From positions 1 through 17,162 of IMG/VR virus record IMGVR_UViG_2579778634_000010: a DNA stretch of 17,162 nucleotides; one strand, written 5' to 3'. This DNA is from a virus (taxonomy: Duplodnaviria; Heunggongvirae; Uroviricota; Caudoviricetes). Positions within the stretch are counted from its first letter, which is position 1. Every line of letters starts with the position of its first letter. Made by a program: the position numbers and the translations under genes. Shown piece after piece: positions 1-17,162 of the stretch. The notes under the pieces were generated by a model. That model saw nothing but the letters and a program-made list of their open reading frames with translations, had not been told where the DNA came from and did not search any database.

Positions 1-299
1 CGTTCTGTCCAGAGGATGAGGGAGCGAACATTGCGGGCGATTTTCACAGAGTAACTTTCTGTTACCTCGCGGCTAACAGACTCGCTTAAAGATAGTCTGT
101 GCTTGAACTCACGTAGTTCATTCCCTTCCAACTTAAAGAAATGTTTTCCCTGTACAAATCGCGCAGAGTTACGGGAAAAATTCATTTTTATATTGACTGT
201 TTCAGTGCCATACAATTGCGCCAATAATTCTGTAGTAATTACGGGGATCTGGTTGTAGGCAATTGGGGAAAGAGTTTCAACGGAAATTTGAGTCGCCAT
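1..299 (-). CDS. ORF6N-domain antirepressor-like protein, partial (C-terminus beyond window start)
   Basis: Reverse-strand ATG at 299..297 preceded by GAGGG; my translation MATQISVETLSPIAYNQIPVITTELLAQLYGTETVNIKMNFSRNSARFVQGKHFFKLEGNELREFK fits the ORF6N pattern (LYG..T, RN..RF, GKHFF.L.G.EL). Open to position 1, so absent from the ORF track. Confidence 0.5.
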   Translation of the reverse strand, partial: MATQISVETLSPIAYNQIPVITTELLAQLYGTETVNIKMNFSRNSARFVQGKHFFKLEGNELREFKHRLSLSESVSREVTESYSVKIARNVRSLILWTE

Positions 300-593
300 G
301 ACAACGCCCTCTGGTTGATGAATTTAACTATCACCACCGTCAGGTGCAAATCTTTGGGTGGTGAGACGTACAGGGTTTGCACTACCGGATCAACCAACCG
401 GCGAGCCTTTCGGCTCCCCCATACGCCCCACCATAATTCAGATGTGCGTGTGCTTACGACAACAAAAAACACGCTCGCGGCGTGTGTCTGTCGCGGTTGA
501 ATATCCGGGGTGCAAATCCCGACGCCAGATTTTGCTGGCGTGCGAAGAATATAATCCCGGATATGTGTTGTCGTCAACATACCTTGAATGTAT

Positions 594-609
594 ATAACAA
601 ATTTGTTAT
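594..609. promoter_or_regulatory. Perfect 16-bp palindrome ATAACAAATTTGTTAT overlapping the toxin start codon; candidate operator
   Basis: Palindrome read directly from sequence; half-sites ATAAC/GTTAT match the phage operator half-sites but with 6-bp rather than 4-bp spacing. Confidence 0.4.
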
Positions 610-949
610 GTTTACTCTCATGAACTACATTATCGAATACTACAGTGACGAGGTTGAAGCTGAGATCCTTTCTCTTCCTGAGACCTTACAAGCCCGGTAC
701 ATTCGGTACACGGAGAAAATACGTATTTACGGAGCTAATCTTGGTTCCCCGCATACAGAGGCATTTGGCGACGGTTTGTTTGAAATCCGCCTTAAGGGCT
801 CGGAAGGCATAGGGCGTGTTTTTTACTGCACGCTAAAAGGAAAGCGAATCATTATGTTGCATAGCTTTGTAAAGAAAACGCAAAAAACTCCACCTGCCGA
901 GCTTAGAAAAGCTGAAACCAGAATGAAGGAGGTTAAGCATGACTGGTAA
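608..949 (+). CDS. RelE/ParE-superfamily toxin, HigB-like (Gp49-like)
   Basis: About 113 aa; MFTLMNYIIEYYSDEVEAEILSLPE...GRVFYCTLKGKRIIMLHSFVKKTQKTP typical of HigB/Gp49 toxins; overlaps the downstream HTH gene by 11 nt. Start uncertain (608 or 620); no clear SD. Confidence 0.65.
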   Translation: MFTLMNYIIEYYSDEVEAEILSLPETLQARYIRYTEKIRIYGANLGSPHTEAFGDGLFEIRLKGSEGIGRVFYCTLKGKRIIMLHSFVKKTQKTPPAELRKAETRMKEVKHDW

Positions 950-1247
950 ACGTACCCCACCTACCATGACACACGATGAAATGGTAGAAAAAATGTTGTC
1001 TAACCCCGCAGTAAAAGCAGAATACGACGCCATCGCCGATGAATTCGCACTACTTGATGAAATGCTGGCAGCACGAAAAGAAGCTGGCTTAACCCAGGCT
1101 GAAGTTGCTGAACGTATGGGAACAAAAGCGACTGCGATAACCAGAATGGAAAGCAATCTTGCATCAGGTACAAGCGGCCCATCATTTGCCACACTGAAAA
1201 AATTCGCCCGTGCTACAGGGAAAAAACTCCAGATCCGCTTCGTTTAA
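939..1247 (+). CDS. HTH XRE-family antitoxin, HigA-like
   Basis: 102 aa; AAGGAGG before ATG 939; HTH segment LTQAEVAERMGTKATAITRMES; toxin-first gene order typical of HigBA modules. Confidence 0.7.
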   Translation: MTGKRTPPTMTHDEMVEKMLSNPAVKAEYDAIADEFALLDEMLAARKEAGLTQAEVAERMGTKATAITRMESNLASGTSGPSFATLKKFARATGKKLQIRFV

Positions 1248-1301
1248 CTCTCCACTACCGCGCCGTCATTCTGGCGGCGCTTTACCCCAGAGAAATATCA
1301 A

Positions 1302-1547
1302 TCACCGGATTACCACATCCCACTCCGGCTCCTGCCATCTCAAATCCGGTGAATCATTTCTCTCAGGAATAACCATTACGTCCTTTTCCCTTCGCTCCCT
1401 TTCTATCGCCATCACAGCCAATGCTGTAACCATGATGTATTTTTGTTCGTCGGTTCCTGTTTCATAACGACGCATGAGGGTAAACTCGGGGCGATCAGTA
1501 ACCTCAATGATTTCGTTAATTTCTTTAATTTCGCGAGGAATATCCAT
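1302..1547 (-). CDS. Hypothetical small acidic protein (81 aa)
   Basis: ATG at 1547 with AGGAG 9 nt upstream on the - strand; its start overlaps the + strand start of the DUF4145 gene at an NcoI-like CCATGG; perfect 10-bp inverted repeat TCACCGGATT/AATCCGGTGA (1302..1311, 1343..1352) at its 3' end. Confidence 0.3.
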   Translation of the reverse strand: MDIPREIKEINEIIEVTDRPEFTLMRRYETGTDEQKYIMVTALAVMAIERERREKDVMVIPERNDSPDLRWQEPEWDVVIR

Positions 1548-2220
1548 GGGTTTAGTCTCCTTTGATATCACATGCCCGCACTGTTTAAAAGAGCGAGCTG
1601 TTATTGAGGCATTTGCCGAAAAACAAATTGAAAAAACACCTTTTTTTAACGTCGCTTTTGTATGCAGAAGTTGTCATCGAGGAGGTGTTGCTATTGTTGA
1701 AATCCCATCAGACCACTATCACGGTCCCATGGCGGAAAGCCAGAAAAAAGACCTCGATATTCTGATTTCAGGAAATAGCCAGTACCGTTTCCGCAAGATC
1801 TATCCTGTGGTCAAAAAAATTACCGCACCAGAATATACGCCCCCGGTTGCAGACCGTACTTTTGTTGAGGCAAAAGAGGATTTACAGAGGAGGCGGTACG
1901 ACACAGTGGTTATTCTTTGTCGCAGAGTCCTCGATATCTCCACGAAAAAACTGCTCGGCGATGAAGCAGGAAAAGAATCGCTGTCGCAACGTATTCAGAT
2001 GATTTACAAAAAAGGCCTGATCACTGAACAGATGAAGGAATGGGCTCATATTGTACGAATTGATGCCAATAAAGCAGTTCATACAGATGAAGTTTTCACA
2101 CCAATTGAGGCAAGCCAGATCCTGAGTTTTACCGAAATGTTTTTAGTCTACGCCTTCACTCTGCCTGCAATGGTGGAAGCCAGACGTGAACAAAAAAGAT
2201 CAGATTCAGCCTCTATATGA
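1546..2220 (+). CDS. Zinc-ribbon plus DUF4145-like domain protein; candidate anti-phage / exclusion gene
   Basis: 224 aa from ATG 1546 (GAGGA 6 nt upstream); N-terminal CPHC...CRSCH; C-terminal HIVRIDANKAVHTDEVFTPIEASQILSFTEMFLVYAF matches the DUF4145 signature as I remember it; opposite strand to the surrounding operon. Confidence 0.65.
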   Translation: MGLVSFDITCPHCLKERAVIEAFAEKQIEKTPFFNVAFVCRSCHRGGVAIVEIPSDHYHGPMAESQKKDLDILISGNSQYRFRKIYPVVKKITAPEYTPPVADRTFVEAKEDLQRRRYDTVVILCRRVLDISTKKLLGDEAGKESLSQRIQMIYKKGLITEQMKEWAHIVRIDANKAVHTDEVFTPIEASQILSFTEMFLVYAFTLPAMVEARREQKRSDSASI

Positions 2221-2252
2221 ATCACTTTTCTGAACACGTAAGCCCCCGTCAT

Positions 2253-2684
2253 TCACGACGGGGAGAACATCAATCCCTCTGCACTCCCTCGCCAGAATGC
2301 CAGCACACGCTGCATCGTTTCGCTGTTACGGCACTCGCGACAAATTGTGTTGTAGCGTCTGTCGTAGCGCCGTATTTCCCCATCTGGTAATGCCCGGATA
2401 AGGTCTGGATCAACGACAACCGGTTTCTTCGACTTTGCCCTTGAGAGTTTTTTGCGGGCATTTTGCCAGTCCTTACGAGCCTGTTCAGACGGGAATACTC
2501 CGTAACCGGAATTGTAAACATCACCACTGGCGGCCAGCTCCATGCATAAACGACCGACAGACGCATGACTGACACCAATTTCATCCGATAACTGCCGAAT
2601 CGTGCCTCGTCCGTTAAGGCGTACGAATTCCACGATCAGCCCCTTAATTTTTTCCCGCTCTTCTGGTGTAAATGCTCTTGTCAT
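2253..2684 (-). CDS. Hypothetical HTH-containing protein (143 aa)
   Basis: ATG 2684 with GGAGGT upstream; HTH-like segment TIRQLSDEIGVSHASVGRL; last gene of the leftward early operon in this window. Confidence 0.6.
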   Translation of the reverse strand: MTRAFTPEEREKIKGLIVEFVRLNGRGTIRQLSDEIGVSHASVGRLCMELAASGDVYNSGYGVFPSEQARKDWQNARKKLSRAKSKKPVVVDPDLIRALPDGEIRRYDRRYNTICRECRNSETMQRVLAFWRGSAEGLMFSPS

Positions 2685-2699
2685 AAGCACCTCCGGAGA

Positions 2700-3470
2700 T
2701 CACTTTGTTGTCGGTGAATGAACCGGAATATCAGCAATCGAACTGAAAATATCCCGGTGTTTATTCAGCTCCCGCAGCGCGGCGCAGACTCGCTCCCACT
2801 TCTGAACATCACTTTTCGCCCTGCGCAGCGCCAGGTTTGCCCTGCGCAGGGACGGAAAAATCAGCTCATCTGCTTGCGTTTCGGTAAACGATGGCAACGA
2901 CTGCACAATGTCCGCCACAGTTTCTGTTTTAATTTCTTCCTGTGTTGCGGCTTCCCGGACTGGTAACGCAGCACCTGCTGGCTGAGGAAAGGCCTTACCA
3001 TCATTTTCCGTTACCGGCGCGGTTTTCGGATCTGCTGGTAAATTACCCCCCGGCATGCAGTAACGAAATTTACCGTTCTGATTAACGCGTGCCAGCCGCC
3101 CCGTTGCGGTTACCACCGCCAGCGTGGAAGCAACCTTGCGAGTGGTAACTCCGAACTTACCCGCTATTTCTTCACAGGTTTTAGCCCCCTCCTGAGAGAT
3201 AAACTCAATCATCATGTCAGCGCTAACTTTTGGAGCGACCTCTTCGGTCAGCATATCCTGTGTTTCAGATTTTACTGGCCGCTCTTCGGTTACCCGGGAT
3301 TCACCTTCGACAGCCAGAAACCAGGTGTGACCCGTTTTATCAACAACGCCATTTTTTTTGAGTTCCCACAGTTCGTTGAGAACTTCTTCACGGCTGATAT
3401 CAAGCCGCGCCGCCAGTTCAACAGAATTGGCTTTTCCCATCGCTTTCAGTGCATGCAATACGGTTTCCAT
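2700..3470 (-). CDS. Hypothetical winged-helix-like prophage protein (256 aa); possibly DUF1627-type
   Basis: ATG 3470 with GAGGT 9 nt upstream; directly downstream of the DnaC-like gene; family name is from memory only. Confidence 0.65.
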   Translation of the reverse strand: METVLHALKAMGKANSVELAARLDISREEVLNELWELKKNGVVDKTGHTWFLAVEGESRVTEERPVKSETQDMLTEEVAPKVSADMMIEFISQEGAKTCEEIAGKFGVTTRKVASTLAVVTATGRLARVNQNGKFRYCMPGGNLPADPKTAPVTENDGKAFPQPAGAALPVREAATQEEIKTETVADIVQSLPSFTETQADELIFPSLRRANLALRRAKSDVQKWERVCAALRELNKHRDIFSSIADIPVHSPTTK

Positions 3471-3495
3471 CGAAAATTTACCTCGTCAAAAATTC

Positions 3496-4236
3496 TCACA
3501 TACCCTGACGTCCAACGTTTGACCGCCAGCTCTCCCAGTTAAAATTCACCCAACGACCACCATTCATGGTCATACGGTCCATCACTCGCTCCCCCAGAAG
3601 CCTGCTCATCGCACCGTGATTCAGGTTAGTCAGCATCCCGACACTGCGCAGTGATGCCGTTCTGCGGTCGACGATCTGGTTCAGTATGACCTGCTCGTTG
3701 CGCGTATCCCGCTGCATGCCAATTTCATCAAGGACCAGAAGGTCAACTCCACAAAGCTCCTGTAAAAATTTTTCCCCGGACTTGCCGTTGTCGTAGCCGT
3801 CATGCAACACACTCATGACATCGGACACGGTGACGATAATCACGCTTCTCCCCTTCGCCATTAGCCAGTTGCCAATCGCTGCTGCAAGGTGATTTTTCCC
3901 GGTGCCAGGTTTACCGCTGAACACGAAATTCGTGCAGCCGGTATGCAGCTCTGCCGCGATGGATTTTGCCTGACTCAGAGCATGGCGCTGACCGTCGTTC
4001 TGCACCCGGTAGTTCCCGAATGAGCACTTCCTGTGAAGCGGCTGGATGCCCGAACGGTTCAGGATTTTTTCAACCCGCGCCTGATGATTCAGGCGGTTAA
4101 TTTCCTCGCTGCGCTTACGGCCCTCAGCCAGTTGCCATTCCCGCCATTCGTCGGTCGTCCGGAACGGTGCTGCCACGTGCGGTGGTGCCAGACGGCGCAC
4201 CCGTTCAAGAATCCCTCCTGTCGAAATGTTTTTCAT
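3496..4236 (-). CDS. DnaC-like helicase loader (IstB-type AAA+ ATPase)
   Basis: 246 aa; Walker A GKPGTGKNHLA, Walker B LLVLDEIG; start 6 nt after the stop of the O-like gene. Confidence 0.85.
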   Translation of the reverse strand: MKNISTGGILERVRRLAPPHVAAPFRTTDEWREWQLAEGRKRSEEINRLNHQARVEKILNRSGIQPLHRKCSFGNYRVQNDGQRHALSQAKSIAAELHTGCTNFVFSGKPGTGKNHLAAAIGNWLMAKGRSVIIVTVSDVMSVLHDGYDNGKSGEKFLQELCGVDLLVLDEIGMQRDTRNEQVILNQIVDRRTASLRSVGMLTNLNHGAMSRLLGERVMDRMTMNGGRWVNFNWESWRSNVGRQGM

Positions 4237-4242
4237 GGCTGA

Positions 4243-5343
4243 TTACCCCCTGAAACCCGGCGGAATTTCGGTGTCCGGTTCAGAAATGTGATTCACGCAA
4301 CGCAGGCTGACTGCGCCAGCCTTCGGCAGCGACCACGGATTTTCGAAATTCCTGTTCGGGCCAAAAAACGTCGATGCCTGCTGAACAAATTCAGTTCCCG
4401 CTTTCCCGGTAGCCTCCAGGTATCTTGCGTAACGCCTCACGCCATCCAGCACGACATCCGGTGACACCCCTTCGCGTAATCTGGCCCTCCAGGCATTGAA
4501 CGCGGATTTCTTCGGGTTTGACCCTGCCCGATGCGGATATTCACGCCAGACCCGTTCGAACACGTCAGGATAATCAACTCGTCCCGCAGACGGTCCCGGC
4601 ATCGCCCGGGTTAACCCAATCGGCTTCCCGCTCATCGCGGAATCGGCTTCAGGCTGCTGCGGTTGGCGTTGTTGCTCCGGTTCGACGATCAGCACCTGCT
4701 GCACACAACGCCCGGAATCTGCTTCCGGTGTCGTGCCAGCTGGTCCTGGACGTTCAGTCAGAACAGGACAAAAATCCCCCTGCGGGTCCGTGGCGATTTT
4801 TTCGCCATGGACCAGAAGGGTTTTATCCCTTTCCTGTTCTTGTTCTTGTTCCTGTTCCTGTTCCTGTTCCTGTTCTTGGCTTGAAAGGGGCTCTGAAGGG
4901 GCTTCAATTTTCCGACATGATTCACGTCTGACATCCAGGTGGAAATCATCCTTATATCTATCATAAAAGGATGATAAAAAAGGATTTTCCAGCAACGCGG
5001 AATATTCATTTCTTACCCCAGCACAACGGTTATCGCCAGGTTTCAGCGATTCACCAACCTGCCATGCTGCCATTTCATGCACCCATACAACCTCAGAATC
5101 ATGGTCATAGCTGCAAAAACCAGCCTCGCAAGCCATTTGAAGCCCCTTAGAAGCCCCTTCAGGATCAAGTCCGGTTTCGTGAGCAATGTACAAAACAGGC
5201 AGGTAATAAAGGCCCAGCATATTGGAATGAGGCGAGGTCATCATATACAACGCCACTACCATACATTCCGGACCAGACTTCCTTAGTTTTCTCCCTGTTT
5301 CGCCTAACCAGAACTGAGGTGAAATTGTTGCGTAATTACGCAT
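4243..5343 (-). CDS. Replication initiation protein, O-like (YdaU/DUF1376-type) with internal (EQ)n tract
   Basis: 366 aa; position between the cII-like and DnaC-like genes; N-terminus MRNYATISPQFWLGETGRKL; acidic EQEQEQ tract; family assignment from memory. Confidence 0.7.
   Translation of the reverse strand: MRNYATISPQFWLGETGRKLRKSGPECMVVALYMMTSPHSNMLGLYYLPVLYIAHETGLDPEGASKGLQMACEAGFCSYDHDSEVVWVHEMAAWQVGESLKPGDNRCAGVRNEYSALLENPFLSSFYDRYKDDFHLDVRRESCRKIEAPSEPLSSQEQEQEQEQEQEQEQERDKTLLVHGEKIATDPQGDFCPVLTERPGPAGTTPEADSGRCVQQVLIVEPEQQRQPQQPEADSAMSGKPIGLTRAMPGPSAGRVDYPDVFERVWREYPHRAGSNPKKSAFNAWRARLREGVSPDVVLDGVRRYARYLEATGKAGTEFVQQASTFFGPNRNFENPWSLPKAGAVSLRCVNHISEPDTEIPPGFRG
4834..4875. repeat. 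Hexanucleotide tandem repeat (CTGTTC/TTGTTC) x7 encoding (EQ)n on the - strand
   Basis: Seven consecutive 6-bp units read directly; in frame within the O-like CDS. Confidence 0.9.
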
Positions 5344-5483
5344 AGTCCCCTCGCATACAAGATTTACTCCATACCGCAGACGGTCCCGGTATCTCCCGGG
5401 TTAACCCAATCGGCTTCAGGCTGCTGCGGTTGGTGTTGTTGCTGGCGAAATTCTTCCAGATGTGGCAGAATTATTCCCGTGTA

Positions 5484-5560
5484 TTGCTCCATGCCCTGCC
5501 TGAATATCAGATATTCATCAGGATTTGCTCAGAACGTCCGGCCCCAACCGGACGTTTTTT
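5484..5560 (+). ncRNA. oop: OOP-like antisense RNA overlapping the 3' end of the cII-like gene
   Basis: 3' portion CAUCAGGAUUUGCUCAGAACGUCCGGCCCCAACCGGACGUUUUUUAUU closely resembles the lambda oop 3' end as I remember it; terminator stem 5534..5541/5548..5555 plus U-run 5555..5560; antisense to the last ~18 codons of cII. The 5' end is placed by analogy to the 77-nt lambda RNA. Confidence 0.6.
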
Positions 5561-5803
5561 ATTTGCATGAACGTTAATGGCATGCTGGAAAGCCCGGCTG
5601 ATCGGACTGATATCAGATGCCATCTGAAACGCGCATAAAATCGCCGCGATGTATCGCCAGTCGGTACGACTGACCTTCGATTCATGGCAGCCAATCATCT
5701 TCGCCAGTCCCCTTTGCGTCAGAGCTGACAGGTTGATAAGTAAATCCGTTTCAGCGCGATCGATATCGCGCTGTGACAGTTTGCTGTAACTTGTTTGTGA
5801 CAT
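5507..5803 (-). CDS. cII: CII-like transcriptional activator
   Basis: 98 aa; C-terminus HANKKRPVGAGRSEQILMNI resembles lambda CII (TNKKRPAATERSEQIQMEF); AGGAAA 8 nt upstream; position after cro and nutR. Confidence 0.8.
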   Translation of the reverse strand: MSQTSYSKLSQRDIDRAETDLLINLSALTQRGLAKMIGCHESKVSRTDWRYIAAILCAFQMASDISPISRAFQHAINVHANKKRPVGAGRSEQILMNI

Positions 5804-5871
5804 TTGTTAATTTTCCTATATTGATATGGGGTTAAGCGGCAATCCCCAATGGGTTTGCCACTGATGTTTGC

Positions 5872-5912
5872 TCACCCTGTTAGAGGTGAACGACCAGCAA
5901 TGTTAAAGAGCG
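5872..5912 (-). promoter_or_regulatory. nutR candidate: boxA CGCTCTTTAA (5912..5903) plus boxB hairpin (5889..5872)
   Basis: On the - strand GCTCTTTAACATTG is shared with the nutL candidate; it is followed by a 5-bp stem with an 8-nt loop containing CUAA; lies just after the cro stop, as nutR does in lambda. Confidence 0.55.
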
Positions 5913-5919
5913 GTGTTAC

Positions 5920-6144
5920 TTATTCAGCCTGGTTCGGATGAGGAAACAGGTGCGGTAAGTCCGGGCGAATTTCGTAAGCCTTAACCTGACCATTGGTGGC
6001 ATTAACGATAGCGAAAACTTTTTCAGGAGAAACTTTTCCGCCTCGCAACCATTTATGAACAGCGGGCTGTGATACGCCGCAATCAGCTGCAAGTCGTTTT
6101 TGACTGCCAACAATATTCAAGGCTCGCTGAATCACTAAATTCAT
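5920..6144 (-). CDS. cro: Cro-like HTH repressor
   Basis: About 75 aa from ATG 6144 (AGAGGT upstream); HTH QKRLAADCGVSQPAVHKWLRG; divergent from the cI-like gene across the operator region. Confidence 0.75.
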   Translation of the reverse strand: MNLVIQRALNIVGSQKRLAADCGVSQPAVHKWLRGGKVSPEKVFAIVNATNGQVKAYEIRPDLPHLFPHPNQAE

Positions 6145-6170
6145 GAGCATACCTCTACAGCAAATAAAGC

Positions 6171-6254
6171 ATAACCAAAAATAACATGAGTTATACACCA
6201 GGGCAATAACAATTGTTGTTTTACTTTTGATAACCGTGGTTATAGATTACAGGT
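6171..6254. promoter_or_regulatory. OR-like region: three operators (6181..6194, 6206..6219, 6230..6243) with divergent PR/PRM
   Basis: Sites ATAACATGAGTTAT, ATAACAATTGTTGT, ATAACCGTGGTTAT spaced 24-25 bp; extra half-site ATAACC at 6171; TAGATT at 6243..6248 ends 7 nt before the cI ATG (lambda PRM -10 is TAGATT); TATAAC on the - strand overlaps the cro-proximal site. Confidence 0.7.
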
Positions 6255-6962
6255 ATGAAAACATTCGCAGAAAGACTAAATGCCGCCATGAGTTCAGCCG
6301 GGTTGTCACAAGCACAACTTGCAGACATGGTGGGGGTATCACAACCAGCCATACAAAAGATGTCATCTGGTAAAACAACCGGATCACGTAAAATGGTCGA
6401 ATTAGCCAACGCGTTAAGAGTTCGCCCTGAATGGCTAAGCTCTGGTATAGGGTCAATGAGACCACAGAGCGCAGAAGAGCCATCTAATGCTCGGGAATCA
6501 TCTTTAAAAGCTATCGCCTGGGATGATCATCAAAATGATAATGACGAATTTGTTGCGCTCCCCCTTCTAAATATTTCACTTTCAGCTGGCGGAGGAAGTT
6601 GTGCATTGGAGGAGTCCGCAGAATTCTCTCTAGTTTTTAGGCGCTATTACCTGAAAAAAATGGGAGTTCCAGAAAAAGCGGCAAAGTTGGTCAGGGTTGT
6701 TGGGCAAAGCATGGAGCCAACACTCCATGATGGTGATGTGGTGGGGGTAAACACGCAAGATACGAGCATCAGGGATGGTAAAACATATGCAATTTGCCAA
6801 GCTGATTTGTTAAGGGTAAAAACGCTCATAGCCACGCCAACATCGGTAATTATCAGATCGATAAACCGCGAAGAGTATCCTGATGAAGTAATGAACAGAG
6901 AAGAATTCTACAAAAACGTAAGAATCATAGGGCGAGTGTTCTGGTCATCACATAGCTGGTAA
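6255..6962 (+). CDS. cI: CI-like repressor (N-terminal HTH, C-terminal S24/LexA-type autoprotease domain)
   Basis: 235 aa; HTH LSQAQLADMVGVSQPAIQKM; catalytic Ser in GQSMEP and Lys in LLRVKTL; no SD, so probably leaderless as in lambda. Confidence 0.85.
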   Translation: MKTFAERLNAAMSSAGLSQAQLADMVGVSQPAIQKMSSGKTTGSRKMVELANALRVRPEWLSSGIGSMRPQSAEEPSNARESSLKAIAWDDHQNDNDEFVALPLLNISLSAGGGSCALEESAEFSLVFRRYYLKKMGVPEKAAKLVRVVGQSMEPTLHDGDVVGVNTQDTSIRDGKTYAICQADLLRVKTLIATPTSVIIRSINREEYPDEVMNREEFYKNVRIIGRVFWSSHSW

Positions 6963-7086
6963 TCAGACTCCAACTGAACTTTTGCTATAAGAACACTCAC
7001 GAAGAACGGCCTTTTATTGTGCTCAATACCACCGATGGTAAACCATTCGCCAAGTAGCCAATTCATAAAATGCCATTTCTAAATCC

Positions 7087-7112
7087 CCCGGCTCCAGTGC
7101 CGGGTTTTATTT
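7087..7112. terminator. Intrinsic terminator between convergent cI-like gene and the 7115..7336 gene
   Basis: Stem CCCGGC/GCCGGG with 6-nt loop followed by TTTTATTT on the + strand; U-rich on the - strand as well. Confidence 0.6.
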
Positions 7113-7114
7113 AC

Positions 7115-7336
7115 TTAATTACACAGTCGCATATCCTGAAGTAACACATCTATAGCTAACTTCACAGCGAGATCATCCAATTCATCATGGTGAAGCACTC
7201 GGATCATTCCCGCAATAGCATCTGCTGAAATAGCTTCCCCAGTAGCAATAACCTCAAGCAACGACACCCCTAGAATTTCGACTACCCGCTGGTGCAACAC
7301 ACCAAATTCCCCTTCGATTAACATGCAATCACCCAT
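7115..7336 (-). CDS. Hypothetical small protein in the rex-equivalent slot, antisense to cI
   Basis: About 73 aa from ATG 7336 (alternative ATG 7324; the track ORF starts at a TTG at 7381); terminator directly after its stop; no family recognised. Confidence 0.45.
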   Translation of the reverse strand: MGDCMLIEGEFGVLHQRVVEILGVSLLEVIATGEAISADAIAGMIRVLHHDELDDLAVKLAIDVLLQDMRLCN

Positions 7337-7410
7337 AACAATCAGCCTTTCCCCCTTGAAAATATCACGCGGATACCACAAAAAATAAAATATTTTTGTT
7401 ATCAGTCATT

Positions 7411-7472
7411 TATAACGTTTTTCATAAAATGATAAATATAGTTATTGCACAACCAGATAACTTAGGTTATCT
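7411..7472 (+). promoter_or_regulatory. OL-like operators (7431..7444, 7456..7469; weaker 7411..7424) and pL candidate
   Basis: ATAAATATAGTTAT and ATAACTTAGGTTAT share the OR consensus and 25-bp spacing; candidate -35 TTGCAC 7444..7449 and -10 TATCTT 7467..7472. Confidence 0.55.
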
Positions 7473-7518
7473 TCAATTCAACAGCAGGACGCTGGAAGCC
7501 AAACGGAACAGATTGGCC

Positions 7519-7559
7519 GGCTCTTTAACATTGATGGACTCTCAACCTAATCGTTGAGA
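7519..7559 (+). promoter_or_regulatory. nutL candidate: boxA GCTCTTTAA (7520..7528) plus boxB hairpin (7540..7559)
   Basis: GCTCTTTAACATTG shared with nutR; stem TCTCAAC/GTTGAGA with loop CUAAUC; between pL and the N-like gene. Confidence 0.55.
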
Positions 7560-7669
7560 CCAAAATCTAAGTGATTTTGGGGATGACGCGAATTTCAGTT
7601 GCAAGGCCGCGATCGAGAAGAAAAACACCTCGACGCGTCATACACCAAAGCCACTTAAAGGAGACCATC

Positions 7670-7975
7670 ATGGTAACCATAATCTGGAAAGAATCCAAAG
7701 GTACGGCAAAAAGCCGCTATAAAGCTCGCAGGGAAGAACTTATTGCAGAGCGACGCAGTAGTGAAAGACTGACACGGAAGATTGCGCTAAAGATCTCTGG
7801 TTGCGTCGGAGCAGACAAAGCAGTATCACTCGGAAGCCTTCGCTGCAAGAAGGCAGAAGAAGTCGAGAGTAAACAGAACCGTATTTACTACCGCAAACCA
7901 CGCAGTGAAATGGGTGTGACTTGCTCAGGCCGCCAGAAACAACGCGGAAAATCAATTCCGGCTTATTACGATTGA
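7670..7975 (+). CDS. N: N-like transcription antiterminator
   Basis: 102 aa from ATG 7670 (AAGGAG 6 nt upstream); arginine-rich N-terminus KSRYKARREELIAERRSSERLTRK; C-terminus YYRKPRSEMGVTCSGRQKQRGKSIP resembles lambda N (WYSKPGERGITCSGRQKIKGKSIP). Confidence 0.8.
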   Translation: MVTIIWKESKGTAKSRYKARREELIAERRSSERLTRKIALKISGCVGADKAVSLGSLRCKKAEEVESKQNRIYYRKPRSEMGVTCSGRQKQRGKSIPAYYD

Positions 7976-7980
7976 GGTTA

Positions 7981-8265
7981 ATGATGAAGTTCAAATTGAA
8001 CGATGAAGTTAAATGGTCAAGCTCATCAAACGGTGTAACGAAGGTAAAAATCGGGTTTATCGTCGAGGTGATTCCTCCTGGTGTCAACGTAAAAAAATTC
8101 GAACTAGGCCGTCTGCTAGATGCACCTGGCCTTCCGAGGAAAGAAGAGAGCTATATAGTTTGTGTAGGTTCAAGACCCGGATCTCGTGCCAAGCCAAAAT
8201 ATTACTGGCCGCGAGTTAATAACCTGCGTCGATTACAACAAAAAACTTGCGCCCTTAAAACTTGA
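7981..8265 (+). CDS. Hypothetical protein (94 aa)
   Basis: ATG 7981 with GAGG just upstream, 5 nt after the N stop; no family recognised. Confidence 0.55.
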   Translation: MMKFKLNDEVKWSSSSNGVTKVKIGFIVEVIPPGVNVKKFELGRLLDAPGLPRKEESYIVCVGSRPGSRAKPKYYWPRVNNLRRLQQKTCALKT

Positions 8266-8371
8266 AATTCTTCAGGCCGCCGGAAAAATGCAGCTTAAAC
8301 TGGACGAATTCATCGACTGTATGGATGAAATGAATAAAGCAGTTCAGAAGCTTAAAGAGCTGACCGCCTGA
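8186..8371 (+). CDS. Small ORF of uncertain start (61 aa from GTG 8186, or 27 aa from ATG 8288)
   Basis: Overlaps the 3' end of the previous gene in another frame; no convincing SD; helical KAVQKLKEL C-terminus. Confidence 0.25.
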   Translation: MPSQNITGRELITCVDYNKKLAPLKLEILQAAGKMQLKLDEFIDCMDEMNKAVQKLKELTA

Positions 8372-8402
8372 TATTAATAAATTGCAACTACCGGAGTTAA
8401 CT

Positions 8403-8762
8403 ATGAATGAAACAGAACTGAAGCACATTATCGCCCTGCTTCTGGAAGATGCCAGACAGGTTTATCGACTTAGCCCAAATTCCGCAACGCAGGAACGCAT
8501 CCGGATAGCGGAAACAGCACTGAAACAGGACAATGGAAACGGCATATCCAAATTTAGCGCCGCCAGTGAAAATGAAGTAATAGAAATAAACAGCAATATC
8601 AGCGACAGTTGCGTCGCTTACAGCCACCAAATAATTCGTGTAAGTGCAAGAATAATGGAAGTGATGGCAAGTGAGCTTGAAAAGAACAACATCAAGCCCA
8701 CTGATTGTTGTTTAAGAACCGTAATGAACGTTATTTATTACTCGATGTTCCGAAGTCGCTAA
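8403..8762 (+). CDS. Hypothetical protein (119 aa)
   Basis: ATG 8403 with GGAG 6 nt upstream; no family recognised. Confidence 0.6.
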   Translation: MNETELKHIIALLLEDARQVYRLSPNSATQERIRIAETALKQDNGNGISKFSAASENEVIEINSNISDSCVAYSHQIIRVSARIMEVMASELEKNNIKPTDCCLRTVMNVIYYSMFRSR

Positions 8763-8940
8763 CAGCGTCGAGTTTTTCATTAAAAAATGATTCAAATGCA
8801 TCGTAAAATACGGCAATAGCACCGCCCTTATCTACCGCGGCAGGAACTGCCTTTTGAGGTATATCTTTCTCCGTAAATTGTGTGTTGTAAGTATCGACAG
8901 CCAGCCGCATCAGAAACATCACTTTTTCTTCTTGTGTCAT
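8731..8940 (-). CDS. Hypothetical 69-aa protein on the opposite strand inside the pL operon (sieB-equivalent slot)
   Basis: ATG 8940 preceded by AAGGAGAG; 3' end overlaps the 8403..8762 gene by 32 bp; a ~440-bp noncoding region lies upstream. Confidence 0.55.
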   Translation of the reverse strand: MTQEEKVMFLMRLAVDTYNTQFTEKDIPQKAVPAAVDKGGAIAVFYDAFESFFNEKLDAVSDFGTSSNK

Positions 8941-9164
8941 AAATTCACTCTCCTTACGGGGTTTGTAGTTGAGGAGTTCTCCACGGGTGAGGTGGAGATC
9001 GTGCGCCGGACACGGGTGAGTTCCTGCACTCTCAGTTTACTGAACAGACATTACCCTGAAAGCCAGGGTACTACACGAAAGCGCGAGGCGAAGACTCTTT
9101 CCCATAGAAGGATTGTCGTTAGATTTCTTCGACCGTGCGCTTCCGGTTGTGAATAACAACATTG

Positions 9165-9220
9165 CTGTGTGTAACCCTTGGCGGATATCGGTTTGCCGAT
9201 TGCTGATGTCCGCCCTTTTT
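9165..9220 (+). ncRNA. DicF-like small RNA candidate
   Basis: UUGGCGGAUAUCGGUUUGCCGAUUGCUGAUGUCCGCCC followed by UUUUU (stem 9180..9185/9209..9214); resembles the DicF body and terminator as I remember them; sits just upstream of a cell-division-inhibitor-like gene. The 5' end is not defined. Confidence 0.4.
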
Positions 9221-9396
9221 AAAGTGAATTTTGTGATGCGGTGAATGCGGCTATGCGCACGCGGAACAGTTAAACCGACAGGATGTCACGGAAAGTCATC
9301 GTCCCCTGACCCGGCGTTAGTTGTTAACTGGTTAACGTCACCTGGAGGCACCAGGCACCGCATCAACAAAGTTCATTTGTGAAAATGGAGATAATT

Positions 9397-9618
9397 ATGA
9401 TTGCTCATCACTTCGGAACTGATGAAATACCACGTCAGTGCGTGACGCCTGGCGATTATGTTCTTCATGAAGGTCGGACATATATCGCTTCAGCAAACAA
9501 TATTGAAAAGAGAAAACTCTATATTCGTAACTTCACAACAAAAACATGCATTACCGACTGCATGATTAAAGTTTTCATCGGGCGCGATGGCTTACCCGTA
9601 AAAGCAGCGTCGTTGTGA
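9397..9618 (+). CDS. KilR-like small protein (candidate cell-division inhibitor)
   Basis: 73 aa from ATG 9397 (GGAG 6 nt upstream), the length of Rac KilR; position between the accessory genes and the recombination genes; identity from memory, not searched. Confidence 0.5.
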
Positions 9619-9701
9619 CGAGTAATAAAATACACCTTCCATATCTGTAACAGACAAGCCGAAATAAAACCGCATTAATTATCAATCACGGAAAAATCAA
9701 A

Positions 9702-10088
9702 ATGAAAGAACTTGCGCAAAATGAAATATTTTCCGAAACCAGTCCTGATGCAATAAATGAACTCAAAGAAATTGCAGAACGCATCAGTAAAATATGCAAA
9801 GAATACAAAATCGACTTTGTATTTTCTTTTTCAGTGCTTACAGAAGTTGGAAATAACGAATATAAGGACAGTCGTTTTGTTTTATGTGGGTTAAATGGCA
9901 AAACACCAAGCCCATATATTCATGCTGCACGTGAAGTCGTCAGAAGCAACATTGGAGTACAACAAATCCATACACTGGCGCAGGCTCTTGAGTTTGCAAG
10001 AGAAAATTCCGAGTGCGACTGCCCTGAATGCCAGCACGAAAAGGGAAAAACAACTCACAAAACAGCAAACCAGGCAACCTTCCACTGA
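9702..10088 (+). CDS. Hypothetical protein with C-terminal CDCPECQ Cys cluster (128 aa)
   Basis: Complete ORF, weak SD; sits where racC/ydaE lie in Rac-type prophages. Confidence 0.55.
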   Translation: MKELAQNEIFSETSPDAINELKEIAERISKICKEYKIDFVFSFSVLTEVGNNEYKDSRFVLCGLNGKTPSPYIHAAREVVRSNIGVQQIHTLAQALEFARENSECDCPECQHEKGKTTHKTANQATFH

Positions 10089-10095
10089 AATAAAA

Positions 10096-10122
10096 ATCCG
10101 GCAGCGCAGGCTACCGGATTTC
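10096..10122 (+). terminator. Weak hairpin / possible antiterminated terminator between genes
   Basis: Stem ATCCGG/CCGGAT with 12-nt loop followed by TTT; U-tract is short. Confidence 0.25.
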
Positions 10123-10195
10123 TCCCTGCGTCACCGTATTCGGAGAAATCAGACAAAGGGCCGCTAATTCTAATCCAGCCAGAGGTTTAAATACA

Positions 10196-12268
10196 ATGAG
10201 CGCTGATAAACAGACTTTTGCACTACACTGCGAAGCAAAAAACGATAAAGTCAGAAAACGCCTTGGCATCAAAGGCGGTTTTTTCTGGACCGAGGCCAGA
10301 AAACTTTCTGTCGCAGTTTCCCGCTGCATTGCAGCCATGGACGATGCAGGCTACGACGAGGATGATTTCAAAAAACCCGTTCGCGTAAATTTCCCCGTCG
10401 TGAATGACCTTCCACCGGAAGGCGTGTTTGATACTGAATTCTGCAACCGCTATGAAAAAGGCGGTAACGATGGCATCACCATGATGGCTATCCCCTTCGA
10501 TGACAACATCAACGGTGAAGATGCCACAACTGCTGGCGATGACAACGATAACCTGGACGGAACTATTCCGGATGATGTGGAGAAAAGCGAATCCCCGGAC
10601 AGCGACGATGACTGTTCTGAGTGTGAAATTCCCGTCGCCACTCTGAGCCTTACTCATCGCTTCCTTCACCTCTTCTTATTCAGCAAAGATGAAGATGGAA
10701 AATACCGGCATCATGCCACACCAGAACAACGCAATAACGTGATCCGTATGGAGATGGACACAGAGGACAGTTACCTTCAGAGCCTGCTTACTGCTGTGCG
10801 CGCCGCGCATCATGAACTGGATAAACTGACGAACTATCACCTTAGTCGCCTGGCTGAATCTGTAGGGAAAGCATTCCCCCACTCTGCAAATCATCGCATC
10901 AGCCCGGCTGAATTCGACAAGTTCATTTCCACCTGGATGAAAACTGACTACCTTGATCAGGGCCTGCTGACAAAAGAATGGCAGAACGGAAATTATGTTT
11001 CAGGCATTACCCGTACGCCTTCCGGTGCTAACGCTGGCGGCGGAAATATTACCGATCGTGGTGAAGGATTCAAACATGATAAGACATCACTCGCACGAGA
11101 TGTAGCCACCGGCGTTCTGGCCCGTTCAATGGATGTGGATATTTATAACCTGCACCCAGCACACGCAAAACGCGTTGAAGAAATCGTGTCAGAGAATAAG
11201 CCGCCCTTTTCTGTTTTTCGCGACAAATTTATCGCCATGCCCGGTGGGCTGGATTATTCCCGCGCCATTGTGGTGGCTTCCGTGAAAGAAGCACCAATCG
11301 GCATTGAGGCCATCCCGGCACGCGTGACTGAATATCTCAACAAAGTGTTGACCGAAACCGATCACGCTAACCCGGATCCGGAAATCGTGGAAATTGCCTG
11401 CGGTCGCTCATCAGCACCGATGCCGCAGCGCGGAACAGCAGAAGGAAAACATGGCGATGAAGAAAAGCAACAAGCATCGGACACAATGGCTAATGAACAG
11501 GCAGCGCCTGAATCAGTGGAAGAAATTCCAGTTAAACATAATGAGGACACGCAATCACTGGAAAATGTCTCATCTGTAGAAACGAAATACCAGGAACTGA
11601 GGGAGGAACTCAATAAAGCCAGGGAAAACATCCCCCCAAAAAATCCAGTCGATGCCGACAAATTACTGGCTGCCTCGCGTGGAGAATTCGTTGAAGGCAT
11701 CAGTAACCCTGCTGATCCGAAGTGGGTTAAGGGGATCCAGACTCGCGACACTGAGGACCAGAATCAGTCCAAAGTGGAACAAATTGCCCCAGAAGCGGGA
11801 CAAAACAGCCCGGATACGCAACAAAACGGGCCAGAAGAGCAACAGCCAGGGCCAGTAATGCAACAGGAAGTGGAAAAGGTTTGCACCACATGCAGTCAGA
11901 ACGGTGGCGGCCATTGCCCTGACTGTGGTCCAGTAATGGGAGATGAAACTTACGCTGAAACTTTTGGAGAAAATGACGCCGCTGATGGAGAAGACTCAGC
12001 ACAAACTGAGGAGAAGATCATTCAGGAAAACTCTGTTGATGCCGCTCAGGAGGGCGAAACCGTTGTTCAGAACGAGCCAGGCAGTGATACGTCCGGCGAT
12101 GACGCCAATTCTGAGCCAGTAACTCTCGACTGGAAAAGACAGCTCGTGATTGCCGCCGTCTATGGTTTGTGCGCCAACCCCGCATGTATAGCCACAGCGC
12201 CAGCAATCCCTGATATCGCCATCATGATTGCCAACAGGCTTGAAAATTTCGGAGGTGATAAATCATGA
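10196..12268 (+). CDS. Large acidic low-complexity protein (690 aa), possibly related to the RecE N-terminal region, without a nuclease domain
   Basis: Uninterrupted 2073-nt ORF; D/E-rich tracts; CxxC...CxDC near the C-terminus; stop overlaps the gam start (ATGA); the RecE resemblance is from memory. Confidence 0.8.
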
Positions 12269-12561
12269 ATGCCTGGCTTATCCCCGATCGCATTGAAGAG
12301 CAGTCATGGGCACGACACTACCAGCAAATTGCCCGTGAAGAAACTGAAGCTGAGCTGGCAGACGACCTGGAAAAAGGTCTGCCCCAACACCTGTTTGAAT
12401 CGCTATGCATCGATAATCTGCAACGTCACGGGGCCAGCAAAAAAGCTATTTCCCGTGCATTTGATGACGATGTCGATTTTCAGGAACGCATGGCAGAACA
12501 CATCCGCTACATGGCTGAAACCATCGCCCGTCACCAAATTAATATTGATTCAGAGGTATAA
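12265..12561 (+). CDS. gam: Gam, host RecBCD inhibitor (short GamS-length form)
   Basis: 98 aa; [50 protein letters not shown] close to lambda Gam; GGAGGT 8 nt upstream. Confidence 0.9.
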
Positions 12562-12566
12562 AACGG

Positions 12567-13352
12567 ATGAGTACAGCACTCGCAACGCTGGCAGGGAAGC
12601 TGGCTGAACGTGTCGGCATGGATTCTGTCGACCCACAGGAACTAATCACCACTCTTCGCCAGACGGCATTTAAAGGTGATGCCAGCGATGCGCAATTTAT
12701 CGCATTGTTGATCGTCGCCAACCAGTACGGCCTTAATCCCTGGACGAAAGAAATTTACGCCTTCCCTGACAAGCAAAACGGCATCGTTCCGGTGGTTGGC
12801 GTTGATGGCTGGTCCCGCATTATCAATGAAAACCAGCAGTTTGATGGCATGGACTTTGAGCAGGACAATGAGTCCTGTACATGCCGGATTTACCGCAAAG
12901 ATCGCAATCACCCGATCTGCGTTACCGAGTGGATGGATGAATGTCGCCGCGCACCATTCAAAACCCGCGAAGGCAGAGAAATCACCGGACCGTGGCAGTC
13001 GCATCCCAAACGGATGTTACGGCACAAAGCCATGATTCAGTGTGCTCGCCTGGCCTTCGGATTTGCTGGCATCTATGACAAGGATGAAGCCGAGCGTATT
13101 GTCGAAAATACTGCATATACTACAGAACGTCAGCCGGAACGCGACATCACCCCGGTTAACGAAGAAACCATGTCGGAAATTAACGCCCTTCTTACTTCCA
13201 TGGAAAAAACGTGGGATGACGACCTGTTGCCGCTCTGTTCCCAGATTTTTCGCCGCAACATTTACACATCTTCAGAACTAACACAGGCTGAAGCTGTGAA
13301 GGTTCTTGGATTCCTGAAACAGAAAGTCACAGAGCAGAAGGTAGCAGCATGA
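12567..13352 (+). CDS. bet: Bet (Red-beta) single-strand annealing protein
   Basis: 261 aa, near-identical to lambda Bet as remembered ([50 protein letters not shown]...). Confidence 0.95.
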
Positions 13353-14026
13353 CACCGGACATTATCCTGCAACGTACAGGGATCGACGTGAGAGCTGTCG
13401 AACAGGGGGATGATGCGTGGCACAAATTACGGCTCGGCGTCATCACCGCTTCAGAAGTTCACAACGTGATAGCAAAACCCCGCTCAGGAAAGAAATGGCC
13501 TGACATGAAAATGTCCTACTTCCACACCCTGCTGGCTGAGGTTTGCACCGGTGTGGCTCCGGAAGTTAACGCTAAAGCGCTGGCCTGGGGAAAACAGTAC
13601 GAGAACGACGCCAGAGCCCTCTTTGAGTTCACTTCCGGCGTGAATGTTACTGAATCCCCGATCATCTATCGCGACGAAAGTATGCGCACCGCTTGCTCTC
13701 CCGATGGTTTATGCAGTGACGGCAACGGCCTTGAACTGAAATGCCCGTTTACCTCCCGGAATTTCATGAAATTCCGGCTCGGTGGTTTCGAGGCCATAAA
13801 GTCGGCTTACATGGCCCAGGTGCAGTACAGCATGTGGGTGACACGAAAAGATGCCTGGTACTTTGCCAACTATGACCCGCGTATGAAGCGTGAAGGACTG
13901 CATTATGTCGTGGTCGAACGGGATGAAAAATACATGGCTGGTTTTGACGAAATGGTGCCAGAGTTCATCGAAAAAATGGACGAGGCACTGGCTGAAATTG
14001 GTTTTGTATTTGGGGAGCAATGGTGA
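13349..14026 (+). CDS. exo: Exo (Red-alpha) 5'-3' exonuclease
   Basis: 225 aa, near-identical to lambda Exo as remembered ([54 protein letters not shown]...); ATGA overlap with bet. Confidence 0.95.
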
Positions 14027-14077
14027 TAGCCAGTAGCAACGAGGTGCAAATGATATGACAATTAAGGAATACTACCG

Positions 14078-14329
14078 GTGTTCGTTCTAATCCAGCGCGG
14101 GCAGTCTTTCGTCGATGCCAACAACTATCCGGTTGAAGTCTGCAAAATCACTCTGACGCAGGTAATCTTCCGCAGGCTGGATGGGAGAACCAGAGCCGCT
14201 TCAATTAGCGCATTTAATGCAGAATTTGAGCGAATCGATCACAACGAACTACACATGATTAAAGCAGAAATTGAGAAGGAAAAGCATATTGCCAGCCTTC
14301 GAAAAATGCGCCGCATATCAATCAACTGA
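14078..14329 (+). CDS. Hypothetical small ORF (83 aa, GTG start)
   Basis: No SD; only support is the strong intrinsic terminator 2 nt after its stop. Confidence 0.3.
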   Translation: MFVLIQRGQSFVDANNYPVEVCKITLTQVIFRRLDGRTRAASISAFNAEFERIDHNELHMIKAEIEKEKHIASLRKMRRISIN

Positions 14330-14330
14330 C

Positions 14331-14351
14331 AACCGCCTTCGGGCGGTTTTT
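14331..14351 (+). terminator. Intrinsic terminator with UUCG tetraloop upstream of xis
   Basis: AACCGCC-TTCG-GGCGGTT followed by a T-run to 14351. Confidence 0.7.
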
Positions 14352-14363
14352 AATGGCGAAAAT

Positions 14364-14735
14364 ATGGATTCACACAGTATCACCCTCAAAGAGGCCTGTA
14401 AGTTTCTCAAGATATCAAGGCCAACAGCTGTTAACTGGATACGAACGGGCCGACTACAGGCAACCCGAAAAAATTCTTCCGGTAAAAGATCACCTTATCT
14501 CACAACCCGGCAAGCCTGCATTGCAGCACTTCATTCACCGCTGCATACTGTCCAGGTGAGCGCGGGTGATGGCATAACAGAGGAAAGAAAATGTCACTCT
14601 TCCGCAGAGGTGAAATATGGTACGCCTCGTACTCGCTCCCGGGCGGGAAGCGAATTAAGGAGTCTCTTGGCACAAAGGACAAGCGGCAAGCTCAGGAGTT
14701 GCACGACAAGCGAAAAGCAGAACTCTGGCGAGTAG
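14364..14735 (+). CDS. xis: Excisionase (Xis/YdaQ-like)
   Basis: N-terminal [31 protein letters not shown] is a typical excisionase HTH; the ORF stays open 145 nt into int, so the C-terminal extent is uncertain. Confidence 0.6.
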
Positions 14736-15754
14736 ACAGACTGGGGGATATGCCAGATGTCACTTTCGAAGAAGCCTGCCTGAGATGGCTTGAGGAAAAA
14801 GCCGACAAGAAATCCATCGATTCCGATAAATCCAGAATCGCATTCTGGATTGAGCATTTCGAGGGAATAAGGATTAAGGATATATCGGAGGCAATGATCT
14901 ACTCAGTTATCAGCAAAGCGTATAACCGAAAAACAAAGGAGAGATGGAAGTTGCAGGTGGAGGCTGCATTAAGAAAAGGGAAAGAACCACCAGCCTATAT
15001 ACCTAAATCGGTGAGCACGCAAACAAAAGCAACACACCTGGCAATGATCAAGGCTATTCTGCGCGCCGCAGAGCGAGACTGGAAATGGCTTGAAAAAGCA
15101 CCTGTAATCAAAATACCTGCCGTAAAAAACAAACGCGTGAGATGGCTGGAAAAAGAAGAAGCCAGGAGACTCATTGATGCATGTTCTGATCCCCTGAAAT
15201 CTGTAGTTAAATTTGCACTGGCAACTGGCCTGAGGAGATCAAACATTATTAATCTGGAGTGGCAACAAATCGATATGCAGCGACGTGTTGCCTGGGTAAA
15301 CCCTGAAGACAGTAAGTCAAACCGCGCTATTGGGGTCGCACTGAATGACACTGCCTGCAAGGTGTTGCGTGATCAAATAGGCAAACATCACCGCTGGGTG
15401 TTTGTTTATACCACTGCTGCCAGAAGGCCTGACGGGACAATGACACCAAGCATCAGAAAGATGCGCCTGGACTATAACACATCGTGGTTAACAGCATGTC
15501 GTCGGGCAGGAATTGAAAATTTCCGTTTTCATGACCTCCGCCATACCTGGGCCAGTTGGTTAATTCAGTCAGGTGTACCACTGTCAGTACTTCAGGAAAT
15601 GGGCGGCTGGGAGTCTATCGAAATGGTGCGTAGGTACGCACACCTTGCACCTAATCATTTGACAGAGCACGCGAGGAAAATTGACGACATATTGGGTGAC
15701 GATGTCCCAAATTTGTCCCACCCTGAGGTTTTTGAGGATGCAAAGAAAGCATAA
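14591..15754 (+). CDS. int: Tyrosine recombinase / phage integrase (Rac IntR-like)
   Basis: 387 aa; GAGGAAAG upstream; catalytic motifs [25 protein letters not shown]; N-terminus resembles Rac IntR as remembered. Confidence 0.95.
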
Positions 15755-15886
15755 GTAATTGAATTAGAATGAGTTAAGCTCACGCTTTCAAGTGGTGAGC
15801 AACAACTTTAAAGTTGGTTACGTATCGTTTAAAATCAATTAGATAGCCCGTCATTTCTGCGCTCACACGTCCCAACATTGAAAAAC

Positions 15887-15920
15887 ATGCAAAGCTTTGT
15901 AAGCCGATGCAAAGCTTTGT
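15887..15920. repeat. Two 14-bp direct repeats ATGCAAAGCTTTGT (15887..15900, 15907..15920), each with palindrome CAAAGCTTTG
   Basis: Read directly; 20-bp periodicity, 130 bp downstream of int; candidate arm-type or regulator sites. Confidence 0.5.
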
Positions 15921-16009
15921 GTGTCTCACTTTTGTCCCAATACCAATCCGAATCCACCCTTTGTCATCATTGAGAAATGGCAAGGAAGAAAAGGATGTTA
16001 CTGCACGAT

Positions 16010-16039
16010 TTGACAAATCCGCCAGAGCTATCGCATACT
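16010..16039 (+). promoter_or_regulatory. Promoter candidate TTGACA-N18-CATACT upstream of ant cassette 1
   Basis: Consensus -35 TTGACA (16010..16015); matched by TTGACG-N18-TATACT (16520..16549) at the equivalent place in cassette 2. Confidence 0.4.
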
Positions 16040-16065
16040 GATCGCACTGAACAAATAAGCGGTCT

Positions 16066-16093
16066 CCGCACCCGATAGCTTTGCGGCTTTTTT
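16066..16093 (+). terminator. Intrinsic terminator in the leader of ant cassette 1
   Basis: Stem CCGCA/TGCGG followed by CTTTTTT; about 50 nt downstream of the promoter candidate. Confidence 0.6.
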
Positions 16094-16257
16094 ATGCCTG
16101 CAATTTGGCATAGTTACATCCGTACAAAGGTCGGGTGGAGAGGCGTAATACAACACCCGCAAGGGGAATATGCCCAGAGCTTCTTATTTGGCTCAGTTGA
16201 CACCCGACCGCCAGCTACTAACTGGCGGTTATAAACTAAACAAATAAGGAGGTCATC

Positions 16258-16542
16258 ATGACCAGTCAACTCATCCCCGTATTCAACGGTTCTATCTCAA
16301 ACCAAGCAGCCCTTCTATGCAATGCTCGCAATCTACACGCTTTCCTTGGGGTTGGTAAACGCTTTGCATCGTGGATAACAGAACGTATTGCTGAATATGG
16401 TTTCGTTGAAAATCAGGACTATATGATTGCTTCCCAAATTCGGGAAGCAAAAGGTAGAGGCGGTCACAACCGCAAGGAATACCACCTCACCCTCGACACA
16501 GCCAAAGAGCTTGCGATGGTTGACGACTGCGTCCAATACTGA
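16258..16542 (+). CDS. AntA-domain protein (94 aa), truncated paralog of the downstream antirepressor
   Basis: AAGGAGG 6 nt upstream; MTSQLIPVF...GFVENQDY...EYHLTLDTAKELAMV parallels copy 2, then ends after 7 unrelated residues. Confidence 0.7.
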   Translation: MTSQLIPVFNGSISNQAALLCNARNLHAFLGVGKRFASWITERIAEYGFVENQDYMIASQIREAKGRGGHNRKEYHLTLDTAKELAMVDDCVQY

Positions 16543-16549
16543 CTATACT
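16520..16549 (+). promoter_or_regulatory. Promoter candidate TTGACG-N18-TATACT upstream of ant cassette 2
   Basis: Same architecture as 16010..16039; overlaps the stop codon of copy 1. Confidence 0.4.
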
Positions 16550-16589
16550 CCGCGCCGAGGCCTCGAAAACCTCCCAAAAGCGGATTAAA

Positions 16590-16616
16590 CCAACCCCGTC
16601 AGTGTTGGATTTTTTA
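16590..16616 (+). terminator. Intrinsic terminator in the leader of ant cassette 2
   Basis: Stem CCAAC/GTTGG followed by ATTTTTT; followed by the same TTTTTATGCCTG as in cassette 1. Confidence 0.6.
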
Positions 16617-16791
16617 TGCCTGTTATTCAGTGATAGCACAGTGTGCGGTCACATCCCCGATCAATGTCGGGAGGGCGACGAATACAACACCCGCAAGGGG
16701 AATAAGTCCGCGGTATCTTTTGGGCCGTTTCGAGCCTCCCGGCACCACATCTTGTGGTGGCATTTCTCGAAAAAAGCCAAAGGAGGTCATC

Positions 16792-17162
16792 ATGACCACT
16801 CAACTCATCCCTGTGTTTGAAGGTACAATCTCAAATGAACCTACGCTTCTGGTGAACGCGCGTGATTTGCATGGATTTTTAGAGGTAGGTAAAGATTTTT
16901 CTAACTGGATACGGGCCAGGCTAAACGAGTATGGATTCGTAGAAAATTTAGACTACATTCTATTTTCGCCAAATTTGGCGAAAACTCCAGGCCGCCGCCG
17001 CAAGGATTACCACCTCACCCTCGACACAGCCAAAGAGCTTGCGATGGTTGAACGTAACGAAAAAGGCCGCCAGATACGCCGCTACTTCATCGAGTGCGAA
17101 AAGAAACTTCGCAACATTCAGCCAGTACAAGCAGAACCACAGCCGCAATTCACAGCCGAGGA
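16792..17162 (+). CDS. AntA/AntB-type antirepressor, N-terminal part (3' end beyond window)
   Basis: AAGGAGG 6 nt upstream; MTTQLIPVFEGTISNEPTLLVNARDLHGFLEVGKDFSNWIRARLNEYGFVENLDYILFS...YHLTLDTAKELAMVERNEKGRQIRRYFIECEKKLR; open to the window end. Confidence 0.7.
   Translation, partial: MTTQLIPVFEGTISNEPTLLVNARDLHGFLEVGKDFSNWIRARLNEYGFVENLDYILFSPNLAKTPGRRRKDYHLTLDTAKELAMVERNEKGRQIRRYFIECEKKLRNIQPVQAEPQPQFTAE

Follow-up and report, generated by a model that had tools for sequence, protein, structure and literature searches.

A RAZR-like zinc-ribbon/HEPN gene and a small gene joined at their start codons in lambdoid prophages: a candidate defence locus

The early region of a lambdoid, Stx-phage-like E. 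coli prophage, analysed here as a window of 17,162 nucleotides (the whole stretch of DNA, to which all positions refer), contains two head-to-head genes whose start codons overlap. From sequence comparisons, the closest characterised relative of the larger product, a 224-aa protein with a zinc ribbon and a DUF4145/HEPN domain, is RAZR/PD-T7-4; the smaller gene encodes an acidic protein of 81 aa. We think it rather likely that the locus consists of a prophage-borne, RAZR-like defence gene guarding the lysogen and of a small lytic-phase partner, possibly for self-protection. The RAZR architecture and catalytic motif of the 224-aa protein, together with the lone position of its gene against prophage operons, give the defence reading a concrete basis.

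The two-gene locus and its expression signals

The features of the locus, from left to right, are:

1260..1280, plus strand: GC-rich hairpin, situated between the stop codons of the antitoxin gene and the small gene, with CUUUA after it (folding energy as RNA -16.5 kcal/mol, z -4.6)
1302..1547, minus strand: gene for the 81-aa acidic three-helix protein (RefSeq WP_000354247.1, 'hypothetical protein', PGAP; phrog_8371)
1443..1470, plus strand: weak candidate promoter of the 224-aa gene, TTGTTC (1443-1448), 16 nt, TAACGA (1465-1470)
1535..1539, plus strand: Shine-Dalgarno-like GAGGA of the 224-aa gene, 6 nt before its ATG and within codons 3-5 of the small gene
1545..1548, both strands: CATG overlap of the start codons (plus ATG 1546-1548, minus ATG 1547-1545; 2 nt in common)
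1546..2220, plus strand: gene for the 224-aa RAZR-like protein (RefSeq WP_032144013.1, 'DUF4145 domain-containing protein', PGAP)
1546..1803, plus strand: N-terminal zinc-ribbon domain, residues 1-86, with Cys10, Cys13, Cys40 and Cys43 encoded within 1573-1674
1557..1562, minus strand: Shine-Dalgarno-like AAGGAG of the small gene, 9 nt before its ATG and within codons 4-6 of the 224-aa gene
1804..1845, plus strand: Pro-containing linker, residues 87-100, with P87, P95 and P99 invariant in the alignment columns
1846..2175, plus strand: DUF4145/HEPN domain, residues 101-210, with putative catalytic R171, N175 and H179
2244..2263, both strands: GC-rich hairpin between the convergent 224-aa and DUF977 genes, right edge of the module

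The early operon of the window runs on the minus strand (6198-2253) with cro, cII, an O-like gene, a DnaC-like gene, DUF1627 and DUF977, and an S24-type repressor gene lies at 6255-6962 on the plus strand. As an earlier note on this DNA had claimed, the 224-aa gene is opposed to this operon; the 81-aa gene is co-directional with it. The same note had placed the locus in an accessory zone beside a toxin-antitoxin pair, and a Gp49/RelE-family toxin with its HTH antitoxin (719-1247, plus strand) indeed lies directly to the left. The left hairpin is terminator-like and would suit the plus-strand toxin-antitoxin transcript; it is also the left edge of the conserved block, since the block common to otherwise different loci begins near 1251. 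The right hairpin folds with -14.5 kcal/mol on the plus strand and -16.9 on the minus strand (z about -2.5) and has no U tract, and similarity to phage PhiR12_3 stops at window position 2241. PhiR12_3 (host listed: ECOR13) and PhiR5_2, both ECOR-derived, carry members of the family of the 224-aa protein. A 9-mer common to both flanking hairpins, CCGTCATTC, was rejected as a signal, being within chance expectation (an estimated 3 or so such pairs per 1.2 kb).

The plus-strand ORF extends from the ATG at 1546 to a stop at 2218-2220, and the minus-strand ORF from the ATG at 1547..1545 to a stop at 1304..1302. A1546 and T1547 belong to both start codons, inside CCATGG (1544-1549), which agrees with the overlap described in the earlier note, and each gene has a Shine-Dalgarno-like motif, as that note also said. 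Alternative starts, namely an in-frame ATG at 1474 for the larger gene (248 aa) and a GTG at 1571 for the smaller one (89 aa), are not conserved among relatives. For comparison, we gathered 67 distinct members of the family of the 224-aa protein, whose gene we call hereafter the RNase gene for its putative activity: 39 of them have the small gene head to head (class A) and 27 have the RNase gene alone (class B). Each of the 39 class A pairs has CATG at its junction, within TCATGG, CCATGG, ACATGG, GCATGG, CCATGA, TCATGC or TCATGA, and purine-rich motifs comparable to GAGGA occupy the same place in other lineages.

As a promoter of the RNase gene, the element at 1443..1470 is a weak candidate, with TAAACT (1481-1486) as an alternative -10 sequence. 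Many of the diverged class A loci contain a TTGnTC-16-TAnnnT element, scoring as high as 12, that ends at -76 from the ATG. Its TTG comes from a Gln codon, for which all 32 distinct sequences use CAA, compared with a baseline of 61%. A promoter consensus scan upstream of 1546 found none; the -10 hexamer lacks its final T in the window and is defective also in nine other sequences, and we therefore claim no promoter for the RNase gene.

The 224-aa protein and its relation to RAZR

Both domains that the earlier note had recognised in the 224-aa protein were recovered. The CxxC...CxxC ribbon corresponds to CPHC (residues 10-13) and CRSC (residues 40-43), whose four Cys do not vary among 37 aligned homologues and occur in each of the 67 distinct members, and the Pfam check assigned DUF4145 (PF13643) to residues 118-197 (E 3.9e-9; 36.9 bits against a cutoff of 23.1), a domain present in 83 of 83 homologous clusters. 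The protein also matches phrog_1305 over its full length (E 1.3e-63), and NCBIfam has no model for either protein of the locus. In the AF2 model (mean pLDDT 90.2), the zinc-ribbon domain is formed by beta strands 4-6, 20-27, 33-40, 46-52, 72-75 and 81-86 and a helix at 61-68, and gives weak profile matches to ribbons of the RPB9/TFIIS type and to 1qyp; the RAZR paper made this comparison too. No other part of the family varies as much, the mean majority-residue fraction being 0.48 versus 0.77 for the HEPN part. The C-terminal domain has the alpha-helical fold of the HEPN superfamily and its conserved Arg...His catalytic motif; R171-x3-N175-x3-H179 (codons 2056-2058, 2068-2070 and 2080-2082) is invariant in the alignment and in 67 of 67 distinct members.

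The sole characterised protein that combines a zinc ribbon with DUF4145 is RAZR (ring-activated zinc-finger RNase; PD-T7-4), an abortive-infection RNase from E. coli UMB1727 (Zhang et al., Nature 2026; PMC13017515) that was first discovered by Vassallo et al. 2022. Its zinc-finger domain binds ring-shaped phage proteins, and in the resulting oligomer the non-specific HEPN RNase becomes active and translation is stopped; cells tolerate RAZR alone and are arrested only upon co-production of the phage trigger (PMC13017515). Additionally, the linker (residues 66-79) is functionally required and the zinc-ribbon region is the most variable part of the protein (PMC13017515).

RAZR and the 224-aa protein are alike in length (about 220 aa), in having a Cys4 zinc ribbon at the N-terminus and a DUF4145/HEPN domain at the C-terminus, joined by Pro-containing linkers that may correspond, and in the spacing of R-x3-N-x3-H (R146/H154 in RAZR, R171/H179 here); in both, the zinc ribbon is the most variable region, and carriage on mobile elements is common to RAZR and the 224-aa family. 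Sequence searches gave a graded picture of this relation. BLASTP against RAZR returned 24% identity over 141 aa (E 3e-5), and hhalign a probability of 84% (E 7e-6), for the HEPN part only. The PADLOC PD-T7-4 model matched the 224-aa protein with E 0.0022 and 15.5 bits, and 21 of 37 family members with a best E of 2.8e-7. A phmmer search of the PDB with the single sequence had no match; the family profile reached 9y9c weakly (E 0.089), aligning RiDsNgavH with RIVGNQAVH. This entry is a 24-chain DUF4145 protein, RAZR-Ec by its residue numbering, and in that one profile alignment P87, P95 and P99 fall opposite RAZR P66, P74 and P79, in or beside the RAZR linker.

The differences are also clear. 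Identity of around 24% is limited to the HEPN part, the zinc-ribbon domains are not alignable, and the ribbon of the 224-aa protein is some 30 residues larger (C43 to P87, versus C52 to P66 in RAZR). The gene of RAZR-Ec immediately follows an integrase gene in the same orientation and has no head-to-head ORF, whereas the 224-aa family is found within lambdoid prophage operons, against the grain and often with the small partner gene. Judging from these comparisons, we consider the 224-aa protein a distant relative of RAZR/PD-T7-4 and not a clear member, and its family a distant prophage-borne branch with a larger and different sensor domain. Since this domain is larger and cannot be aligned with that of RAZR, the mode of sensing may differ, a point that the DefensePredictor preprint also raises for its HEPN and zinc-finger system DS-38, and other phage structures are probably recognised. 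The 168-aa proteins that were retrieved with a RAZR fragment were considered as mis-called RAZR and discarded as such, because they are relatives that really are shorter and possess half a ribbon.

Coding status of the small gene, distribution of the pair and rival readings

The earlier note had called the 81-aa ORF acidic, as it is (pI 4.6; 20 acidic versus 13 basic residues), and had proposed that the overlap was either an unusual divergent pair or one false ORF. The first of these proposals stands, the pair being conserved in the 39 class A members, and the second does not. Among five sequences from four diverged lineages, compared over 53 codons, differences numbered 27-36 at third codon positions versus 11-21 at positions 1 and 2. 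The AF2 model, built with database homologues, predicts three helices (residues 3-16, 20-30 and 33-57) and a tail that is disordered; pLDDT exceeds 93 over residues 1-50. The coding-type substitution pattern, the confidently predicted three-helix core and the conserved head-to-head pairing indicate, on sequence grounds, that the 81-aa ORF is a genuine protein-coding gene. Thus, a small ORF that some gene callers overlook, and that is elsewhere only 'hypothetical', defines a genuine gene family.

The protein matches phrog_8371 over its full length (E 1.4e-55), and its 59 homologous clusters are all named 'hypothetical', none of them with a Pfam domain. A structural search with the 81-aa protein gave no informative relative; P22 ninA, considered as a relative of the small gene, was rejected, being a 26-codon ORF over a terminator.

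The two-gene arrangement exceeds chance, as seen from the annotation of both ORFs in RefSeq and GenBank records, the full-length PHROG matches of both products and the recurrence of the head-to-head arrangement across about 50% protein divergence. Class A pairs form 22 clusters at 80% identity and span from Enterobacterales to a betaproteobacterial genome, and in nearly all loci with the small ORF the small-gene HMM starts, with its position 1, precisely 1 nt from the ATG of the RNase gene. The dependence goes in one direction: RNase genes also occur in the absence of the small gene, but the small gene is almost never seen without an RNase gene. For instance, the 27 RNase members that have no small gene, some of which fall within the diversity of class A, keep all motifs, and in two loci, L060 and L061, the RNase gene is intact next to a small gene that has decayed, to 32 and 39 codons respectively. 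In the opposite direction, an intact small gene occurs without the RNase gene in phiSTEC1589-Stx1c-type prophages; where the small gene persists alone in L017-type prophages, the breakpoint lies exactly at the start codons. The RNase gene itself is always alone and opposed to the surrounding phage operon, in slots between replication genes and ninB or between lysis and terminase genes. Flanking genes in related loci mostly have the direction of the small gene, and flanking long ORFs are on the strand opposite to the RNase gene in 91% of cases in class A and 81% in class B.

These distributions bear on the relation between the two genes. The RNase could be a defence gene and the small gene an ordinary early nin-region gene, functionally unlinked to it and kept in place as a frozen accident, because, with overlapping starts and mutually embedded ribosome-binding sites, no recombination or indel could fall there neutrally. 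We hold this to be unlikely, if far from negligible. It would account for RNase genes that stand alone in other slots or beside decayed small genes, for the exact break at the start codons in L017-type prophages and for those lineages in which the small gene overlaps the ninB start, as a normal operon member would. However, the small-protein family is tiny (six representatives in 1.84 billion; 59 clusters in 5.8 billion) and its distribution is nested within that of the RNase family. Moreover, all 13 IMG/VR contigs that match a degenerate DNA pattern for RPEFTLMQRYE, which are independent matches, also carry the RNase gene, and this is unexpected for a generic nin gene in mosaic lambdoid phages. 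Likewise, divergence of the small protein follows the distal HEPN part (Spearman 0.73; partial 0.68) and not the zinc-ribbon part (partial -0.01), which is the one physically adjacent.

Two other readings concern the 224-aa protein itself. HEPN-MNT toxins (5yep, 7ae2) rank among its top matches in structure, the partner is a small acidic protein, and a toxin-antitoxin pair adjoins the locus, all of which would suit an addiction module stabilising the prophage, with a constitutively toxic HEPN RNase and an acidic antitoxin. Against it, the genes are divergent and not in a one-strand operon, which allows neither co-transcription nor operon autoregulation; the HEPN gene is intact and its catalytic residues complete where the small gene is absent, in class B, or truncated, in L060 and L061; and the tolerance of cells to RAZR alone, with arrest only in the presence of a phage trigger (PMC13017515), also speaks against constitutive toxicity. 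We consider such a module very improbable. That the 224-aa protein might instead be a phage regulatory or nucleic-acid-binding protein, or an RNase with a role in expressing the phage's genes or in controlling its lysogeny, is suggested by the label 'DNA binding protein' of phrog_1305, copied by RefSeq phage records, and by the frequent binding of nucleic acids by zinc ribbons. Nevertheless, we found no experimental basis for the PHROG label, the protein has neither an HTH nor any other DNA-binding domain, and its invariant HEPN motif, hypervariable sensor-like N-terminus, moron position in two prophage slots and homology to a defence protein that has been validated speak together for defence, leaving the regulatory role improbable.

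A possible role in lysogeny and lytic growth

In the defence reading, which we favour, RNase activity, oligomerisation, triggering and defence of the 224-aa family are extrapolated from RAZR. In a lysogen, the RNase gene would be expressed from its own promoter, located inside the DNA of the small gene, and the 224-aa protein would protect the host from superinfecting phages in the manner of RAZR, its variable zinc ribbon sensing and its HEPN domain cleaving RNA. Upon induction or infection, early rightward transcription (leftward in the window) would run antisense through the whole RNase gene, and the small protein would then be translated. The weakest step, offered tentatively, is that the small protein modulates or neutralises the RNase for the lytic growth of the phage itself, a self-protection like that of P22 Esc against SieB.

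A more elaborate form of the same proposal, about which we are rather doubtful, is a two-state prophage switch. The RNase would stand guard during lysogeny; in the lytic state it would be silenced by antisense transcription while the small protein bound the HEPN domain and turned the nuclease off, and the ring-forming proteins of the prophage itself (portal, recombinase) would then be spared from triggering suicide. If this were true, the 81-aa family would provide the first natural inhibitor for nucleases of the RAZR type, and the CATG overlap would physically couple a defence gene to an off switch owned by the phage. RAZR-type nucleases were explained mechanistically only in 2026 (PMC13017515). 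A prophage abortive-infection nuclease that is triggered by phage assemblies creates a self-targeting problem on induction, for which a small gene read with the lytic operon and tied at the start codon is a concrete candidate solution; should its product inhibit the nuclease, that protein would also serve, just as it is, as an anti-defence tool.

Exclusion systems of temperate phages offer a likeness in logic. In the P22 record, sieB is opposed to the pL operon and esc is annotated as protection against self-exclusion, so that the resemblance lies in an exclusion gene placed against the early operon and expressed in the lysogen, with a phage factor that spares the phage itself. Lambda rexAB and ren similarly comprise prophage exclusion genes and a phage-encoded self-protection function. 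Neither sieB/esc nor rexAB/ren has any sequence or structural relation to the 224-aa/81-aa pair; besides, Esc is an internal product of sieB, whereas the 81-aa gene is divergent and its partner role hypothetical. Among HEPN proteins, the HEPN-MNT toxins, the C-terminal domain of AbiA, LsoA/RnlA, Csm6 and HepS of Gifsy-1 show at most 16% identity among the matches listed, and have other partner domains and triggers, with neither a zinc ribbon nor a head-to-head small gene. As the DefensePredictor preprint describes it, DS-38 is a validated E. coli defence protein with a HEPN domain and a zinc finger, of which the HEPN part alone aligns with PD-T7-4 (bioRxiv 10.1101/2025.01.08.631726); it resembles the 224-aa protein, by that description only, as an E. 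coli accessory gene that combines HEPN with a zinc finger.

A divergent gene pair in a prophage early region

The window represents the early part of a lambdoid prophage. The positions and strands of the genes listed below show that early rightward transcription runs leftward in window coordinates. The gene for an 81-aa protein (hereafter, the small gene) runs in the direction of this transcription and that for a 224-aa protein runs against it, opposed, as the earlier note had described, to the early operon. We call the latter the RNase gene for its likeness to the anti-phage RNase RAZR, its activity being putative.

Features of the window
719-949, + strand: Gp49/RelE-family toxin gene (PGAP), HTH antitoxin gene beside it; left of the small gene
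1260-1280: strong hairpin (-16.5 kcal/mol, z -4.6) that follows the antitoxin gene
ATG 1547..1545 to stop 1304..1302, - strand: 81-aa ORF; pI 4.6, 20 acidic and 13 basic residues
1535-1539, + strand: Shine-Dalgarno-like GAGGA for the 224-aa gene, within the first codons of the 81-aa gene
ATG 1546 to stop 2218-2220, + strand: 224-aa ORF; CPHC at residues 10-13, CRSC at residues 40-43
Complement of 1557-1562, - strand: Shine-Dalgarno-like AAGGAG for the 81-aa gene, within the first codons of the 224-aa gene
2244-2263: hairpin where the RNase and DUF977 genes converge
6255-6962, + strand: S24-type repressor gene
On the - strand: cro, cII, O-like gene, DnaC-like gene, DUF1627, DUF977
Further right, + strand: bet/exo genes and integrase gene

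PGAP calls both ORFs, the longer as a DUF4145 domain-containing protein and the shorter as a hypothetical protein; a single CCATGG contains both ATGs, with two bases common to the two start codons. The description in the earlier note is therefore accurate, since the ORFs, their overlap, a Shine-Dalgarno motif for each and a significant DUF4145 match (Pfam, E 3.9e-9, over the curated cutoff) were all found, as were the CxxC...CxxC ribbon, the acidic nature of the 81-aa product and the adjoining toxin-antitoxin pair.

Escherichia phage PhiR5_2 and the Shigella Stx phages 75/02 and POCJ13 carry the 1.1-kb region at 98-100% identity, and PhiR12_3 carries its central part (window 1250-2241) at 96%. 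Among 5426 complete E. coli genomes, 93 match at least part of the region, with coverage of 80% or more in 36 of them.

A C4 antisense RNA (354-438) and the Hfq-binding RNA isrK (464-541) score above the Rfam gathering threshold, both on the - strand and directly downstream of a sigma-70-like TTGACG-18-TATATT (577-548, -). This zone resembles a P1/P7-type c4/antirepressor immunity region beside the toxin-antitoxin pair; because of these RNAs, a 155-aa ORF call at 482-949 is too long for the toxin gene. Beyond the integrase gene, close to the right window end, there are two copies of sRNA-Xcc1 (16129-16217 and 16666-16751, +; 69 and 73 bits versus a gathering score of 53). A TTCCTG hexamer repeated 7.5 times (4831-4875) encodes an (EQ)n run of the O-like replication protein (4243-5343, -).

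The 224-aa protein and RAZR

Among 5.8 billion protein clusters, 83 relatives of the 224-aa protein were found, all with PF13643, mostly of 212-224 aa and from Enterobacterales and a few Burkholderiales. Residues C10, C13, C40, C43, R171, N175 and H179 are among those invariant in a 37-sequence alignment. One E. coli allele is only 70% identical, within flanks of at least 96% identity, and most of its differences fall in the ribbon and in the first helices of HEPN. DUF4145 was placed in the HEPN superfamily in 2013, when its zinc-ribbon fusions and its occurrence in dsDNA viruses were already reported (PMC3710099).

RAZR, formerly PD-T7-4, is the sole characterised protein with a zinc ribbon and DUF4145; its 24-mer assembles around ring-shaped phage proteins, either a portal or the unrelated putative recombinase Gp77, and then cuts RNA non-specifically, for which R146 and H154 are required (PMC13017515). 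We joined two database fragments to restore the sequence of RAZR-Ec, whose numbering agrees with the paper (AGN 68-70, R146, H154), and found 24% identity to the 224-aa protein over 141 aa (E 3e-5). Profile-profile comparison gave a probability of 84% (E 7e-6), in the HEPN part only, and the family profile weakly matched the RAZR chain of PDB 9y9c (E 0.089), in an alignment that pairs the catalytic motif and three linker prolines. The PADLOC model for PD-T7-4 scored E 0.0022 for the 224-aa protein and down to 2.8e-7 for its relatives. The zinc finger of RAZR is its specificity determinant and most variable part (PMC13017515), and in both proteins the ribbon part varies much more than the HEPN part (majority-residue fraction 0.48 versus 0.77 for the family of the 224-aa protein). 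From these sequence comparisons, we conclude that the 224-aa protein is a distant relative of RAZR with the same architecture rather than a clear member of its family, and is best described as a putative RAZR-like HEPN nuclease that is carried by a prophage and has a sensor domain of its own. DS-38, a validated E. coli system that we compared by description only, also combines HEPN and a zinc finger, with HEPN alone aligning to PD-T7-4.

Close relatives of RAZR from E. coli and metagenome loci (L022-L024) are genuinely short, at 168 aa with stop codons upstream, contain only the second CxxC of the ribbon and lie in integrase/IS islands; they appear to be half-ribbon variants.

The small gene and its one-way dependence

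The interpretation in the earlier note, a candidate phage-encoded defence module, is supported. That note had hesitated between a divergent pair and one false ORF, and the conserved pairing settles the matter in favour of a real divergent pair, as 39 of 67 distinct RNase-family proteins show the CATG arrangement. A false 81-aa ORF is ruled out by its codon-position pattern, its relatives and its persistent head-to-head pairing. In five small-gene sequences, representing four diverged lineages, codon position 3 differed at 27-36 of 53 codons, roughly double the 11-21 counted for positions 1 and 2, a signature of selection on the protein in its frame. The phrog_8371 match spans the whole protein, and HMMER, run exhaustively against 1.84 billion representatives, retrieved only six relatives, three with 43-52% identity. 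The profile matched 59 clusters from Yersinia, Proteus, Morganella, Serratia, Klebsiella, Photorhabdus, Xenorhabdus and others, all named hypothetical and none with a Pfam domain. AF2 predicts helices at residues 3-16, 20-30 and 33-57 (pLDDT above 93 at residues 1-50) and a disordered, variable tail; the conserved core is DRPEFTLMQRYE...(E/D)QK...ALIGKLIE. The 81-aa ORF is thus a real gene, of an undescribed family tied to the RNase gene.

The head-to-head pair is conserved. Protein look-up and scans of GTDB genomes and IMG/VR yielded 134 loci in total; the small-protein HMM matched six-frame ORFs in 74 of the 119 loci scanned, nearly always with HMM position 1 beginning exactly one base right of the RNase ATG, on the opposite strand. 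After removal of identical proteins, the 67 distinct RNase-family members comprised 39 with the CATG-linked small gene (class A), 27 without it (class B) and one ambiguous. Class A proteins, including those from Photorhabdus and a Zoogloeaceae genome, are 35-100% identical to the 224-aa protein and form 22 clusters at 80% identity. In a separate scan with a degenerate DNA pattern for RPEFTLMQRYE, all 13 matching IMG/VR contigs also contained the RNase gene.

Dependence between the two genes is one-way. Class B proteins retain the four Cys and the R-N-H motif, some are nested inside class A diversity, and the examples examined lie between lysis and terminase genes. The loci L060 and L061 retain an intact RNase gene next to a small ORF reduced to 32 and 39 codons, respectively. 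The RNase gene opposes its neighbours in both classes: of the long-ORF bases in the flanks, 91% (class A) and 81% (class B) lie on the opposite strand. Conversely, among the fetched loci the small gene occurs without the RNase gene only in E. coli prophages of the phiSTEC1589-Stx1c type, where an unrelated 166-aa gene fills the RNase slot and similarity stops at the start codons. In Escherichia phage phiSTEC1589-Stx1c itself (L017), this gene (3606-4106, -; phrog_25397, no Pfam match) is on the operon strand, about 300 bp of non-coding DNA away from the small gene.

Within the lineage of the window, three related loci share a small-gene block of 300 bp at 92-100% conservation; the toxin-antitoxin cassette to one side of it and the RNase allele to its other side vary among these loci. 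The toxin-antitoxin slot (about 500-1250) is a replaceable cassette in comparisons with L003, L004 and L017, related loci: the window has a Gp49/RelE-type toxin with an HTH antitoxin, L004 a HigB-like protein with HTH, and L017 TumE with an HVO_A0114-type protein.

Expression signals and possible role of the small gene

The hairpins at 1260-1280 and 2244-2263 bracket the module and, therefore, the RNase gene probably has its own promoter, inside small-gene DNA. A candidate, a sigma-70-like TTGnTC-16-TAnnnT, ends at -76 from the RNase ATG in many class A lineages, although the -10 hexamer of the window is TAACGA and nine other sequences likewise do not have the final T. The TTG corresponds to the Gln codon of the (E/D)QK motif (window 1440-1448), which is CAA in all 32 distinct class A sequences versus a baseline of 61%; an Asp before it is always GAT, so that the RNase strand reads TTGATC, TTGTTC or TTGCTC some 100 nt before the ATG. 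This bias is a nucleotide-level constraint, unexplained by the protein sequence.

Because the start codons overlap, a transcript of either gene runs antisense across the 5' end of its partner, and an early lytic transcript, if it reached the small gene, would be antisense to the entire RNase gene. There is a precedent for this logic in the P22 record, where sieB opposes the pL operon and the annotation of esc gives it the task of protecting the phage from self-exclusion. We tentatively favour a role of the small gene in lytic-phase control or self-protection, as a possibility rather than a probability; the main rival is that it is a frozen neighbour of the RNase gene. Divergence of the small protein follows that of the HEPN part (Spearman 0.73; partial 0.68) and not that of the DNA-adjacent zinc-ribbon part (partial -0.01), a link to HEPN that is suggestive only, as the pairwise distances depend on one another and the ribbon changes rapidly.

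A 9-nt sequence repeated in tandem (ATTTCGTTA x 2.7; 1510-1533, +) directly precedes the ribosome-binding site of the RNase gene. Confined to this E. coli lineage, it codes on the opposite strand for EIK-EIN-EII in the first helix of the small protein, and may be either a peculiarity of coding or an operator-like element. Both GC-rich hairpins bracketing the module contain the 9-mer CCGTCATTC (1263-1271 and 2246-2254); one such pair in 1.2 kb lies within what chance would give, but its position is striking.

Follow-up and report, generated by a model that had tools for sequence, protein, structure and literature searches.

Why does part of a prophage's replication gene recur in the spacer upstream of that same gene? 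The question is raised by a 17,162-nt stretch of Caudoviricetes DNA (IMG/VR record IMGVR_UViG_2579778634_000010, positions 1 to 17,162; hereafter, the window), in which a fragment of an O-like gene lies between cII and this gene and is crossed by a 42-codon open reading frame (ORF). An earlier note on this DNA had proposed two answers, namely that the fragment may be a scar from replication-module exchange or that it may consist of repeats linked to the origin, given that the lambda origin (ori) lies inside O.

The reading that we consider probable is that of a non-functional duplication scar, by now a hypervariable tandem repeat, located at a module junction. It builds on features that are directly observed: the repeat and its boundaries, the copy-number alleles of relatives, a derivative that has undergone deletion, an ORF free of coding constraint, and a left flank homologous to lambda. 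Other readings assign to the fragment a role in cis, in RNA or as a coding sequence, and are discussed below together with the evidence that bears on them.

Organization of the region

The early rightward operon of a lambdoid prophage occupies the minus strand of the window (Table 1). The closest phage records are of the Stx type, namely PhiR5_2, phiSTEC1589-Stx1c and the Shigella phages POCJ13 and 75/02 Stx. As the earlier note had reported, the fragment occupies part of the cII-O intergenic spacer, and the unique segment between the fragment and the O-like gene is conserved across all alleles of the array described below. A Pfam search with the product of the O-like gene gave no match. As a separate observation, the megablast homology of several Stx1a-converting phages (Stx1_9793 and others) spans window positions 5589-14351 and ends in the 3' third of cII, which suggests a mosaic breakpoint inside this gene (~5589), away from a gene boundary.

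Table 1. Features of the cII-O region and of the repeat array (window coordinates unless a locus is named)
Feature	Position	Strand	Basis or remark
DUF1627/YdaW-like gene	2700-3470	-	
DnaC/IstB-like loader	3496-4236	-	
O-like initiator/organizer gene, 366 aa	4243-5343	-	phrog_1701 'DnaD-like helicase loader', E = 3.8e-154
Internal source copy in the O-like gene	4584-4676	-	gene nt 668-760, aa 223-253
GAAGCCCCTT clusters	4883-4907; 5137-5161	-; +	11-bp phasing
Unique spacer	5344-5373	-	ORF stop TAA (5364-5366) and ribosome-binding site GAGGGGA of the O-like gene
42-codon ORF, 'hypothetical protein'	5364-5492	-	phrog_2751
Upstream (ectopic) copy of the O-linker segment, 70 bp, one-copy allele	5374-5443	-	repeat finder
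Lambda-type cII-O junction remnant (oop 5' end, pO, vestigial lambda-O ribosome site/start)	5444-5506	.	alignments to lambda and 06-3462
Oop-like antisense RNA, predicted extent	5479-5561	+	lambda oop alignment and terminator scan
cII	5507-5803	-	PF05269, E = 6.5e-26
Cro/YdaS-like gene	5920-6198	-	
cI-like repressor	6255-6962	+	
30-bp inter-unit spacers, three-copy allele	L003 2352-2384, 2465-2497		
30-bp inter-unit spacer, two-copy alleles	e.g. L001 ~3135-3165		

A linker-coding segment is repeated upstream of its own gene

Two alignments returned by the repeat finder define the repeat, with positions 4584-4632 matching 5374-5422 (92%, offset 790) and positions 4641-4676 matching 5408-5443 (97%, offset 767). 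The two offsets differ by 23 bp and, once the alignments are joined across this gap, the copies mismatch at 3 of 70 positions (95.7% identity). A 22-mer common to both copies has exactly two occurrences in the window, whereas 200 shuffles yielded no instance of it even when three mismatches were tolerated. The 23 bp absent from the upstream copy form a block of the internal copy flanked by 10-bp direct repeats, AATCGGCTTC, at 4618-4627 and 4641-4650.

The description given in the earlier note, that is, a fragment of the O-like coding sequence repeated upstream at about 95% identity apart from a 23-bp block between 10-bp direct repeats, is therefore accurate, with two adjustments. First, the internal copy starts at 4584 as had been indicated, but it ends at 4676 and not at 4677, since 4677 and 5444 mismatch. 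Second, the upstream copy had been placed in a different frame from that of O, which holds for the 34 nt after the 23-bp gap but not for the cII-proximal 36 nt. The phases computed from the coordinates are the same for these 36 nt in both copies, the ORF reading QQQHQPQQPEAD where O reads EQQRQPQQPEAD.

The boundaries of the unit are sharp, since its flanks and the 30-bp spacer found between tandem copies in relatives, when compared with O, score within the shuffled null. A weak MAFFT match between the ribosome-site region of the O-like gene and O nt ~790 falls within the same null distribution and was dismissed as chance. Visual inspection of the unit for CII (TTGC-N6-TTGC), LexA and DnaA boxes revealed nothing convincing.

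The source segment encodes part of a low-complexity interdomain linker of variable length, which separates a conserved N-terminal domain (residues about 1-155) from a C-terminal domain (about 255-366). In homologues this linker is variable or absent, and the whole stretch is missing in one of them (L025). A further, functional homologue (L004, E. coli OkiPb01711, 2149-3195), compared with L017, shows a 24-bp in-frame deletion between short direct repeats, GAAGCCGAT; as these are equivalent to the repeats of the window gene, the short linker repeat is a recurrent slippage site. In the subtype to which the window gene belongs the repeats are spaced by 23 bp, so that the same deletion would shift the frame of the gene, and the frame-shifting 23-bp loss is found only in the upstream, unconstrained copies.

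The possibility that the unit marks a boundary of shuffling between N- and C-terminal domains was considered and rejected. L004 carries an unrelated N-terminal domain, with YdaT replacing cII upstream, and this domain is joined near gene nt 500, close to the EQ repeat, and not at nt 667.

The linker region holds other repeats in addition. A hexanucleotide, (GAACAG)n on the coding strand at 4831-4875, encodes an EQ-repeat linker and constitutes a second length-variable tract of the O-like gene, with 7.5 copies in the window, 4.5 in L003 and fewer in phiSTEC1589. This EQ repeat directly follows the second cluster of iteron-like motifs described below, a position that is kept in distant homologues. 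An older, degenerate duplication of the linker is represented by the peptides TPEADSG and QPEADSA (window 4690-4720 versus 4640-4665; O aa ~205-212 and 230-236). The linker region thus appears to have long been prone to repeat formation.

The fragment lies on the joint between two modules

The left flank of the fragment was characterized by aligning the window with lambda (NC_001416) and with phage 06-3462, whose cI-cro-cII region is closely related to that of the window but whose O is of the lambda type. Window positions 5444-5561 are homologous to the 3' end of lambda cII, to the terminator, body and 5' end of oop, and to the ribosome site of O. The homology also covers the first ~12 codons of O (ribosome site and codons together forming a vestige at 5444-5492), with the lambda O ATG replaced by CTG in the window. 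A putative pO -10 element, CAGAAT, is found on the plus strand at 5466-5471, preceded by TG, which would place the oop start (+1) near 5479. Moreover, a terminator scan detected an intrinsic terminator followed by a T-run at 5531-5558 on the plus strand, inside the 3' end of cII. A consensus promoter scan did not call pO, and an Rfam search of window positions 3000-8000 (E up to 1) gave no match, oop included; since both were negative, the oop-like transcript is one that we infer from homology to lambda oop and from the terminator antisense to the cII 3' end. The same alignment and terminator support the proposal of the earlier note that the start of the 42-codon ORF is antisense to an oop-like RNA.

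In lambda, the promoter pO sits inside the 5' end of O. For this reason a vestige of lambda O has been kept along with the cII-oop module, presumably because it contains the oop promoter. The first 16 codons of the 42-codon ORF coincide with this pO/oop sequence, and the O-derived fragment begins at the very next base (5443), at the position of the pO -35 element. As it starts right after the lambda homology, the fragment marks the precise point at which the lambda-type cII-oop-pO module gives way to replication genes of another kind, a DnaD-like organizer and a DnaC-like loader that together form a non-lambda module. The window therefore resembles the lambda cII-oop-pO-O region in the 3' end of cII, the oop terminator and body, the pO -10 element and the O start region, with oop antisense to the end of cII in both. 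Unlike in lambda, however, O is gone after ~12 vestigial codons and is followed by the repeat array and then by a non-lambda initiator. Of the two origins suggested earlier for the fragment, a scar from replication-module exchange is the one with which this arrangement agrees, as the homology to lambda ends at the pO -35 region and the fragment begins directly beside it.

Copy-number alleles in relatives

Relatives carry one, two or three upstream tandem copies of the unit, two being the commonest number, and the repeat period is either 90 or 113 bp; the window represents the minority one-copy allele. Conservation of the fragment in related prophages had been suggested as a check, and the outcome is twofold: the repeat is present in relatives, and its copy number is variable. 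The spacer of phiSTEC1589-Stx1c exceeds that of the window by 90 bp and contains two tandem copies, annotated as a 72-aa hypothetical protein, and all six matching phage records have the two-copy form. IMG/VR was scanned twice, independently, with a query for the pO junction and one for the core of the unit. The junction scan retrieved 32 stretches, to which the unit scan added only 4, from four of the same contigs. Of the 32 contigs, 28 carry two upstream copies spaced by 90 bp and 3 carry a single one, and in the remaining one the sequence is cut by the contig end. As both scans gave the same contigs, junction and unit always occur together; in neither scan was the same pO junction joined to another downstream gene. 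The window allele is identical to the one-copy allele of the IMG/VR contigs, an allele that would be the expected product of recombination between the two copies of the common form.

A more distant array was found in E. coli 23CRST049 (L003), whose spacer is ~80% identical to that of the window. It has three copies in which the 23-bp block is kept, with a period of 113 bp, 2.7 copies and a 98% match according to TRF. Protein-database look-ups provided additional alleles, including a three-copy allele without the 23-bp block (102 aa, protein P0038), a sub-repeat-expanded allele with three extra 16-bp units (88 aa, protein P0037), and further ORF alleles of 38, 55, 61, 62, 67, 68, 81, 85 and 115 aa. 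The sub-repeat belongs to the 30-bp inter-unit spacer, which is itself a 16-bp tandem repeat, ATGTGCAGTCACACCA, in about two copies. Exact alleles were counted in 445 contigs for the 42-aa form, in at least 1000 for the 72-aa form and in 25 plus 8 for the 102-aa form. The element is present in 82 of 5426 complete E. coli genomes, always on the chromosome. Among the matches listed, seven complete E. coli genomes have the one-copy allele, six of them 100% identical to the window (H7-H12) and one 99.4% identical (H25).

These counts bear on the suspicion that the alleles are an artefact of assembly or sequencing. Assemblers can indeed collapse or expand tandem repeats, and some single copy-number calls may be wrong; yet the same alleles recur in complete genomes, the seven one-copy E. 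coli genomes included, in isolated phage genomes, and in hundreds to thousands of contigs. The probability that we attach to an artefact is accordingly close to negligible.

The locus behaves as a variable-number tandem repeat (VNTR). Copies of one unit follow each other head to tail in relatives, the window itself having a single copy, and one, two or three copies together with sub-repeat variants are found in a clade whose spacer is otherwise at least 99% identical. With minisatellite/VNTR loci and with duplications at phage mosaic junctions it shares head-to-tail copies, a number that varies between strains and a location at a module boundary; the nested 16-bp sub-repeats, concerted evolution and deletion between dispersed copies are further points of likeness to minisatellites. 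In contrast to the usual minisatellite, the unit comes from an adjacent essential gene. As a result, the array also amounts to a dispersed direct repeat across the initiator N-terminal domain and the origin. A literature search found no description of the array, and the papers on Stx-phage replication regions are silent on it.

Some observations count against the view of the array as a mere scar. It persists in two lineages that are ~20% apart in the cII-O spacer, every allele keeps at least one copy, and the copies change in concert. In particular, all four copies of L003 read GATGCC where all copies of the window clade read GAAGCC. The presence of GATGCC in all L003 copies is a case of concerted evolution, which fits gene conversion and also fits selection for matching sites. 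Moreover, all carriers of the O subtype of the window (at least 95% identity) also have the cII-pO module and the array, so that natural absence does not demonstrate its dispensability.

Recombination between the upstream and internal copies

The consequences of having such a repeat on both sides of the first part of the O-like gene can be seen in two strains, E. coli SW071611 (L002, NZ_CM129855.1 2432052-2432463) and SW07163, in which ~790 bp are deleted between the copies. In SW071611 the cII stop is followed by pO, by a hybrid copy and then by the C-terminal part of O. The left side of the hybrid copy bears upstream-type signatures (ACACC and absence of the 23-bp block), while its right side bears the internal-type signatures GCGATGCC. 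O nt 1 to about 700 are missing, and with them the N-terminal domain and the iteron region; PGAP annotates the remnant beside cII as a frameshifted pseudogene without N-terminus. The order of these signatures indicates that recombination between the upstream and the internal copy destroyed the initiator gene in the SW071611 lineage.

The candidate origin lies outside the fragment

The alternative offered in the earlier note, repeats linked to the origin, was examined with about 86 homologues of the N-terminal domain (L005-L090), comprising 80 IMG/VR loci and 6 mostly betaproteobacterial genomes. Nearly all of these homologues, which belong to gamma- and betaproteobacterial prophages, share a 10-mer, GAAGCCCCTT, which recurs two or three times with 11-bp phasing at gene nt ~185/196 and again at ~440-470. 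The orientation of the first cluster is invariant, whereas that of the second depends on the lineage; because the second cluster flips, the encoded peptide is EAPSKPL in some lineages and EGASKGL in others, although the DNA motif itself is preserved. A further pair, located 27-38 bp before the start codon, is present in certain lineages. A literature search for the 10-mer retrieved only unrelated papers. In the window the two clusters flank an AT-rich trough at 4920-5009 (GC 0.32-0.33) with an inverted repeat at 4945-4975. The origin core is probably located at 4883-5161, outside the duplicated fragment, with the GAAGCCCCTT clusters as candidate iterons of an intragenic origin.

A weight matrix for this motif, which is circular because its sites were collected at no more than one mismatch, exceeds 9 bits at only four places in the 17-kb window. 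All four belong to the clusters at 4883-5161 and score 12.6-20.8 bits, as against 3.4-7.2 bits for the GAAGCCGATT of the unit. No stretch of the region is richer in GC than the unit (0.63-0.65), and the AT-rich trough lies ~240 bp from the internal copy and ~365 bp from the upstream copy; the clusters are at least 200 bp from the internal copy. Furthermore, homologues ~70% identical with other upstream genes (L017-L026), as well as L004 with its different N-terminal domain, keep the internal segment and have no upstream copy, which places the fragment outside the origin architecture of the family. The search for AT-rich and iteron features that had been recommended was thus positive at 4883-5161 and negative at the fragment, and the proposed link between the fragment and the origin is not sustained: the fragment differs from origin iterons in motif match, in adjacency to AT-rich DNA and in presence with the cognate initiator. 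Like the iterons of lambda ori, it is repeated DNA tied to an initiator gene, with a source copy in the interdomain linker-coding region. Unlike them, its units are GC-rich and 70-93 bp long rather than 18-19 bp, are not beside an AT-rich region, do not carry the family motif, have one set outside the gene, and occur in only one narrow clade.

A less direct role in cis can also be envisaged, with the units serving either as accessory sites, bound secondarily by the initiator or by a host factor, or as spacers setting the distance between pO and the origin, so that copy number would tune replication initiation, expression of O or the balance between oop and cII. The position of the units speaks for such a role, as they separate pO from the origin core and adjoin the pO -35 region on its upstream side; in lambda, plasmid replication drops strongly once as few as 6-10 bp are inserted between pO and ori (PMC3985674). 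Each unit also has a perfect 10-bp palindrome, GGGTTAACCC, its GAAGCCGATT agrees with the family 10-mer at 8 of 10 positions, and the upstream copies evolve in concert with the internal one. Nevertheless, the low score of the unit, which the GATGCC of the diverged lineage brings further from the motif, its GC content (0.65) away from the AT-rich trough, and the lack of upstream copies in homologues with other upstream modules argue against it. In addition, period (75, 90 or 113 bp), copy number and single-G indels vary freely among phages, and the six matching phage records are uniformly of the two-copy form. Any role in cis is, on balance, unlikely.

A specific version of this idea takes the array as a tuner that would move the convergent pO promoter nearer to or farther from the intragenic origin in steps of 90-113 bp, or would titrate a factor that also binds the internal copy. 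If so, copy-number alleles would set replication-initiation efficiency or the lysis-lysogeny bias in Stx-type prophages. Among the natural alleles, the distance from pO to the origin differs by 90-270 bp, whereas in lambda plasmid replication is strongly impaired by insertions of 6-500 bp at the corresponding place, and small ones are already harmful (PMC3985674). Such natural shifts would mean either that pO-ori coupling is absent in the chimeric module or that copy number modulates replication. We regard the tuner as quite unlikely.

At the RNA level, the fragment might provide a structure on the pR transcript that controls translation of the O-like gene, or a structure on the antisense strand. 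The unit does contain self-complementary parts (CCGCAG/CTGCGG, CCCGG/CCGGG and GGGTTAACCC), but the predicted folding is no better than that of shuffled sequences (z = -0.99 for the spacer and -0.14 for the internal copy), Rfam gave no match in window positions 3000-8000, and the ribosome site of the O-like gene is not consistently sequestered in the centroid structure. These results make a structural RNA element highly improbable.

The 42-codon ORF is most likely spurious

The ORF at 5492..5364 exists and translates as the earlier note had quoted it. It matches phrog_2751 (E = 1.2e-31), as does the 72-aa ORF of the two-copy allele over its full length, while Pfam and NCBIfam gave no match, the only family being a PHROG built from the same ORFs. 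A real small protein, or a leader peptide coupling cII to expression of the O-like gene, would be suggested by the ORF being called in thousands of genomes and forming a PHROG family, by the 90-bp copy changes, which preserve its frame, and by its setting, with a weak AGG 6 nt before an ATG that lies 14 nt past the cII stop, and a stop 20 nt before the ATG of the O-like gene.

The pattern of substitution points in the opposite direction. When the window is compared with L003, the opening 84 nt of the ORF show 0 synonymous and 5 non-synonymous differences, a small sample, as against 9 synonymous and 3 non-synonymous in cII and 5 and 1 in the N-terminal part of O; given the pooled ratio, 0 of 5 synonymous has a hypergeometric p of about 0.009. 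The L003 version of the ORF follows the O frame through the repeat and meets an early stop at codon 41, and the alleles of the window clade end in ...WVNPGDTGTVCGME, ...CEDVQSHQCAVTPTAAA or ...PGPSAVWSKSCMRGDYA, that is, in at least three frames. Both frame and length therefore vary, with alleles of 38-115 aa. Moreover, the N-terminal third overlaps pO and the start of oop, which accounts for its conservation, and the remainder is copied linker, half of it frame-shifted. Coding conservation, on which a claim that this ORF is a gene depends, thus fails. A functional small protein or leader peptide is very unlikely, the 42-aa ORF is most likely spurious, and phrog_2751 appears to collect translations of the repeat array rather than a conserved protein.

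An ancestral or fused gene running from MEQYTG... into the C-terminal domain was also sought. A hypothetical in-frame fusion used as query found only array ORFs and organizer fragments, and the only fusion encountered is the frame-shifted deletion pseudogene of SW071611.

A model for the formation of the array

In the duplication-scar reading, the order of events and the molecular mechanism that we infer would be as follows. A linker-coding segment of ~93 bp of the O-like gene would have been duplicated into the spacer preceding that gene, landing exactly where the cII-oop-pO module was joined to the module of the DnaD-like organizer and DnaC-like loader. In the lineage of the window, the ectopic copy would then have lost 23 bp by slippage between the two 10-bp direct repeats. 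Subsequently, the unit with its 30-bp spacer may have grown and shrunk by unequal recombination or slippage, giving rise to one, two or three copies, in a manner that is presumably neutral. Recombination between an upstream and the internal copy would remove ~790 bp, comprising the N-terminal domain and the iteron region, and inactivate the gene. The 42-aa ORF would be an accident of this history, with an ATG provided by the 5' end of oop and a frame that happens to run across pO into copied linker codons.

Implications for Stx-type prophages

The locus preserves a joint between lambda-type and non-lambda modules, down to the vestigial start of lambda O. For genome annotation, phrog_2751 is a problem, since this family is most likely no gene but the conceptual translation of the array, and it is called in E. 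coli contigs numbering well above a thousand. The array itself could serve as a typing marker for this group of Stx-type prophages. In the design of Stx-type mini-replicons, the origin would have to be placed at the GAAGCCCCTT clusters and the AT-rich region, and not at the repeat. Finally, the dispersed copies would represent a built-in route to inactivation of the replication gene and, in this way, to prophage decay.

Follow-up and report, generated by a model that had tools for sequence, protein, structure and literature searches.

The element that lies upstream of the kil gene in the DNA analysed here (the window, a stretch of 17,162 nt from the IMG/VR virus record IMGVR_UViG_2579778634_000010) is, as judged from its sequence and position, the copy of KilS carried by this prophage and not a new paralog, KilS being a small RNA (sRNA) already described in E. 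coli K-12. An earlier note on the same DNA had taken the element for a paralog of DicF, a view that did not survive comparison with K-12, where the counterpart of the element is annotated as KilS and has been published in 2021. We consider it quite probable that positions ~9129-9220 of the + strand hold the kilS allele of a lambdoid prophage, giving an sRNA of about 90 nt from the kil leader, with a hairpin that would play a dual role and a block predicted to pair with csgD. A wider proposal is more tentative, and we regard it as possible rather than probable: the KilS family, including the window allele, may be a prophage-borne copy of an RprA module (an A-rich Hfq site plus an anti-csgD/ydaM seed) by which lambdoid prophages would repress csgD and, as a consequence, curli and biofilm, and the dicF/kilS site before dicB/kil may be a recombination cassette in which 5' pairing segments of four or more unrelated kinds (DicF, KilS, type C and type D) are exchanged on a common terminator and common flanks.

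A KilS allele in the early-left operon

The window belongs to an E. coli lambdoid prophage. The order of genes on the + strand is cI, N, several small ORFs, the sRNA element, kil, recE, gam, bet, exo and int; because of this order, the element is placed inside an N-antiterminated early-left (pL-type) operon, directly 5' of a toxic division-inhibitor gene (Table 1). The interval in which it is found is bounded on one side by a minus-strand ORF of unknown function (8731-8940, phrog_2605) and on the other side by kil. The earlier note was right in describing this interval as noncoding, since it is free of genes and the RefSeq annotation of identical RefSeq genomes is empty there, but its length is 456 nt (8941-9396) and not 440 nt. 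The downstream ORF of 73 aa, which had been described as KilR-like, is confirmed as such by its identity to K-12 KilR and by its match to phrog_294, 'Kil protein for bacterial septation inhibition', at 8e-36. Two small ORFs (9113-9244 and 9245-9382) were rejected as genes, unequal-length gaps in their Rac and Qin counterparts being taken to break the frames, and no recurring ORF of that kind was found downstream of the terminator in related loci.

Table 1. Features of the sRNA element and of its operon; positions are those of the window.
Feature	Position	Strand	Evidence
cI-type repressor	6255-6962	+	
N-like antiterminator gene, upstream in the same operon	7670-7975	+	phrog_271, 7.6e-35
Possible -10 hexamer TAGATT of the sRNA's own promoter	9120-9125	+	aligns with TAAATT of K-12 Rac
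Full-length KilS-type sRNA, ~90 nt	9129-9220 (5' end approximate)	+	match to covariance model R1; 76% global identity to K-12 KilS
Small 5' hairpin, GUUGU-GAAUA-ACAAC	9146-9160	+	predicted fold of 9140-9225
Exposed putative pairing block CAUUGCUGUGUGUA, similar to the RprA seed	9160-9173	+	13 nt identical to RprA nt 60-72
Terminator hairpin	9180-9214	+	13 bp, 9-nt loop, -22.0 kcal/mol by itself
U5 tract, 3' end of the RNA	9216-9220	+	aligned to the annotated 3' end of K-12 KilS, 1418405
Structured kil leader, common to Rac and Qin	9227-9370	+	alignment conservation; sub-threshold STnc100 match
kil, FtsZ/cell-division inhibitor gene	9397-9618	+	90% identical to K-12 KilR; phrog_294; RefSeq kil

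In the RefSeq annotation of K-12, the ncRNA gene kilS (b4833, 1418405-1418502, 98 nt) is located in the Rac prophage, about 175 nt upstream of kilR. KilS was predicted from Hfq RIL-seq chimeras and verified by Northern blot as a discrete band; its transcription starts at 1418502 and it is cut by RNase E at 1418471. It is a low-abundance RNA, with a few hundred chimeras and only three partners, of which yncL is a reproducible one (Bar et al. 2021, PMC8175672). The terminator of the window ends at 9220, 176 nt upstream of the kil ATG (9397), the K-12 equivalents being 1418405 and 1418229, and the element aligns to KilS over its full length.

Rfam holds no model for KilS, and a covariance model (R1) was built here from 18 distinct KilS-type sequences of viral contigs, a training set from which the window and every copy with a window-type upstream flank were left out. 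R1 finds the window element on the + strand at 9127-9220, at full length (model positions 1-100), with 58.9 bits and E 1.4e-12. Qin DicF is rejected by the same model (12.4 bits, E 0.28), and the rprA locus scores 18 bits (E 0.012). Taken together, sequence and position show that the element belongs to the KilS family. They also shift its 5' end: the start at 9160 proposed in the earlier note was not upheld, since homology to K-12 KilS puts the 5' end near 9129-9132, about 30 nt further upstream, and 9160 is the position equivalent to the RNase E cut of K-12 KilS.

The alleles of the window and of Rac are located alike, each with its terminator some 175 nt before kil, and they have in common the 5' part (GUGCGC.UCCGGUUGU.AAUAAC.ACAUUGCUGUGUGUA), a nearly identical hairpin base and U5 tract, and the same downstream leader. 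They differ in the top of the hairpin, which in the window is another sequence and shorter (9-nt loop, that of Rac being about 10 nt longer in the alignment); in the bases that follow the block, GUAACCC in the window and GUAGUCC in Rac; and in the upstream flank, which in the window is of Qin type and is devoid of the TG of the extended -10. The phage is also different, the window phage being a Stx-phage-like lambdoid with N, recE, gam, bet and exo.

The element ends in a strong intrinsic terminator. The two arms, GGCGGAUAUCGGU (9180-9192) and GCUGAUGUCCGCC (9202-9214), form a G+C-rich hairpin of 13 pairs, which is followed by a C and by UUUUU. The 86 nt of 9140-9225 fold at -27.5 kcal/mol (z = -3.5), a value equalled by 0 of 200 dinucleotide shuffles, and the predicted order is a small 5' hairpin, a mostly unpaired stretch and then the 13-bp hairpin. 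The earlier note had pointed to a terminator-like stem with five U and to a small-RNA gene terminating there, and both descriptions agree with these results. In the 3' arm of the small 5' hairpin, K-12 has ACGAC and the window ACAAC, an exchange between U-G and U-A by which pairing is retained; the AAU-AAC-AAC run (9152-9160) that overlaps this hairpin may serve as an Hfq distal-face motif. Covariation in the terminator hairpin appears sparse, the changes seen being only from wobble to Watson-Crick pairs, with two relatives (L194 and L226) having A-U pairs in the place of two G-U wobbles; the sparseness is explained by the fact that hairpin versions are swapped whole via recombination. A simple scan for terminators and promoters made no call at the element and missed both the promoter and the terminator of K-12 KilS. 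The hairpin at 9180-9214 escaped it because its loop limit is 8 nt; with this limit, and with no rule for an extended -10, a scan that misses the known K-12 KilS signals is uninformative here. As a separate observation, the U tract of the window element is short, of 5 U only, a feature that counts against the sRNA reading.

Expression of the window sRNA in the lysogen from its own promoter appears uncertain. In K-12 Rac an extended -10, TGtTAAATT, is located 7 nt upstream of the mapped KilS start, 1418502; the corresponding region of the window is CGtTAGATT, without the TG (the simple scan of this region misses even the K-12 promoter). Because the TG of the extended -10 is missing, as read from the sequence, the own promoter would be weaker or absent in the window. 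In the lysogen the window allele may give little RNA, or most of the RNA may be processed from pL transcripts once the prophage is induced, which is how DicF is described to be made. That the RNA is made, that it is associated with Hfq, that it has its own start and that it is cut by RNase E just 5' of the block are properties presumed here by analogy with K-12 KilS. RNase E reportedly prefers RN/WUU sites, and the sequence at 9160, AAC/AUUG, fits this preference.

The leader that separates the terminator from kil is itself structured, the fold of 9220-9420 having z = -2.8. Against the Rfam family STnc100 (RF02076), for which the gathering score is 47, it scores 30.6 bits over model positions 22-154 of 206, and the Rac leader, at 27.8 bits, falls short as well; the assignment of the kil leader to STnc100 was rejected, the match being below threshold.

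Relationship with DicF

The likeness to DicF pointed out in the earlier note is real and is confined to certain parts of the element, which is a mosaic relative of DicF and, by the Rfam criterion, not a DicF. With the Rfam DicF model (RF00039) at its gathering score, no match was found in the window. The covariance-model check that the earlier note had proposed went against DicF: in a permissive local search of 8940-9400, the model gave a full-length match at 9166-9215 with 29.2 bits against a cut-off of 48 (E 1.8e-4 in 461 nt), the controls being Qin DicF with 76.7 bits and K-12 KilS with 39.1 bits. The DicF string quoted in the note is correct; K-12 dicF has UUUGGCGGUAUCAGUUUU, against which the window shows 16 identical positions out of 17 and one extra base.

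Homology with the Qin dicF locus covers the base of the hairpin (GGCGG/CCGCC) and the flanks on both sides, and here the earlier claim of relatedness is well founded. Upstream, it comprises about 190 nt, ending in GUGCGCUUCCGGUUGUG; downstream, it comprises all from the 3' arm of the hairpin onward (CCGCCCUUUUUAAAGUGAAUUUUGUGAUG...), including the leader of about 170 nt of the downstream gene. Both elements precede a small division-inhibitor gene at the corresponding place of a pL-type operon and have their 3' end at an intrinsic terminator, so that the arrangement of dicF and dicB is indeed mirrored by an sRNA followed by kil. In contrast, the 5' single-stranded segment and the hairpin loop with the 3' arm, which are both pairing regions of DicF, are other sequences. 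The 5' segment had been noticed as unlike that of DicF, and in fact UGUGUGUAACCCUU stands where DicF has UUUCUGGUGAC, with 9 of 15 columns identical. Qin also has about 150 nt of extra, unrelated sequence between the upstream flank and the shared part, which include the 5' segment of DicF.

A first survey of the locus, anchored on the shared 3' arm and flank, covered 138 places in species-representative genomes and IMG/VR. Upstream of the GGCGG stem, the segments can be sorted into distinct types: DicF, KilS and no fewer than two more, among them type C (L065, L085, L101) and type D (L115). A second survey took the KilS block as its anchor and yielded 48 distinct KilS-type sequences. These carry at least six hairpin tops, one of which is the DicF-type hairpin (L186, L145, L148, L213), and the reverse mosaic, a DicF 5' segment on a KilS-type hairpin, is present in L011. 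The downstream gene for the most part follows the type: it is kil in 29 of 37 KilS-type copies and dicB in at least 62 of 78 DicF-type copies, with two DicF-kil crossovers. Whatever the type, variation is lowest in the 3' arm of the hairpin and in the downstream flank. These comparisons argue that DicF and KilS are alternative, recombining fillings of one locus and not diverged copies of one RNA; the 5' segments and the hairpin tops are exchangeable modules, the hairpin base and both flanks being common. Sequences hybridising with dicF are said to exist in other prophages. In the literature that was searched, no paper was found that links KilS with DicF or RprA, a mention in papers beyond the searched set being possible; a 2026 preprint on Pas-sRNA was rejected as not relevant, DicF, kil, RprA and Rac being absent from its subject matter.

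The earlier note had located the ftsZ seed of DicF in the 5' segment. The assignment is the reverse, because it is with its 3' region that DicF pairs with ftsZ and pykA, the 5' end being used on xylR (Balasubramanian 2016). The window differs from DicF in both regions, the 3' loop and arm and the xylR-pairing 5' end. In a windowed duplex scan against ftsZ (-70..+30, 60 shuffles), the DicF 3' region reaches -27.9 kcal/mol at the ribosome-binding site, with 3 of 60 shuffles equally good; the window hairpin reaches -21.9 kcal/mol at the ribosome-binding region and is not above chance, 47 of 60 shuffles being equally good. Because the parts shared with DicF are the hairpin base and the flanks, and the pairing segments are not among them, no action on ftsZ is to be expected of the element, whose sequence offers no basis for ftsZ repression.

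The RprA-like block and its predicted targets

A weak alignment with the Rfam RprA model led to an exact match between RprA and the KilS block. K-12 KilS and RprA have AUUGCUGUGUGUAGUC (16 nt) exactly in common, and 24 of 26 positions when the comparison is extended through AAAYAACGA; in both RNAs the shared block is directly 5' of the terminator hairpin. The chance expectation of a 16-nt match for this pair is ~2e-6 and it stays small even across a hundred or so candidate sRNAs. The block at RprA nt 60-74 is exact at 13 of 15 positions in the window and at 15 of 15 in K-12 KilS (16 with C75), the L129 variant keeping 20, and it is the most conserved stretch of the Rfam RprA consensus.

RprA (RF00034) is a core-genome sRNA induced by Rcs/Cpx, and its likeness to the window element consists of the block AUUGCUGUGUGUA(GUC) directly 5' of the terminator and of the A-rich AAYAAC run before it. 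The window lacks the 5' hairpin of RprA and its nt 28-60 region, which pairs with rpoS, hdeD and csgD site II; terminator and locus are also other, and the similarity is confined to the 26-nt block. In fact, the Rfam RprA model gives 22.4 bits (E = 4) for the window and 28.1 bits (E = 0.32) for K-12 KilS, both below its gathering score of 70. The element is at most one RprA module in its working, not a member of the RprA family. In connection with ricI, RprA is said to use two separate seed domains.

The function of this block in RprA has been studied on the csgD leader. Nucleotides 60-97 of RprA pair with csgD site I (-119..-84), and pairing at site Ib is proven by compensatory mutations in csgD CAGC(-90..-87) and in RprA; pairing with ydaM, on which RprA uses the block as well, is likewise affected by this RprA mutation (Mika 2012). 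Deletion of csgD site Ib alone gave no relief of RprA repression, sites Ia and II being redundant (Mika 2012). Since KilS has no sequences that pair with csgD sites Ia and II, the site Ib block alone may not suffice.

Contiguous helices, G-U pairs allowed, were counted on the K-12 csgD leader (-98/-96..-83) and compared with 300 shuffled leaders. The window allele forms with -96..-83 a contiguous helix of 14 bp, with 11 Watson-Crick pairs in a row, equalled by 2 of 300 shuffles. The helix is of 15 bp for RprA, of 16 bp for K-12 KilS and of 16 bp, all Watson-Crick, for L060-type KilS, and the helix lengths with csgD are reached by 0-2 of 300 shuffled leaders. Two pairs fewer are made by the window allele than by K-12 KilS (GUAACC vs GUAGUC). 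Windowed scans and helix counts with shuffles were used instead of unconstrained RNAduplex, which on long targets gave unrealistic duplexes with giant loops. In yncL, the published partner of KilS, both predicted sites use the same block. The predicted pairing of the window allele with dgcM/ydaM is weak and not above chance (29 of 200 shuffles equally good), and no claim of RprA-type pairing is made for this target. No KilS-csgD chimera is reported by Bar et al. 2021 (PMC8175672).

In the anchored survey the block is kept constant while the hairpins are swapped around it, a constancy that is partly by construction because the block served as the search anchor. The csgD leader appears as the best-supported predicted target of the block, and we infer a trans-acting function of the window RNA. 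In LB, early biofilm is 7.9-fold higher when Rac is deleted (Liu et al. 2015), which fits a csgD repressor in Rac and is far from specific.

In the mechanism that we consider most likely, the hairpin would stop transcripts not modified by N before they reach the toxic kil gene, protecting the lysogen, and the same hairpin would be the 3' end and the Hfq handle of the sRNA. The RNA would come from a weak promoter of its own (TAGATT), from processing of the pL-operon transcript at AAC/AUUG (~9160), or from both. Trimming by RNase E near 9160 would expose the block CAUUGCUGUGUGUA at the 5' end, and the block would then base-pair with host mRNAs, on the csgD leader at the site that is used by RprA.

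Alternative readings and distribution of the alleles

The element could be a functional DicF paralog, antisense to ftsZ (perhaps to pykA/xylR) and blocking division together with Kil. This is suggested by a DicF match that is full-length though sub-threshold, by the homology of the hairpin base, the U tract and both flanks to the dicF locus, and by its place before a division-inhibitor gene, as dicF precedes dicB. The reading is very improbable, because the match is below the gathering score, which genuine DicF exceeds, and is not returned by a standard scan, because the loop and 3' arm that pair with ftsZ/pykA and the 5' end that pairs with xylR are all replaced, and because pairing with ftsZ is at chance for the window and not for DicF. 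A longer cis-acting kil leader is somewhat less improbable, but still quite unlikely: here the hairpin and the STnc100-like domain would control kil translation or Rho loading, the block pairing inside the leader. In agreement with it, the 176-nt leader is conserved in the window, Rac and Qin, it is more structured than its shuffles and has a sub-threshold likeness to an Rfam family, and K-12 KilS folded at full length has its 5' GUGCGC paired with GUGUGU of the block. In most transcripts, however, the terminator parts the block from the leader, and the leader does not co-vary with the block, since the same leader follows DicF-type, KilS-type and C-type 5' segments.

The strongest of the alternatives, although in our opinion an unlikely one, regards the element as a mere intrinsic terminator or attenuator (tL-type) that silences kil in the lysogen, the short RNA being a by-product with no role in trans. 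In its favour, the N-antiterminated operon has a strong hairpin with a U tract immediately 5' of its toxic gene, variation across types is lowest in the 3' arm and in the downstream flank, and in Rac it is established that termination silences kilR (Rho/NusG/OxyS literature). Against it, the Hfq chimeras of K-12 KilS involve specific partners and a discrete band of this RNA was seen on Northern blots (Bar et al. 2021, PMC8175672), and the 5' block is constant while hairpins are exchanged around it; the identity of 13-16 nt to a proven RprA seed would also be hard to explain. Moreover, the roles of terminator and sRNA are compatible with each other, as in the dual-role hairpin of the KilS reading that we prefer.

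As first stated, the finding is the rediscovery of a known sRNA and is ordinary by itself; what is added here is the mosaic relationship between DicF and KilS and the match to the RprA seed. The former suggests that prophage sRNAs gain new target sets by module swapping rather than by point mutation and, if this is true, the sRNAs of closely related prophages would differ in their sets of host targets. The latter gives a direct hypothesis for the function of this sRNA, namely the repression of csgD and curli by a prophage, the block being a proven seed in RprA; it may also bear on the early-biofilm rise reported for K-12 deleted of Rac.

Counted at 95% identity or more over 101 nt, the window allele occurs in 64 of 5,426 complete E. 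coli genomes, in none of which it carries an annotation; FORC_069, NCCP15648 and NCTC9112 are examples of strains with the exact allele, and the copy of O104:H4 C227-11, also among the 64, is 98% identical. Of the same 5,426 genomes, 1,680 have the Rac-type allele, which is annotated only in K-12. KilS-type genes, for which Rfam has no model and which the DicF model misses, are thus an annotation gap that concerns about one third of complete E. coli genomes.

Alternative 5' segments and the conserved GUGCGC stretch

The terminator and flanks found at KilS-type loci also occur with further discrete 5' segments, here called types C and D (see the table), which score 22 and 39.7 bits, respectively, with the covariance model built from KilS-type sequences; both segments may represent additional sRNAs. 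Every type keeps the stretch GUGCGC(U/C)UCCGGUUGU, and in Qin it is present despite the 150 nt of other sequence that lie between it and DicF.

A possible role for this stretch is suggested by the predicted fold of full-length K-12 KilS, the sRNA upstream of kilR in Rac, where the GUGUGU of the seed block is paired with GUGCGC. GUGCGC might therefore mask the seed until the RNA is cut by RNase E, a model which leaves the conservation of GUGCGC at DicF-type loci unexplained.

Predicted sites in yncL

Two pairing sites of KilS are predicted in and around its published partner yncL of K-12: ACUAUACACA..GCAAUG in the 5' UTR, and UUGCACGCAGCA directly past the stop codon. Because the KilS block is also present in the core-genome sRNA RprA, RprA is predicted to pair at these sites as well; the prediction of both RNAs on the same yncL sites suggests a possible overlap between the targets of a core sRNA and those of a prophage sRNA.

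Features flanking the sRNA gene

Upstream of the sRNA, about 60 nt before its putative -10 element, there is a hairpin (ACCCUG-AAAGC-CAGGGU) that is partly conserved in Qin, upstream of dicF. Despite its superficial likeness to a boxB stem-loop, this hairpin is separated by 1 kb from the N gene, which is upstream of it. Further upstream, a 69-aa ORF (phrog_2605) with a good Shine-Dalgarno sequence runs in the direction opposite to the pL-type operon and overlaps by about 30 nt the 3' end of the plus-strand ORF at 8403-8762; its promoter would have to share the gap with the sRNA. On the 3' side of the terminator, the kil leader is conserved in both Rac and Qin and is more structured than its shuffled versions (z = -2.8). 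The matches to Rfam STnc100, at 30.6 bits here and 27.8 bits in Rac, are both below the cut-off of 47; the leader may be distantly related to the STnc100/PasD group, or it may act in cis.

Coordinates of the features (window positions unless a collected locus, L-number, is named)
Feature	Position	Strand	Score or sequence
isrK and C4 antisense RNA, adjoining	354-541	-	75.4 and 74.4 bits
69-aa ORF	8731-8940	-	
Upstream hairpin	9053-9069	+	
GUGCGC stretch	9135-9151; Qin locus L003, ~2240-2257		
kil leader	9227-9370	+	
sRNA-Xcc1 (RF02221), two matches	16129-16217; 16666-16751	+	69 and 73 bits
K-12 yncL and flanks	L139, 17100-17195	-	
Type C 5' segment	L065, L085, L101, L106, L128, L058		..CAACAACCCAUGUUGAUUACCUUUUGGCGG
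Type D 5' segment	L115		CCGGUUGUGUAGCCAGUGCAACCUCGUGGUGUACCCAUUGGCGG

Other RNA elements in the window

The adjoining isrK and C4 antisense RNA, both above their Rfam gathering scores, form a C4/antirepressor immunity module of the P1/P7 type. At two of the collected loci (L007 and L058) such a pair is located about 220 nt downstream of a KilS-type or C-type terminator, where it takes the place of kil.

The two sRNA-Xcc1 matches lie past the integrase gene, about 540 nt apart, in a region which is not colinear with the NZ_CP009050 prophage, near-identical to the window elsewhere. The annotation of this region in other E. coli genomes places two antA/antB antirepressor genes beside a truncated ynfG-like (4Fe-4S) gene; this arrangement suggests that a second element of phage origin lies here in tandem.

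Follow-up and report, generated by a model that had tools for sequence, protein, structure and literature searches.

Tandem antirepressor cassettes with sRNA-Xcc1 RNAs in a predicted P1 immI-type arrangement

Two consecutive units in a 17,162-nt stretch of viral DNA (the window) each lead into an AntA-type antirepressor gene, and we propose—with a probability of roughly 0.8, on the basis of sequence comparison—that each is an RNA switch of the P1 immI (c4) type for that gene. Both units (16010–16260 and 16520–16794) comprise a sigma-70-like promoter, a weak hairpin with a T-run, a structured RNA of around 88 nt and the AAGGAGG-N5-ATG start of an AntA gene. The decisive feature, which was overlooked in the original prediction, is that a variable loop and a junction of the RNA are complementary to the SD region of the gene and to an upstream duplicate of that region. 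Control of the c4 type and the sRNA-Xcc1 family were known already; the addition made here is a predicted c4-like box logic of sRNA-Xcc1 at antirepressor genes. The parts of the two units, all on the plus (+) strand, are as follows.

Unit 1
16010–16039 (+), promoter candidate TTGACA-N18-CATACT; position of TTGAC kept family-wide
16046–16050 (+), a1 box ACTGA, at the predicted 5′ end of the transcript
16052–16059 (+), b1 box CAAATAAG; 8 Watson–Crick pairs with the b′ loop
16059–16062 (+), GCGG motif; same arrangement in P1
16066–16086 (+), terminator hairpin CCGCA/TGCGG with loop CCCGATAGCTT; same arrangement in P1
16088–16093 (+), T6 run
16089 (+; 16611 in unit 2), TTTTTATGCCTG
16129–16217 (+), c4-like RNA, Rfam sRNA-Xcc1 (69.1 bits; covariation)
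16129–16137 with 16201–16209 (+), closing stem of the RNA
16147–16170 (+), 24-mer identical in both units, in hairpin 1; starts exactly 111 nt 5′ of the ATG at 16258
16177–16194 (+), hairpin 2, with b′ loop CTTCTTATTTG at 16180–16190
16193–16197 (+), a′ TCAGT, in the 3′ junction
16210–16213 (+), GCCA tail after the closing stem; RCC tail conserved in the family
16208–16228 (+), post-RNA hairpin CCGCCAG/CTGGCGG, overlapping the GCCA tail
16235–16239 (+), a2 box ACTAA, an imperfect match to a′ TCAGT
16241–16251 (+), b2 box CAAATAAGGAG; 11 pairs with b′ CTTCTTATTTG, G–U allowed
16246–16252 (+), SD AAGGAGG, overlapped by b2; ATG at 16258
16246 (+; 16780 in unit 2), AAGGAGGTCATCATG
16258–16542 (+), truncated AntA-domain open reading frame (ORF), 94 amino acids, ending in LAMVDDCVQY and a stop; similarity to full-length ant stops at 16523

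Unit 2
16520–16549 (+), promoter candidate TTGACG-N18-TATACT, its −35 element on the recombination junction
16557–16573 (+), a1 hairpin GAGG/CCTC, with a1 CTCGAAA (16562–16568) in the loop
16573–16580 (+), b1 box CCCAAAAG
16580–16583 (+), GCGG motif
16590–16608 (+), terminator hairpin CCAAC/GTTGG with loop CCCGTCAGT
16610–16615 (+), T6 run
16666–16751 (+), c4-like RNA, Rfam sRNA-Xcc1 (73.4 bits; covariation)
16666–16674 with 16735–16743 (+), closing stem of the RNA
16681–16704 (+), identical 24-mer; starts exactly 111 nt 5′ of the ATG at 16792
16710–16728 (+), hairpin 2, with b′ loop ATCTTTTGG at 16715–16723
16728–16734 (+), a′ TTTCGAG, pairing with a2 CTCGAAA
16744–16747 (+), ACCA tail after the closing stem
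16743–16759 (+), post-RNA hairpin CACCACA/TGTGGTG, overlapping the ACCA tail
16766–16772 (+), a2 box CTCGAAA, complement of a′ TTTCGAG
16777–16784 (+), b2 box CCAAAGGA, pairing with b′ TCTTTTGG
16780–16786 (+), SD AAGGAGG, overlapped by b2; ATG at 16792
16792–17162 (+), running off the window, full-length AntA/AntB antirepressor gene (207–209 amino acids in relatives)

The promoters, the 24-mers, TTTTTATGCCTG, AAGGAGGTCATCATG and the remaining features that had been listed from the letters of the DNA were all located where they had been placed, with two corrections of measure. The stretch between the 24-mer and the start codon differs in sequence between the units, as described (61% identity with gaps; 38 of 87 positions without), but is 87 rather than 88 nt in length. 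Both candidate terminators are present, although they are weak, and they follow the −10 element by around 50 nt and around 60 nt, not by around 50 nt in both units. The ATG of the ant gene lies 41–46 nt 3′ of the end of the RNA in both. An ORF of 46 amino acids at 16094–16234 in unit 1 has no counterpart in unit 2.

Both units match the Rfam covariance model of sRNA-Xcc1 (RF02221) over positions 1–87 of 87 and above its gathering score of 53 bits, and the match covers the closing stem, the 24-mer and the second hairpin in each. In an alignment of 98 distinct family members that was fitted to a covariance model, 95.3% of cells are paired, double changes occur in 18 of the 21 pairs and the covariation score is 0.525, compared with 0.07–0.09 in slid controls. 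The proposal of a functional RNA maintained by compensatory changes is thus borne out by stems that covary across the family. In a plain MAFFT alignment, a one-column shift of the closing stem in a subfamily had limited RNAalifold to 7 pairs; this alignment was replaced by our own covariance model and a realignment. The element had been suggested to be an attenuator or the target of a small RNA; an RNA element it is, but the element is itself a small RNA, sRNA-Xcc1, and not merely a target or an attenuator. The hairpin noted in front of each ATG, which follows the RNA, recurs family-wide in the same place with different sequences; its stem reaches at least 6 in 81% of members and in 45% of shuffled sequences, a control that discriminates moderately. 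In around 80 of the 98 family members, no more than 4 nt separate the closing stem from an RCC tail. The core of the 24-mer occurs in Pseudomonas, Xanthomonas, Bartonella, Neisseria, Haemophilus, Azospirillum, Desulfovibrio and some non-proteobacterial metagenome-assembled genomes. The Rfam models C4 (RF01695), c4-a1b1 (RF03163) and isrK (RF01394) gave no match to the units (15800–17162, E values up to 10), so kinship with c4 rests on architecture and not on sequence; the C4 and c4-a1b1 models both match P1.

Each RNA is followed closely by two boxes, b2 and a2, which are complementary to the loop of its hairpin 2 (b′) and to its 3′ junction (a′), respectively, and copies of both boxes (a1 and b1) sit at the start of the predicted short terminated transcript; in the window, these upstream copies are CAAATAAG in unit 1 and CTCGAAA...CCCAAAAG in unit 2. 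We measured pairing as the longest Watson–Crick run within defined windows and compared cognate with label-permuted partners (5,000 permutations). Two independent collections, one of viral contigs and one of one-genome-per-species contigs, each supplied about 68 non-redundant loci. In the viral contigs, cognate runs exceeded permuted runs for b′/b2 (6.63 versus 4.17, z = 21.8), a′/a2 (6.43 versus 4.72, z = 14.2), b′/upstream (7.26 versus 5.41, z = 16.8) and a′/upstream (7.57 versus 5.38, z = 15.9), with 0 of 5,000 permutations in each case and control z values of 1.1 and −0.3. The one-genome-per-species contigs replicated these results, with z values of 20.7, 14.4, 15.8 and 18.9 for the same four comparisons and 2.5 for the control. 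Where the boxes differ between loci, their complements differ with them, and nearly all of the loci listed have b2 over the 5′ part of the SD.

These pairings are short (8–11 bp). Minimum free energy (MFE) co-folding of the full RNA with its targets gains only 0 to −5.8 kcal/mol, because loop–loop contacts cannot be modelled in this way. RNAduplex with target windows of 140–170 nt was too noisy (downstream, −23.2 kcal/mol for cognate pairs versus −20.2 kcal/mol) and was superseded by the longest-run statistics. Both boxes are different in the two units. At −17.8 kcal/mol, compared with −21.8 kcal/mol for the cognate region, pairing between the variable region of unit 1 and the SD region of unit 2 is fairly good, so orthogonality through b alone is incomplete.

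The promoter-proximal part of the units is conserved as well. The terminators have 5-bp stems, loops of 11 nt (unit 1) and 9 nt (unit 2) and a T6 run, and neither was listed by a generic terminator scan with loops of at most 8 nt. Across the family, 76 of 78 distinct members have a terminator hairpin directly next to the T-run, and its stem takes many different sequences. In 45 of 60 and 61 of 71 modules, TTGAC precedes the T-run by 55–115 nt (mostly 85–94 nt), compared with 7 of 106 and 3 of 106 control windows. The complement of a′ sits in the loop of the a1 hairpin in 56 of 77 members, although the shuffle control for this hairpin, called per sequence, is weak (52 of 77 by chance). Given the weakness of the shuffle controls, the stronger evidence is the diversity of the stems and the position of a1 in the loop. 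RNAalifold returned no structure for an alignment of the upstream short RNAs, in which MAFFT registers were inconsistent. Inspection of both promoters by eye revealed no convincing LexA boxes, and no C1-type operator was recognised at the promoter.

The genes downstream are mostly of the antirepressor type. The ORF of unit 1 matches PF08346 (AntA) with 89.8 bits over profile positions 1–66 of 68 and that of unit 2 with 95.1 bits, both above the gathering score; the unit 1 ORF is annotated as partial by NCBI. Antirepressor-type domains were found in 49 of 67 diverse ORFs downstream of family members (KilA-N in 12, Bro-N in 10, Rha in 8, AntA in 7, P22_AR_N in 6 and ORF6N in 6). Neither unit contains a coupled small ORF that resembles icd or orf45; the AntA ORF comes straight after b2 and the SD.

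These parts suggest how such a switch might operate. A single transcript would carry, in order, a1, b1, the weak terminator, the sRNA-Xcc1 RNA of around 88 nt, the hairpin, a2, b2 over the SD and the ant start. Transcripts that read through the terminator would give rise to the RNA. As with c4, RNase P probably makes the cut that releases it, at the base of the closing stem, and this stem is followed by an RCC(A) tail. By pairing with a2 and b2, in trans or in cis, the RNA would block the ribosome and, in the lysogen, prevent expression of Ant. Termination would yield an RNA of around 50–60 nt with a1 and b1, a target mimic that could titrate the antisense RNA and would thereby act like the short IsrK, which activates translation of anrP in Gifsy-1. 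The efficiency of the terminator would then set the switch, and the variable boxes would define immunity specificity.

As the original prediction held, copy 1 is cut exactly where homology ends: the homology of stand-alone Escherichia coli cassettes stops at query position 424, which corresponds to window position 16523 in the −35 element of unit 2. Recombination of cassettes, also proposed, is seen in related phages, which keep unit 2 and have unit 1 swapped among at least 5 specificities before an invariant junction. Unit 1 could be inert, a side effect of two ant cassettes having recombined, with unit 2 alone of importance to the phage, a reading that we put at somewhat under even odds. Its ORF is cut at the junction that coincides with the −35 element of unit 2, a block with 53 of 54 identical positions lies just 5′ of this junction, and the ORF is partial according to NCBI. 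However, at least 6 divergent proximal alleles with the same junction and at least 5 specificities have an intact promoter, a1/b1, terminator, RNA, a2/b2, SD and frame (94–95 codons), and an unrelated five-unit array shows the same pattern, its RNA parts being full and its last ORF alone complete. Intact proximal alleles do not prove selection, because alleles can be imported by recombination. The specificity of unit 1 occurs with a full-length Ant in 12 of 19 viral contigs, and related cassettes are present in around 10% of complete E. coli genomes.

Longer arrays invite a further, tentative idea that we regard as rather doubtful: head-to-tail c4-type arrays may be expandable RNA-based immunity repertoires, in which the last unit controls its own Ant, orphan units silence the antirepressors of competitors and cassette exchange renews the proximal slot. 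Orphan units would keep promoter, decoy, RNA and leader with the gene truncated or missing; silencing of the antirepressors of heteroimmune phages would protect the resident prophage from induction by them; and turnover of the proximal slot would come from exchange of cassettes at a conserved block within ant. A five-unit array on one contig has five box sets, each self-consistent, and among its members are an RNA-only unit and an isrK/C4 unit interleaved with the others; the presence of an isrK and C4 unit within an sRNA-Xcc1 array indicates that module types are interchangeable. RNA-only orphan units that lack both SD and ORF exist (for example, the unit at 7569 of locus L073). A tandem five-copy sRNA-Xcc1 array has been described in Xylella, with transcripts reported for all five copies (PMC12189769), and targeting of incoming phage has been floated by the authors of a study of dispersed C4-like sRNAs in Acinetobacter baumannii (PMC5320573).

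The RNA-only units also bear on a purely cis-acting leader, in which a′ and b′ would pair with a2/b2 or a1/b1 of their own transcript as an attenuator-like switch of termination and SD access. All complementary parts do lie on one transcript, the GCGG/CCGC/GCGG arrangement permits alternative pairings around the terminator, and the long IsrK transcript has a cis-inactive conformation (PMC4825925). We nevertheless consider this unlikely: sRNA-Xcc1 and STnc1160 accumulate as discrete small RNAs (PMC2996969, PMC4825925), P1 c4 acts in trans and defines heteroimmunity (PMC5320573, PMC12197685), and orphan units without SD and ORF offer no cis target for translational control.

A role as free-standing trans-acting sRNAs against host or plant-host mRNAs, as virulence regulators, follows the published framing of Xcc1 and of the sXF RNAs, with their many predicted targets (PMC2996969, PMC12189769). 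It is very improbable here, as the variable loop and junction covary with the adjacent leader in two collections, and a seed that differs at almost every locus is ill-suited to a conserved host target. Control of the P22 sar type, by an opposite-strand antisense RNA across the ribosome-binding site of ant, was named in the original prediction and operates on P22 ant (PMC12197685), but we discount it almost entirely, as the covarying complements are all on the plus strand and a scan of 15700–17162 revealed no promoter-like site on the minus strand.

If the c4-type reading holds, the widespread sRNA-Xcc1 family, discussed as a virulence sRNA with unexplained function, gains a concrete, testable mechanism and a cis-encoded target. 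We propose it as a guard of antirepressor genes and, in the integron cassettes of Xanthomonas, of a SymE-like toxin gene. The promoter-proximal a1b1-terminator module, conserved alongside the RNA, adds a partner RNA that is absent from Rfam, and would unite P1 a1/b1, Gifsy-1 IsrK and the present units as one design. In Stx-type prophages, control of antirepressors bears on prophage induction and on cross-talk between prophages; the microRNA-size 24B_1 of phi24B, a proposed regulator of d_ant, is encoded in the lom region and is not the element described here. Short, modular specificity boxes of this kind are attractive material for orthogonal translational switches, and the array idea, if true, would add a layer to phage–phage competition.

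Among known systems, sRNA-Xcc1 itself was mapped in Xanthomonas (Xcc 8004) as a discrete RNA of 88 nt (PMC2996969), and the family (an integron sRNA in Xanthomonas; sXF1–5 in Xylella) agrees in RNA length with the units. The searchable literature treats it as a trans-acting virulence sRNA with host or unknown targets, or merely notes its position upstream of symE or an ORF6N gene; c4-like box logic, the upstream a1b1-terminator module and a link to antirepressors are not described there. The Group 1 C4-like sRNAs of A. baumannii have a c4-type fold, occur in many copies in one genome, are processed from longer transcripts, as predicted for the units, and vary in their a′ loops; however, they are of the Rfam C4 type and dispersed, and neither adjacent covarying targets nor head-to-tail arrays with truncated ant genes are described (PMC5320573). 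The CI RNA of P4 is likewise processed from a leader with complementary copies upstream and downstream (seqA and seqC), a comparison drawn by the IsrK authors (PMC4825925), but it causes transcription termination and controls replication genes.

The isrK-STnc1160 (Rfam C4)-orf45-anrP module of Gifsy-1 has a short RNA next to the promoter that stops at a leaky terminator, and a short RNA of this kind is predicted for the units. In Gifsy-1, read-through of the IsrK terminator yields the processed STnc1160 RNA and the antirepressor mRNA, and the short IsrK, which is complementary to the downstream RNA, activates translation in trans (PMC4825925). The units differ in having no orf45, and activation by the short RNA is a prediction in their case; before the terminator, the short RNA has one hairpin in unit 2, none in unit 1 and two in isrK. 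The window also holds an isrK-C4-ORF6N module of the Gifsy-1 type with the same box logic (299–577, minus strand), in which the isrK covariance model matches 464–541 on the minus strand.

The likeness to P1 supports P1/P7 c4 control of ant as the model. Annotation and direct reading of P1 immI give the same order on one strand, part for part: promoter, a1, b1, GCGG-hairpin-T-run, RNA, a2, b2 over the SD, gene. After b1, P1 has GCGG-CCGC...CCGATA...GCGG-T-run, as do the units, and P1 c4 has b′ in the loop of hairpin 2, a′ in the 3′ junction and a CC-rich tail after the closing stem. The units differ from c4 in belonging to another covariance-model family (Xcc1) with an invariant AAUACAAnACCCGnAAGGGGAA hairpin 1, and from immI in having no icd-like coupled ORF and in being tandem with different specificities; the phage is lambdoid with a LexA-like CI, unlike P1. 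In P1, icd is a small upstream ORF, the translation of which is needed for ant expression. Processing of c4 by RNase P and occlusion of the ribosome-binding site by b′ are summarised in one article (PMC5320573). In P1/P7 immI, as proposed for the units, it is an antirepressor that is controlled, and the boxes define specificity in P1/P7.

The leaders of the two tandem AntA antirepressor cassettes on the plus strand, unit 1 (16010–16260) and unit 2 (16520–16794), read most readily as antisense switches of the P1 immI type that use the sRNA-Xcc1 fold, an interpretation from sequence comparison to which we assign a probability of about 0.8. In both units, the closing stem, the identical 24-mer and the second hairpin match Rfam family RF02221 (sRNA-Xcc1) over the full model, with scores of 69.1 bits (unit 1) and 73.4 bits (unit 2) against a gathering score of 53. 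We collected the core motif from 120 IMG/VR loci, built a covariance model and realigned 108 matches. In this alignment, pairing holds in 95.3% of cells, both sides change in 18 of 21 pairs and the covariation score is 0.525, compared with 0.07–0.09 when partners are slid. In Xanthomonas, Northern blotting and mapping of the ends identified sRNA-Xcc1 as a discrete 88-nt species (PMC2996969). In around 80 of 98 family members, the closing stem is followed by an RCC(A/C) tail (GCCA and ACCA in the window), which would fit an RNase P substrate.

All features of the original prediction were found at the positions it gave, and its proposal that the leaders form a functional RNA element, such as an attenuator or small-RNA target, is supported and sharpened. 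Its long-range stem is the closing stem of sRNA-Xcc1, well supported by the Rfam match and by covariation. The stretch between the 24-mer and the ATG is equally long in both units, but measures 87 nt rather than 88 nt. The predicted terminators are present but weak (5-bp stems, 9–11-nt loops and a T6 run), and the second lies around 60 nt, not 50 nt, after its −10 element. Outside the conserved pieces, the units are only 58–61% identical. A 46-codon open reading frame (ORF; 16094–16234) that starts at the ATG of TTTTTTATGCC overlaps the entire unit 1 RNA and resembles Gifsy-1 ‘orf45’, which overlaps STnc1160/C4; it is probably non-coding, because the equivalent ATG in unit 2 gives only 5 codons.

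The key feature, which the original prediction did not include, is complementarity between the RNA and nearby boxes. Each unit has two RNA segments, the hairpin 2 loop (b′) and the junction on its 3′ side (a′), that complement two boxes just downstream (a2 and b2), the second of which overlaps the Shine–Dalgarno sequence; further copies (a1 and b1) lie upstream.

16046–16059, plus strand: unit 1 upstream copies, ACTGA-A-CAAATAAG, at the extreme 5′ end of the predicted transcript
16059–16093, plus strand: unit 1 GCGG–terminator piece, directly after b1
16180–16190, plus strand: unit 1 b′, CTTCTTATTTG, pairing with CAAATAAGGAG at 16241–16251
16562–16580, plus strand: unit 2 upstream copies, CTCGAAA...CCCAAAAG, at the extreme 5′ end of the predicted transcript
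16580–16615, plus strand: unit 2 GCGG–terminator piece, directly after b1
16716–16723, plus strand: unit 2 b′, TCTTTTGG, pairing with CCAAAGGA at 16777–16784
16728–16734, plus strand: unit 2 a′, TTTCGAG, pairing with CTCGAAA at 16766–16772

The box sequences differ between the units, and complementarity is kept inside each. The pairings are short, the unit 1 a2 box is imperfect and the orthogonality of the b boxes of the two units is incomplete; energy-based co-folding of the RNA with its targets was uninformative. We give the evidence as the longest Watson–Crick run between the variable parts of the RNA and their targets, for cognate and label-permuted loci, in 68 non-redundant IMG/VR loci whose start codon could be recognised and in 68 non-redundant loci from an independent genome collection (one genome per species).

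Longest pairing run, cognate versus permuted (viral set), with z scores for the viral and genome sets
b′ against the 20 nt before the start codon: 6.63 versus 4.17; z = 21.8 and 20.7
a′ against positions −70 to −16: 6.43 versus 4.72; z = 14.2 and 14.4
b′ against the upstream region: 7.26 versus 5.41; z = 16.8 and 15.8
a′ against the upstream region: 7.57 versus 5.38; z = 15.9 and 18.9

The observed value was reached by none of 5,000 permutations in each of these tests. Controls gave z scores of 1.1 and −0.3 in the viral set (coding region and same-sense) and 2.5 in the genome set. The b2 match stops 4–14 nt short of the start codon, spanning the 5′ portion of the Shine–Dalgarno sequence in nearly all loci listed.

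Conservation also extends to the upstream part, a module that isrK and c4-a1b1 models do not recognise in units 1 and 2. A run of at least five T residues occurs 25–150 nt upstream of 84 of 106 elements, abutted by a hairpin in 76 of 78 distinct modules. The terminator stems are diverse (CCGC/GCGG, CAAC/GTTG, TCAC/GTGA, CACG/CGTG and others); the loop motif CCCG(A/T)(T/C)AG (68 of 78 modules) and a (G/A)CG(G/T) directly 3′ of b1 (71 of 78) are conserved, both also in P1 (locus L125, 678–712). TTGAC lies 55–115 nt (mostly 85–94 nt) 5′ of the T-run in 45 of 60 and 61 of 71 modules, compared with 7 of 106 and 3 of 106 control windows. In 56 of 77 members, including unit 2 (GAGG/CCTC, 16557–16573), box a1 occupies a small hairpin loop; the subfamily of unit 1 is without this hairpin. 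The GCGG is able to pair with CCGC or CCGU in the 5′ side or loop of the terminator hairpin, which could give an antiterminator or an H-type pseudoknot. Two collected loci (L033 and L040) have GCGT alongside TGCG, a possible double change.

Comparison supports cassette recombination, as originally proposed, as having shaped the tandem array. The truncated gene of unit 1 encodes 94 amino acids, an almost complete AntA domain, and its homology to full-length genes ends at 16523, within the −35 element of unit 2. A 54-nt block (16470–16523 versus 16998–17051) is 53/54 identical, in ORFs that are otherwise 68% identical, and ends exactly at the junction; it is a likely place for proximal units to be exchanged through recombination or gene conversion. 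Among 19 viral contigs, the type-1 RNA and leader stand alone with a full-length Ant of 207–209 amino acids in 12; in 6, they are truncated and unit 2 comes next. The ...LAMVDDCVQY* junction always precedes unit 2 and its promoter, and the proximal unit has at least five self-consistent specificities (CAAATAAG, CTTCAAAG, ACGTCAG, TCGAAAG and TGCAAAG). Multi-copy loci make up around 5% of each collection. An unrelated contig (L073, 7460–10143; IMG/VR UViG_2595698223_000002) carries a five-unit Xcc1-type array with a period of around 382 nt and a different self-consistent a and b set in every unit. Its unit 1 is without a Shine–Dalgarno sequence or ORF, an isrK+C4 unit separates units 1 and 2, and only the last unit has a complete ORF (Bro-N-like, 197 amino acids). 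A five-copy array with reported transcripts is present in Xylella (PMC12189769). A further reading, compatible with these data but unproven, is that orphan units widen immunity to antirepressors from other phages.

The window is a circularly permuted Stx-type lambdoid (Sepvirinae) phage genome, with replication genes, a LexA-like CI repressor gene (6255–6959) and RecE/Bet/exonuclease genes within 1–15800, and a tyrosine integrase at 14591–15754. From around 15807, the DNA is 99.8–100% identical to the far end of ynfG-inserted Escherichia coli prophages, 99.8% identical to Escherichia phage PhiR5_2 and 94% identical to Shigella phage 75/02 Stx. The int and ant ends are around 60 kb apart in chromosomes; the units therefore lie just inside attP, beside int when the genome is circular and at the prophage edge when it is integrated. 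Between the att junction (around 15807) and the unit 1 promoter, two copies of ATGCAAAGCTTTGT (15885–15924), each with the palindrome CAAAGCTTTG, together form a 17-bp hairpin with a T-rich tail, which could serve as a recombinase or regulator site or, in the prophage, insulate against host transcription reading through from ynfF. In E. coli JNEC-KY204 (L001, 7812–10280), genes 3′ of the full-length ant2 are annotated as PAPS-reductase-like, IbrB-like and Panacea-domain proteins, cargo of an accessory or defence type carried at the edge of the prophage.

Of 67 diverse ORFs downstream of the RNA, 49 have KilA-N, Bro-N, Rha, AntA, P22_AR_N or ORF6N domains; the others are short and without a Pfam match. 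In Xanthomonas arboricola pv. populi (L201, ~1855–2200), the sRNA-Xcc1 b′ loop TCTTCGAG matches CTCGAAGGA over the Shine–Dalgarno sequence and a′ TGTTCA matches TGAACA, ahead of a SymE-like toxin ORF, in agreement with the reported symE-Xcc1 integron cassette. Here a switch of this kind seems to control a toxin gene in an antitoxin-like manner. The immI-type reading would assign a mechanism to a widespread orphan RNA family; the comparison also reveals a conserved partner RNA upstream of sRNA-Xcc1 and exposes heterospecific arrays. Our search of open-access text returned no paper that describes Xcc1 as a c4-type regulator, or such arrays, although one may exist.

In Gifsy-1, the short RNA IsrK stops at a leaky terminator; transcripts that read through give rise to the processed STnc1160 RNA (at the Rfam C4 position) and the antirepressor mRNA, and short IsrK pairs with the long transcript to turn translation on in trans (PMC4825925). 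The window holds a third c4-type module of this type (299–577, minus strand), with matching a and b boxes and a specificity unlike those of units 1 and 2.

577–548, minus strand: promoter
541–464, minus strand: isrK, with a1 (TTTGCAC) in one of its hairpin loops
438–354, minus strand: Rfam C4, followed by a2 (TTTGCAC) and b2 (ATCAACCAGAGG) over the Shine–Dalgarno sequence
299–297, minus strand: ATG that opens an ORF6N-domain gene

On the basis of the Gifsy-1 findings, this module and the one Xcc1 array with an interleaved isrK+C4 unit, the terminated RNA nearest the promoter in units 1 and 2 would, by analogy, be the counterpart of IsrK, a target mimic able to titrate the antisense RNA. The annotated order in P1 immI is the promoter P1c4; a1 (TTTGACA) and b1 (TGTTAGTG); a terminator piece (GCGG-ACAA-CCGC-AGATTTCCGATATT-GCGG-TATTTTT); c4 (77 nt), with b′ (CACTAAC) in the loop of hairpin 2 and a′ (TGTCAA) in the 3′ junction; a2; and b2 over the icd Shine–Dalgarno sequence. 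Published work, summarised in PMC5320573, shows that RNase P excises c4 from the operon transcript and that c4, through b′, blocks the ribosome-binding site. Rfam C4-clan models give no match to the units, so the relationship to c4 is one of architecture: units 1 and 2 share with P1 the order, the topology and even the GCGG/CCGC/GCGG–T-run piece.
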